Source: Macrostomum lignano (Eukaryota). From it: a stretch of DNA of 64,000 nucleotides. The notes beneath the pieces are model-generated. The model was given only the letters and a program-made list of their open reading frames with translations, was not told the origin of the DNA and ran no database searches. Where the stretch lies: NCBI GenBank assembly GCA_002269645.1, contig NIVC01001946.1, forward strand, positions 62,001 through 126,000, written 5' to 3'. Of this stretch, positions 1 to 64,000 are shown piece after piece. The translations under genes and the position numbers were made by a program. Positions within the stretch are counted from its first letter, which is position 1. Each line of letters opens with the position of its first letter.

Positions 1-470
1 CTACGAACGTATGAACGCACACGACACGGCTTAATATAAACTTTAGTCTAACCCAGTGTCAAGGACGCCTTAGGTTAGTATCAGGACAGCTGGAAACAAA
101 AGCTCCACAGGACTGGACGGTTTTGCTACAATACTTTAGGGTCTCGGTGAAATTTCTGAAATTTCACCTCCTGCGCCAGATGTGGACGGTACTGTCATGC
201 CGCAGCGCTGTACTCACTTGTTGTCGTTAAACGGGGTGCCTATAACAGTGCGGGGTGCTCGCTCACAAAGTACTTACTTATTGTACTCTGCACCCCCGGC
301 TTACTTCACCCCTGTTTTGCCTTTTATGCCAACGTGGCCGCATATGATTGGCTGAGACCTGAAGGCCCAAATATGTATCTAGGCGCTCTCGCCCTATTTG
401 GAGGGCCAAGCGTTTTCGCACTGCCAAAATCGATACTGACTTCTGAGTCATTAAAGGTACGACAGTGGTG

Positions 471-1061
471 CCAGCACCAAGGGGCGCCAGCACCAAGGGA
501 CGCCAGCACCAAGGGGCTTTAGCACCAAGGGGCTTTAGCACCAAGGGGCTTTAGCACCAAGGGGCGCCAGCACCAAGGGGCTTTAGCACCAAGGGGCTTT
601 AGCACCAAGGGGCTTTAGCACCAAGGGGCTTTAGCACCAAGGGGCTTTAGCACCAAGGGGCTTTAGCACCAAGGGGCTTTAGCACCAAGGGGCGCCAGCA
701 CCAAGGGGCGCCAGCACCAAGGGGCGCCAGCACCAAGGGGCGCCAGCACCAAGGGGCGCCAGCACCAAGGGGCGCCAGCACCAAGGGGCGCCAGCACCAA
801 GGGGCGCCAGCACCAAGGGGCGCCAGCACCAAGGGGCTTTAGCACCAAGGGGCGCCAGCACCAAGGGGCTTTAGCACCAAGGGGCGCCAGCACCAAGGGG
901 CGCCAGCACCAAGGGGCGCCAGCACCAAGGGGCGCCAGCACCAAGGGGCGCCAGCACCAAGGGGCGCCAGCACCAAGGGGCGCCAGCACCAAGGGGCGCC
1001 AGCACCAAGGGGCGCCAGCACCAAGGGGCGCCAGCACCAAGGGGCGCCACGCCAGCACCAA
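471..1061. repeat. 16-bp minisatellite (CCAGCACCAAGGGGCG / TTAGCACCAAGGGGCT), ~37 copies
   Basis: Exact 16-bp periodicity with two alternating unit variants. It explains the repetitive PLVLAPLGAGAPWCWR ORFs on the minus strand. Confidence 0.97.
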
Positions 1062-1993
1062 GAGAGTTGGAGGCCGCGGCCCTCCCCATGGCCCCTATAT
1101 ATGGCCCAGAAATTTCCCGATTGATGTATTAATCGACTGTAAAACACAATTACCATGGATATTTATTATATTTTCATTTCCAGTTTCTGCTAATTCTTTT
1201 TCTTGAAGTTACGAGCGTATTATAGAGAATGAGTTGTTGATCGAAACTTTCCAAGCAAATTTTGCTTCTAGAAATAATAAATTTATCGAAATTGAAGGAA
1301 AAAACTGAGTGGATTCTGCTAAATTCCAAATTCTCTCTCCATATGTCCAGCCTGCACTGGCTTTTATTGTCCGAAAACTGGGGGGGGGGGGTATTTTATA
1401 TTTTATTCACGCGACGATCTGCACTGGTATTCCAGGGATCAGAGGCGTGCAACTCTGCATGACGATTGGTCGTTTGAATATGCAGCCAGCCAGAGGCATC
1501 AATTTAGGATTTCCACGCCTATGCATCCAAACTCCAATACCAGCTAGATAGGACATGCGAGAGTGTACGTTGTAGTAGTACTCAGTACAAATAAGCTCAA
1601 ACAACCGACGCTTTTTTAAGCTTCCATTTGTCCATGAGCTCGCAGCTATAAGGTAATCATTTTGACTAAAGAGATATAACTACATATCTGAGTGATCTCA
1701 GTTCTAGAATCAGAAATTACCAAAGTACCTCAACTAGTGGTCTTTCAGGTACCAAAGCCGATATCAGAACAATGGGACAACAATTAAGCTGCGAGAGCTA
1801 CTGCGTATCGACAATGCAGCGTTTACGGGCGAGCTTAATACCACAGAAAGTCAGGTGAGAAATATGAGTTGTTTAGCATAATTTTTTTAGTTATTCGGCT
1901 CAAATCTGCCTTGCGTCACGACCCAGAGAGTGTATATGCCTGATGATTAGAAAGCTAGAAAGCCTGCGTACGAGTGCCTGACTGCGTACAGTA

Positions 1994-3088
1994 TTGGTGC
2001 GCTTGTACGAGCGTATGTGCTCGAGACTGAATTACCTCGGCGCTGGTTGTGAGACGATGTCGCCACAGTTTACTCAACTCGATTTGCAGGTAAGCGAATG
2101 CCGAGTCCTCGATAGTAGCTGGCCTAGCAACGGCACGGGCAGCAGCAGTATGAAGCTGCAGTTTTCGTGGCGCGAGTGGCAGCGCGTCAGCGGCTACTTG
2201 GAGCGAATACTTTCAACCATGGAGCAGCGACGCCTGCTCGACCACTTGCTACTTGACGTCACCGGCCTGCGAACTATCGACCTTGGCGCCGTCTGGGAAG
2301 GTGTTGTCGGAGTCGCCGACTCAGAATTTCAAAGCGTTGGCGATGACGAAGTCTTTCAGCCGTTCGTGCCGATGTCGGCCCTACCGGAGACTACAAGCAG
2401 CTTGAACTTGAACGCCAGCGCCGACTGGACCATTCATCCGGACTGGACAGACGGCAGCTGCAACAACCCGCTGCTGTACCGGGATTTCACCAAGATTCAC
2501 ATGCAACTTGGCCCAGTTTTCTCCGCATTCAACCTGGACCTGCCAACCCTGTTGAGCCAGCCGCGGCAGCCGGGTGAATTCGAAGAACAGCCAACCGAAT
2601 CGGTTGCCAGCCCGACAGCAGATTGTCCAAGCAGGGTGTCAGTGTACGGCTACAGAGCTAATCGTCGGGTTAGCAACGCTAGAGCCTTAGATTTGCCCAG
2701 CTACGCTCAGGCGTTCTCGGATCGGGTGGCCGACTTGGTGCGATCCCGGTGCGCCAGGCTGGGCCTGAGCTACCTGGTCTCGGGCGCGCAGTACCACGCC
2801 TCGCACAATTGCCTGGTAGTCAGCGGCACGGCGGACGTTCGTTCGCTGCTACGACAGAGCGGCGGCATTGAGCTGCGCTCGTGGGTGAACCCGGAGGCCG
2901 AGAGTCAGGAGCTTGCCGACCAGCTTCAACGATCCATAGGGCGAAGTTTCGACGGCCTGATGGAGCCCAGGGAGCAGCAGTCCGGCTCGAAGTATTTTCC
3001 CATGGTGATGTACTACTGCGACAGTCGCAAATTGGTGACGATCATCTACGGGCTTGAGCCAAAACGCGACGGGCCACCAAATGAGTGA
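1994..3088 (+). CDS. Uncharacterised protein, 364-aa open frame (probable large exon; true start unresolved)
   Basis: 1.1-kb stop-free, GC-rich, non-repetitive frame between AT-richer flanks, with globular-looking composition. I recognise no family. Possible upstream exon at ~1749-1854. Confidence 0.6.
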   Translation: MVRLYERMCSRLNYLGAGCETMSPQFTQLDLQVSECRVLDSSWPSNGTGSSSMKLQFSWREWQRVSGYLERILSTMEQRRLLDHLLLDVTGLRTIDLGAVWEGVVGVADSEFQSVGDDEVFQPFVPMSALPETTSSLNLNASADWTIHPDWTDGSCNNPLLYRDFTKIHMQLGPVFSAFNLDLPTLLSQPRQPGEFEEQPTESVASPTADCPSRVSVYGYRANRRVSNARALDLPSYAQAFSDRVADLVRSRCARLGLSYLVSGAQYHASHNCLVVSGTADVRSLLRQSGGIELRSWVNPEAESQELADQLQRSIGRSFDGLMEPREQQSGSKYFPMVMYYCDSRKLVTIIYGLEPKRDGPPNE

Positions 3089-3679
3089 ATGAGCTCTTTG
3101 AATGTTTATAGACATCTGCTTAATTTTGTTTTTTACTGCACACTGTACTGCAATACACTGTACTGCATGACCAACGAACGGGTAAAGTTGGAGCTCTCAC
3201 TTCGAAACAATTATTCGATACTGAATCAACATTTTAATGGCAAAATTACCATCTAAATAGACAACTGCAGAAGTCAATCAAGGCAATGGTCGAACTCAGT
3301 GTACCATGACTGGCTGAGACTGGTAATTACTGGGCCAGCCACGCAGTCTAGACTGGCTTTAGCTACTTTAGCTAGTGCAATTGGCAACGATATATCTATG
3401 CTGTGCTTCAATAGCTAGGCATTAATATGCATGAGACGCGGCATGCCCTGTGCTGCGCCTGTCGCAAGTGTATAACTCTGCGTCTATATAAATTCACCGA
3501 CATTGGAGCACTGCTTGTCAACAATAAATATATAAGAGCGCGCCTCAAACTCATCAGGGTAATGAGCCGCTGAGCCGGAAATATGTCTGGAATATAATTG
3601 ATCATTCTGTACCATTTCGGAGACTGTGCTCAATTTCACGTTGGTGACAATTCAGAAACAGTAGAGGTACCAATGCAAT

Positions 3680-4800
3680 AGAAACGCTAGAAAACAACCT
3701 AGAAACGCTATTGACAACAATTCAGAAACACAAGAGACAAAAATCCAGAAACACTATTGACAACAATCCAGAAACACTAGGGACAACAATCCAGAAACAC
3801 TAGAGATAATAATCCTAAAACACTAGAGACAACAATCCAGAAACACTAGAGACAAGAATGCATAAGAAACACTAGACACACATCTAGAAACACAAGGGAC
3901 AACAATCCAGAAACACTATTGATAACAATCCAGAAACACTATTGATAACAATCCAGAAACACTAAAGACAACAATCCTGAAGCACTACACTAAAACAACA
4001 ATCCAGAAACACTAGAGACAACAATCCAGAAACACTAGAGACAACAATCCAGAAACACGAAGTGACAACAATCCAGAAACACTATTGACAAAAATCCAGA
4101 AACACTAGGGACAACAATCCAGAAACACTATTGACAACAATCCAGAAACACTAGGGACAACAATCCAGAAACACTAGGGACAACAATCCAGAAACACTAG
4201 GGACAACAATCCAGAAACACTATTGACAACAATCCAGAAACACTAGGGACAACAATCCAGAAACACTATTGACAACAATCCAGAAACACTAGGGACAACA
4301 ATCCAGAAACACTAGGGACAACAATCCAGAAACACTATTGACAAAAATCCAGAAACACTAGGGACAACAATCCAGAAACACTAGGGACAACAATCCAGAA
4401 ACACTAGGGACAACAATCCAGAAACACTAGGGACAACAATCCAGAAACACTAGGGACAACAATCCAGAAACACTAGTGACAACAATCTAGAAACACTAGG
4501 GACAACAATCCAGAAACACTAGGGACAACAATCCAGAAACACTAGGGACAACAATCCAGAAACACTAGTGACAACAATCTAGAAACACTAGGGACAACAA
4601 TCCAGAAACACTAGGGACAACAATCCAGAAACACTAGGGACAACAATCCAGAAACACTAGGGACAACAATCCAGAAACACTAGGGACAACAATCCAGAAA
4701 CACTAGTGACAACAATCTAGAAACACTAGGGACAACAATCCAGAAACACTAGGGACAACAATCCAGAAACACTATTGACAACAACGCATGGGAAACACTA
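3680..4800. repeat. 23-bp minisatellite (AGGGACAACAATCCAGAAACACT)
   Basis: 23-bp periodicity, degenerate at both edges. Confidence 0.96.
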
Positions 4801-6043
4801 AAACATAAATCAAGAAACACTAGAGACAACAACCCGGAGGCAGTAGACACAACAACCCCGCAACACTAGAGGTGCCAATATAGAAACACTACATAGAAGT
4901 GCAGCTCCAGAGGTGTTCAATATTTCTTCAGCCTAGCTATTGTTAATATTTCATGTGAACAAGCATTGGAGCCATACAATCCAGCATCTGGTTGGCGATG
5001 TAAATTATTCATTAGAAAGGCATTAAGTTCCGGCGTGCACTTTTTTTCGGTATTTTCTCTTTTAAAAGCAACTATCTGTGCAGAAATCTATGCGTATAGA
5101 CGGAACGGAAGATACTTATCGATATATCTAGGCTAATATCTGAGATCTGGGGCACTAGCCGAATGTAGCCATACGTCCAGCGTGTGAAATCCTTTTATCG
5201 TTTTTTTAAAAAGCATGAATTTTGCAGTAGCCATCATGAGCAAACGAGAGTGATCTCAGCAGCGAGCCCAGCGCCAAATGGTGGAGTTCCGCTCATGTTG
5301 GCCCAGACCCGATCGAGCATTCGAAGCCCTCGCTTATATTGATGTTGAAAAAACCACTTATCTCATTTCCCATGGGGCTCTTCCCTCCCCATATGGGGTC
5401 TCACCAGATGAGCTGGGTCTATTTGATAGCCGCTGCAGTTTGAGCTGACACAGGATTATCCTCGCTCGCCTCTCAAGCTAAGCTTCACCACACCCAGTAA
5501 CCAACCCAATGCGGAGCAGGAGATGATGCTAAAAAATTAAACGAGAAACTCGCTCGCCATATTTGATAGGGTTTCAGCTTAATCTGTATCGTTTGCGATG
5601 CTGACTCGGTTGAGTGGTGGGATAGAATTATACTTAAAGATCGTAATGATTCTTACAGTTCGAATTCAAAGCAAACTTCATGGTCTAAAGCTAGCTCGTA
5701 ATTTATCCTATACTACTTTCATGCATAAGTACTACACGTATGCCGGCAATGAAGGCCAGTTAAACAATATATTTATTGCTTTCTTAGTTTTTTACGCTCG
5801 TAGCTGATGCCTTTCATGCTACTTTTAGTACTACTTTTTGTGTAGAGCTAGTGAATTCAGAGCTTTTTTTAGAACATGCTGTTTCGCCGTCTCAATTGAA
5901 TGACAGCTTCTTGGGGACTACAGAGCCATTCCATTGGTTGAGTGACGCTATTATATAAATCACGTTGTTTCTCTGGCAAGCGACGAGAGTGAAGTTGTTA
6001 AGTCTAAAAGCTTGCTTAGTTTAAATGGGCTTAAACACAAAAA

Positions 6044-7649
6044 ATGTACCAGAATTGTCTGATTCTATTCAGCGGCACTCTGCTCATGTTTTATCGGTGT
6101 CAGCTGGTTCGCTCCGTCTGCACTCGATCCTACATCGAGGAGCCAGAAAAGCCGTGCAAATTTCCATCGGTGGTCGATTCCAAAAGCGACTTCGAGTCCG
6201 CTATTCGTCAGTGCAGAGGCTCAAGTCCTGATAGGTACTGGTGCCCCACCACGCCAAATTATTGTCGCGACGGACGATTCGCTTGGTGTCCGGACACGGC
6301 TGACACCTTCGGCGGCAACGATCCCGGCCGGGTATGTCAGTTCCCCTTCCGGTACAAAGGGGTCGAGTACCACCACTGCACCACTATAGAGACACCGGAA
6401 TAGTGGAGCAATCGTTATTTGACAAACTGTTTGGACAGAAACAATACAAGCCGTCGGGTGAGTGGATCTTCGATGCACGAGTGAAGCATGATTGCGGTAA
6501 TGGACTTGAAATGTACTTTTGCATGTCTCGAAGAATGAACCGCCAGACTAGCTTATCCATCTGTTTCATTTGCATTCGAGGCATCAAATCTCCCAGGGAT
6601 TCGATTCTGTCCATGATACAGAATAGTGCATCCTGCTGTTATCCTACTTAATTGAGTACTTAAAAGCCGGTTTATGTGACTAGAAAGATGCACTAGACGA
6701 GACGAGATTTCCACACATTCTTTCTACTCGTAGATAATCAAGTTCTGCCCCAAGTTCCTTTGACTCAATCTAAATTTATGCAAACCAGCTTGCACTGTCA
6801 GATAGTTCACTAGCTATCCTCGTTGCTAAACCTACCAACGCAGAGGCTTATTACTGGTGCTCTACAACACACGGAAACTACACTGGTCGATGGACAAAAT
6901 GCCGAACCGACCGGCCGCACCAGCTGCCATGTCACTTCTCGGACGAGGTGTCCGAATGCCAGTGGCAACCGTCCAGCAATGGCTGGTCCTGTCCAACCGT
7001 CGGTGGTCTGACGCGAGCCTGCCCAGAGACGGACACCACTGAGGCGGGAAACGATCCCGGAAGGTCGTGCAGTTTTCCGTTCAAGTATCGGAGGATTAGC
7101 CGCTATAACTGCCTGCGCTACTCGCCCACTAGCGATGCCAGCTATCAATATCAACAGCACAGTCCTGATGACTACATGTGGTGCAGCACAACGCCGGATT
7201 ATGATCGTGACAAACTGTGGACCAGATGCAAACCGCCACCAGAGCCGGTGCATCTTCGAGGACTTTTGCTACTATTGGCAGTGCTAACATCAGTCCTCAC
7301 GGGAGCCTGTGGTTTAGCTTGCCTGATGTACTGCCTGTGTGATCGAACGCGCCTGCTCTGCAATTGGCTTCGGAGGCGTCTTTGCCTGAGGCGGAGCACC
7401 GTTGAGATGGCCACGTTGGACTGCAAACGGAACGAGATGCAACTGACGCCTACTGCTCCGCCGCCGTCTTCTTCACCGCTAGAGTCATCGACATCGCAGC
7501 CGCCAAGCTACGATGAAGTGATGCAACTGAGCTTACACCAGCAGTCAGAAATAATTATGCAACAGACGTGCATGGGAGATGAACTGCTGGGGAAACATGA
7601 CTATGTATGTACTTTCTATGCATACATGCACATTGTAACTTATTCATAG
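6044..7649 (+). CDS. Type I membrane protein with fibronectin type II repeats; model join(6044..6457,6844..7649) with a 1-nt frameshift near 6382
   Basis: N-terminal hydrophobic signal-like stretch (MYQNCLILFSGTLLMFY). FN2 signatures: PCKFP..YWCPTTPNYCRDGRFAWC, GGNDPGRVCQFPFRYKGVEYHHC..YYWCSTT..RWTKC, AGNDPGRSCSFPFKY..YMWCSTTPDYDRDKLWTRC. Then a TM segment (GLLLLLAVLTSVLTGACGLACLMYCLC) and PPSY. Donor G|GTGAGT at 6457/6458 and acceptor CGCAG|AG at 6843/6844 are phase-compatible (phase 1). A further donor (GTATGT, 7605) may shorten exon 2. Confidence 0.75.
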
Positions 7650-7689
7650 TGTAAATTATGTTTACTGGCCACTCTGCCTTTACTGATCA

Positions 7690-8330
7690 ACTCTGGGTGT
7701 TGATAATCAACAACTTTGTCACTCTATGTACGCATCACAACTCTGTGGGTGTTGATAATCAACAACTTTGTCACTCTATGTACGCATCACAACTCTGTGG
7801 GTGTTGATAATCAACAACTTTGTCACTCTATGTACGCATCACAACTCTGTGGGTGTTGATAATCAACAACTTTGTCACTCTATGTACGCATCACAACTCT
7901 GTGGGTGTTGATAATCAACAACTTTGTCACTCTATGTACGCATCACAACTCTGTGGGTGTTGATAATCAACAACTTTGTCACTCTATGTACGCATCACAA
8001 CTCTGTGGGTGTTGATAATCAACAACTTTGTCACTCTATGTACGCATCACAACTCTGTGGGTGTTGATAATCAACAACTTTGTCACTCTATGTACGCATC
8101 ACAACTCTGTGGGTGTTGATAATCAACTCTGTCACTCTATGTACATTCCAAAACTCTGTGGGTGTTGATAATCAACTCTGTCACTCTATGTACATTCCAA
8201 AACTCTGTGGGTGTTGATAATCAACTTAATTTGTCACTTAATGTACGCATCACAACTCTGGGTGTTGATAATCAACTCTGTCACTCTATGTATGCATCAC
8301 AACTCTGTGGGTGTTGACAGTAAACTTGTT
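7690..8330. repeat. 52-bp tandem repeat, ~12 copies
   Basis: Unit AACTCTGTGGGTGTTGATAATCAACAACTTTGTCACTCTATGTACGCATCAC; internal inverted repeat GTTGAT-A-ATCAAC. Confidence 0.96.
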
Positions 8331-9014
8331 CACTCTGCGTTCATTGATCAAGTCTGTGGGTCTGTTATTCAACTTGGTCATTCTCTGTGCACTCAAGATA
8401 ACGACAAGCAGAATGGAAAGTTAAAATCGATGAAAACTGCAGTAAAACAGGGTAATAATTAAGGCTTTAGGTGAGTAAGGTGAGTGAGATCGGATACTGC
8501 TCAAATTCTGGAGCTGAAATCCCTATGCACTCTGTTTGTCAATGTTGAGTATACATGTATGGCTCTGCATCCTAAACCTTTCGCGAAGCCTAATCTTCTG
8601 GCTGTGCCGTAGGCTTAGAGTAGCTGCTGAGCAACTTGAAGAAACATCAATAGCTAGCCACTAAAAGGTGCCTGAGCACTTAATGCTAACTCACGCAGCT
8701 AAAAATGTTTCTATAGCGAAAGGTGATTGCTTCCTTTTTAGATTGGCCTCAGCTGTTTTCTGTTGAGTTAAAAATCATAGTAGGGCAACCGGATAGAAAG
8801 TCTTGCGCGCGCTTCAATTTTGGTTCAACGAGGCGAAAACAAGAGCGAAAAGATAATTGCACGACTGAGTGAGCAGCTGCTCACAGCCTGGGGCTTTTTT
8901 AGGCGCATACGAGTGCTCTTAGCTGCCTTATATTTTCTTCAGTGGCTCGCGTATCTGCTGATACTTGTTCAATAAGCGATCGTTAAACTTACGAAGGGGA
9001 CTGTCTGAAGTTCT

Positions 9015-9830
9015 AATGACGCAAAGTTGAGTTCTAGTGACGCTATGTTGAGCTCTAGTGACGCAAAGTTGAGCTCTAGTGACGCTTAGTTGATTTCTAG
9101 TGACGCAAAGTTGAGTTCTATTGACGCAAAGTTGAGCTCTACTGACGCAAAGTTGAGCTCTAGTGACGCTTAGTTGATTTCTAGTGACGCAAAGTTGAGC
9201 TCTAGTGACGCAAAGTTGAGCTCTAGTGACGCTATGCTGATTTCTAGTGACGCAAAGTTGAGCTCTAGTGACGCAAAGTTGAGTTCTATTGACGCAAAGT
9301 TGAGCTCTACTGACGCAAAGTTGAGCTCTAGTGACGCTTAGTTGATTTCTAGTGACGCAAAGTTGAGCTCTAGTGACGCTTAGTTGATTTCTAGTGACGC
9401 AAAGTTGAGTTCTATTGACGCAAAGTTGAGCTCTACTGACGCAAAGTTGAGCTCTAGTGACGCTTAGTTGATTTCTAGTGACGCAAAGTTGAGCTCTAGT
9501 GACGCTATGCTGATTTCTAGTGACGCAAAGTTGAGCTCTAGTGACGCTTAGTTGATTTCTAGTGACGCAAAGTTGAGTTCTATTGACGCAAAGTTGAGCT
9601 CTACTGACGCAAAGTTGAGCTCTACTGACGCAAAGTTGAGCTCTAGTGACGCAAAGTTGATTTCTAGTGACGCAAAGTTGAGCTCTAGTGACGCAAAGTT
9701 GAGCTCTAGTGACGCAAAGTTGATTTCTAGTGACGCAAAGTTGAGCTCTAGTGACGCTAAGTTGAGTTCTAGTGACGCTAGGTTGATGTTTATTGACGCA
9801 AAGTTGATTTCTAATGATGCTAGGTTTTGA
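9015..9830. repeat. 21-bp minisatellite (TAGTGACGCAAAGTTGAGCTC)
   Basis: 21-bp periodicity; source of the 7-aa-repeat ORF 8928..9878. Confidence 0.96.
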
Positions 9831-11132
9831 TTTAATGGCGTTAACTGTAGTTGCTTTTTGGAGAAGAATTTCGACCACTGTCGATAATCAGAGGAACAGA
9901 GGACGCAAGTAATTGCATGTAGCTAACTGCATTACGATACACACGTACAAGTACACCCACTGACATGCACACAACCCTGACTTTATCGTTAGGCAGTGTA
10001 CAGTACCTACACATTCTGGGATATTTTCAGTAGTGGCGTCGCACAACAGGACAAGCGATTCTTATTTTCATTTAGGTAATGGTGATTCATACGTGCAGTA
10101 TACTGTGAACATGTAACAACGTTATTCTTCTCGTCTTTCTCATAAGGAAATGTTTCTCTCATCTCCTCTTTCTCAAAGAGTAACTATGGAGCCGGGCATA
10201 CACCAGAACTAGATAATTGAAGTGTCTCTCCTAGTGAAATCTCATTTATTCCTTTCATTAGGAGCTGGCAGAGGCAGACGCTTTATACACGATCGAGCTT
10301 TGAAGCTGAGTTTCTGTGCGTGCTGCTGAGTTGCTGTGAGTTCGAATCAAACCGCTGGATGCTGGCAGTTTGCCGGGGGGGGGGCAGGGAGTCAAGAAAC
10401 AAGAACTTGCGCGGAGTTCTTATCCACAGGACGAGCAGATAGGAGTGGAGTGGAAAAAGACGGGGATTTTCTAAGCCGATCAGAAGCTTTGGATCAGTTT
10501 GATTGGGGAATGGATTTGAAAAAATACTGCCCAGAAAAAGTACATGTTGTAGCAGGGATATGAGCGCGCGTATGAGATGGGCTTTATACACAATGGCAAA
10601 AATGAAAACAAAAATAAATGATAACATTGAAATTAGGCGAATAATACAATACGATTACGTACATTTCTTGAAAGTTCAACACGTACTGCCTTCTAAACAA
10701 GGAGCACAATATGTGACACAATTATCAAAATCAGAAAAACACGATCGTACGTCTGATGATCACGACGCCACTAAGCACCAAAACTCGTACCGAAATTAAA
10801 GCGCTTGCAATTGCAAATGCGAAAATTGCTCCATTATTGCCCGTTCTTACTATCAAATTCACATTCTTTTCTGTGTTAATTGCGGCTTACAATTTTTGCG
10901 ACGTAATTTCTAAGCAATTGAATGGTAACACAATCGCAATTTGAATGCAAGTTTTAATGTTAAACATGGCGCGTTTAATTATTTATAATTGCAAACCGCA
11001 TAAAGACGTCGCTTTTACGAGCTATTTTAAGCCTCGGATGTCGATCAATTAATTTTAATTGCAATTTGCTCATTGAAACATCAAACAACTCAAACATACG
11101 CTCGTATAGCCAGTCGCGATCGTACCACAAAA

Positions 11133-11550
11133 ATAGGTGACCGGACATTTCGTCAACCGGCATTTCGTCAACCAGACATTACGGAAACTCAGCAAATTGT
11201 AGCTGATTATTATATCTGCACCAGCCAGAGAATGTGAGAAGTGGTAATGCGATTTCAAATTTGTTTAAAACTTCTTGGAAGTAAATTTTCGTAGAAACGT
11301 TCGGTCCTCAATGGTGTCGCAATACTCGCACCATGGTACATGAACACCATGCACATGGTTTCAATATTTTCTATGATAACATTTAAAAACTTAAACTTAA
11401 ATATGTTAACGTTAACGGCTAACATGACGGACGAACTAATTTTGGCTTGAACCGAATTTCCGGTTGCCGTAGCTAATGTCTGGTTGACAAAATACCAGTT
11501 GACGAAATGCCGGTTGACGAAATTCCGGTTGACGAAATGTACTGGAACCG
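11133..11550. mobile_element. MITE-like foldback element with subterminal CATTTCGTCAACCGG repeats
   Basis: Left end GGACATTTCGTCAACCGGCATTTCGTCAACCAGACATT (~11143-11180) is mirrored in reverse complement at ~11476-11540. No convincing TSD identified. Confidence 0.65.
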
Positions 11551-11974
11551 AAAAATAATTCATGAAATTGAACCGCGGATCAGTGCTACAGTAAAACAAC
11601 TACAACTGTCAATGGTCAAAGAAGTAGTAGAAGCATCGCATTTCCAATTTTCTAGATTTTCATGTTTACGATAAGAAAGCTATAGTATTCTAAATTAAGT
11701 TAGGCAAAACTAGCTCATAAAATGGAATATTTGGAAATATTATGGTGTGCAAAGACCTTTTGCTTTCGGCTTTAGTCGGAATTTTTTGTATCAATTTACT
11801 AAAATGGTTTTTTATATTCTGTTGATTAAATACTGAAATATATTACGATTTTGATACAGTTGGTATAAACTAAGGCGATTAAATCTCGTTATAAAATAGG
11901 CTCTGAACGGAAAACTGGTCGTGTCGCATCCCGCTATACATCCGGTCGAAATACAAAAGTTGATCAATTTATAT

Positions 11975-12945
11975 ATAACAACAACAACAGCAAAATACGC
12001 TACTCCGCATGCAAAGTCACAGTTAAAGCAGAGCGCGTCAGATGGCGCGCCGCAGAGCCTGAGAGTGGACGAAGTCCGCCCCGTTGGCAGTGTCGGGCGC
12101 CCCAGCGTCGCACAGCAGGCAGTCCACGTATCGACGGGCTTGAGCCTGAGCCCGCCTGAACGGACACTGCAAGGTGAGCAGCAGGACGTCCTGGACAGGT
12201 TGGGGGCAGTAGCCCTCGGCTCAGATCACGTGGCCCGCCAGTTGAAGTCACCGACGGCGCAGGATGGTGAACGGGCGCTGCAGCTTGGCCCGATCGTACA
12301 GGGCCTCGGTCCCGACGCTCTCGTCAGCTCGAAAGGCCGCACGGAGCAGCCCTGAGTGCGCCGAGTCCAGCTGCGGCTCTAGCGTAACCGTCAGCGTCCA
12401 CATCTCGGCGTTGTAGAGCAGGACGGTTTCGACCACCGCCTGCCACAGCCGAGCCCTCTGGCGGTCGGGCAGCGCTTCGGACTGGACGACGGCCCGGGAA
12501 CGGAAGGCCGCCCAGGCAAGTCCTCTGCGCCGCCGGAGGTCTTCCTCCACGTGAGGCACCAGACCGCCGAGGTAGGTGAACCGCTGGCAGCGTGCGAGCC
12601 TGGTCGTCTGCACGTCTGCGCCGCGGCACGTCAGGTCCGCTAGGATGTCGGCCGGCACAGTCAGCACCTCGGTCTTCAGCGTGTTGACGATCAGACCGAC
12701 GCTCGATGCCAGCTTGACCAGCCTGTCGATCTGGCGCTGGGCGCCTTCAGCGGACGAGGACAGGAGGGCGAGGTCGTCGGCGTAGCCAAGCACGCTTAGG
12801 TGCTTTTGGCCGTGGCGGCGACCGATGCGCCTGAGCAGCAGGAAGCCGTCGTTAGCCAGCGTGTCGCCCTGCAGAAGTCCTGATAGAGTGTCGAACAGTT
12901 CAGACAGGCCGTCCGCCGTCACCACAGCAGCTCGAGTGCACTTTA
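11975..12945 (-). mobile_element. 5'-truncated non-LTR retrotransposon (RTE-like RT C-terminal half) with (TTG)n tail
   Basis: Minus-strand ORF with LLQGDTLA, GYADDLALL, FTYLGG, LLYNAEMWTL. Coding continues in a shifted frame to a stop near 12040, followed by a short 3' UTR and TTG repeats (plus strand ACAACAACAAC ~11977-11990). Confidence 0.9.
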
Positions 12946-14198
12946 TATATCGCAATTTATGTATACTTTTATATTGCATTGTGCATTCGAATTGGACTTT
13001 AAAATGTTGCAGTTAAGTGATTTTAAACAACATACGCAATTTAGCAAAGAAGAACACAATTAAGCGGTCATCTAAGGATTTACATGTGAGATTCAACCAT
13101 GAAAAACTAGCTACTCCACTCGTATATATAGAAAGTAAAAGATTTTTGAGTACCAAACTTCAAATGGCCTAAGCTATTCTAGGGGTTTTTCAGCCTTGGC
13201 TAACTCCTGTTTACCTCCGAGAGCTAGGAGAGAATGTCGTGACTTGAAAAAAACATTCCTTTGAAGTGTCACAGAGTGCTGTTAAACCACAAAAAGCTAC
13301 TTAGAATGGCTACAGAGATTTATATTCTAATGCCGCGTTTGTTGCCCGATTTTCTAAAGCTCTCCAGCGTGCCATGCTGCTACAGTTATAGCAAAATTCC
13401 TCAATGGAAAGTAAATGCATTGTGTCGGAAAATACTAATTGAAGCATGTGGATTGAATTGCTACTTATAGTAGTAAATATGCTTGTAGGGGCTTTTATTC
13501 TACCTGATTTCAACACCAATCAGAGGGTCAATTTCAAAGGACCGAAATTTCATAAGACCGCATTTCAAATCGTAGAAAACTTAATATAACAAGGACCATG
13601 TAGAATTTTCGGCATTGTGAAACTTCTGTCTTATGAACCCCCCCCCCAATCAGTATTCTGATGTCTGTTAAAAAGTGTCAAGTTTGCTCGATCATTAGTT
13701 TCCACCATATCGATTATATAGTTTCCTTCATCCATGGATTGCTCCATTATAGAGATCTGACCATCAGTGCAGAAGATGGTTCACAATTCAGAGATAAAAG
13801 TGTACAGACTATTGCAATTAAAAAAATATTCTCGAAATTTCTAGTCTACAGAACGGTCTGTGGAACGAACTGTATTTGGAAGTAAATTGCACGCAAAAAA
13901 GTTTACTTTTCGTTTGCTTTGGTTAATTAGCCAATTTTGTACACTAGTTAAGCAGCTTCTGTACGAGTACATACATGTTACGTAGGAGAAATACTCGTAA
14001 ATCTGAACGCTCTAGGTGATATAAATTTATCGGTGCAGAGAGGAGTGTTCTAGTGGCGACGCAGAAAGCCTAAGTATTGCCATTTGCATAATTTCTTACA
14101 CTAGATAAAGCAAAGATCGAAACTACGCAATTTCATACTGGTATAAGTTGACATCACTACTTAGTATCTACAAAGTATTCACTCTGAGGCGCTGAAGC

Positions 14199-14837
14199 AT
14201 GGACTTCATCGCAACAGCAGCAAAGTTGGCAGCCAAGCCAGCGGCGATTGTGGGTGCAGGACTTGTTGGCGGCCCAGTGGCGTCAGCCGCTGTGTCTGCC
14301 GCTTTCAATTACAAATCTTTACTAGATAACATTGTAGACGAGAATTACACCGGAGCTGCTCTCGACACGGCTCTTCTGGCACTCGACGTTGCTTCAATAG
14401 CGACTCCTCTGACATCTACTACGAGAACTACCTTAACTACCAAGAGCTCAAAGACACTGGTGGGCTCTGCAGCAAAGCAAGGAGCAGCCAAGACAGGAAA
14501 AGAAGTTGCAAAGTCCGGAGTAACTCATGGTCTAACGTGTACTGGAAACGTCACGCGCACTACGGTCAATGCAGGTGTGAAAGGTGCTGCAGCCAAAAAG
14601 TGCGTAGAGATGTTCGGGAAAAACGCAGTTTACGAGGCCTGCACGACTGAAGTAAAAACGAAAGTCGAGAAGAAGCTGGTGGAAGAGGGCGGAAAAGTCC
14701 TGGTTGAAAAAACTATTACTACTACGACGACAAAAGCCACGCCTGAAGCTATTAAAATCGGCAAAGAGGTCTTCGGCTACGCTAAAACAGCTGAATTTGG
14801 TGTGAAAAACAAAGAACTAATTAAGCTCTTGCACTAA
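14199..14837 (+). CDS. Intronless Ala/Thr/Lys/Val/Gly-rich orphan protein, 212 aa
   Basis: ATG-initiated, non-repetitive DNA, GC higher than the flanks, AT-rich 3' region after the stop. No family recognised with certainty. Confidence 0.6.
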   Translation: MDFIATAAKLAAKPAAIVGAGLVGGPVASAAVSAAFNYKSLLDNIVDENYTGAALDTALLALDVASIATPLTSTTRTTLTTKSSKTLVGSAAKQGAAKTGKEVAKSGVTHGLTCTGNVTRTTVNAGVKGAAAKKCVEMFGKNAVYEACTTEVKTKVEKKLVEEGGKVLVEKTITTTTTKATPEAIKIGKEVFGYAKTAEFGVKNKELIKLLH

Positions 14838-15634
14838 AGCTGTCAAGAAAAAATTAATTGATTAATTAATTCTAACTGGTCCGGACGGCGTCGGAAATTT
14901 CGAGAAACAGAAGGTTTACTTTCAAAATTTAAAAAACAAAAAACAGTTTATCACCTTTACGCACTATCCTAGACTTTACAGTATAGTTTTTACCCTTCGA
15001 ATGTTTTTTTTCAAATACCAAGGACTGTCTTGTACTTTTGCTGGTTAGTAACACGCATAATCTACTAGCGTACACTGACTGTAACTTTAAAGCGTACCTG
15101 TCATTTCGATTCTTTTTGTAATTTTACAAAAAATCTCAATACAAAAAATTTTTTGAATTGAGGAAAAATTTTAATTTTTTATTACTACTTGCAGTACTAT
15201 ATAGAGCTCGCCCATTTGCATGCATCTATCTTTTTCTTTACATTTTTATCACTTTCTAGAATATTTTCTTATTTCACTATCAAACTTATGTGGCATGTTG
15301 TGCGAAATTGTTTTATGATAACAGGTCAATTCTCAGTGCAAACGTGCAGTAAAACGATGTAATAGTACTTGTTACAATGCGTAAATACATTACAGAACCG
15401 ATCAAGCCAAATTTATGCATTCAATCAACATTTTAGGCTTCATTTCAGAAGCCATAATAGTTCTTTAGTAATAGCTTTGTATTGCGAATTGCATATGCAG
15501 ATAGCATTTTAGATAGATACAAACCATTTTTTAGTATAATTGACGTTATAGCAAGCATTATCGTTTAGAAATCTAAGTTTAGCGCATCCTTGTTGAATTC
15601 TTATTTTTGAGATTGTAAAGCTCATTTTGACAAC

Positions 15635-16830
15635 CAAGTTTAGCGTCTCTGATGAGAGTCTATAATGGTGTAGTTTGTGAGGCTCAGTTTGACTGTAGGA
15701 CACACCGAGTTTAGCGTCTCTGATGAGAGTCTATAATGGTGTAGTTTGTGAGGCTCAGTTTGACTGTAGGACACACCGAGTTTAGCGTCTCTGGTGAGAG
15801 TCTATAATGGTGTAGTTTGTGAGGCTCAGTTTGACTGTAGGACACACCGAGTTTAGCGTCTCTGATGAGAGTCTATAATGGTGTAGTTTGTGAGGCTCAG
15901 TTTGACTGTAGGACACACCGAGTTTAGCGTCTCTGGTGAGAGTCTATAATGGTGTAGTTTGTGAGGCTCAGTTTGACTGTAGGACATACCGAGTTTAGCG
16001 TCTCTGGTGAGAGTCTATAATGGTGTAGTTTGTGAGGCTCAGTTTGACTGTAGGACACACCGAGTTTAGCGTCTCTGATCAGAGTCTATAATGGTGTAGT
16101 TTGTGAGGCTCAGTTTGACTGTAGGACACACCGAGTTTAGCGTCTCTGATCAGAGTCTATAATGGTGTAGTTTGTGAGGCTCAGTTTGACTGTAGGACAC
16201 ACCGAGTTTAGCGTCTCTGATCAGAGTCTATAATGGTGTAGTTTGTGAGGCTCAGTTTGACTGTAGGACACACCGAGTTTAGCGTCTCTGATCAGAGTCT
16301 ATAATGGTGTAGTTTGTGAGGCTCAGTTTGACTGTAGGACACACCGAGTTTAGCGTCTCTGATCAGAGTCTATAATGGTGTAGTTTGTGAGGCTCAGTTT
16401 GACTGTAGGACACACCGAGTTTAGCGTCTCTGATCAGAGTCTATAATGGTGTAGTTTGTGAGGCTCAGTTTGACTGTAGGACACACCGAGTTTAGCGTCT
16501 CTGATCAGAGTCTATAATGGTGTAGTTTGTGAAGCTCAGTTTGACTGTAGGACACACCGAGTTTAGCGTCTCTGATCAGAGTCTATAATGGTGTAGTTTG
16601 TGAAGCTCAGTTTGACTGTAGGACACACCGAGTTTAGCGTCTCTGATCAGAGTCTATAATGGTGTAGTTTGTGAAGCTCAGTTTGACTGTAGGACACACC
16701 GAGTTTAGCGTCTCTGATCAGAGTCTATAATGGTGTAGTTTGTGAGGCTCAGTTTGACTGTAGGACACACCGAGTTTAGCGTCTCTGGTGAGAGTCTATA
16801 ATGGTGCAGTTTGTGAGGCTCAGTTTGACT
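15635..16830. repeat. 71-bp tandem satellite, ~17 copies
   Basis: TATAATGG recurs at 15661, 15732, etc. (period 71). Units are contiguous with no spacers; many units contain the palindrome CTCTGATCAGAG. Confidence 0.97.
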
Positions 16831-16989
16831 AAAACATCGAAATAAACTCGTAAACTTGTAAATACGAAGTGTGCGCTTCTAAGCTCGTATGCAATATGTT
16901 GAATTAAATTTATTTTGAAACTGAAAAAGAGACGCCAACAGATACGGCTATTTTAAAGTTCATTAACACCAATCTTGGATCCGGGCGCA

Positions 16990-19604
16990 TCACAGAAGTG
17001 GAACTCCTCGCAGCAGCATCTCGCGACACGAATCTAGCAGAGGCAGCGCTTCAGCGGGCACTTCGGCCAGCAGCACAGCTCGACCTCCTGGACCTGCGGA
17101 CGCGATGGCCATCACTGAACCAGTTAAACCCGGGGATGCCTTCGCTGGTCTGAAGGCCGTCAGAGCGCCGATGTGGCCGCCGCGACCAACTCTGCCGATC
17201 TCGCGGCCTCGTTCGTCGACTGCAGCCAGCCAGCCGTCATCGAGGACGAACGTCAACAACCTCAGCGCCATCGACTGTCGATGTCCGAGTGGCCTCGTGC
17301 GCACAGCGTCGGCCAGTTCGCCGAGCTGCTCGGACGGCAGGCCGGCCAGGGCTGGCGACGTGGACAGGGCTTCGACAAGGCGGCTACGACGTCTCTGCAG
17401 CCCCGGCAAGACAATGGTGCGAAACGTGCGCCGGTCCAGAGTCCACAACGAGCCGGGCGTGATGGCTTTCACGCTGACCAGACTCGCTGGACCGTCGACT
17501 ATGGCGATGCTGGATGCTGAGGGCAGCAGGGCGGACTCTCCGAAGCTGCCGGAGTCGCGGTAGCGGTGCACCAGTCGCACGGAGCCGTCGATGGTGGTCA
17601 CCTCGGCGGTCGTCTGGAAGCTGCCGTCTCGAATGAGCAGAAATTGGTCGCCGGCCTCGCCGCGGCCGAGCACAGTCTCGTCTGCGGGTTTTGGACAAGG
17701 GCGAGGACTACTGCTAAATAGAAGACCCTGGATTGGTGTTGCTGAACATCTAACTGTGCAAGGACTTCTAATATAACAAGTGGAATTTCTATGCTACGAA
17801 CTCATCAGAGGTGCTCTTTTAAGACCTGGGGGTAATCTCTCCAGATCTTGGTCTCCTATTCAGGTCAGGTACCCGTGGTTCTCTCAGTTGGTTGGTAGTC
17901 TCTTCAGGTATTGGGGTAATCTCTTTAGTTAGAGGGTAGGAGGGTAATCTCTTCAGGTCGGAGGGTAATCTCTTTAGGTCGGAGGGTAATCTCTTAAGGT
18001 AGTGAGGTAATCTCTTCAGATCGGAGGGTAATCTCTTCAGATCGGAGGGTAATCTCTTCAGGTCAGAGGGTAATCTCTTCAGATCGGAGGGTAATCTCTT
18101 CAGATCGGAGGGTAATCTCTTCAGGTCAGATGGTAATCTCTTCAGGCCGGAGGGTAATCTCTTCAGATCGGAGGGTAATCTCTTCAGATCGGAGGGTAAT
18201 CTCTTCAGATCGGAGGGTAATCTCTTCAGATTGGAGGGTAATCTCTTCAGGTCGGAGGGTAATCTCTTCAGGTTGGAGGGTAATCTCTTCAGATTGGAGG
18301 GTAATCTCTTCAGGTCGGAGGGTAATCTCTTCAGGTCGGAGGGTAATCTCTTCAGGTTGGAGGGTAATCTCTTCAGATTGGAGGGCAATCTCTTCTCCCC
18401 CAAAACAGCCACATTAACGTTCTACATCATCCACAACAAAAATACAGCGATTTTAGTTTAAAACTCGAATTGGAACTGTGAATTTTATTTGTTTTAATTA
18501 GCCCATAAAAGCATATTTGAAGGTTAAATATCAAACCGATGAAAATTTAATTCGAAAAAGTTCAACGTGAAATTTTAACTGTCCAAATTTAAGGTGATCT
18601 GAGGCTACACTGTTGTAAAACTGGGTACAAACCTGAGGCAGTTGATAAAGTCTAGAAATTAAATTTCAAAATCCTGATTTGTCACAATAGTTTCAATAGA
18701 GACTTTTTATATTTCTACATTTGTCTCAGTCTTAAAAAATACGTTTAATAAATCGAAAAAGCAACAAGAACAATAGCCATTGTACTGTTCAGGATATAAG
18801 TAAACTAAAATCTGCATGCATATAGATTAACAAATGTATCAATCGAAACAGTACTCACTAGGCTGTACCAGCCTGACTCGCATTGAGTTAGCCAGCTGGT
18901 TGAGCAATGTGTCATCCAGTTCTTGAAGGCGATGTACACCGCGAAGTGCGGCCAGCAGTTGACGGTGTTCCTTTGGAGACAACTGAGATTTTTTCTGAGT
19001 ATTTCAATGCAGATATAAGGCTCGTAAGCTTGGTGTGTTTATTTCTATAAGCTCGAACAGTGGCTGTACTATCTGGGGCCACCTTGGCTTAACTTGTGGT
19101 AAAATGATTAACTAATCTATGATATTAATCTGTGATAGAGTGACTGTTTATTGATGGATGGACTGACTGTTTATTGATGGATGGAGTGGCTGTTTATTGA
19201 TGGATGGAGTGGCTGTTTATTGATGGATGGAGTGGCTGTTTATTGATGGATGGAGTGGCTGTTTATTGATGGATGGAGTGGCTGTTTATTGATGGATGGA
19301 GTGGCTGTTTATTGATGGATGGAGTGACTGACTGGTTGATAACGGATTAAGTTAATGTTCACACAACCAAAAGAACCTGCTTATCATCAAATATCAATAG
19401 TGTATTGTGAAAAAACCTTGCACAATAACCACTAGTTATTGAGGCTAAATGCATTCTCACCGTCTCATCTTGACCCGAGCCAGGCCGATTTAACAGGCCA
19501 AGAAACTCGACAACGGAATCTCCAACATCCACAACGCTGCGCCGTAGTGTGCAGGCCAGGTGAGTGGCCTGACCTGTCGACGGCAGCTGAAATTGGAAGG
19601 CCAT
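16990..19604 (-). CDS. Degenerate PKA type II regulatory subunit-like protein A; complement join(19461..19604,18859..18982,16990..17681), 319 aa
   Basis: Three exons with GT-AG sites sum to 960 nt with consistent phases (0,1). Exon 1 resembles the RII dimerisation/docking helix pattern (QLP..LRRSVVDV..VVEFLGLL). Exon 2 (LQELDDTLLNQLANSM) and exon 3 (ETVLGRGEAGDQFLLIRDG..SFGESALL..LWTLDRRTFRTIV) match cNMP domain A, followed by a decayed domain B. Confidence 0.8.
17930..18395. repeat. 21-bp intronic minisatellite (GGAGGGTAATCTCTTCAGATC)
   Basis: 21-bp periodicity inside intron 2 of gene A; source of the LKRLPSD ORF. Confidence 0.96.
19140..19335. repeat. 23-bp intronic minisatellite (GTTTATTGATGGATGGAGTGGCT)
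   Basis: ~8 copies, period 23, in intron 1 of gene A. Confidence 0.93.
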
Positions 19605-20464
19605 ATCGGTCTAAGAAGCAAGCAGAAGCCTTGATGTCCTGTCCCAATTTTTATGCCAGTCCAGAGCACAGATGCCATGCCGGATGAGTTTCTGTCCAAT
19701 CAGACAGGGCTTCATGATAAGGCGGGAAATAATTTCGAAATTCTGTTGCTCCAACGAAATAGATACTTTATGATTTCTTGATCTCGTGTTCGCTGTTTAT
19801 CTGGGACAGTTGGATGGATAATAAGAATGTTTAAAAGTGTGTACATGTACAACCATTCAACAATAGCAACCCGCCAGCATCTCACATCCGACATCTTCAG
19901 CGAAAATGACTGACGCTTGTGAACATTTCATCCGTTTCTGACTAGAGATTTCTGTGTTTTTTTTTAACAATGCAAAAAATTATTCAGATTACGACAGATT
20001 CCAATTACTTCTATGCACTTTTATAGATATCAAAATGCTAAAAGATTATCACATACCAAATTTTTTATTCCAAAACGGCGATACCGGGCAGACAGGATTC
20101 ATAAATGGAGTTCATAATCGAAATTGAAGAAAACATTCCGATCCAGTACTACAGAGAAAATGCGTTTTCCACTTGCTCCGGTGCCCCGCTCAGCCCGACG
20201 AGCGCTAAATGCATAAATCGAGTATTTAACTGCTGAATAAGTCAGTTGACAAGGCCCGGGTAATTGACACAAGGCCCCACCAGGGCATTCTAATGAGAGC
20301 TCAAATATTAAAATTATGTCAAATCCTTGTAATCGATATTGTGCTTAAGAATTGTGCTCAACTGCAGACTACTCTCAGTAGCATGCTATTAAAATTAGTT
20401 CAGAGGTTCTAGGCTTTAGTTTTACTCTTTTAGTCTGCCTCTCCACTCTCACAATCAGTCTTTA

Positions 20465-22060
20465 AATCTGCCGGTCGCATCAACTGGACTGCTGTTCCGC
20501 GGCCGTTTGAACTGCGGCACACACCTCCGCGTACTCGGCACCTCCCCGCTTGCCGCCGAGCGCCCCTGTCCTTGAGCCAGTATGGCAAGACGACCCCGCG
20601 ATTCGGCAAGCAAGAGCTGGAGAGACTCCGTTTGAGCAGGCGATTAACCCGCGAGGCAGAGGTGGCTAATTTGGCGGCTGTCTATCTGCAGCTCCAGCAG
20701 GGTGCTGTTGATGACGCCATTCGGGCCGTCTCTGCCGCTGGGCCCGATGCCGGAGGCCGTGTGGCTCGGTCGGCTATCAATGCTCTGACGGGGCGAAAGC
20801 GGCGCATTCCGCTCAACCTGGCAGGCGACTCTGCAGACGAGCGCAGGAACGAGCTGCGTGAGTTCTTCGCCGCCATCGTCAATGCGCCGCCACCGCCGCT
20901 GCCAGACAGTCTGACGCTGCCGCCGGAGATGCCGCTGCCGGCTGAGGAGAGCTTCAGCCTAGCACCAGTCAGCACAGCCGACGTTGTGAGGCTCACCCAA
21001 CAGTCACCAGGCGGGAAAGCGCTGGGTCCGGACGAGGTGCCCATCGAGGCGCTGCGCATCCATTGTGTGGCCAGTGAGGTCGCCAGAGTGATGAATCGCG
21101 TGCTCTTCGGTGAGGCGGCACCCAACGAATGGACCACGTAGCACATCGTCGCAGTTCCTAAGAAGCCAGGCACCACGAGGCTTGAGGAGCATCGAGGTAT
21201 CTGCCTTCAGTCGTGCGCTGCGAATTCGCCTCGGTCGTCAGGTCTGTGCTCCCAAAGGTGCTCCGTGCGTAAAACGTCCCAGAGCAGCGGATTTCCGCCA
21301 TCATGGCGATGTACCGTGATACGAAAGCTGCTGTTTCAACACCGGACGGCCTATCGGACTTCTTTGAGACATCCTCCGGGGTGCTTCAGGGAGATACGCC
21401 TGCGCCGTTCCTGTTCGTTCTGGTGCTTGACTGGGTGCTGCGGACCGCTCTTCCTACCAACGAAGACGGCTTTCTGTTGCGGCGACGCGTGGGTCGACGT
21501 CAACCGGAGAGACGGCTCAGCGAGATTGGCTACGCCGACGATCTCGCGCTGCTGTCCTCAACTGTCGAGCGCGCCCAGCGACAACCGGACAAGCTAGTTG
21601 CTGTTGCGGCGAGTGTCGGCCTGGTGGTCAACACGCAGAAGACTGTCGCGCTCTGCGTGCCGGACGACATCGAGGCTGCGATTTTGTGCCGAGGCGCTGA
21701 TAGACAAGCGACGGAGCTCCCGTGTTTTCAGAAGTTCGTCTACCTCGGCGGTCTGGTTCCCGGCGTCCGCAAAGATTTGCGGCGTCGCCGCGGGCCTGCC
21801 TGGGCTGCCTTTCGTTCTGTGAGGGCAGTTCTGCAGTCCGAGGCCTTACCTGACCGCCAGAGTGCGGCGTTGTTCCAGGCGGTGATCGAGACCGTCCTGT
21901 CGTACAACGCCGAGACCTGGACGCTGATTGTTGAACAAGTTGACGCAGTGCACGCTGGCCTGCTGCGTGCCGCCTTCAAGTTTTGTATCACTGCGCCGGC
22001 CTGGTCTTGGCCGGATTTGGCCGGCGGCGTGGCGTTCACTCGCGACCTGGCCCTGAGGCG
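20465..22060 (+). mobile_element. Decayed non-LTR retrotransposon (RTE-like), internally deleted
   Basis: Pre-RT and RT motifs: KALGPDEVP, IVAVPKK, GVLQGDTPAPFLFVLVLDWVLR, GYADDLALL, FVYLGG. In-frame stop at 21139-21141; RT N-terminal block missing. Clearly homologous to the copy at 12 kb. Confidence 0.9.
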
Positions 22061-22439
22061 CGCCCTGCGACACCCTGTGACATTGAACGCGTATTTTAAT
22101 ATTGTTGAACCCGCCTCTCCGCTCTCCTCCCTAACTCCTGGAATCTGTCTTTTTGTTCCCTATTTTGTTTTCTTTTAAAGCCGCAAGCAAAAATCTTTTC
22201 AAACCATTAAAATCGTGGATGCAAATTGCGCAGAAAATCACCTGCCTAAATGTTGGATTGCTGTATAGAAAATATCTAGAACATCTCCGGTTCGGTTAGT
22301 GCGTCACTTATAAAAATGTTTTTTTTGTCGGAACACCTGCGTACAATTACTTGTGTATAATTGATCCAAAATGCTCGAGGCTATAAATCCCCCTGGTTTT
22401 AAGATAGAAATGAAAATTTTCTAACACAAAGCTTAAGAC

Positions 22440-24385
22440 ATGGACGCAAAAACGGAAATTGGGAAGGCAGCGACGATCATTGTATCCGCTGTGTTGGAGT
22501 TTGCGGATCGAGAGGAGTTTCAACTTGTTGCCGACACAGTTGCCAAACTGGTGAGAAGGCTGCTGCCGCTTGTTGGCAGGGACAAACTACTGGCACGTGT
22601 GATGCATCAACAGGAGACAGTCTTGCTGGTGAGAGTTTCCTTTTGTTCTCGGGGGCGCAGTAGAGATGAAGAGAGAGGAACGGAGAGGCTGAGGAGAAAA
22701 GAAGGAAGAGAGGGAGGCAGAGTTGGAAAGAGGAAGGGAGATAGGAAGGGAGAGAGGAAGGGAGAGAGGAAGGGAGAGAGGAAGGGAGAGAGGAAGGGAG
22801 AGAGGAAGGGAGAGAGGAAGGGAGAGAGGAAGGGAGAGAGGAAGGGAGAGAGGAAGGGAGAGAGGAAGGGATAGAAAAAGGAAGGGAAGGGAGAGAGGAA
22901 GGGATAGAAGGAAGGTAAGGGAGAGAGGAAGGTAGAGAGGAAGGGAGATAAGGAGGGTGAGATCCAAATTAGCCTGGTTCGCTAGTTCGATATGTTAGAT
23001 ACATATGTTCGCTATGTTCGTTATGTTAGATAGGTTCGCTAGTACATGTATGTTAGACAGAACCGAATAAAAACCACAAATTCGACAGGGCCTGCTGCAG
23101 ACTCAGACGCATTCCGGATTTCAACGCTCTCGAGGAGACTGACCTTGGCGGCATCGCCGATGCGATGCGACAGTTAACTGTGCTGCAAAGTGAGTGCAAA
23201 TAGTTCAGTTCATGTTGCATTTGTCTTAATTGGTTGCTTTTTTAGCAGCGGTACATGTACATGTAAATTGGAGAGCTGGGAGAGTTGCATGGAGGATCTT
23301 AATGAGACCCTAGCACACCCACTTCACTCCGGCGTGTCTGATTGGTCAGTGGGCTTTACCCAGCACACTCACCTCACTCCGGCGTGTCTGATTGGTCAGT
23401 GGGCTTTACCCCAGCACACCCACTTCACTCCGGCGTGTCTGATTGGTCAGTGGGCTTTACCCAGCACACTCACCTCACTCCGGCGTGTCTGATTGGTCAG
23501 TGGGCTTTACCCCAGCACACCCACTTCACTCCGGCGTGTCTGATTGGTCAGTGGGCTTTACCCCAGCACACCCACCTCACTCCGGCGTGTCTGATTGGTC
23601 AGTGGGCTTTACCCCAGCACACTCACCTCACTCCGGCGTGTCTGATTGGTCAGAAGGTTTTACTCAGCACTATCTGGGAGAGTCAGTGTAGCTCACTGTA
23701 TAAAGCAACCCCATCCCCACAGACGAAACGCTGACAGGCAGCCCCAGCTCCGCCAAGCGGCTGGTAATTGAAAGCGGCAGCTACCGCCTCGAGACGAGGC
23801 AGCGACAGCCAGACGGCTCCGAGTTGGTGTCCCACGAATACTTCAGCAGCGGCAACTTCGATTTGGCTGGTAACTCCGCCATTTCAGTAACGTCAATAAC
23901 GGCTGGTTCTCTGTGGACGCTGGAGCTCCGATTGATCATGCCGACAGTGCGTCGTCGGCGACGCCAGCTCAGTCTGGCCAGATCGCCAGCTCTAGCCGGT
24001 CTTTCAACCGAGCGTCTGGCGGCCTTGACCAGCGGCTTCCAGATTCTGCAGCCTGGCATGCAGTCGGTTAGACGGCCTATTATTCGTTGTCGACGGTGGC
24101 TGCGTCGATGTACTCGGCGATGACGGCTGTCGGATTAGCCGAGTTGACATCGGCGGTCATTTGGCTGCCGGCGACAAGGGGCCGACGATCGGCAAGCCGA
24201 CGGCTCGACTAGCCGCGGTGGCAGCAGGTGGAGCTCTGGGCAGTGTGAGAGTGGCCAGGGTTAGCGGTACAGCGCTGCTGCGGCTGCTGCTGGAGTGTCC
24301 CGGACTGCTGCACTGCGGCACCGCGGCTTGCGGACCGCAGACCGCCTGTCGGGAGCACTGCGAGGGTTGCCGCTTCCAACTATAA
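22440..24385 (+). CDS. Degenerate PKA type II regulatory subunit-like protein B; join(22440..22628,23057..23189,23723..24385) with a 1-nt frameshift near 24070 (pseudogene or assembly indel)
   Basis: Same exon layout and intron phases as gene A. Aligned segments: ALEETDLGGIADAMRQL vs ELDDTLLNQLANSMRV; ITAGSLWTLE vs ITPGSLWTLD; ARSPALAGLSTERL vs STSPALAGLPSEQL; and after the shift LFVVDGG..ISRVDIGGH vs TFVLDDG..IGRVGRGGH. Confidence 0.7.
22730..22950. repeat. 12-bp purine minisatellite (GGAAGGGAGAGA)
   Basis: Exact periodicity in intron 1 of gene B. Confidence 0.95.
23310..23655. repeat. 50-51-bp tandem repeat, ~7 copies
   Basis: GGCGTGTCTGATTGGTCAG recurs at 23331, 23381, 23432, etc.; intron 2 of gene B. 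Confidence 0.95.
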
Positions 24386-24409
24386 CCATATTATTGATGT
24401 TTAAATATT

Positions 24410-24785
24410 ACTGGAATCCAGCCTATTAGTGTTTGGAATCCAGCTTGCTAGTGTTTGGAATCCAGCTTGCTAGTGTTTGGAATCCAGCTTATCAGTGTTT
24501 GGAATACAGCTTATCAGTGTGGAATCCAGCTTGATATTGCGTGGAATCCAGCTTATCAGTCTGTGGAATCCAGCTTGTTATTGTGTGGAATCCAGCTTAT
24601 TAGTGTTTGGAAACCAGCTTGCTAGTGTTTGGAATCCAGCTTATCAGTGTTTGGAATACAGCTTATCAGTGTTTGGAATACAGCTTATCAGTGTGGAATC
24701 CAGCTTGATATTGCGTGGAATCCAGCTTTTCAGTGTGTGGAGTCCAGCTTATTGGTGTTTGGAATCCAGCTTAACTGCGAGTGGA
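24410..24785. repeat. Degenerate ~22-bp minisatellite (GGAATCCAGCTTATCAGTGTTT)
   Basis: Recurring GGAATCCAGCTT core. Confidence 0.92.
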
Positions 24786-25397
24786 ATCCTGACATTTTTT
24801 AACGCAGAGTTTTGAAATTTTAAAATTAACAGCTCTTGTACCTCGCTTATTCGCTACCATGAATATTTTTCAAATAATTACTGACTATCGGACACAAAAG
24901 AATTCGCCTACTAACCAGTAGAAAGTTACGTATTTTAAGCAAAAAAAATTTAGTCCAGAAAAAAAACAAGTTAGTAAATTTCATTTTTACTTCAAAAACA
25001 CAAAAACCAACCAGAAAAACGCGGACACACGAATAGGATATCAATTCCATTTTGCGAGTATATTGATGATAAGTTGTTAATTTGAAAAATAAATGGTGAA
25101 ATTCATAATTAAATGATCAGATATTCAAGCAGAGTTGGTATCCGCAGTAGCAGAAGTGAATTAATAACATTAAATAAAATTTGCTTTGATAAATAATAAA
25201 GGCTAACAAAAGTGCTTGGTTCCATAGATGAAAAAAGACCAAGAAACGCAGGAATATAGTGAGGTGTTTATTAACGAGACAGATTCAAGCAGATGGCTGC
25301 ATAAGCACAAAGATCTTATGGCGGAAAAAAATCAATGCAATTGTAAATTTGTTTAACACAAAAACCGCTTACCGACGCAATAAATCATACACGGAAC

Positions 25398-26065
25398 CGC
25401 GACTCACTGAAGCATTTGGGGGCAGAGAGGGCGGCTCACTGAAGCATTTGGGGGCAGAGAGGGCGGCTCACTGAAGCATTTAGGGGCGGAAGGGGCGACT
25501 CACTGAAGCATTTGGGGCAGAGAGGGCGGCTCACTGAAGCATTTGGGGGCAGAGAGGGCGGCTCACTGAAGCATTTAGGGGCGGAAGGGGCGACTCACTG
25601 AAGCATTTGGGGGCAGAGAGGGCGGCTCACTGAAGTAACTTGAATGGGGGGCGGCTCACTGAAGTATCTAGGGCGGAGGGGGCGGAAAGGGCGGCTCACT
25701 GAAGTATCTAGGACGGAGGGGGCGGCTTACTGAAGTATCTAGGGCGGAGGGGGCGGAAAGGGCGGCTCACTGAAGTATCTAGGGCGGAGGGGGCGGAAAG
25801 GGCGGCTCACTGAAGTATCTAGGGCGGAGGGGGCGGCTCACTGAAGTATCTAGGGCGGAGGGGCGGCTCACTGAAGTGTCTAGGGCGGGGGGCGGCTCAC
25901 TGAAGTATCTAGGGCGGGGGGCGGCTTACTGAAGTATCTAGGGCGGAGGGGGCGGCTCACTGAAGTATCTAGGGCGGAGGGGCGGTTCACTGAAGTGTCT
26001 AGGGCGGGGGCGGCTCACTGAAGTGTCTAGAGTGGGGGGCGGAAAGGGCGGCTCACAGAAGTATC
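25398..26065. repeat. G-rich minisatellite with GGCGGCTCACTGAAG core (~30-40-bp units)
   Basis: Recurring core; the unit changes from GCATTT to GTATCT variants along the array. Confidence 0.92.
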
Positions 26066-26404
26066 TGCGGCACCAAAGCAAAGAAAGCAAAACATCAAGC
26101 TGGAAAATTGCAAGCCAGATTTGAACACGCAAATTTGTGCTGAATATGAGAATATACGGCACCAATTTTTATAACTCTTAGTTATGCAAACGAAATACAT
26201 TTATTCTGAGCAAAGTCAGCTAAACTCACGACAGCAAAATAAGATTAAAAATTGAAACACAAGATGGAATTATGCTAGGAAAATTTCAATTCGCCAAGCC
26301 ATTGAAGCCAGCGTGAAAGCCATTAAGTTAAGAAAACGATACATAAATTTCTTTGAAAAATTTTTTAGATTATATTATTATAAAGTAGCTTACTATTAGT
26401 CGCT

Positions 26405-26680
26405 TGAACCGAAATATACGCATACAAAATAACTTTTACCAGTCATGCGCGCAATAAGCCTACTATCAGTAGCTTAAGCCGAAATATACGCATACAAAAT
26501 AACTTTTACCAGTCATGCGCGCAATAAGCCTACTATCAGTAGCTTAAGCCGAAATATACGCATACAAAATAACTTTTACCAGTCATGCGCGCAATAAGCC
26601 TACTATCAGTAGCCTAAATGCATACGGACATAACAAATTCTACTAGCCATGCGCCCAATAAGCCTACTATCAGTAGTTTC
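26405..26680. repeat. 70-bp tandem repeat, ~3.5 copies
   Basis: GAAATATACG at 26411, 26481, 26551. Confidence 0.92.
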
Positions 26681-26747
26681 AACGCGTTAGTGCATTTTTT
26701 AGAATATTAGACTCAGTCAATTATTTAGATACCAGTCCATATGGTTA

Positions 26748-33186
<6,439 letters not shown>

Positions 33187-33831
33187 TTATAATATTTTTA
33201 AAAAAAACTTTAAATTTGAGGCTTTAATAACATTTTCTAAAAATTTGTTTGTTTTCTTTAAATAATAATACAAAATTATCTTAAGAAATAATGACTAAGG
33301 TGTTTAAATTAGAAATCAATGCTCATAGGGAGAGATTACTAATATGTTAAGACTATGAGGGGATTGTTGAAACTGTGGCTCATGTGGAGAGGAATTGTTA
33401 AGATGACAAGTGTGTGTGGTTTTGGCATAGGAAATTTGCGCACCCACAAAGGGTCCATTGGCCTTAAATAAACTAATAGTAGTAAATACTACATAATAAA
33501 GCTGATGAAAATTCTAAATTTAAATTAAAAAAACAAAATTACTTTTTTTCATAGGCCTAATCAAATATTAATAAGAAAAAATTAAAACTGATTTAAAATT
33601 AAGAATCTAAAAAACTAAAATTCAAATTTCTTACTAAAATTAATAAGGCCAATTGGGTCATTCCACAATAGGGTCCCATCATGTTTTTGAACTTTAAGCA
33701 CTTGTAACTTTTGAACCATAATAGATAGAACAAAGCTGCAAAAAGCAATCTGTATCAAATTTCTAGTTATATATTTTACACATAGCTGCTTATGAATTCT
33801 AAAACAAGTGAACACATATCAGAGCATAAAC

Positions 33832-34239
33832 TAGAGGTTGGACGAGCAGAAAATTTTGGTCGGGCGTGAAATTTTGTGAAATTTTCAAAGTCGGGCGTGA
33901 TTGTGATTGTGATCGTGAATTTATATTTGCATACACGTATTTTGAGCTTGTAAGTTACAAGTGTTGAAAATAACATAACAAGAAAAGAAATATTTATAAA
34001 TTGATAATAGCTACTCAGTAATGCTGTCAAGTCAACAAATTTAAAATTTATTACTCTTTTACACATTTGTGTTCACATATTTTGGTAAACCAAGTAGAAA
34101 AGTTATACTTCTAATAAAAATGTAATAAAGTGGAAATTCACAACTGTTGTGAATGGGTTTCAAGAAAATCATGATTGTGAAAAAAATGGTCATGAATTCA
34201 CAAAATTGTGATAACGATCGTGATCACGTCTGACCCCTA
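33832..34239. mobile_element. Non-autonomous hAT-type element (MITE), 408 bp
   Basis: 8-bp TSD GCATAAAC at 33824-33831 and 34240-34247; imperfect TIRs TAGAGGTTGGACG / TAGGGGTCAGACG; no coding capacity. Confidence 0.85.
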
Positions 34240-34688
34240 GCATAAACTATGCTGATGGTTGTCTGGTAAAAAAAATTCCCCAATAGTCTATCTTTTCCAA
34301 ACAGAATTCTTGGATCCACCACTGGTTGGCAATGGTTATTTTTAGACTTTCTAGTCTTATGCCAATAATGATAATATTAGGCCTATCTACATACCCCCAG
34401 GATATAATTTATACCTAAGCATACAAAACAAAAAATTTGACCAATAAAGGCATATAGAACAGTGGATTTTTTGCCAGATGTCTATAGATTTGGATTTCTA
34501 TAAGCATATTTTGATCAAACACAATTTTTTTATTAAAGGTCATGCAGTTTAGTGCACATGGCTGAGTCCTAAGGCACCTCTTTGCCATATAGAAAACCTA
34601 AATGTACAAGTGTACATGCATGTACAGCAGTAGTATCAATTGACAGTACTTTTGTTCTAATGTAATTTTTTCTGCAATGCGCTTAGCT

Positions 34689-34915
34689 GGGTCCTAGTCA
34701 TTTCGTCAATTGGCGTTTCATCAACTGGCCATTTCGTCAACTTGGTTTTATCACTGGTCATTTCATCAACTAGCCAATGAAGCAATCTCAAACCTTGGTC
34801 ACTTTGTCAACTAGCCAACAGGAAGTGTTCCAACATTGGTCACTTCGTCAACTGCCAATAAACTACCCCCGCAGCCGCAAAAAAAGTAAAACTGAACCCT
34901 GAAATGACTAAGTCA
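34689..34915. mobile_element. Short MITE-like element related to the one at 11.1-11.5 kb
   Basis: Same CATTTCGTCAAC subterminal repeats; ends TAGTCATTTC / GAAATGACTA are inverted copies. Confidence 0.5.
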
Positions 34916-35269
34916 ACAGGCTAATTAATATTCATACACTTTTGCAACATCTGCCAGCTTTCAATTGATGCGTCTCTGTTATACGCTTGTACATGCACTA
35001 ACAAAATATAATGCGCTCATGTGTTTGAAACGTATGCAGCATGACGGGGTTGACATCCTGTGTTACACATTTGTATATGCTAAATTTTGAGTGCAGAAGT
35101 TAAGAAGTAGTACATGTAGTTGAGGAGTACCTGGACCAAATAGATAACGCTTAAAGTGGCTAGGTCCTGTATTTGCAAAACATACATATAGAAAGCATTC
35201 CAAATCAAGCCATTACATACATGAATGTGGTCATGTATGACTGCGCAGCATGTCACTTGGATGGAACAA

Positions 35270-35480
35270 GTCAGTGCAGTGATACAAAAGCCACATTGGT
35301 CACTCGCATAGGCGATCTTGAAGGGGGCACACAGCAGGCCAGCATGCGCCGCGTCAACTTGTTGCTTGACAGTGTACAGCAGAATGGTCTCGATCACCAC
35401 CTCGCCTGGAACAATGCTGCTCTCAAGCGGTCAGCTGTACATTAAGCTGGCCTCGCGGACTGCAGGACTCCCCAGACTAC
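35270..35480 (-). mobile_element. Small decayed fragment of the same RTE-like LINE family
   Basis: Minus-strand VIETILLY..QQVDAAHAGLLCAPFK matches VIETVLSY..EQVDAVHAGLLRAAFK of the 21-kb copy. Confidence 0.75.
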
Positions 35481-38259
35481 ATGTAAATGTACTGCTGTAG
35501 CTCAAGCCAGTAGTGTCGGAACATATTTCAGAGTGGGGGGCTATTTGATGGGAGGGCACATTGCACATAATTTCTTCTAATCTAAGGGCACCCAAACTCC
35601 TGCTGTTATATCAGTTTGTGGCATTATGATATAACTAGGGCCAATATTCAATTCTGTGTTGGAGTAGCCAAAAGTTTAAAAATGCTCAAATTTTCAACTA
35701 ATTCAAACATGGCGCAACTGTACTGCACTCATTTCAAGGACTGCGCTTAAGTGACTTCAGTGGTCCAATTGACTAGGGTGCCAGTGCCATGATTGAGTTT
35801 GCCAAAGATGTCGATCTGTATCTTGCTCCACAGCTAGTGGGATAGCCACCTTGTTGGGGTCAGCATGCAGCACCTTTGGCGGCTTGAAAGATTTCTTGCT
35901 CATGGCGCAGGGCTTGCAAAACATGGCCAAGTCTTGTGCAGCTATATGAGAAGGAATACATGAATCAAGAGCCCACCACTATGGTACTGCACCCCCAATA
36001 TCGCCGATTGGTTTGCGCGTCTGCCTGTGCCTTTGCATCTGTCTGCTCATGTCTACTTGTGCCTTCTTATAGTGCATTGTACATTTAGTGTTAAGCATGA
36101 CAGGTGTGAAATACCTTATACATGTATGGCATGATTGATCGATGAGTGTGCCTGAATTGTGCGTAATTATATACTCTGATCAAGAGCATTACCAGATATC
36201 AAGATTTGCTGCTGCGGCTTCAGTTGGCTGTGCACAGCGGGATGGAGGGGTTGGAAGGCACACACAGTCCACCAATTTTTAGGACTCCATATATAGGGGA
36301 CTTTATAGCATCCTCAATGCATTTTGATAGGAAAAATGCCCATGTTATGTAGTTGCATGTATGATTGCATAATACACAAATGGTAGTTATAGTGGTGGCC
36401 AATAGTGTTGGCCATATTGCAAATGTAGTATATACCAAAAATTTTCAGCATACAAATGCTTTAACTAGCTTACATCTAGCATACAAATGCTTTACCTGGT
36501 GTACTTCTAGCATAAAAGGAGGAAATATAACCTTCAAGCACAATCATTAGTTTATAATTCTTAACTATACTTGTTTAAGCTTTCAAGGCAGGGTACAAAA
36601 GCATCAAAGTAAATTACATCATTGTATAAATTATGCTTAATAATGTTTTCATTGTAAAAAAAGTTAATTTGCAAAATCATGCCAATGAATTAGATTTTCA
36701 AACAATATCCTAAAATTTTCTATAGTTTCCAATAAGAAGTATATTTTAATCAATAATGGACATAACTATTTTTTACTAATTATTTTTGTTTTTTTAAGTG
36801 ATGCTATTCACATATTTTTATTGGCATACAATTTACTAGAATGCTTAGGCCTAATTGGCATACTTTATTAGTGTATACTTTACTAGATAGCCAGATACTT
36901 TCTGGTATACATACCACAATCTGCAAGAGTGGTAGAATGCCAAAAAAACTTTAAAAGAGGCTCTGTTGTGCAAAACATGCCAAAAAACTTTTTTGACTCC
37001 TTGCTATACACTGTGCACATGGTACTAGACTGCCTGGGACCTTATTCGTTGCATGCAAGAATTTTTTCTACAAAATAGGCCTAGCATTTTTGAATTTTGG
37101 GAATATAGACTAAAACAACTAGGCCTATTTGTCACTGAAACCTTTATCACCAAAACAAATTTTCACCAAAATGACTGGTACCTAATCAGTTGGCCTAGTC
37201 AAAGACCCAACCCAGTCTCTATAGCTTTGCCTAGTAGGTCAAAAGGGATATGGATATTTTTAAAAATTCCCTATATGATTAGAAACCAAAATGTGGTTAC
37301 AATTAAGGGCTAACAAAGCTTATTTTTCAATTATTATTAAATCCTGGCTCATTTTCTATTTTTGTTTCTATTTCTACTTATAAGTTAGGCACCAAAATCC
37401 TAAACACCATAAAGCACAGCAAAGGCATAAAAGGGATCTAGAAACCTTGTTAACAAATACGAAGAGCTTGTGTGCACTGCAGCCGTCTACCTAGTGTTTA
37501 AATTGCATGCATGGCAGCTGAACCTTTAAAACTTATTAAATGGTATATCATATATATTGTTTGAATTATTGGAAATAAAAAAATTGAATTAACAAATAAT
37601 AGCTAGGCCTATAAATTGAGATTATATTGTACACAGGATACAACAAATAACATATATGCGCAATAGTCAGCCAATCCAGCCGACCAATTTGGCAGCCAAA
37701 TAAGGAAGTTGCAAAAATGCCCACCCAAAGAAACCCAAGTAGTAGTACTAAGTAGCTGATCAGGCATTTTGACTTAATAAGACAGTCATAGTTACTCCTG
37801 CCATTTACCCAAAGTAGTGTTAATTTTGCTTTACATTACTTACGCTAGGGTTTTTTTACATGTAAGTTGCATTTTTGGTCAAAAACTACATTGCATTTCT
37901 GTTAAAACTAAGTTGCATGGCTGACTGAATTTTGGAGGTTGCGCATGTATGACAAGTAATAAACTATTAAATAAGTTCAGTGAGAAACAATGTGCAGATT
38001 TGAGGGAAAGGGTACAATGTGGTATTAGCTATATTGCCCATTTGCCAGCTGCCATGCACACAATTAAAATGCTAGGTAGACGGCTAGTCAGCTACCAAGC
38101 ATGCAATTTGAACACTATGTGGATAGCTGCCATGCAGGCAAGCTCTCCATAAAAAATAACAGTTTTATTTATTCATTTGTTTAGTAGGTCTAGCTTATCT
38201 TGATACTTTGCAACTTAATTAGGTTATATTTATTATAGAAAAGAAAAATTCACACCTAC

Positions 38260-38397
38260 CTCAACTGACTTATAGTCAATTATATCATCTATGGGCCTTG
38301 AACAATCTGGAGACTCTGAAGTCTTTTTGTGAGGCTGAACACTGACACTGATAATTTCCTTTTGCAGCAAAGATATTGGGCGATACTGCTGCAGCAT
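38260..38397 (-). CDS. Candidate upstream coding exon of S6K (MLQQYRPISLL...DYKSVE)
   Basis: ATG-initiated 46-codon frame ending at donor GAG|GTAGGT, phase 0 like the acceptor at 33135. No homology support. Confidence 0.35.
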
Positions 38398-39599
38398 GGT
38401 TAGCAGTTAGCAGGTAAAAGGCCTAGTAAAAATACTAGGACTCGACCAAGTTATATTCACAAATTTAGTTAGAATTTAATATAGTTCAGCTTCAGTTCAA
38501 GATTCCAAGTTTTATGAATGTAATGAGAACTGCGACAAAGTTAGTTCCTATATATTAGGCGTAAACGCTAGCACTTAAAGACAAAAAACGAACTAGAAAA
38601 GTATAACGCGTGATGTAAGTAAGAAACCAAGGCACACAGAAAGACAGCAAATATTCTATTCGATTTGACTATGACGTTCGGCTGTTAGTTCTTATTCTCG
38701 TGCGTCATATAATTTCACGCGAGATGAACTTCATTTTAAAACTATTACAGGAAAAAAGTAAACATAACAAATGAATAAAATCAGGCTTTTTTGTGTAGCT
38801 TTTTATATTTTCTTTTATTAGTTGACTGTATAAAAATATTTTTGATACAAAATGTTTGAAAACATGTTAAATAGTAATAATTTCGTTAACTTTCATCATC
38901 AGCCTAGTCAAGTTCATTCAGTGGTTCAGGTCAGGTCCAGGACCAGTGTACCACCGCACGCGCAGCGTGGACGGAATAGGCCCTATCTGTTATTACGGTA
39001 TACAACTTATTACGTATACTATCCTATGTAGGCCTCAAAGACCACTAGGAACACTTCGTTATATAAGGTCGTAACACTCGATTCGTGTAAAAATAGTTGA
39101 AGGCCGATTTTCGTTCTCGTATACATTAGTGAGATAGACGAATTGCTGCATGATTTTCAACATAATGTGCTTTTTGAGAAAGCGTAGGGCTAGGCCTACT
39201 AATTTCTGTAATTTTGCAGTGTGTAACCAGAAACACTTAGCTAAATTATATATTATTTCGTCCGTGGTTTAGGCCTAGTCATATTATTAGGTTATTTACC
39301 GTTTTTACATTGACTTGACTAGGACAAACCTAGTAATAAAAATAAATTATACTTTATAGGCCTAGATCTATTTGATTTCTAGCTATTCATAACCCTAACT
39401 GCCTTAACTAACTTATGCCTATTGTGTTTTTATTTTTTATGTATTTAGCCTAAATATTAAGAACTAAGAAGCTTATTGCCTATTGGGCTAGGCCTATATT
39501 TAGTTTAGTTGTTGCCTTATTAGGTAGGCCCTATGGAATGTTACTATAAATGTCACTGGCTTTAGTGGGCTAGTGGGAGGGAGGGAGTTCATTTTTATG

Positions 39600-40365
39600 G
39601 AGAGGATTTCGATGGATTTGGCACATTAAATGAGTCAGAGAAGAGAAAGTATAGAGAAAAGTGAACAAATAGAGGAGAGATGATAGAAAAGAGAGTAGAT
39701 ATGAGAGAGGACAGATTAGAGATAACAGATGGGAGAGAAGAGGAGAGTAAGGTAGGAATGAAGAGGCAAAGAGAAGAGAAGAGGAGAGAGGAGTTATGAG
39801 ATAGCAGAGAGGAGACAGGAGTGATGAGAGAAGAAAGGAGGGATAAGAGCATACAGCTGAAATAAAAGAGAGGAGAGAGATGAAAGATCAGAGATGAGAG
39901 AGTTAAGAGAAGAAAGTAGTGAGGAGAAAGAAAGAGGGTAAAGATAAGAGTGCAGAGAGGACAGAGGAAAGATGCGATGAGAAAAGATATGATTGAGAAA
40001 ATAAAAGAGAGAAGAGATTAGAGAAGAGAAGAGACAAAGGGGAGAAGATAGAATCGAGATGGTAGAAAGGAAGCAAGAAAGATGGGAGATAAGAAAGGAG
40101 AGGGTATACAAGATATGATAAACAAGAGCAGAGAGGAGAGAGAAAAGAGAAGAGAGAGGGTATAGGAGAGACAATAGATAAGTGAGTAGATATGAGATAT
40201 GAGAGAGGAGAGAAGAGAGGAGAAATAAGAGAGAAGAGAGGAAACAGGAGACAGGAGAGGGTACAGATGAAACACGAGGGAGAAGAGATAAATAAAGAGG
40301 TAGAGAGGAGGAAGGAGAAGAGAGTAACAGCGAGAGTGCAGAGAAAAGACATGAGAGTCTGAGTC
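39600..40365. repeat. GA-rich low-complexity tract
   Basis: Strong purine bias on the plus strand; the Leu/Ser-rich minus-strand ORFs are by-products. Confidence 0.9.
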
Positions 40366-40464
40366 TGGACAATGGAAGTCAGTTTTTGCAAACAGGGAAA
40401 ACAAGATATGGTATTTGAAAGGCTTTACAGAGGATTTTAAGACGATTTAGAATATGGGATTCAA

Positions 40465-40710
40465 GACAACTTAGTTTCTCTCAATTGCGACTTAGTTCTT
40501 CTCGATTGCAACTTAGTTCCTCTCGATTGCGACTTAGTTCTTCCTGATTGCAACTTAGTTCCTCTCGATTGCAACTTAGTTCCTCTCAATTGCAACTTAG
40601 TTCCTCTCGATTGCGACTTAGTTCCTCCCAATTGCGACTTAGTTCCACTCGATTGCGACTTAGTTCCTCTCAATTGCAACTTAGTTCCTCCTGATTATGA
40701 CTTAGCAACT
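40465..40710. repeat. 21-bp minisatellite (CTTAGTTCCTCTCGATTGCAA)
   Basis: CTTAG at 40491, 40512, 40533, etc. Confidence 0.94.
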
Positions 40711-41959
40711 TAATTTCACTTTGTAAATGAATTTTCTTGCCTTTTTCTCTTTCTTTCTCCTCTTTCCCCTTCTCTCTCTCCCCTCCTTTCTTTTCTTTTC
40801 TCTTCCCCTCATTTCTTTCTTTTCCCAATTTTTCGTTTTTTGCATTTTCGATTTTGCAACTTACCTTGGCCAGCAGCCATTTCACCTGTCCGGTTTGGAC
40901 AAGTTGGACGGGTGTTAGGCATGTATGATTAACTATAAAAATAATTGTTATGGCATTTTGTTATTTATATGGTCAACGTAACAATAACAACTGCCTATTA
41001 TGACTTTGTCTTCATTTAGGAATTATCTTGTTATCCTGGCCATGTGAACCAAGGTTCTATAGTCTATCCTACTACCACAGCTGAGCCCACATCCCACATA
41101 TAGATATAATTGCTATTTGGAAACTGCTTGGCAAGCCACAATAGATTATATATTTGCAGCAACTATTAGTATAGGCCTATAGCAGCTGTGACTTTTTGGC
41201 CAATTAGCATAAAGATTGATAGCATCTAATATCTAAGAAGACAATGCTGAGAAACATAACAGCTTAAGCTATTGCATGCTTCATGGTAATGATGCTAGCA
41301 ACCTTGGGACTAGTGTCATCTTGGCAGATAAAAGGATTCTATCATTGCAATGGTTGCATATTAAGTAAACTGTGAACAGCTAAAAATTAAAATGTCTATG
41401 TGTATGTGTGTATGTGTGAGATAGATTCCAGAAAAAATGGCTCAACCGATTTTCATTAAACTTGCATCATTCGATCAGAAATTTTCCTGGGACGGTATAT
41501 GCATCCTGGCTAAGAAATTGCTCAATGTTAAAGGGACTAAATATTCTAAAAATATGCTTTTTTGCAAAGGTCAAGCAAAACTTTCAACCTGAAATGCATT
41601 GTAAAAATGCTAGAGAAAAACCTGACTGAATTTCAATTCTGATAAAGATTGCATCACAACAGGTTGAAAATGGTGTCAAAGAAATGCACACCCGACTTGA
41701 TTGAAATTGCGTAACCATATTGCTAACTTAAATTGGGACTGATACTGGCTGACTGAGAAATTGATTATGTTATACTTTTTTACTCTTACTGATTTGCTGT
41801 AAGAATTGAATTATAAGGGCAACAGTTCATGTTCTCCAATTGAAAAGAGATAGCCTAGATGCGAACAGACTGGACTGCTAATGTAGCGACCTGGGTTTGA
41901 ATCTAAGTAGTGCAAAATGATTTTTTTATTAAAACACATTAAAAACAAAATGCTAAGCA

Positions 41960-43420
41960 CAAAAAAGCGCTATCTCAAACATAGAAAAGCTACCAAGTCA
42001 AACATAAAGAGTTACCATGTCAAACATAAAAAAGCCACCATGTCGAACATAAAAAGCCACTATGTCAAACATAAAAGAGCCACCATGTCAAACATAAAAA
42101 GCCACCATGTCAAATGTTAAAGAGCCATCATGTCAAACATTAAAGAGCCACCATGTCAAACATAACAGAGACACCATTTCAAATGTAAAAGGGCTCCCAT
42201 GGCAAACATAGAAGAGCCACCATGTTGAACATAAAAGAGCCACCATGTCAAACATATATGTGACTCCATGTCAAACATAAAAGAGCGACCATGTTGAACA
42301 TTAAAGAGCCACTATGTCAAACATTAAAGAGCCACCATGTCAAACATAAAAGAGCCACCATGTCAAACATATATGTGACTCCATGTCAAACATAAAAGAG
42401 CTACCATGTCAAACATATGTGACTCAATGTCAAACATATATGTGACCTCATGTCAAACATAAAAAAGCTACCATGTCAAACATTAAAGAGCCACTATGTC
42501 AAACATTAAAGAGCCACCATGTCAAACATATACGTGACTCCATGTCAAACATTAAAGAGCCACCATGTCAAACATTGAAGAGCCACTATGTCGAAAATTA
42601 AAGAGCCACCATGTCAAACACTAAATAGCTACCATGTCAAACATAAAAGAGCCAACATGTCAAACATATACGTGACTCCATGTTAAACATAAAAAAGCTA
42701 CCATGTCAAACATTAGAGAGCCACCATGTCAAACATAAAAGAGCCAACATGTCAAACATATACGTGACTCCATGTCAAACATAAAAGAGCCAACATGTCA
42801 AACATATACGTGACTCCATGTGAAACATAAAAGAGCTACCATGTCAAACATTAGAGAGCCACCATGTCGAACATAAAAGAGCCACCATGTAGAATAATTA
42901 ATAGCCACCATGAAGAACATTAAAGAGCCACCATGTCAAACATTTAAGAGCCACCATGTCAAACATTTAAGAGCCACCATGTCAAACATTAAAGAGCCAC
43001 CATGTCAAACATTTCAAAGCCACCATGTCAAACCTAAAAGAGCCACCATGTCGAATATAAAAGAGCCACCATGTCGAACATAAAAGAGCCACCATTTCAA
43101 ACATTAAAGAGCCACCATGTCAAACCTACATGACTCCATGTCGAACATTCAAGAGCCACCTTGTCAAACATATATGACTCCATGTTAAACATTGAAGCGA
43201 CACCATGTCAAACATTAAAAAGCCACCACATCAAACATAAAAGAGCCACCATGTCAACTATAAAAGAGCCACCATGTAAAACATATATGTGACTCCATGC
43301 CAAATATATACGTGACTCCATGTCAAACATATACGTGACTATGTCAAAAGTATACGTGACTCCATGTTAAACATTAAAGAGCCACTATGTCAAGCATAAA
43401 AGAGCAACCATGTCAAACAT
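41960..43420. repeat. Degenerate ~23-bp minisatellite (AAACATAAAAGAGCCACCATGTC)
   Basis: Recurring CCATGTCAAACAT core over ~1.4 kb. Confidence 0.95.
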
Positions 43421-43424
43421 GATT

Positions 43425-43770
43425 CTTGCTATCTGGGGTATGCTTGCATGCTATCTGGGGATGCTTGATATTAGGGAGGCAAGAAGCTTGCTCTTAGAGG
43501 GAGGGGTACTTGCTATTTTTTGGGGAGGGTACTTGCTATTTTTGGAGAGGGTTGCTATCTGGGTGATGCTTGCTATCTGGAACATGCTCTTGAGATTGTA
43601 TTTGGGGGTGCTTGCTATTGTATTTTGGGTAGAAGGGCTTGCTATCTGGGGATGCTTGCTATCTGGGGGATGTTTTGCTATTTGGGGATGCTTGCTATCT
43701 GAGATATCCTTGCCTATCTGGGAGATGCTTGCATGCTGTCTGGAGATCTTGCTGTCTTGGGATGTTTTTT
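43425..43770. repeat. Degenerate ~18-bp repeat (TGCTTGCTATCTGGGG core)
   Basis: Recurring core, directly abutting the previous array. Confidence 0.85.
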
Positions 43771-44426
43771 GGAGAAATGTCTGTTATTTTTTTGTTGTCT
43801 ATTTGTTACTTGTAAAGAAAACAAATATTCTATCCAGATGTCCCCCATTGGGGGGCAAAGATTGCTAGTCCATATACTAAAAATGAAAATCTTGTCTTAT
43901 CTAAAAGACAATAGTCTAACTAGAATCATAGTCTTTGATCTAGTTTAACAAATCATCTTGTTAAACTAGAACTAAAACAACATGTTAAACTAACAAATCA
44001 ACTTGTTAAACTAAAATCATATTGTTAAACTTGCTTTACCTTTTGTACAACTGTACCTTAATGACAAGTGGCTAAGTCTTGCAAACCACAGAGTGCCAGT
44101 ACCAGTCAGCCTTTACTAGTCTATGCATTGACAGATATTGGCACCATTCTATGCTCAGCTGCCAAGTCCAAGGATCATGGCAAATCATGGCTTTCACAAT
44201 AGCAATTGTCTTAGCAATGTAGGCCTAAGCAGATTGTGGGCAACCACTTCCTAGCTTATAATAGATGTGGCCTTGGCATTGGATTGTTACTTATATGTAG
44301 TAAACTGTTGCTAATCTAATCTCAAATTGTAATTAGATTGTCTTAAAAATTAGAGGCATCATCACATAAAACAATTTGATAGCACTTTGCCACAAAGCTT
44401 GTTGCTTGCTTATAATCAAAGTAAAT

Positions 44427-47400
44427 CAGGGGCGCGTCGAGAGGTTTCAGGATGGGGGGGCCCAGTTGGGGCCCAGTAAAAACTGAAAGGGCAACATCTC
44501 GAATAGAGTGTACATTTTTTAATTACAAGTATTGTAAGAGAAAATTTTCATCGAAAAGCAAAAATGACATCCAAAAATACCTCGCAATGAATGATTGCAA
44601 TTGTTTAGTTAATTTAAGAAAAACGAACATTCTAAATCACTAAATGGTTCTTGTTTTTTTTGCCCAAGAAAATGCTTTTGAATATTTTTTGCTTTGTCAA
44701 GTTGTTTAGTTTTGTAATTGGAAGACTTTAAACACAAATGCATGCATGTTACTTTTTCCAGCAGATTCTCGTCAAAAAACTCCGTTGGTTACTCCTTTGG
44801 AAGATTTCATGCATTTACTACACATTGAACCTTCATTATTATAAAAAATAAGAAATGCCGACGTTTAAAATTTTTATGCATTCTTCAATGACCTCATTAA
44901 TAATAGATATATACCCAGCAAGACAAAATTTTCCACACTTCTCTTGACAGAATTTCATCTCTCTGTTTGAGTGACAAACAAGGACAACTTGATAACAGTT
45001 ATCAAGTTGTCCTTGGTGACAAATTGGAGACTCTGGGCCACAGACATTTATTCTGATACATGTATGCGCATTGAGATACATCGAGATAGAGTCTGATAGA
45101 CCAGACCATAGAAATCTAAGCTAGATATCTATGGATAGACAGTTTTTGTAATTGTAATTTGTCTATGGTCGAACTGTTGGATTAATTCGCCACTCAACTG
45201 AGAGACAAAATTCTCCTAAGAAACGGATGGGGACACTTGTCTTGCTGAGTATGCATGCATGGTGCATAAAGTACATTTGATGATCGATGATAGGTTTAGT
45301 GAAAACACGTCAGCGTAGAATGAACTTGAATATGAATTTACAGTAACACTTTACCACCCACTTCATCACAATCACCATACCGGTACATAACATAACAACA
45401 GACCTTAACATGAATGCATGCATATATACATATTATTTAATATATATACATAATTTAAAACAAATCAGCCAATTCGATCAATGTGTATACACACGTACAT
45501 TCGTATACCTTTGAACGATACATGAAACAGGTAGCAATTAGTAGCAATGACAATGAAGTGAAAAATGACAAGTAATGTAACGTACATAAATGAAGTATGT
45601 ACAGAATAAAAACGTAAAAGCAACATACATATACTGTAATACTATACATGTACATACATTAGTCAAGTGGCCGTAGCAAATGTAAATTGTCTTAGCGAGC
45701 AAAATAAGTCATAAAATTATGTTAGACTTATTCGCCTATTAGAATGGGCAGACGCAAATTCATCAACAAAACAGTCAAGATCAATTATTGATGCTCGCTC
45801 GTTTTCAATCGACAAAAGAGCCAGATTTGAAAGTCAAGAAGATGACATTCGACTTCTCAAGTACGTCTTGATCAGGCGCATTTTCGAAAAACTGCGCTCC
45901 GCTGATGCTGTTGTTACTGGAATAGTCAAGCATATGATGAGAAGCTTGTACAACTCAGGGAAAACCTCTCTGAATGGGTGCAACATCTCAGCAAATGCTT
46001 TTAAATCAGTCAAGCTGCCATTGCCCTTTCTCTCAATCAGACGCTTTACTTGAATTACCTCAAGTTTCAGGAACTCTTGGTCACATTTGAATAGGCCTCC
46101 TAAATCCTCCAGCTGTGAAGCGTCCAAAAAACAGTCCGAGTTTGGCTTTAAAGAACCAATTCCCTTAAAGAGAACAGCTGTTTCATGGTCAAATCTTTGT
46201 CGCATTTCCGACAATAGGCAGTCGATCACCGATAGATATACATTAATTCGAAATCCGTTTGCTCCAGATTCAGAGTTGCGCTGAGCGACATGATCCCTTT
46301 CAAAAGTTACAAACTGATCGAAGCGCTTATTTGGGCGTTTTGTTTGTCTGTTTGGTTCTGGCTCAGGTATATTCCACTCATTACCTAACTGCTGGGAGTC
46401 CAGAAATACTTTCTCTAAGAATTCGTTGCTGTCGCGCAAAGTTTGGAATTTGGTGATTGTTGACTGTGCCAAATCAACAGCAGAAGCAAGGTCTAAATCT
46501 TTTTGTTGAAGGAAATCCGATAGTGCCTTTGTGCGAGTCAGAATTTCGCACATAAGAACTAGCCTTAGTACGAAGCTTCGGGTCAACTGAGCTAAAATTC
46601 CAGTGGCTTCAACAACACGATCTCCGGAGTCCTGCTCCTTAATTTCTTTTAAAACGGAGAGAATCGCGCCAATACGATTAAGAATATTGTTGCACGCCTT
46701 CTCTCTGCAGGCCCATCTCGTGTCTGAGAGGCGCTGAAGCTCTAAGGCTGGCTTTCCAAGATAGAGTTTCTTCTGGTGGTCAATAAACTGAGGATGAACA
46801 ACTAAGTTTGACATAAAACAGTAGAGCTTCTGCACAAGAGAAAAGAAGTCCTCAATCTAGGGCACTGATTTGCAAGCATCAACAAGACATAGATTCAGGC
46901 AGTGTGCATAGCAGTGTATGTAAATTGCAAGTTCCGACTTGTCTCAAATCAGCTTTTGGAGCCCATTATGAACTCCGCTCATCACTGAGGCTCCATCATA
47001 GCCTTGGCCAACTAGAAATCGGTGTCTAGGCCATATTTCTGAAGGCTTTCTACTAGTGAGTTAGCAAGTGATTGGGCAGATAGTCCTGAAGCAGGTTTAA
47101 ATTCCATAAAGACTTCCTGCACTCCTTCTGAATGCTTGTAGAAACAAATGATTAAGGAGATCATTTCAACCTTAGATATATCCTTGGCCTCATCTACAAT
47201 CACAGAAAAATATTTGGCTTCTTGGATGTCGTTTACAACAACATCACGGACCATGTCTGCCAGAATGTTAATAACTTCATTTTGAATTGTGTCACTCGTG
47301 TACTTTGCATTCTTCTTCTGTTCAGATATCTTCTTCTTTATTATTTCGTCATGTCTGCCAATCAGCTTCAATAATACTTTGAAGTTTCCAGGATTTACTT

Positions 47401-49008
47401 GCTCATCATTTTCGCGATGCCCCCTTTGGGCGATGTTTTGAGTTGCTGTAAGAAGTAATACTTCTCCTACACACTTAATGAAGTGCCTGTTCTCAGCTAC
47501 CTTAGCTTTGTACGTAGCATCAAGCTGTTTCAATACAGTTCCTTCAGTGTCTTTCATTACTTTGTAGTCACACCATGCTTGCATTGCTAAACTGTGGCAA
47601 TGAGAGCGGGCATGCTTTTTAAAGCCTGCATCCTGACACTGAGCATTTTTCCAGTTGCGGAATCCCTGAGTAGTAAAAGATGGCTCTTCTTGCATAGATG
47701 GAGGCGCGAAGTGGCGGCAGGGAAAGCAAAAAGCAGAATCCTTCATTTGCAAATACTCAAGCCACTTGTAAGTCTCAAACCACGAGAATTGAAATGAACG
47801 GGACTTTTGCTTTGCCTTATCCGTTCCTGTGGAGGATTTTTACAAATTTTTACATTGATTTTTACAAACTTTTAAAAAATACGTCTATATCAGTATAGCT
47901 AGCCTTAGCCACTAGCACTAGCCACTAGTAACCATTAGCACAAACAGTATTATATAAATAACTGTCGACTTACTGCCTGAAGTTCCAACTGATTTTGGGT
48001 AGTTCCGCAAAAATGGCTGACAGGGTGGATCGTCCTTATTCTGGGAAATATCACATAGGGCCTTCGAAGAAGGTTGCTCAATTGTTCTACTGTCTGAGGC
48101 TAACTCTGTGGCAGTGGCAGCGGTAGCTGTCTCAACTAGAACAGGAGTGCCAGGAAAATTTGTTTCAGAGCCAGTCAGTTGAGCATCCTGTTCAGACTCC
48201 TGATCCGCAATCGTAGAGATGGCACTTGGTTGATCCTTATGCCTTTTCGCCTGGCTATCAGTTTTTTCGCCTGGACCTTCATCATCTTCTCGCGGGTCTG
48301 AGCTAGGTCTTTTTAAAAAACTTCGAATATCAGGCCTCTGCATTGTTGGCCAGGCTTCTTTAATTCAATTCTTAAAAATACATTTCCGTTTTTTTGAACC
48401 TTAAGACTTAAGAGAGCAGTAGCTAAAGTGTGACTTAAATCTTAAGGGGCAGAGGGGCAATGCTCTGTAGTCTTTTACACACTGCCTGAATGTATGATGG
48501 TTTAACTCTTTGTCCCTGTCCAAATGTACATTTATCAGCACGCTTCTCCCTTCCCTTTCTGTCTGTCCTATCCCTCCTTTCCCTGTCCCAGTGCAAGTGT
48601 TAGGCTATACGCGTGGGGGAGGGGGTTGGGGGGTTGGAAGGATACAGCCATATAGACTGAACAGTTAGATAAAAACAATAAAGTCTGAGAGGCAATGCAC
48701 TTTATAATTAAAGTTAGACAAAACCAAAAACACCGACAGATACTATAAAAACAAACGAAACGAAATTTGCCATACTATCAGATCAGAAAGTAAAGAATAA
48801 TGTACCCATGTAAAGTTATGCTCGTGTAAAAACTTCTAGTATAGTAGTATTGTTTCTAAAATTAAAATTATAAAAAGGTTTTTCAATTTTTTTTGAAAAA
48901 ATTCGACGTTCAGAAGTCAGAACTGAAAGTGGGGGGGCCACAGGGGGGGCCTATGGCCTAACAAAGGGGGCCCAGGCCCTCCCTGGCCCCCCCTTGGACG
49001 CGCCACTG
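44427..49008 (-). mobile_element. Full-length hAT DNA transposon, 4582 bp
   Basis: 8-bp TSD AAGTAAAT at 44419-44426 and 49009-49016; TIRs CAGGGGCGCGTC / CAGTGGCGCGTC; G/C-run subterminal regions; internal transposase. Confidence 0.95.
45717..48343 (-). pseudogene. Disrupted hAT transposase (ZMYM1-like: TTF zinc finger, DUF4371 region, hAT dimerisation domain)
   Basis: Exon 1 48343..47974, phase-1 intron, exon 2 from 47826. Motifs: FSWF..YKWLEY..AFCFPCRHF, FSVIVDEAKDIS, GQGYDGASVMSG, YIHCYAHCLNL, RLSDTRW, PVTTASAERSFSKMRLIKTYLRSRM. Lesions: a frameshift near 47015 and premature stops near 46940, 46857 and 45834. Confidence 0.92.
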
Positions 49009-49863
49009 AAGTAAATGAGAAAATTTTGATACTATATTAGTATATGAAAGCTAAACAATTGTAGATTGTTTTTTTTCATGATAGACACAAAAATTGATTG
49101 AAATTAAAAAAGCAAAAAAACAAAATTTTCATGTTTGATATACATTGGTACTCTAAAATACTAAATTGTTTTGGTTTTTTTATAATTTAAAAATAATTTC
49201 CCAAGTTTTTGTAAAAACCCAAGATTATTCAAGACAAGAAAAAAAGATGTTATAAATGTTAATGTGTTATGGTTCTATCCTATAAAATGATCTCATTGCT
49301 ATCACTAGGCCCTAAGTTGATATAGAGGACAGGGGTTACTTCTGCCTTCTAGAGTAATCCTATTGTTATTAATGCTAAAGTTGTTATTTATCTTAATATT
49401 TATGTACTTCTTTCATGTATTTATCCTTTGGTAGCATATATATTTATCTATTGGTAGCATGTGTTTATCTACTAGTAGCATATATAAATATTTATTGGCC
49501 TGAATAATCCTATGGTACTGTCTACTCTATTCTTATATATATCCCCTTATTCTATTCCTCTAAAGAGTTTTCTTTCAGTCTTGGGCATTCCTGGGATTAG
49601 AGGATCATGGCTTACACTTTGCTAAGTTTACTGCCCTAGGGCAAAGTTTTTAGACTATATATCTAGATTAGTCTACCCTTTTGGTAGATGTTCTGCCTTC
49701 TAAGGCAAGTTGCTAGATTCTAAAGAATGGATCAAATCCCTTTTTGGTGCTCTTTTTAGGTTGCTATCTACTATTCAAAAGAAGTAACATAAGAGTGAAT
49801 ACTAGCCCTGAGGCTAATTGAATTTTGTCTCTAAAAAGAACAAACAACTGGAGAAATTATTAG

Positions 49864-51387
49864 TGATGTGGCCGCAGCCTTCTGCTGCAAGCATAGGGCC
49901 GCAGTCACATCTTAGGCACTGCTGTCCGCTGCTAGTATCTGGAATAGGAATTTTCTGCTGCCTCCATGCACTCTAAGCAGCCTTCCTTGGCGCTCAGAAG
50001 TTGCACAATATGGCGCAATCTAGGAAGGAAATTAGGAAGTTTTGCCTAGCCTAGGGTTAGTTAGTGGAAGCCGCCAAATTTGGCGCTTGCCTGTACTGTT
50101 GTTGCCTGGCCTGCCGCGTACGATCGCTCAGTGTACGCAAGTCTAGTTAGCCGCACTCCTCCCCCGTGCGCTCTCTGGACCCTTCCCCTTTTCTGCTCTC
50201 TCGTTCCTCCTGCGTCCGAGCCTCTCCCCATGCGTCATTCTATTTTTAGACTGAGGGTTTCGCGGACCCCGTGTCCCGAGCTGAACCCTCCCTCACGTGC
50301 AGCCTTGTGCGCACAAGCCCAAATTTGGCATGCTATTGTCACTAGTGGCTTGAGGCGACTGTCGGCGCTTCGTTCAAGCTACTTTCTCCCCCATGTTTAA
50401 TCAATATCTGTTGTGCATCATTATCCGCACTTTTCGGGCTGCAGTTCCATGGTCAAGCCACGGAATGCCCAAACGCTCCACCCTCCGCGTTCTATATTAA
50501 CGAATGCAGGCCCGCTTGTCTGAATTTTTCCTCAGAACCGTTTTGACCGCTGGTCAATCTCGTAGAGAACTATCTCCGAGAAAGCGCTCTAGCGCCGGTT
50601 AACAGCGAAGCAAAGCTCCTGAGCAGGTCTTGGTAGAGCTTTAAGCATCGCTAAGCAGCTGCAAGCTCCTGAGCAGGTCTTGGTAGAGCATTGCAGCGCT
50701 CAAGCAGAAAGCACGCTCCTGAGCAGGTCTTGGTAGAGCATTGCTAGTGCTATAGCTCTGGTTTTCCAGCCTACCCTATTGGCAGGAAATCAGTTGGCTG
50801 AGGCCATTCTGCTAGTGTCAATTCGCGACACAGGCGCGAATAAGAGTGAGAGTGAGTGTGCAGTCGCAGCACTCGTGCGCGATCCTAAGAACTAGCTGTT
50901 AGTTTATAGGCCTAGAGTCTATTGCTGCTTCAGGCGCATAGACCTATTCCTCGCCGCCCATCTGCGCGAGACATAGCTATTAGGTTAGTAGGAGTTAGGG
51001 GTCCTCTGAGAGCTAAACTCAGACACGCTCAAGCGCGGACATTGTCAGTGCCAGGACTGCGCCGCTCAGGCCATTTGCTACCATTGAGTCCTGTCACTTG
51101 GACATTGAAATATCTGAGACTAGTTGTTCTAGCGTTATTTATTTGCGTGGAGCCCAAACAGACCCCTTCATTGCGGATCCTACGGTTCCCACGCTGGTGG
51201 CAGCACTACCCTTAATTTTAGATTTCCCCAGTCTCAACCCCCACAAGCGTGCTTGCTAAGGTTGCCTCGGCCAATAGCAGTCCGCCTCACCCTAGCAGCC
51301 AGATACCGAGACACAACACTGGTGGCAGCGGTGGGATACCAAGATTTACAGACCCGAGCCAAGGCAATCAGAAGCAAGGGCACTTTA
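49864..51387 (+). repeat. 5' terminal repeat (canonical LTR TG...CA 49864-51318 plus 69-bp extension)
   Basis: Begins TGATGTGG; the canonical end GACACAACA is its imperfect inverted match; duplication with the 3' copy continues to CACTTTA. Confidence 0.95.
51320..51337 (+). promoter_or_regulatory. Primer-binding site 1, 18-nt complement of the tRNA-Leu 3' end
   Basis: TGGTGGCAGCGGTGGGAT is the exact reverse complement of the 3' 18 nt of animal tRNA-Leu(AAG/UAG) (AUCCCACCGCUGCCACCA). It lies 1 nt after CA. Confidence 0.9.
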
Positions 51388-51388
51388 C

Positions 51389-51410
51389 TGGTGGAGCAGC
51401 GGTTGGGATT
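51389..51410 (+). promoter_or_regulatory. Primer-binding site 2 (degenerate)
   Basis: TGGTGGAGCAGCGGTTGGGATT equals PBS1 plus two small insertions; it lies 1 nt after the end of the duplicated region. Confidence 0.7.
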
Positions 51411-51618
51411 ACGATACCGACTCCAACTCCGGACCAAATAGTTAGGAAGTTTAGTAGTGAAGCAGCTGTTGGGAATACCATACCAATAAGCGCTCAAGAG
51501 GGAATAGCATCCTATCAGTTAGTAGATAGATTCCCTAGTATATCAGCTATTAGTATTAGATCGCGCGAAGCTCGCTGCAAATTAGAATCAGTTGAATTCT
51601 CGCCTTATAAAAGTGAGA

Positions 51619-52869
51619 ATGTCATTGAACCGATCCCGTTCGTTAGAGAGTGGTTCAGAGCAAATTCCGAATGAGAACAGGGGCGCAGCCGCCGCTGCAG
51701 CCGCATCTCCATGCGCTAGCCCTGATGATGGCATATTTGGAGCAGACTCAGACTTCATTAGAGGTCTTGGCGCAGGCGTAAATGCTAACCTGCTGCAAAA
51801 CCTGCTCGTAAATATGAACAGGCAGATGAATCTGCAGACTAAAAAGCAGATTAAAATCGCCAAGTACAAGCCATCAATGGACATTCGAATTTGGCTCGAA
51901 ATGTTTGAGATGAAGTGTGAGAGAGAAGAAGTCTATGACATGAGAGAGAGGAAAGCTTTAATCATGGATAGCCTAGATATGGAGACTGCCCTCGCCGCAG
52001 TTCTGCATATGAAGCTACCACATGATCTTCCTTATCACAGCTTTAGGGAGCAGCTCATTGAGCGCTTCGAGAAGCTTGGCGGCCCAAACGCCTATAGGGA
52101 AGAGTTTCGCTCTCGATTGCAGCGAAAGAATGAGTCAGTAGATGACTACGCTGAAACGCTTCAGGCACTCGGAGAACAAGCATACCCGAACCTGAGAGCT
52201 GACCAAATTGAGATAGAGCTCGTAGATGCTTTCACCCGCGGCGTACGCGTAAGCCCTGACACTCGCGAAAAGCTTCTACTGATGCAACCGGCTACGATTA
52301 TGGAGGCAAAGCGTGCGCTCAAGCGCATAGAAGCTGCGCGAGAGTTCGCCAATCGAACTCGTGACGCGCCCGTCAGGATGATGCAAGATGACTCGCGATC
52401 ATCAGAGCATTCCATCCCCAAAGGCCTCCAAGAGTTGATGACAAGGCAGACAGCCGCGCTGGAACGCCAGCAGCAGGCTACGCAGCAGTTGCTTGAGCTT
52501 GTAAGCTCGCAAAGCGCGTGTCCGCCAAGACTGCAGCAGCCGAGAGATGCGCATCACCAGCAGTCCCGCTGGTCGAGCAACGTCGAGATTCCGAGATACC
52601 GACAGCGTGCAACATGCTATAGCTGTGGCCAGGAAGGCCATCTTCTCGGACAATGTCAACGCTACAAGGAGCAGCAAGCGCTCGGAAAGCGCTATTCGTG
52701 TGAACGCTGCGGAGAGTCAGGACATGCTGTCCAAGACTGTCACGCGCGTGGTGTTGATCGACAGTACAAGAAGAAAGTTTCGGGAAACGGCGCCGCAGGC
52801 GGTTGCGACGGCAACAACCCCTGCGCCAACAGCCAAGAGCCCGCAGCCAAGAACACCCGGCGACAGTAA
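51619..52869 (+). CDS. gag: Gag with two CCHC zinc knuckles
   Basis: First ATG at 51619; capsid-like region (LQRKNESVDDYAETLQAL); CYSCGQEGHLLGQC and CERCGESGHAVQDC. Confidence 0.93.
   Translation: MSLNRSRSLESGSEQIPNENRGAAAAAAASPCASPDDGIFGADSDFIRGLGAGVNANLLQNLLVNMNRQMNLQTKKQIKIAKYKPSMDIRIWLEMFEMKCEREEVYDMRERKALIMDSLDMETALAAVLHMKLPHDLPYHSFREQLIERFEKLGGPNAYREEFRSRLQRKNESVDDYAETLQALGEQAYPNLRADQIEIELVDAFTRGVRVSPDTREKLLLMQPATIMEAKRALKRIEAAREFANRTRDAPVRMMQDDSRSSEHSIPKGLQELMTRQTAALERQQQATQQLLELVSSQSACPPRLQQPRDAHHQQSRWSSNVEIPRYRQRATCYSCGQEGHLLGQCQRYKEQQALGKRYSCERCGESGHAVQDCHARGVDRQYKKKVSGNGAAGGCDGNNPCANSQEPAAKNTRRQ
52782..52824 (+). promoter_or_regulatory. -1 programmed ribosomal frameshift signal
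   Basis: G GGA AAC heptamer in gag frame (52782-52788), 6-nt spacer, then stem GCAGG-C-GGTTG pairing with CAACC-CCTGC. Pol is in the -1 frame and open from the heptamer. Confidence 0.85.
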
Positions 52870-55800
52870 GCTTCGCTGGAGGAGAGGAGGCACGTCCCTC
52901 AGGCCAACAGGACTTGAGTGAGATCGGTGCCAATTTTGTACAAAATCTATGCGATGCCGACCCGTATGTTACGGCACATATATCCCGATGCAGTGTCGCC
53001 TTCCTGTTAGATACCGGTAGCAGACGGAATCTAATTGGCAGCGATACTTGGTCTGCGATTAAGGCGCAGCACCCAAATTGCGTAGTTTCACCTATTTATT
53101 CAGACGCGATCCAAATGTATGATGGATCTGCACTAGCGCTGCTAGGCAAAGTATTTATTCCGATCGAATTTGGCGACTTTAGCGCTGAAACTGAATTTTA
53201 CATCGCTAAAGGCGCCCATGAAAATATTTTGGGGATTAACTTTATGAGAGAAAACTGCCTTGAGCTAAATTTTCAGCAAGGTATGTTGACTTTCAAATCG
53301 TTAACCCGTGTGCCAGTGAGATTTACTAGACGCGAAGCTGCAGCCAGTAGGTTGTATACAGCCGACAGGTATACAATTCCACCGCGCAGCACACGCGTAG
53401 TTGAAGTGAAAGTGGCGAAAGGGCGCCAAGATTTGAATGGCACGCCCCTGATTTTCGAGCCACTGAAATCCGGTAATAGAGTAGGCAGCCTTACTTACAC
53501 TATGGCGCCAGCACTCTTAACCGTGAATGAAGGCCACAGCTATTTAGAAATAATCAATAATAGTTCGGCTGAAATTACAATTAGAAACAATGTACTGCTT
53601 GGAGTAGCTAGTCCGCTTAAATGGCAGGATTTAGCGTACTTCGAAGAGCCTTCAGAGGCGCGAGTCAGACACTTGCAGCCGGATGATGCCCAAGCAGGAA
53701 AGAAGAGCTGGATAGATCAGATAGAAATTAGTGACCAGCTCTCAGCAGATCAGAAGAAATTAGTTAGAGAACTGCTGCTCCAAAAGAGCGCAGCTTTCGC
53801 CAAAGACGAGCTAGACCATGGGCTCACGCATCTAGTGACTCATGAGATGATCATGACTGATAACACTCCAGTCAGAATTCCGCCGCGCAGAGTGCCGCCG
53901 CACTTGCAGGAAAAGCTCGATGGCGTAATAGATGAGATGTTGGCAAAGAACATCATCAGGCCAGCATACTCTAGTTACAACTCGCCAGTGCTGTTAGTAC
54001 CTAAAAAGGATGGAACAGTTAGATTAGTGTTAGATTATCGCGAGTTGAATAAGAAATGTTTAAGGCACGTCTATCCTCTGCCTAACATTCAAGATACCTT
54101 TGCTTGCTTAAAGGGCTCGAATTTCTATTCTTGCCTAGACTTAGCGCAAGGTTTCTTTCAAATTCCGCTTAGACAAGAAGATCAGCATAGAACAGCCTTT
54201 TCAATTATTAATCGTGGCCAATTTTGCTTTAATGTGCTACCAATGGGCTTGACTGATTCGCCCGGCTCATTCCAAAGGACCATTAATTTGCTCCTAGAAG
54301 GATTGAAGCCCCACATTGCGCTCGGGTATATGGATGACATTCTAGTTCATTCAGTAACCTTTGAGCAGCATCTTGCGCACTTAGAAACAGTGCTGCAGCG
54401 CGTAATTGACGCGAAACTGAAGCTGAAGGCGAAGAAATGTTCGCTGTTCTCAGCTGAGTTGGCTTACTTAGGACATAAGCTAACTCCTGAAGGTGTCAAG
54501 ACGGATGAGGCGAAGCTCGCCGCTATCCGCGATTGGCCAGTGCCGCGCACAGCCTCGCAGCTGCGCAGTTTTCTAGGCCTGGCCCAGTACTATAAGAAGT
54601 ACATTAAGGACTACTCTAGTATAGCATCGCCATTGCACGCTTTAACGCGCAAAACTATCACTAGCCTGTCAAAATTATGGACTGATGAGCATCAACAAGC
54701 TTTTCAGGCCCTGAAGGACAAATTATGTTCTTCAGAAGTTTTAGCTTATCCTGAATTTACCAGTGATCCTAAGGTGTCATTCATCTTGGACACAGATGCT
54801 AGTGATATTGGAATTGGCGCATGCTTAGGCCAGATTCAGTCTGATGGCGAAGAGCATCCTATTGCTTACTTCAGCCGCAAGTTGTCAGCTGCAGAAATGC
54901 GCTACACGACAACTAAGAAAGAGTTGTTAGCGATTGTCGATTCTCTCCGACATTTCCGCTACTATCTATTAGGGAAGAAGTTCAAGATCAGGACAGACCA
55001 TTCCGCGCTGTGCTGGCTACTTCGCCAAACTGAAGCCACCGGAATTCTAGGTCGTTGGGTGCAGAGGTTGAGTGAGTTTGATTTCGAGTTGTCCCATAGA
55101 GCTGGGAAACTGCACGTCAACGCTGACACGTTGTCCAGGAAGCCGGAGACCCCGGCCCAATGTTCAACTAGCGCCTTGAATAACCCATGCGAGATTCGAG
55201 AGGCAACTGTCTCAGGCCCCCGACTGACCGCATTGCTGGAGGAGAGTGCGCCAGCGAAAGATGCTGCTGTAAAGCGCATCAAGAGTGCCTGCGAGAAATC
55301 AGACTGGGAAAGAAGCGAGGAGGCCACTGTGAATTCAGCCCACCCGCCAGAAATCCCTCAACACTCAGGATGTGATGAAGGCGCGTTAAGGCCCGACTGC
55401 TCTCCCATGAGCCCGCCTAATGCAACCGATAGTCTAACTAAGACTCCATGGCTCGATTGCTTTCCCATAAGCCTGCCAGGTGTCGCCAAACCAAGTGCGC
55501 AGAACTCGAATTGCTCCCCGCTGAGCCGTTCTGCTGCCATGCCGACTATCTCGAAGGTCAAATCGAAGCGATCACTGACCCCGATGTCGAGCAATCCTGC
55601 TGAGATGGGCACTGAAGCGTCGATACGATGCGGATTCCAATCCCGCCTTCGACATGCCAATCAGCAGTGGATGAAGAATTCTGCCAGAGCCAGAAAGGCG
55701 CCTCAGAATTGGCTGCCAGAAGCTGAGTGCTCTGATGATGAAGATGATGCAACAGGTTCGGACTGCACGACAGAATCTGAGACCAATCGACAGCCTGATT

Positions 55801-57755
55801 CGCCCGATGCATTGCCGAAGCCTCAGTTTGATTTCGACTCCCACCAGTCACCGTCGCTGCCAAGATGTCGATTTCTGCTGTCTGAAGCCCTAGAAGCACC
55901 GATTACGAGACAGGAGCTGCTTGAAGCGCAGAAGAGAGACCCTGTACTCGCGAAAATCGCTGAGTTGAAGGCGCAGAGTGCGCCCAAACCGTCTTTTGAC
56001 GAGAGACTAAGCATGAGCAAGGAAATGAGAAACCTGCTCGGGTACTACGAGACCCTATGCTTAGACAATGATGGCATTCTAATGATAGATTTTGATGATA
56101 ATCGACCCATTAGATTTGTCTTGCCAAAGGAGTTAGACGCTGCTGTAATGCGCGCACTGCATGACTCCCCGCTAAGCGGCCATTTAGGCCAGAAAAAGAC
56201 TCTGCAGAGAGTCCAGCAGTTATTCTGGAGACCCGGAATTCACACTGTGGTCGATCGTTATATCGCCCAGTGTAGAGCTTGCTTAGAGAGCAAAGCCAGG
56301 CGCAAAGTGCACTTGCCGCCTCAGAAATTCCCGGTCGGAGATGTGTTAGACCGCGTACACTTGGATATCATGGGCCCAATCAATCAGCCTAGTGCTGCAG
56401 GCCATAGATATGTCCTAACCTTGTGTGACGCGACGTCGAAGTATCCGTGGGCCTATGCTCTGAGAAATCAGAAGGCCAAGACAATTATTAAAGTGATTCA
56501 GGAACAGTTCATTCCAATTTACGGTGTGCCAGCCCAGTTCCATTCTGATCAAGGAACCAATTTTACGGGCGCCGCCTTTAATAATTTTTGCAAATTATAT
56601 GGGATAAGACACACAGTAACTTGTCCGTATAATCCTGCATCTAATGGACTTGTTGAGAACCTGAATCGGAACATTAAGTCTGTGCTGACATGTCTGTTAG
56701 AGACCAAGCACAAAGATTGGGCACACTATCTGCCAGCTTGCTTAATAGCGCTGCGCACGGCTGTTCACTCAGTGACAGGATACAGCCCGCATTTTCTGAT
56801 GTTTGGCCGCACATTCAATTTGCCAATTGAAAATGAATTGCGCCACTCACCTGATTATCAGAATTTGCCAGATTATGTGCGCCAATTTGAAAGTCGACTG
56901 AGTGAGGCGACCGCCCTAGCAAAAGAGCGAATTCGCGCTCAGCAGGATTTCCGCGTAGATCACTTTGCCGGAAAACCGCAAGTAGATCCGCTGCAGCCAG
57001 GACAATTAGTGTTCTTGGCGAATCCAGTGCTAGAGGCCGGTGAAGCGCCGAAATTCCATAGACCGCGGAAAGCCGTCTATGAGGTGATTGAGCAAAAGGG
57101 CGAGCTGGTCTACAAGGTCCGTCGCCAAGGCGAGAAGCGCCGTGCTCGAAAAGAGGTGCTTGTAGTGCACCGAAAGAATCTGCTCCCCGTGCCAACTGCC
57201 GACTATCTCCCACAGGTCGCAGAAGCACAGCACCCGATGCACCGACAGCGTTGTCATCCGGCGCCACAGGCTGCTACCGAAGCGCCAGGCTGCCACGCTG
57301 AGTTCTGCACCGAAGATTCCGACGAGGACGGAGACGAGAGCATTGTCGACGTAAATTGGGCGCACCCAGCTGCAGCCGCCGCTGCGCTGAGGTCGACGCG
57401 CTCGCCGCTGCAAGCGCGATCGCGAGGCGCCATCGCCGAAGTTGTCGACCAAGGAGCTGAAACGGAGAGAGGAGATTTTCCGCCCATTGAGGTTGCGCAG
57501 TTGCCGTCACGCAGCCCAAGCCCACGCGAATCTCCTATTCCCGCGCTCCCATCCCCCATCGCACCTGAGCAACAACTAGGAGAAATTTCGACTATAGATA
57601 GGCAGGCAACTAGGACTAGGGACGTCGATCTAGCGACACTAAACCGCCCAGAGCGATTGCGCAGGGAACCTGATAGGTTACAGGTCAACCCTAGCCGCAA
57701 GACATATGCGTCTCGCCTGGCCAGATTAATTAACCGAATATTTCGCCGGAAATAA
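52803..57755 (+). CDS. pol: Pol polyprotein: aspartic protease, reverse transcriptase, RNase H, integrase
   Basis: FLLDTGS; YRELNK, LDLAQGFFQI, LPMGL, YMDDILV; ILDTDASDIGIG, TDHSAL; HHCC zinc finger (HDSPLSGHLG..CRAC), VHLDIMGP, HSDQG, NGLVEN; GPY/F-like region. No internal stops. Confidence 0.98.
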   Translation: MRRQQPLRQQPRARSQEHPATVSFAGGEEARPSGQQDLSEIGANFVQNLCDADPYVTAHISRCSVAFLLDTGSRRNLIGSDTWSAIKAQHPNCVVSPIYSDAIQMYDGSALALLGKVFIPIEFGDFSAETEFYIAKGAHENILGINFMRENCLELNFQQGMLTFKSLTRVPVRFTRREAAASRLYTADRYTIPPRSTRVVEVKVAKGRQDLNGTPLIFEPLKSGNRVGSLTYTMAPALLTVNEGHSYLEIINNSSAEITIRNNVLLGVASPLKWQDLAYFEEPSEARVRHLQPDDAQAGKKSWIDQIEISDQLSADQKKLVRELLLQKSAAFAKDELDHGLTHLVTHEMIMTDNTPVRIPPRRVPPHLQEKLDGVIDEMLAKNIIRPAYSSYNSPVLLVPKKDGTVRLVLDYRELNKKCLRHVYPLPNIQDTFACLKGSNFYSCLDLAQGFFQIPLRQEDQHRTAFSIINRGQFCFNVLPMGLTDSPGSFQRTINLLLEGLKPHIALGYMDDILVHSVTFEQHLAHLETVLQRVIDAKLKLKAKKCSLFSAELAYLGHKLTPEGVKTDEAKLAAIRDWPVPRTASQLRSFLGLAQYYKKYIKDYSSIASPLHALTRKTITSLSKLWTDEHQQAFQALKDKLCSSEVLAYPEFTSDPKVSFILDTDASDIGIGACLGQIQSDGEEHPIAYFSRKLSAAEMRYTTTKKELLAIVDSLRHFRYYLLGKKFKIRTDHSALCWLLRQTEATGILGRWVQRLSEFDFELSHRAGKLHVNADTLSRKPETPAQCSTSALNNPCEIREATVSGPRLTALLEESAPAKDAAVKRIKSACEKSDWERSEEATVNSAHPPEIPQHSGCDEGALRPDCSPMSPPNATDSLTKTPWLDCFPISLPGVAKPSAQNSNCSPLSRSAAMPTISKVKSKRSLTPMSSNPAEMGTEASIRCGFQSRLRHANQQWMKNSARARKAPQNWLPEAECSDDEDDATGSDCTTESETNRQPDSPDALPKPQFDFDSHQSPSLPRCRFLLSEALEAPITRQELLEAQKRDPVLAKIAELKAQSAPKPSFDERLSMSKEMRNLLGYYETLCLDNDGILMIDFDDNRPIRFVLPKELDAAVMRALHDSPLSGHLGQKKTLQRVQQLFWRPGIHTVVDRYIAQCRACLESKARRKVHLPPQKFPVGDVLDRVHLDIMGPINQPSAAGHRYVLTLCDATSKYPWAYALRNQKAKTIIKVIQEQFIPIYGVPAQFHSDQGTNFTGAAFNNFCKLYGIRHTVTCPYNPASNGLVENLNRNIKSVLTCLLETKHKDWAHYLPACLIALRTAVHSVTGYSPHFLMFGRTFNLPIENELRHSPDYQNLPDYVRQFESRLSEATALAKERIRAQQDFRVDHFAGKPQVDPLQPGQLVFLANPVLEAGEAPKFHRPRKAVYEVIEQKGELVYKVRRQGEKRRARKEVLVVHRKNLLPVPTADYLPQVAEAQHPMHRQRCHPAPQAATEAPGCHAEFCTEDSDEDGDESIVDVNWAHPAAAAAALRSTRSPLQARSRGAIAEVVDQGAETERGDFPPIEVAQLPSRSPSPRESPIPALPSPIAPEQQLGEISTIDRQATRTRDVDLATLNRPERLRREPDRLQVNPSRKTYASRLARLINRIFRRK

Positions 57756-57774
57756 TCGCCCTACAGCGACAATT

Positions 57775-58209
57775 ATGTCAGATGAAGAAAATTTTAGGCC
57801 GGAGCGACGGGCTGAAAGCTCGCGCCCGATTACCCCCGACGTAGCCCATCAGGCGCGTCTGCCAACAGAAGAGAGCGACCCGCAGGGGCGCCCAGCCCGA
57901 CCTCGGAGGCGTGGAAAGAGAGCCGGACGGTTCCGCGGAGAAGAGGGACGTCAACTGTTCATCCGGCTACGCCGAGCGGCCGCTGCGGTGGCCTTCGCTA
58001 CGCCTCTTTCCGCGAGGAACGTCCGACCTCCTGGTCCTCGCCCGGAGTCTGGCCGAAATGCGCCGCCACCTTCGCCGGTGTCACGCGCCACATCGACTGA
58101 AGATCTGGCCGCCTGGTCGAGGCAGCGCCAGGCCACGGACCGCCAAATAACTTGTTCACGTGCCCCCTTTTTTCTGACATATTATTTTGCATGTACCATC
58201 TTTTTTTAA
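57775..58209 (+). CDS. Small Arg/Pro-rich third ORF of the Gypsy element, 144 aa
   Basis: ATG 19 nt after the pol stop; stop-free up to ~80 nt before the PPT; function unknown. Confidence 0.45.
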   Translation: MSDEENFRPERRAESSRPITPDVAHQARLPTEESDPQGRPARPRRRGKRAGRFRGEEGRQLFIRLRRAAAAVAFATPLSARNVRPPGPRPESGRNAPPPSPVSRATSTEDLAAWSRQRQATDRQITCSRAPFFLTYYFACTIFF

Positions 58210-58280
58210 TTAAAAAGTTTTTACTCACCGTTCGTTTTAAATAAACGCTGAAGCCGTCAGCTTCTTCCGGCTCATCTTTT

Positions 58281-58293
58281 AGCTGGAGGAGAG
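58281..58293 (+). promoter_or_regulatory. Polypurine tract
   Basis: AGCTGGAGGAGAG immediately before the 3' LTR TG. Confidence 0.75.
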
Positions 58294-59817
58294 TGATGTG
58301 GCCGCAGCCTTCTGCTGCAAGCATAGGGCCGCAGTCACATCTTAGGCACTGCTGTCCGCTGCTAGTATCTGGAATAGGAATTTTCTGCTGCCTCCATGCA
58401 CTCTAAGCAGCCTTCCTTGGCGCTCAGAAGTTGCACAATATGGCGCAATCTAGGAAGGAAATTAGGAAGTTTTGCCTAGCCTAGGGTTAGTTAGTGGAAG
58501 CCGCCAAATTTGGCGCTTGCCTGTACTGTTGTTGCCTGGCCTGCCGCGTACGATCGCTCAGTGTACGCAAGTCTAGTTAGCCGCACTCCTCCCCCGTGCG
58601 CTCTCTGGACCCTTCCCCTTTTCTGCTCTCTCGTTCCTCCTGCGTCCGAGCCTCTCCCCATGCGTCATTCTATTTTTAGACTGAGGGTTTCGCGGACCCC
58701 GTGTCCCGAGCTGAACCCTCCCTCACGTGCAGCCTTGTGCGCACAAGCCCAAATTTGGCATGCTATTGTCACTAGTGGCTTGAGGCGACTGTCGGCGCTT
58801 CGTTCAAGCTACTTTCTCCCCCATGTTTAATCAATATCTGTTGTGCATCATTATCCGCACTTTTCGGGCTGCAGTTCCATGGTCAAGCCACGGAATGCCC
58901 AAACGCTCCACCCTCCGCGTTCTATATTAACGAATGCAGGCCCGCTTGTCTGAATTTTTCCTCAGAACCGTTTTGACCGCTGGTCAATCTCGTAGAGAAC
59001 TATCTCCGAGAAAGCGCTCTAGCGCCGGTTAACAGCGAAGCAAAGCTCCTGAGCAGGTCTTGGTAGAGCTTTAAGCATCGCTAAGCAGCTGCAAGCTCCT
59101 GAGCAGGTCTTGGTAGAGCATTGCAGCGCTCAAGCAGAAAGCACGCTCCTGAGCAGGTCTTGGTAGAGCATTGCTAGTGCTATAGCTCTGGTTTTCCAGC
59201 CTACCCTATTGGCAGGAAATCAGTTGGCTGAGGCCATTCTGCTAGTGTCAATTCGCGACACAGGCGCGAATAAGAGTGAGAGTGAGTGTGCAGTCGCAGC
59301 ACTCGTGCGCGATCCTAAGAACTAGCTGTTAGTTTATAGGCCTAGAGTCTATTGCTGCTTCAGGCGCATAGACCTATTCCTCGCCGCCCATCTGCGCGAG
59401 ACATAGCTATTAGGTTAGTAGGAGTTAGGGGTCCTCTGAGAGCTAAACTCAGACACGCTCAAGCGCGGACATTGTCAGTGCCAGGACTGCGCCGCTCAGG
59501 CCATTTGCTACCATTGAGTCCTGTCACTTGGACATTGAAATATCTGAGACTAGTTGTTCTAGCGTTATTTATTTGCGTGGAGCCCAAACAGACCCCTTCA
59601 TTGCGGATCCTACGGTTCCCACGCTGGTGGCAGCACTACCCTTAATTTTAGATTTCCCCAGTCTCAACCCCCACAAGCGTGCTTGCTAAGGTTGCCTCGG
59701 CCAATAGCAGTCCGCCTCACCCTAGCAGCCAGATACCGAGACACAACACTGGTGGCAGCGGTGGGATACCAAGATTTACAGACCCGAGCCAAGGCAATCA
59801 GAAGCAAGGGCACTTTA
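58294..59817 (+). repeat. 3' terminal repeat (LTR to 59748, then PBS1 copy 59750-59767 and 50 bp of leader)
   Basis: Same sequence and length as the 5' repeat wherever I compared them; the ORF track gives identical peptides at offset 8430. Confidence 0.95.
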
Positions 59818-60900
59818 TTAGCATGCTTGAAAGAACTGCAATTTACAAGAATAGTTATCATTTAACAGTTTATTTGGTTAGGCTTTCAGTTGGCTTCTAT
59901 TTTATAATAAACTTTTTGCTTACTTTTTTAATCATAACAACATATAAAATATACAAAATATATAAAATATTTCAAATATGTGTATGATATAACAAAATAA
60001 TGCAATTTTGAAATTATTTTTTAAAGAAATTTGATCTACTAAAAGTGAAGCCTTTTACAGACATTAGAGTCTTAAAACACTTTTTACAAATTCCTAATGC
60101 ATTTATTAGGGCCTAATAGTAGAATATAAGATATTCCAATACTAATTAATAGTACAGATACTTTTTGCTTTACAATTATTGACTATAACTGATAATTTAG
60201 CAATAAAGAATGACCTTAATATTAAATATATATTTTTTATACTTTAGTTTCTAAAGATATAATATTATTAGCTCATATGAATGTAACTATATAAAATGAA
60301 ATTTTCAATGGTAAAATAATTTTTTATAAATAATAAGATAGTTGATAAAAAATCAATATGCATTATTTTTTAAATAGAAAAATTGTCTTTTTAATATAAC
60401 TTGTATTTTCTTTGTCTTTTGTATAAATTTTACAATTAAAAAAAAGCTAAGAGTGTGCTTGTAAATATAAAAAGTTGTTTATAAATGACTCTTTTTTTAA
60501 TAAAAATAGCATTTATTTTACTAAAATAGTATAAATACCTATTTTACTAAATTTGTTATAGGATTATAGGAGCCATAGTGATTTTATGATCACAGAAACA
60601 AATAAATTAAAAGAAAAAAGGCATTTAATGGTTGAGGCAAGAAAGAGAAAAAACTTGAATTACAAGCAGAGAAAAGCAATATTGCAAAAAATCTCGACAG
60701 ATGGAAGTATATTGCAGTTTTATGAAGAACTATGTTGCACCAGCCAGGTAAAATTCAGAAAGTTGAACATGCATGACTACAATTCAAGCTGGTTAACTTG
60801 AAATTTAATTTTTCCTAAAACTGGAAATGATCAATTCTCTTTTCATGCAAGAATAAAACAACAATTTTTGCTACAATAATTAGTTTGAACAATAAATACC

Positions 60901-63573
60901 ATGGCTGACAAAGAGAAAGCTGACAAGAAGAAGCAAAAGAAGGAGGCTGAAAAAGCAGCCAAATTGGCCAAGTTTCAAGCCAAGAAGCAGTTAGAGGAGC
61001 AGCAGAAAGCCGCTGCAGCAGCTGCTGATGGACAAAAGCAATCAAAAAAGAAGAAAGCTGGCAAGCCAGAGAAGCCAACTGGTCCAGCTGAGTACAAGTG
61101 GGAGCACGAGCCCGGGCAGCGTAAGAACACAGCCTGTCCCCTACCAGAGGCCTATGAGCCTCGCTATGTTGAATCTGCCTGGTACGAATGGTGGGAATCT
61201 GAAGGCTTCTTCAAGCCCGAACATCAACAGCCAGATTTTACTAAACCAAATCCCAGAGGTATATTTATGATGGTGATTCCGCCGCCGAATGTCACAGCTG
61301 GCCTGCATATTGGCCACGCGTTGACTAGCGCTATTGAGGACACCCTAACTAGGTGGCACCGGATGCGGGGTGAGACCACCCTGTGGAATCCCGGATGCGA
61401 TCACGCTGGCATTGCTACGCAGGTTTGTGTTGGCTGGTGCCGTTTCAGATCCCACAGTTTCATCAACACTTAAAATCTCATCAATCCCACAATCTCGGCA
61501 CTCCCACAATCTGAGCACTCTCATTAGCTTGACACTCCCACAACCTGAGCACTCTCACAATCTCGGCACTCCCACAATAGTCGAACTCTAAAATTCTACA
61601 CATCCACAATCTCGGCCCTACCATAATCTCAGCACTCCCACGATCTTAGAACTCTCACAATCTTAGAACTCTCACAATCTGAGCATTCCACAATCTTAAA
61701 ACTCTCACAATCTGAGCACTCCCACAATCTTAAAACTCTCAAAATCTGAGCACTCCACAATCTTAAAACTTTCACAATCTGAGCATTCCCACAATCTTAA
61801 AACTCTCAAAATCTGAGCACTCCACAATCTCGGCCCTCCCATTTCTCACAATCTGAGCATTCCCACAATCTTAAAACTCACAATCTGAGCACTCCACAAT
61901 CTCGGCCCTCCCATTATCTTAGAACTTCATAATCTCAGCCCTCCCACAATCTGAGCACTCTCACAATCTGAGCGTTCCCACAATCTTAGAACTCTCAAAA
62001 TCCGAGCACTGCCACAATATCGGCAAGTCAATAATCTAAGTAGTCTCAAAGTCTGAGCACTCTCACAATATCCAACTGCCGCAGGTTGTAGTGGAAAAGA
62101 AGCTGATGCGAGAGCGCGGCCTGACCCGACACGACCTCGGCCGGGAAGCATTCGAACAAGAAATCTGGCGCTATCGCAACGAGAAAGGCGATCGAATCTA
62201 TTATCAATTGCGTCATCTCGGCTGCTCATGCGATTGGTCACGGGCTCGATTCACAATGGAACCAAAAATGAGTCGGGCCGTTATTGAAGCCTTCGTTCGC
62301 ATGCACGGCATGGGCCTGATGTACCGGGCCAACCGGCTGGTTAACTGGTCCTGCACCCTGCGCAGCGCCATCTCCGATATCGAAGTGGAAAAGAAGGAAC
62401 TGACTGGCAGGAAAGCGCTTCACGTGCCCGGCTACGAGCAGCCCATTGAGTTCGGCGTGCTCACCCATTTTGCCTATCCGTTAGCAGATTCGGATGAGAA
62501 GATTGTCGTGGCTACTACTCGGCCGGAAACTATGCTGGGCGACACTGCTGTGGCTGTGCACCCGGAAGATCCTAGGTAGGTTGCGGTTATTAATTACTTG
62601 TAGAATTGTGTTGATTGTGTTTGAAATTTTGCCGTATCGAATGTATCGAAAATAGAGTTTGCACAGGTTATGATGTACTAGAAAGCGTCATTTTAAATTA
62701 GCTTGCCGTTATGTATCAAAAAATCATTATCAGAGTAGATCATTGGTAAAATTGCCCGATATGTATCGAAAATCATTGCATCAGCTGATCTAGATCGATT
62801 GTCGATTGGCCGATATGAATAGAAAATCACTTTATCAGCGTGTTACATTATATAGTACAGTTAGCCGATATGTATCGAAAATTAATTTATAGGCGTATTG
62901 GATTACATCGTAAAATCGGCCGATATGTATCGAAAATCACTTTATCAATGTTTTATATTAGATTGTAAAATCGGCCGATATGTATCAAAAATCACTTTAT
63001 CAGCGTTTTATGTTAGATTATAAAATCGGCCGATATGTATCGAAAATCACTTTATCAGCGTATTGGATTACAGTAAAATCGGCCGATATGTATCGAAAAT
63101 CACTTTATCAGCGTATTGGATTACATTATGTAATGTATTCGGCCGATATGTATCGATAATAGCAATTAAATTATTCGAAACCAACTCTCCGCTCCCCCTA
63201 GATACAAGCACATGCACGACCGTCGTATCGTTCATCCGTTCTTCCCCGACCGGGAGATGCGCGTCGTTGCTGACAGCTTTGTCGAGCGCGAGTTCGGCAC
63301 AGGCGCGGTGAAAATCACCCCGGCTCACGACGCCAACGATTTTGAATGCGGCATTCGTAACAATCTCGCCTTTATCACAGTCATCGGCGAGGACGGTCGC
63401 ATCGCCGACAATTGCGGCGAGTTCTCCGGTTTGCCCCGGTTCGATGCTCGCCAACGCGTTGTGGACGCTTTGAAAGCCAAGGGTCTCTGGATTGGAGAGC
63501 AGGACAATCCTATGGTTGTGCCAATTTGTAGTCGCAGCAAAGACGTTATTGAACCGCTAATTAAGCCGCAATG
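60901..63573 (+). CDS. VARS1: Valyl-tRNA synthetase, 5' part; exons 60901..61422, 62085..62575, 63202..~63573; continues beyond the window
   Basis: Lys-rich eukaryotic N-terminal extension; [17 protein letters not shown] (HIGH motif), [11 protein letters not shown]|[47 protein letters not shown]|[27 protein letters not shown] boundaries with consistent phases. Confidence 0.97.
61470..62065. repeat. Degenerate ~18-bp intronic repeat (CTCACAATCTGAGCACTC core)
   Basis: Fills intron 1 of ValRS. Confidence 0.88.
62620..63170. repeat. Degenerate ~55-bp intronic repeat (GCCGATATGTATCGAAAATCAC core)
   Basis: Fills intron 2 of ValRS. Confidence 0.88.
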
Positions 63574-63719
63574 GTTTGTTCTTTTATCAAGCTTGTTTTA
63601 CACTATAAAAGTTGTGCAGTGATAACTTGACTTTAATATTTAACAATCGTAGGGTTTCAGAATTAAAAAGTTCGCCCCAAAGTTCTATTTCTATTTAAAA
63701 AATCCTGAATTCGATGAAA

Positions 63720-64000
63720 AATTGCCCAGATTTCTGTAATAATCGCCCCAGATTTACATAAAAATCACCTTAGATTTCTATGAAAAATCGCCCCTGTTTC
63801 TATGTAAAATAGCCCCAGATTTCTATGAAGAATCGCTCCAGATTTCTATGAAGAATCACCCCAGATTTCTATGAAGAATCACCCCAGATTTCTATAAATA
63901 ATCGCCCCAGATTTTTAAGAAGAATCGCCCCAGATTTCTATGAAAAATCGCCCCAGATTTCTATGAAGAATCGCCCCAGATTTCTATGAAGAATCACCCC
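63720..64000. repeat. 23-bp intronic minisatellite (CCCAGATTTCTATGAAGAATCAC)
   Basis: Period 23; runs off the window end, in intron 3 of ValRS. Confidence 0.92.

Follow-up and report, generated by a model that had tools for sequence, protein, structure and literature searches.

A diverged head-to-head pair of PKA-RII-like genes without cAMP-pocket arginines in Macrostomum lignano

Gene models and inter-gene spacer

The window, i.e., the whole 64,000-nt stretch of DNA analysed here, holds two genes that point away from each other. Their exons, introns and associated signals are collected in Table 1. The minus-strand gene consists of three exons and runs from its ATG at 19602-19604 to a TGA at 16990-16992 in an unbroken frame of 319 aa. 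Its start codon is backed by the N-terminus of the product, which is homologous to that of P0152 (MSGQRLFQLPSSGQAAVFASNLRRSVTDIGDSVV), a full-length protein from Macrostomum, and no coding exon is visible upstream of it.

A preliminary description of the locus had placed two 3-exon genes here with start codons at 19604 (minus) and 22440 (plus). This exon structure holds for both genes, but the plus-strand gene is not a single frame up to its TAA at 24383-24385. One additional base at position 24067 follows ..ATG CAG TCG (last base 24066), such that the genomic frame ends with a TGA at 24121-24123 and yields 240 aa. The alignment with the paralogue resumes in the +1 frame and extends for 105 further codons, still open, to the TAA; the frames before and after the shift are both stop-free. 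The additional base could be an assembly error; the plus frames before and after it, put together, are referred to below as the joined sequence. The case illustrates that a clean-looking exon model is able to conceal a frameshift.

All four introns follow the pattern GTGAG..AG with canonical splice sites. Identical intron phases (0 and 1) and a common exon-3 start (CAG|AC GAR ACN) had been reported for the two genes, and both are borne out by the sequence, where exon 3 starts with CAG|AC GAG ACT and CAG|AC GAA ACG; the phases of the plus gene require that its exon 2 uses the TAG acceptor listed in Table 1. A more obvious acceptor for this exon ('ttcgacag' at 23088) was rejected, being out of frame. 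Within the protein alignment, the intron-1 positions of the two genes coincide only within about 3 codons. With regard to transcript ends, a pattern search found an AATAAA poly(A) signal behind the minus gene and none across 700 nt after the plus gene.

Table 1. Features of the gene pair and of the spacer between the genes (window positions).
Feature	Position	Strand	Details
AATAAA poly(A) signal, minus gene	16909..16914	-	76 nt 3' of the stop codon; pattern match only
Minus gene exon 3	16990..17681	-	692 nt including TGA 16990-16992; CNB-A beta-barrel, aB/aC helices, degenerate CNB-B
Minus gene intron 2	17682..18858	-	1177 nt, GTGAGT..CAG; 21-nt x 22 minisatellite inside (17935-18395)
Minus gene exon 2	18859..18982	-	124 nt; CNB-A N-terminal helices (LSPKEHRQLLAALRGVHRLQELDDTLLNQLANSMRVRLVQP); followed by phase 1 intron
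Minus gene intron 1	18983..19460	-	478 nt, GTGAGA..CAG; 23-nt x 8.6 minisatellite inside (19134-19330)
Minus gene exon 1	19461..19604	-	48 codons, ATG at 19604; encodes MAFQFQLPSTGQATHLACTLRRSVVDVGDSVV...; contains RRSV inhibitor-site-like motif; followed by phase 0 intron
Putative core promoter, minus gene	19644..19700	-	TATA-like ATAAAAAT at 19647-19654, about 45-55 nt before ATG; CCAAT pentamer at 19696-19700; inferred from sequence only
LINE-type retrotransposon fragment	20460..22180	+	degenerate, 5'-truncated; RT domain with YADD motif, stop codons; Pfam RVT_1, 37 bits
Putative TATAAA box, plus gene	22382..22387	+	53 nt 5' of ATG; predicted from sequence
Plus gene exon 1	22440..22628	+	63 codons, ATG at 22440; three helices predicted; DREEF in place of the family's RRSV; followed by phase 0 intron
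Plus gene intron 1	22629..23056	+	428 nt, GTGAGA..TAG; GA-rich 12-nt x 18 array inside (22725-22948)
Plus gene exon 2	23057..23189	+	133 nt; acceptor TAG 23054-23056 alone preserves frame and homology; followed by phase 1 intron
Plus gene intron 2	23190..23722	+	533 nt, GTGAGT..CAG; 51-nt x 6.8 array inside (23307-23653)
Plus gene exon 3	23723..24385	+	CNB-A-like up to 24066; CNB-B-like homologous frame 24068-24382, then TAA 24383-24385

The two start codons are separated by 2,835 nt. About 60% of this spacer (~1.7 kb) is taken by an inserted LINE fragment, relatives of which are found elsewhere in the window at 12391-12850 (minus strand, 70% DNA identity) and, as a 3' piece, at 35317-35434. 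Transposable elements and satellites abound in the surrounding region.

Relationship to type II regulatory subunits

The minus product matches the Pfam family cNMP_binding (PF00027) in its cyclic-nucleotide-binding domain CNB-A with 44.8 bits (cut-off 27.5), and in the PDB its top six sequence matches belong to RII-beta and RII-alpha (E 5e-16 to 5e-15). The plus product has no Pfam match; it is recognised only via an RII profile, which spans both CNB domains of the joined sequence with 21.7 bits, and via its paralogue. The same profile scores 86 bits for the minus product and 287 bits for P0152. We also predicted the structure encoded by minus exon 3 with AF2 (pLDDT 79.9; the low-confidence parts coincide with the two phosphate-binding cassettes, PBCs). 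Foldseek's top matches for this model are tandem-CNB PKA R subunits (probability 1.0, about 235 aligned columns), i.e., a cNMP fold is recovered. Both CNB domains are recovered in the minus model, while the fold of the plus product is deduced only from RII profile and paralogy. The initial view of a degenerate PKA-RII-like pair is thus supported, for the minus gene by Pfam, PDB and AF2 and for the plus gene by RII profile and paralogue only. Concerning the profile searches suggested along with it, cNMP_binding is found in the minus product and not in the plus product, and RIIa (PF02197) has no match at E<=1 in either of them.

When 1.84 billion representatives were searched exhaustively with HMMER, the best match of the minus product was P0001 (UniRef A0A1I8IVE7; E 3.9e-37, 49% identity), a Macrostomum lignano protein annotated as type II regulatory subunit. 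Its cluster-mate P0152 is full-length (314 aa), is encoded on a 1003-nt intronless Logan contig, and has intact PBCs and a short N-terminus. P0152 is also the top match of the plus product among 277 fetched proteins. Exact-sequence look-ups of the gene models and ORFs in large protein and transcript collections gave no match. Near-identical proteins were also absent from the results of two word-indexed homology searches, a weak negative given that these searches missed P0001, too. The Macrostomum short RII-like protein (P0001/P0152), the nearest relative of both window genes, shows 46-49% identity to the minus product. It shares with it the missing RIIa, the short N-terminus FQLPS.GQA...LRRSV.D.GDSVV, the motifs QPNE, IVLP and QRRR, an Ala-rich insert in CNB-B, and the C-terminus LL.SC..LL.

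Minus and plus product are 33% identical over 213 aa (BLASTP, E 3e-23), and no further copies of the pair are present in the window. A neighbour-joining (NJ) tree, computed without RI sequences, groups the two with 87% bootstrap, places them in a clade with P0152 (100%) and joins this family with lophotrochozoan RII (99%). The PDB matches, the RII-named nearest protein and the 99% bootstrap of this RI-free tree place the two genes with RII rather than with RI, PKG or other types of CNB protein. No inverted repeat between the genes was found at the DNA level. Given this absence and the NJ grouping, it is a fair reading that, as had been proposed, the pair arose by an ancient inverted duplication in a family specific to its lineage.

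Canonical metazoan RII (PRKAR2A/B; PDB 1cx4, 3tnp, 2qvs) provides the best sequence and fold matches and has the same tandem of CNB-A and CNB-B. In contrast to canonical RII, the window genes lack the RIIa D/D, have RRSV (minus) or no such motif (plus) instead of RRxSV, and have lost the PBC arginine in both domains. Aplysia RII differs in gene structure, i.e., it has no intron at QP|NE and the region of the single window exon 3 is divided among several exons.

cAMP pockets and inhibitor site

In type II subunits, each PBC has an invariant Glu and an invariant Arg that make contact with cAMP. P0152 has the canonical PBCs FGELALLHNQPRSATVKA and FGEAAMLEGRRRTATVVA, whereas the PBC arginine is absent from all four sites of the window proteins: it is replaced by S at site A of both copies, by A at site B of the minus and by T at site B of the plus product. 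The PBC glutamate is retained only in minus site A, PBC-A of the minus product carries a 9-residue insert, and PBC-B of the window proteins shows a gap or substitutions. Among 90 columns conserved throughout RII, the minus product retains 47 and the plus product 33; within the aB/aC region, 13/16 conserved columns are kept in the minus product. The inhibitor-site-like motif reads LRRSVVDV in the minus product and LRRSVTDI in P0152, each one residue short of the RII consensus RRxSV. In the plus product, the RR pair is gone.

Interpretation of the pair

Taken as a whole, we favour with middling confidence an old inverted duplication of an RII-derived gene under relaxed constraint, with the minus copy as a possible cAMP-insensitive pseudo-regulator and the plus copy as a likely recent pseudogene. 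The ancestral gene would have been a lineage-specific type II PKA regulatory subunit from a family without RIIa D/D, duplicated in inverted orientation long ago. Both window copies would then have evolved under relaxed constraint, with loss of the cAMP-contacting residues in both CNB domains. With its tandem CNB fold, aB/aC region and RRSV retained, the minus product could dock as a monomer on the PKA catalytic subunit, from which cAMP would not release it. On this reading, the minus gene may be expressed and its product may bind the catalytic subunit irrespective of cAMP; the RRSV motif, one residue short, and the 9-residue insert in PBC-A make such binding uncertain. The plus copy is without the RR pair, far more diverged and frameshifted by 1 nt. 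A pseudogene of recent origin is most probable here or, at best, a gene for a truncated 240-aa protein.

A less probable alternative is that both copies are non-functional relics, i.e., duplicates of the Macrostomum short RII-like gene that lost their function early and are decaying, with the intact minus frame as a leftover rather than a product of selection. The arginine loss in all four cAMP pockets and the insert in minus PBC-A are in accordance with this, as are the frameshift of the plus copy, the missing protein or transcript match in large collections and the repeat-rich surroundings. Furthermore, GC3 drops from 0.88 in P0152 to 0.64-0.67 in the window genes, which also fits decay. However, a neutral frame of 319 codons at synonymous saturation should gain several stops, while the minus coding frame has 0, compared to 7-10 in the remaining frames, and only 2 of 20,000 composition-matched shuffles were stop-free in the coding-frame test. 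Decay would also have to spare the splice sites of all four introns and the 105 open codons beyond the plus frameshift. Finally, the comparison with P0152 yields a pN (0.37) well below pS (0.66), where the resulting dN/dS of about 0.33-0.5 is a rough constraint indicator only, since synonymous sites are saturated.

That both copies are functional, with the shift at 24067 as an assembly error, appears unlikely to us. They would then be members of a family of PKA-regulator-like proteins from flatworms, monomeric and no longer responsive to cAMP, which might be gated by another ligand or serve as constitutive inhibitors or anchors. The stop-free plus frames on both sides of the shift, the extent of the RII profile match over both CNB domains of the joined sequence and the common intron structure agree with this. 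There is also a precedent in trypanosomatids, whose PKA regulatory subunits are devoid of the PBC arginines and have nucleosides as ligands in place of cAMP (PMC10959531). These subunits (PDB 6flo, 6hyi) resemble the window proteins in having polar residues at the PBC arginines, an exchange that frees the trypanosomatid subunits from regulation by cAMP, and are among the fold matches of minus exon 3. On the other hand, they stem from an unrelated lineage and their pockets are rebuilt with an Ala->Glu exchange such that purine nucleosides are bound with nanomolar affinity (PMC10959531), while neither window copy shows this ribose-binding glutamate substitution or a rebuilt pocket. The low profile score and column conservation of the plus product, its missing RR pair, the lack of a nearby poly(A) signal and the position of the additional base in a GG dinucleotide rather than a long homopolymer speak against a functional plus copy as well.

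Two genes form a bidirectional-promoter pair when they are arranged head-to-head with under about 1 kb between their start sites, share one common promoter and are co-expressed. Such a promoter had been suggested for the pair, together with heterodimerisation of the products via their N-terminal helices, as in RII via the dimerisation/docking domain. We consider this combination highly improbable. While the gene orientation and the three predicted helices of plus exon 1 would suit it, the dispersed 1.7-kb LINE fragment within the 2.8-kb spacer and the separate TATA-like boxes next to each ATG leave a shared promoter unsupported. The same holds for heterodimerisation, given the missing RIIa match (E<=1): only 20 residues precede RRSV in the minus product, and they are homologous to the N-terminus of its Macrostomum relative, which is just as short. 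The helical model of plus exon 1 matches neither a D/D fold nor, with significance, any other fold (best E 4.6). A RIIa-domain sperm or cilia protein of the ROPN1, SPA17 or CABYR type was rejected as well, since the RIIa module was not found.

The usual picture of PKA regulatory subunits in animals is that of dimers gated by cAMP. The flatworm-type family described here has no dimerisation/docking domain, and two of its members also lack the cAMP-contact residues. A further, unlikely reading is that the minus gene, and maybe the wider D/D-less Macrostomum family, represents monomeric, cyclic-nucleotide-independent animal PKA regulators, in which the RRSV pseudosubstrate and the CNB-A surface hold the catalytic subunit and cAMP does not free it. 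If true, the minus product would be a constitutive brake or be gated otherwise, and thus a metazoan parallel to the cAMP-independent PKA of trypanosomatids. Should the intact minus copy be expressed and its product still bind the catalytic subunit, an animal would have a cAMP-blind PKA inhibitor of natural origin, useful for studying how a CNB domain turns into a pseudo-receptor. Without such expression, the locus would be an ordinary instance of duplicates decaying in a genome with many duplications and repeats. In its repeat content, the size of its introns and its load of transposable elements, the window agrees with the published description of the M. lignano genome (PMC5730564).

Gene models and the frameshift of the plus copy

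The two three-exon genes proposed in the preliminary description, one on each strand, are essentially right, except that a frameshift in the plus gene had been missed. Both minus-gene introns begin with GTGAG and end with CAG, their phases are 0 and 1, and the spliced frame is intact (319 aa). Its ATG is supported by the homology of the N-terminus to that of P0152, a full-length short RII-like protein of Macrostomum. For exon 2 of the plus gene, only the TAG acceptor preserves both phase 0 and homology; the acceptor 'ttcgacag' (23088) was rejected as out of frame. The exon-3 starts, CAG|AC GAG ACT and CAG|AC GAA ACG, match the earlier claim.

The plus gene carries a single surplus base at 24067, directly after ATG CAG TCG (ending at 24066). 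The genomic frame therefore runs into TGA at 24121-24123 and yields a product of 240 aa, while the frame homologous to the paralogue extends from 24068 to TAA at 24383-24385. A tiny intron was ruled out as explanation of this shift, since no frame-restoring GT..AG pair spares conserved residues.

The exons show 59-63% GC within AT-richer, minisatellite-packed surroundings, and the region is eukaryotic. The coding frames are free of stop codons, which holds for only 2 of 20,000 shuffled versions of the minus CDS; read in its other five frames, the minus CDS has 7-10 stops. Codon-position GC follows the coding pattern GC1 > GC3 > GC2.

Features of the window by position and strand
Feature	Position	Strand	Remark
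ORF, 364 aa	1994-3088	+	no Pfam match
ORF, 212 aa	14199-14837	+	Ala-, Thr-, Lys-rich; no Pfam match
Gene-pair minisatellite	15629-16830
Minus gene exon 3	16990-17681	-
Gene-pair minisatellite	17935-18395
Minus gene exon 2	18859-18982	-
Gene-pair minisatellite	19134-19330
Minus gene exon 1	19461-19604	-	ATG at 19604
Minus-gene ATAAAAAT	19647-19654	-	putative promoter, pattern match
Minus-gene CCAAT	19696-19700	-	pattern match
Degenerate LINE fragment with RT	20460-22180		Pfam RVT_1, YADD motif, internal stops
Plus-gene TATAAA	22382-22387	+	53 nt upstream of ATG, pattern match
Plus gene exon 1	22440-22628	+
Gene-pair minisatellite	22725-22948
Plus gene exon 2	23057-23189	+	acceptor TAG at 23054-23056
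Gene-pair minisatellite	23307-23670
Plus gene exon 3	start 23723	+
Gene-pair minisatellite	24412-24773
Array of 16-nt unit TATCTCCGACACTTCA	29957-32239		~143 copies, GC skew -0.63
hAT-family transposase remnant	45834-47752	-	two ORFs: DUF4371 47012-47752; hAT dimerisation domain 45834-46835
Gypsy-type LTR retrotransposon coding region	51592-57755	+

Affiliation with a short Macrostomum RII-like protein

The minus product matches Pfam cNMP_binding with 44.8 bits (residues 86-179, cut-off 27.5 bits), and Pfam gives no match to the dimerisation/docking domain RIIa even at E<=1. The six best-ranked PDB sequences all belong to PKA RII-beta or RII-alpha (E 4.6e-16 to 1.2e-14), with PKG, RI and protist regulatory subunits at lower ranks. 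An exhaustive HMMER scan, with exon 3 of the minus gene alone as query against 1.84 billion representatives, revealed one outstanding match (P0001; E 3.9e-37, 49% identity), which is UniRef A0A1I8IVE7 from Macrostomum lignano, annotated 'cAMP-dependent protein kinase type II regulatory subunit'; generic multi-CNB proteins (cyclic-nucleotide-binding domains) rank after it. Its cluster-mate P0152 is complete (314 aa), has canonical phosphate-binding cassettes (PBCs) and derives from an intronless 1003-nt Logan contig (L001, SRR28338166) that is probably a transcript. P0152 starts with MSGQRLFQLPSSGQAAVFASNLRRSVTDIGDSVV and the minus product with MAFQFQLPSTGQATHLACTLRRSVVDVGDSVV; given this homology, the dimerisation/docking domain is absent from the whole family.

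This short RII-like protein (P0001/P0159, L001) is itself unusual for an animal, i.e., 314 aa without RIIa but with intact cAMP cassettes, and shows RRSV where RRxSV is expected. Presumably, this regulatory subunit is monomeric.

The plus product has no Pfam match. Scores with a profile made from about 100 canonical RII proteins (E at Z = 20,000) are 287 bits for P0152, 86 bits for the minus product and 21.7 bits (E 9e-5) for the joined plus product, i.e., the translation mended across the frameshift. The latter alignment covers both CNB domains, and P0152 is again the best match of the plus product among 277 fetched proteins. Both window proteins are best classed as degenerate representatives of a Macrostomum-type RII offshoot that lacks the dimerisation/docking domain. 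They have the tandem CNB architecture and the affinity expected of RII, while missing two defining features, namely the RIIa domain and functional PBCs.

Word-indexed homology searches gave no match, whether started from the complete minus product or from the aligned N-terminal halves of the two products; since they overlooked P0001 too, which has just 6 words of five residues in common with the minus product, this excludes only a near-identical protein in that collection. Exact look-ups were likewise without match for the two gene models, for the ORF of exon 3 (tried from several start codons) and for eight further ORFs of the window.

The conceptual minus and plus products are 33% identical over 213 residues (BLASTP, E 3e-23), and the alignment passes straight over the plus frameshift. 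No third copy was found within the window by tblastn. A search for a DNA-level inverted repeat between the genes gave short chance matches only, so the duplication is old. In a neighbour-joining tree (249 ungapped columns, 300 bootstraps), minus and plus group with 87%, P0152 joins them at 100%, and the trio falls with lophotrochozoan RII at 99%; long-branch attraction is a possible alternative source of the minus-plus grouping. Aplysia RII, our one comparator for gene structure, has no intron at the position equivalent to QP|NE of the window genes and covers with several exons the region held by their single exon 3. The common three-exon, phase 0/1 structure is thus a derived family trait and not a generic RII trait.

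Degeneration of the cassettes and past constraint

We scored both copies on 90 alignment columns, namely those with at least 80% conservation in canonical RII and the identical residue in P0152; 47/90 are retained in the minus copy and 33/90 in the plus copy. None of the four cassettes has the invariant PBC arginine (S at site A of both copies, A at minus site B, T at plus site B), the glutamate is kept in minus site A only, and minus PBC-A has a 9-residue insert. The paralogy, the degeneracy and the lineage-specific family first proposed hold. Preservation of the minus copy is highest in two places, the aB/aC and N3A-B region (13/16 columns) and the N-terminal segment RRSV..GDSVV; at the RRSV position, the plus copy reads DREEF.

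For minus exon 3, an AF2 model from a 46-sequence alignment predicts two beta-barrel domains (mean pLDDT 79.9), with confidence falling exactly at both PBCs, and Foldseek relates it to PKA regulatory subunits (probability 1.0, E about 1e-11). Because the model is alignment-driven, this supports the fold but is no independent proof of it. The minus copy is a plausible candidate for a cAMP-blind pseudo-regulator, and the plus copy is probably a pseudogene. The nearest functional analogy is the cAMP-independent PKA regulatory subunit of trypanosomatids, in which other residues stand in place of the PBC arginines and the pocket has been rebuilt for nucleosides by a glutamate (PMC10959531); the window proteins are without such rebuilding. 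A literature search for Macrostomum and PKA found nothing relevant.

By Nei-Gojobori counting with the P0152 CDS as reference, minus has pS 0.66 and pN 0.37, and plus has pS 0.68 and pN 0.49; the minus-plus comparison gives pN 0.49. Synonymous sites are saturated, such that the dN/dS of about 0.33-0.5 is an upper limit, which may be tight or loose. GC3 drops from 0.88 in P0152 to 0.67 and 0.64 in the window copies. Taken with the stop-free frames, these sequence statistics indicate relaxed but real past constraint, covering most of both genes' history.

Promoters, N-termini and repeat surroundings

A shared bidirectional promoter, as suggested earlier, is disfavoured by the ATG-to-ATG spacer of 2,835 nt, the LINE insertion therein and a putative TATA-like box for each gene, which argue for separate promoters without proving them. 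Elsewhere in the window, the LINE fragment recurs as a copy of 70% identity (12391-12850) and as a 3' piece (35317-35434), i.e., it is a dispersed repeat inserted between the genes. By pattern match, AATAAA lies 76 nt past the minus stop and is absent over 700 nt 3' of the plus gene. A pyrimidine tract followed by AG (ttctgcttgcttcttAG, 19605-19625 on the minus strand, AG at 19611-19612) is located 6 nt 5' of the minus ATG and is a candidate spliced-leader trans-splice acceptor, as 38.8% of M. lignano genes are reported to be trans-spliced (PMC5730564).

Heterodimerisation via RII-like N-terminal helices, also put forward in the preliminary description, is unsupported. The minus N-terminus is too short to hold a dimerisation/docking domain, and a search upstream for an exon coding for it met AT-rich, stop-filled sequence only. 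For plus exon 1, single-sequence AF2 predicts three helices (pLDDT 76), and the fold search of this model has no significant match (best E 4.6). Residues 7-22 of the plus product (IGKAATIIVSAVLEFA; 22458-22505, plus strand) match a loose amphipathic-helix pattern of the kind used for AKAP-type RII-binding helices. Three overlapping or nearby matches fall within 45 residues, whereas the background rate over 277 proteins is 0.09% per position; an AKAP-like plus N-terminus is a weak lead.

The gene pair has six mutually unrelated minisatellites, one in every intron and one in either 3' flank; the 71-nt x 17 array directly past the minus gene is 98% homogeneous. Some 20 such arrays are spread over the 64 kb, so that minisatellites seem to be a general habit of the genome and not a peculiarity of these two genes. 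In the array of plus intron 2, all 51-nt units contain a CCAAT-box-like near-palindrome, CTGATTGGTCAG, and the 17-nt TTCTGTCCAATCAGACA in the putative minus-gene promoter (19690-19706) is 94% complementary to it, which may reflect chance or a common factor-binding motif. Two frames of the TATCTCCGACACTTCA array read as spurious ORFs of 770-780 aa.

Scans of the whole window for Rfam families and tRNAs were without match. The best protein match, the transposable-element and minisatellite load and the intron sizes (428-1177 nt) are all in accordance with published M. lignano data. By its domain content, the Gypsy-type element combines a gag-like ORF (51592-52869, weak zinc-knuckle match) with a pol ORF (52803-57755, 1650 aa) that encodes RT, RNase H and integrase domains. 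The element may be young or active, since its pol ORF is uninterrupted.

What the first reader, a model, noticed from the sequence alone, without database searches (positions are those of the whole stretch)
51311..59821. Gypsy element whose LTR appears to have grown by priming at a second, downstream PBS
Seen: the canonical LTR ends at ...GACACAACA (51318), followed by a 1-nt spacer and a perfect 18-nt tRNA-Leu PBS (51320-51337). The duplicated sequence does not stop there: the 3' copy also carries the PBS (59750-59767) and 50 more bases, ending at CACTTTA (59817). The TSD TTAG follows that point, not the CA. In the 5' copy the same point (51387) is followed by the same 1-nt C spacer and a second, degenerate PBS (51389-51410). 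Established: the U5 edge of an LTR is set by where the tRNA primer anneals, and integrase normally processes CA ends. Inference: this copy was primed at PBS2, so PBS1 was copied into strong-stop DNA and into both LTRs, and the cDNA integrated with a TG...TA terminus. That gives a mechanism for stepwise, reversible LTR extension and a PBS-carrying 3' LTR.
Basis: partly seen in the sequence, partly recalled or inferred. Interest (0 to 1): 0.88.

Follow-up and report, generated by a model that had tools for sequence, protein, structure and literature searches.

The report
Retrotransposon LTR extended past its primer site
An intact, very young gypsy-type retrotransposon has terminal repeats 69 bases longer than normal because its last round of copying almost certainly started at a second, weaker tRNA-primer site further downstream; a flatworm relative carries fossils of the same kind of event.

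Summary
A 9,954-bp Ty3/gypsy element (49864-59817) has two 1,524-bp repeats that are 100% identical, flanked by TTAG/TTAG. Each repeat contains a normal-looking LTR end (…ACAACA, 51318), a C spacer, a perfect 18-nt tRNA-Leu(AAG/TAG) primer-binding site (PBS1) and 50 further bases. It stops one base before a second C+TGGTGG… site (PBS2). PBS2 is degenerate but is the second-best tRNA-Leu annealing site in the element.

Relatives make 4-bp target duplications and end in …ACA + a 1-4-nt spacer + a tRNA-Leu PBS. So TTAG fits the clade and 51318 is the ancestral edge.

The closest family found, in Macrostomum lignano (45% Pol identity), has arrays of "LTR-end + spacer + PBS" cassettes straddling the U5 edge. 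Up to three decaying cassettes lie inside both LTRs. One copy has a second cassette waiting downstream.

Chance truncation would need two exact coincidences. No other copy of this family could be retrieved, so heritability is untested. The unconverted PBS2 suggests few cycles, perhaps one. The outcome is known from engineered two-PBS retroviral vectors; I found no natural case.

The parts
49860..49863 (+). left target-site duplication TTAG
   Evidence: same 4-mer at 59818-59821; relatives make 4-bp duplications
49864..51387 (+). 5' repeat as it stands (extended LTR, TG...TA), 1524 bp
   Evidence: 100% identical to 58294-59817
49864..51318 (+). ancestral-type LTR (TGATGTGG...GACACAACA), 1455 bp
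   Evidence: ends in ACA + 1-nt spacer + perfect tRNA-Leu PBS, as in all relatives read
51194..51204 (+). older relic inside U5: C + TGGTGGCAGC, then diverges
   Evidence: 10-mer found 4 times, 0.09 expected; third-best tRNA-Leu duplex, -21.0
51319..51337 (+). spacer C + PBS1, perfect 18-nt complement of the tRNA-Leu(AAG/TAG) 3' end, now inside the repeat
51338..51387 (+). 50-nt tail of unit 1, former leader now carried in both repeats, ends GGGCACTTTA
51388..51410 (+). spacer C + PBS2 (TGGTGGAGCAGCGGTTGGGATT), degenerate tRNA-Leu site with AG and T insertions; inferred priming site of the last cycle
51457..51476 (+). third PBS-like motif GTGAAGCAGCTGTTGGGAAT
   Evidence: unit 2 versus unit 3 z = 6.3; duplex -18.7
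51619..52869 (+). gag (first ATG; ORF open from 51592), two CX2CX4HX4C knuckles
52803..57755 (+). pol, intact: DTG protease motif, RT, RNase H, integrase; -1 frame relative to gag
57775..58209 (+). third ORF, 144 aa, no family match
58285..58293 (+). polypurine tract GGAGGAGAG
   Evidence: the M. lignano relative has AGAGGAGGAAAG at the same place
58294..59817 (+). 3' repeat (extended LTR) carrying the inner ...ACA end at 59748, PBS1 at 59750-59767 and the 50-nt tail
59818..59821 (+). right target-site duplication TTAG

Best explanation
This is a young, intact Ty3/gypsy retrotransposon that is primed by tRNA-Leu. Its leader holds a short array of PBS-like motifs about 69 nt apart. The motif normally used is PBS1, directly after the ...ACA end of the LTR.

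In the cycle that made this copy, minus-strand synthesis started at the next motif, PBS2. Strong-stop DNA therefore included PBS1 and the 50 nt after it. After the first jump, this longer 'U5' ended up in both LTRs.

The linear cDNA ended ...CTTTA-C instead of ...AACA-C. Integrase trimmed it at the same distance from the tip, joined a TA end instead of a CA end, and made the family's usual 4-bp duplication.

PBS2 kept the template's degenerate sequence, an outcome expected in about half of such events.

What is shown: the structure, the flush duplication, the identical C+TGGTGG context at both boundaries, and the pairing potential. What is inferred: which primer was used, the heteroduplex outcome, and the integrase step.

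The M. lignano relatives show that, over time, this process together with duplication of the 'LTR-end + PBS' cassette moves the LTR edge along the array and leaves decaying PBS fossils in U5.
For: - The repeats are 1524 bp and 100% identical, including the extra 69 bp.
- TTAG lies flush on both sides.
- CTGGTGG follows both 51318 and 51387.
- PBS1 is the exact complement of the tRNA-Leu 3' end.
- PBS2 is the second-best tRNA-Leu site in the element, -29.3 kcal/mol with all 18 nt paired.
- Relatives make 4-bp duplications and have an ...ACA + spacer + tRNA-Leu PBS. This held in all seven complete copies read, from four related families: L003, L004, L005, L007, L008, L009 and L010.
- M. lignano L005 has five cassettes spaced 52-79 nt apart. 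Three lie inside both LTRs, one perfect PBS sits at the edge, and one spare lies downstream.
- M. lignano L006 uses the identical 18-mer as its PBS.
- The element does not match the 3' flank, and the flank is not element-derived.
Against: - There is only one copy. No other member of this family could be found in the window or in the collections, so the short form is inferred rather than observed.
- PBS2 is not a perfect match to the tRNA.
- The host's tRNA genes are not available.
- A TA terminus is a poor integrase substrate in the retroviruses that have been studied (own knowledge).
- The 7-nt TTATTAG shared by the flanks leaves the exact end ambiguous by 3 nt.
- No reads were available to exclude an assembly error.
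Confidence: 0.75

Rival explanations
1. The long repeat is the normal LTR of this family. PBS2, or something pairing with it, is the regular primer site. PBS1 is a relic of an extension that happened earlier in the lineage, not in this copy's own cycle.
For: The outer end also forms a 7-of-10 inverted match with the LTR start, no worse than the inner end (my reading). M. lignano shows that embedded PBS relics can become fixed. No short copy was seen.
Against: - A PBS in regular use is rewritten from the tRNA.
- PBS1 is still 18 of 18, whereas the embedded relics in M. lignano and at 51195 have decayed.
- All relatives end in ...ACA.
Confidence: 0.1
2. A DNA-level event occurred after a normal insertion. 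Either the 69 bp is what remains of a second, tandem element after a deletion, or it was copied from the 5' LTR-leader junction during break repair or gene conversion at the 3' LTR.
For: Head-to-tail arrays that share an LTR are real, or at least assembled, in the M. lignano relatives (L001 with period 7898, and L006). In such arrays an internal LTR is followed by PBS and leader.
Against: - The tract would have to stop exactly one base before C+TGGTGG (4^-7).
- It would also have to leave a perfect 4-bp duplication flush with the new end (1/256).
- There is no duplication at the inner end: 59749-59752 is CTGG.
- The junction shows no use of microhomology (CTTTA|TTAG).
- No further element sequence lies downstream.
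Confidence: 0.07
3. The 3' junction is an assembly artefact.
For: Identical 1.5-kb repeats are hard to assemble, and no reads could be inspected.
Against: A mis-join would not be expected to create a flush 4-bp duplication or to stop at a PBS boundary. Both flanks are AT-rich host-like DNA, about 36-38% G+C against about 50% in the element.
Confidence: 0.03

Closest known systems
Macrostomum lignano Ty3/gypsy family (P0001 cluster, e.g. PAA58172.1; loci L001, L005-L009, L011)
   Same: - Best protein match, at 45% Pol identity.
- The same PBS 18-mer TGGTGGCAGCGGTGGGAT in L005, L006 and L009.
- 4-bp duplications.
- A polypurine tract of the GGAGGA type.
- Arrays of PBS-like motifs on both sides of the U5 edge.
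- A shared leader motif, AATAGTTAG(G)AAGTTTAG.
   Different: In every M. lignano copy read, the LTR ends in ...ACA directly before the PBS in use, and the embedded PBS copies are already decayed. In the window copy the perfect PBS is inside the repeat, the site at the edge is the degenerate one, and the terminus is TA. The M. lignano units are about 54 nt and repeat the LTR-end motif CCTGTNACA. The window units are about 69 nt and only their PBS parts are demonstrably alike.
Engineered MLV and HIV-1 vectors with two primer-binding sites (Voronin and Pathak, J Virol 2004;78:5402; known here by title only; content from my own knowledge)
   Same: Initiation at the downstream PBS gives proviruses whose two LTRs both carry the upstream PBS and the sequence between the two sites. 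This is the same logic and the same product.
   Different: Those are designed constructs with two perfect sites. Here the second site is natural and degenerate, the element is an invertebrate retrotransposon, and relatives show that the outcome can become fixed.
More distant tRNA-Leu-primed gypsy elements (L002 Dicrocoelium dendriticum; L003, L004, L010 from ENA assemblies)
   Same: The same domain order...ACA + 1-4-nt spacer + tRNA-Leu-type PBS, and 4-bp duplications where they could be read.
   Different: They have a single PBS and no cassette array. Their LTR stops before the PBS.
LTR retrotransposons with non-TG...CA termini, such as the TG...TA class allowed by annotation tools (own knowledge)
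   Same: The repeat as it stands is TG...TA.
   Different: Here the non-canonical end has an identifiable cause, and a canonical CA end lies 69 nt inside.
PBS-derived insertions at retroviral 2-LTR circle junctions (own knowledge)
   Same: PBS sequence is attached to the U5 end.
   Different: Those insertions copy the tRNA or PBS only and are dead-end products. Here 50 nt of leader follow the PBS, and they match the element rather than the tRNA: after the 18-mer the element reads ACCAAG where the tRNA complement reads TCGA. The product also integrated with a duplication.

Membership tests
Ty3/gypsy (Metaviridae) LTR retrotransposon | Two long terminal direct repeats flanked by a short target-site duplication | tested here: met
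   1524-bp repeats, 100% identical; TTAG/TTAG
Ty3/gypsy (Metaviridae) LTR retrotransposon | pol order protease - RT - RNase H - integrase | tested here: met
   RVT_1 at 399-560, RNase H at 626-759, Integrase_H2C2 at 1108-1166, rve at 1185-1278. The LLDTGS motif is visible near residue 70. The protease itself has no Pfam hit at E <= 0.001.
Ty3/gypsy (Metaviridae) LTR retrotransposon | gag with CCHC zinc knuckle | tested here: inconclusive
   zf-CCHC scores 20.4 bits against a cut-off of 20.8. Two CX2CX4HX4C motifs can be read in the translation.
Ty3/gypsy (Metaviridae) LTR retrotransposon | Polypurine tract directly before the 3' LTR | tested here: met
   GGAGGAGAG at 58285-58293
Ty3/gypsy (Metaviridae) LTR retrotransposon | tRNA-complementary PBS directly after the 5' LTR and outside the repeat | tested here: not met
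   The perfect PBS (51320-51337) is inside both repeats. The site after the repeat is degenerate. The feature is met if the LTR is taken to end at 51318.
Ty3/gypsy (Metaviridae) LTR retrotransposon | TG...CA termini | tested here: not met
   The repeat is TG...TA (51386-51387, 59816-59817). A CA end lies at 51317-51318.
Two-PBS / downstream-initiation product | Upstream PBS and the inter-PBS sequence present in both LTRs | tested here: met
   PBS1 plus 50 nt at 51320-51387 and 59750-59817
Two-PBS / downstream-initiation product | A second site able to bind the same primer directly after the extended repeat, with the same spacing | tested here: met
   C+TGGTGG at 51388-51394; duplex -29.3 kcal/mol, second best in the element
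Two-PBS / downstream-initiation product | Minus-strand DNA actually initiated at the downstream site | not testable with these tools
   Needs cDNA-end mapping or an in vitro priming assay
Self-priming elements (Tf1/sushi type) | PBS complementary to the 5' end of the element's own transcript | tested here: not met
   The LTR contains no complement of 9 nt or more to the PBS2 region

The most novel reading that the evidence does not exclude
In one clade of flatworm-type gypsy elements, the 'LTR-end + spacer + PBS' cassette array is a maintained, heritable device rather than debris. Under this reading it lets the element shift its priming site. That could allow escape from host small RNAs aimed at the PBS, such as 3' tRNA fragments, or allow switching between tRNA-Leu isodecoders. 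The LTR boundary would float along the array, lengthening and shortening U5 between generations.
Probability: 0.15. Interest if true: 0.8.

Novelty: new variant of a known kind. Interest (0 to 1): 0.6.

Why it matters
LTR edges are treated as fixed landmarks. Annotation tools, insertion-age estimates and family definitions all assume that the PBS lies just outside the repeat. This copy shows a natural element whose edge moved by 69 nt in what looks like a single replication cycle, and it integrated through a TA end. Its M. lignano relatives show that such moves can become fixed and leave a readable trail of decaying primer sites in U5.

That gives a concrete route by which U5 and leader sequences grow. 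It offers a natural test of how strict integrase is about the CA dinucleotide. It also offers a system for asking how primer-site choice is made. M. lignano is a workable system for this, because its LTR elements can be induced by heat (PMC12801592).

Tried and rejected
- **Other copies in the window:** none, apart from the element's own LTRs.
- **Exact Pol look-up:** not on record.
- **Pol homology search:** the best hit is only 45% identical, so the host's own family is not in the protein collection.
- **Pattern scans:** a 22-nt pattern spanning PBS1 and unit 1 found nothing in metagenome contigs or genome contigs.
- **tRNA genes:** none in the window or in nine related loci. The tRNA identity therefore rests on the published mammalian tRF sequence.
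- **Host identification:** a search with a cNMP-binding-like ORF gave no hit.
- **Paralogous empty site in the window:** none.
- **Self-priming:** rejected.
- **Homology of the unit tails:** the 50-nt tails are not significantly alike (z about 1.3). Only the PBS parts are (z about 6).
- **PBS2 matching the tRNA beyond 18 nt:** marginal only (p about 0.04, and the tRNA sequence beyond 22 nt was taken from memory). I do not rely on it.
- **Terminal inverted repeats:** these do not discriminate. Both candidate ends match the LTR start at 7 of 10 positions.
- **Literature:** the Voronin and Pathak paper is not held. Searches for natural multi-PBS elements found nothing relevant, and one search was swamped by 'phosphate-buffered saline'.
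- **Last M. lignano look-up (L011):** added only another ordinary 3' LTR.
Full report
**1. What is in the sequence**

At an offset of 8430, positions 49864-51387 and 58294-59817 are identical at all 1524 positions.
- The repeat starts TGATGTGG. In the 3' copy it is preceded by the polypurine tract GGAGGAGAG (58285-58293).
- It ends GGGCACTTTA.
- TTAG lies directly outside on both sides (49860-49863 and 59818-59821).

Between the repeats lie three reading frames:
- gag, from the ATG at 51619 to 52869, with two CX2CX4HX4C motifs.
- An uninterrupted pol of 1650 codons in the -1 frame (52803-57755). It has a DTG protease motif, RT, RNase H, the integrase zinc domain and the integrase core.
- A 144-codon ORF with no family match.

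The element is 9,954 bp, about 50% G+C, and sits in DNA of about 36-38% G+C. It is intact and, judged by its identical repeats, very young.

**2. The unusual part**

Inside each repeat, 69 bases before its end, is a boundary that looks like a normal LTR end: ...GACACAACA (51318), one spacer base C, then TGGTGGCAGCGGTGGGAT (51320-51337 and 59750-59767).
- These are the only two matches in the window, even with three mismatches allowed (0.04 expected).
- The 18-mer is the exact reverse complement of the published 3' fragment of tRNA-Leu(AAG/TAG), ATCCCACCGCTGCCACCA (PMC10591036).
- After the 18th base the element (ACCAAG) departs from the tRNA complement (TCGA…; 22-nt fragment in PMC12025293). 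This is how a true PBS behaves.

The repeat runs on for 50 more bases and stops at 51387. The next bases are again C + TGGTGG: CTGGTGGAGCAGCGGTTGGGATT (51388-51410). This is the same site with an AG insertion and a T insertion.

Two further motifs exist:
- A third, weaker motif at 51457-51476.
- An 11-base relic, C+TGGTGGCAGC, inside U5 at 51194 (the 10-mer occurs 4 times, 0.09 expected).

Start-to-start spacing of the four motifs is 125, 69 and about 68-70 bases. Units 1 and 2, and units 2 and 3, are alike beyond chance (z = 5.8 and 6.3). That signal comes from the PBS parts. The tails are not significantly alike.

**3. Can tRNA-Leu use PBS2?**

I folded the tRNA's 3' 18 nt against every 40-nt window of the element's sense strand, from the start of the 5' LTR to just before the 3' LTR:

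| Site | Duplex energy (kcal/mol) | Rank |
|---|---|---|
| PBS1 | -39.8 | 1 |
| PBS2 | -29.3 (all 18 nt paired, two bulges, both terminal 6-bp helices intact) | 2 |
| U5 relic | -21.0 | 3 |
| Third motif | -18.7 | 5 |
| Background | -8.7 +/- 3.8 | |

PBS2 is therefore the obvious second choice for the same primer. Its intact end helices would allow both initiation and the later plus-strand transfer.

The LTR holds no complement to PBS2 that would suggest self-priming.

**4. Why the priming explanation is favoured**

In the standard reverse-transcription scheme (established knowledge), the right end of the linear cDNA is the 5' end of minus-strand DNA. That is the base next to the primer. Anything found in U5 of both LTRs was upstream of the primer.

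The extra 69 bases match the element's leader and not the tRNA. They were therefore copied from the RNA by a primer sitting at or after 51388.

Two exact coincidences would be needed for any explanation based on a randomly placed end, such as deletion of a tandem copy, a repair tract or a mis-join:
- The end falls one base before CTGGTGG, the same seven bases that follow the inner boundary (4^-7).
- A 4-bp duplication is flush with this end (1/256), while none exists at the inner end (59749-59752 is CTGG).

The 3' flank has no similarity to the element.

One ambiguity remains. The flanks share TTATTAG, so the end could lie at 59814-59817 with a duplication of 7 to 4 bp. The relatives settle this in favour of 4 bp (section 5).

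**5. Relatives**

No other member of this family could be reached. The host is not identified. The best protein matches are from flatworms: Macrostomum lignano at 45% identity and Dicrocoelium dendriticum at 39%.

I read eleven related loci (L001-L011) from five related families.

*More distant relatives.*

| Locus | LTR end | PBS | Duplication |
|---|---|---|---|
| L004 | …TTACA + G | TGGTGGCAGAGG… | TGTT |
| L003 | …TTACA + G | TGGTGTCAGGAGTGGGAT | GAAG |
| L002 | …TTACA + TAAT | TGGTGACAGAGGTGGGAT | not read |
| L010 | …GTAACA + TAAG | TGGTGGCAGAGCGGTGCGAT | not read |

All four have a single PBS that lies outside the repeat.

*M. lignano family.*
- All four single copies have 4-bp duplications: ATCT, ACTG, ATTT and ATTT.
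- Their LTRs end …GGCCTGTCACA + GC + PBS.
- L005, L006 and L009 use the very same 18-mer as the window's PBS1.

So 4 bp is the clade's rule, and …ACA + short spacer + tRNA-Leu PBS is its normal edge. This identifies 51318 as the ancestral edge in the window.

**6. Fossils of the same process**

The M. lignano LTRs contain, upstream of their real end, copies of the whole edge.
- In L006, L001 and L011: …GGCCTGTAACA + ACTT + TGGTGGCAGCTCGTAGGAT. A further half-relic, CGGTGGGATT, lies before it.
- In L005 there are five cassettes, with PBS parts starting at 8233, 8287, 8339, 8418 and 8472 (spacing 54, 52, 79 and 54).
  - The first three have 4, 3 and about 3 differences from the perfect site. They lie inside both LTRs; their 3'-LTR copies start at 16288, 16342 and 16396.
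  - The fourth is perfect and sits at the LTR edge (8415).
  - The fifth lies in the leader. It is preceded by a copy of the last 34 nt of U5 including CCTGTCACA + GC.

The embedded relics are what remains after the edge has moved on.

The window copy is the moment in between. The perfect site has just been swallowed, and the edge now sits at the poorer site.

The two families also share a 17-nt leader motif, AATAGTTAG(G)AAGTTTAG (window 51438-51456; L001 8426-8443). This suggests that the array region is homologous between them.

**7. One-off or heritable?**

This cannot be decided here. After priming at PBS2, the plus strand carries the tRNA's perfect 18 nt and the minus strand carries the template's version. 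About half of the products should therefore be converted to a perfect site (established model).

PBS2 is unconverted. That is compatible with one cycle and increasingly unlikely with more cycles (0.5 to the power n).

PBS1 is still perfect and is the stronger site. Most progeny of this copy should therefore prime there and return to the short LTR. This is the basis for 'reversible', and it is an inference only.

**8. What is known**

Vectors built with two PBSs are known to initiate at either site or at both. Initiation at the downstream site puts the upstream PBS into both LTRs (Voronin and Pathak 2004). I could confirm only the title, so the content is from my own knowledge.

Searches of the held library found no natural retrotransposon described with a PBS inside its LTRs, or with an array of edge cassettes. 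That library is incomplete. The M. lignano retrotransposon paper that is held does not mention PBS or tRNA.

I therefore rate this as a new variant of a known kind. The mechanism follows from textbook reverse transcription and has an engineered precedent. The new points are the natural occurrence, the TA-end integration and the fossil series in a related family.

**9. Scores**

| Reading | Confidence |
|---|---|
| Priming at PBS2 produced this copy's ends | 0.75 |
| Long form is the family norm | 0.10 |
| DNA-level event after insertion | 0.07 |
| Assembly artefact | 0.03 |

Interest: 0.6. The structure is real, clean and mechanistically informative, with comparative support. It rests on a single copy, and its principle is already known.

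Noticed in passing
window 61438-61998: A long array of a 17-bp tandem repeat (CACAATCT[G/T]AGCACTC and variants), about 2 kb downstream of the element.
   Followed up: no
window 50615-50742 and 59045-59172: Inside each LTR, three copies of GCTCCTGAGCAGGTCTTGGTAGAGC about 50 bp apart. This is a short tandem repeat in U3/R, possibly regulatory.
   Followed up: no
window 45834-47752 (-), 12248-12979 (-), 21303-22178 (+): Remnants of a hAT transposase (DUF4371 and the hAT dimerisation domain) and two reverse-transcriptase fragments. The window is transposon-rich.
   Followed up: partly
window 29857-32369: GC skew of -0.63 with long overlapping ORFs in several frames. This is C-rich, low-complexity repeat DNA rather than a gene.
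   Followed up: no
L001 7738-24077; L006 1-9044: The M. lignano relatives occur as head-to-tail arrays that share LTRs (LTR-internal-LTR-internal-LTR; period 7898 bp, 99.8% identical). These are either real tandem elements or an assembly effect.
   Followed up: partly
L001 8472, L007 8487, L008 8193 versus L005 8418, L006 1100, L009 7738: Young M. lignano copies carry one of two PBS alleles: TGGTGGCAGCGGTGGGAT or the 19-nt TGGTGGCAGCGATAAGGAT. L005 has both in tandem. The second allele persists in several independent insertions, so it may match another tRNA-Leu isodecoder.
   Followed up: partly
window 51438-51456; L001 8426-8443: A 17-nt non-coding motif, AATAGTTAG(G)AAGTTTAG, is shared by the window element and the M. 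lignano element although their Pol proteins are only 45% identical. AGTTAG-like motifs recur in both LTRs.
   Followed up: no
window 57775-58209: A third ORF of 144 codons between pol and the 3' LTR, rich in Arg, Pro and Ala, with no Pfam match.
   Followed up: no
window 16990-17673 (-), 6948-7649 (+): ORFs with a cyclic-nucleotide-binding domain and a fibronectin type II domain. The first has no homologue at E <= 1e-5, so the host organism remains unidentified.
   Followed up: partly
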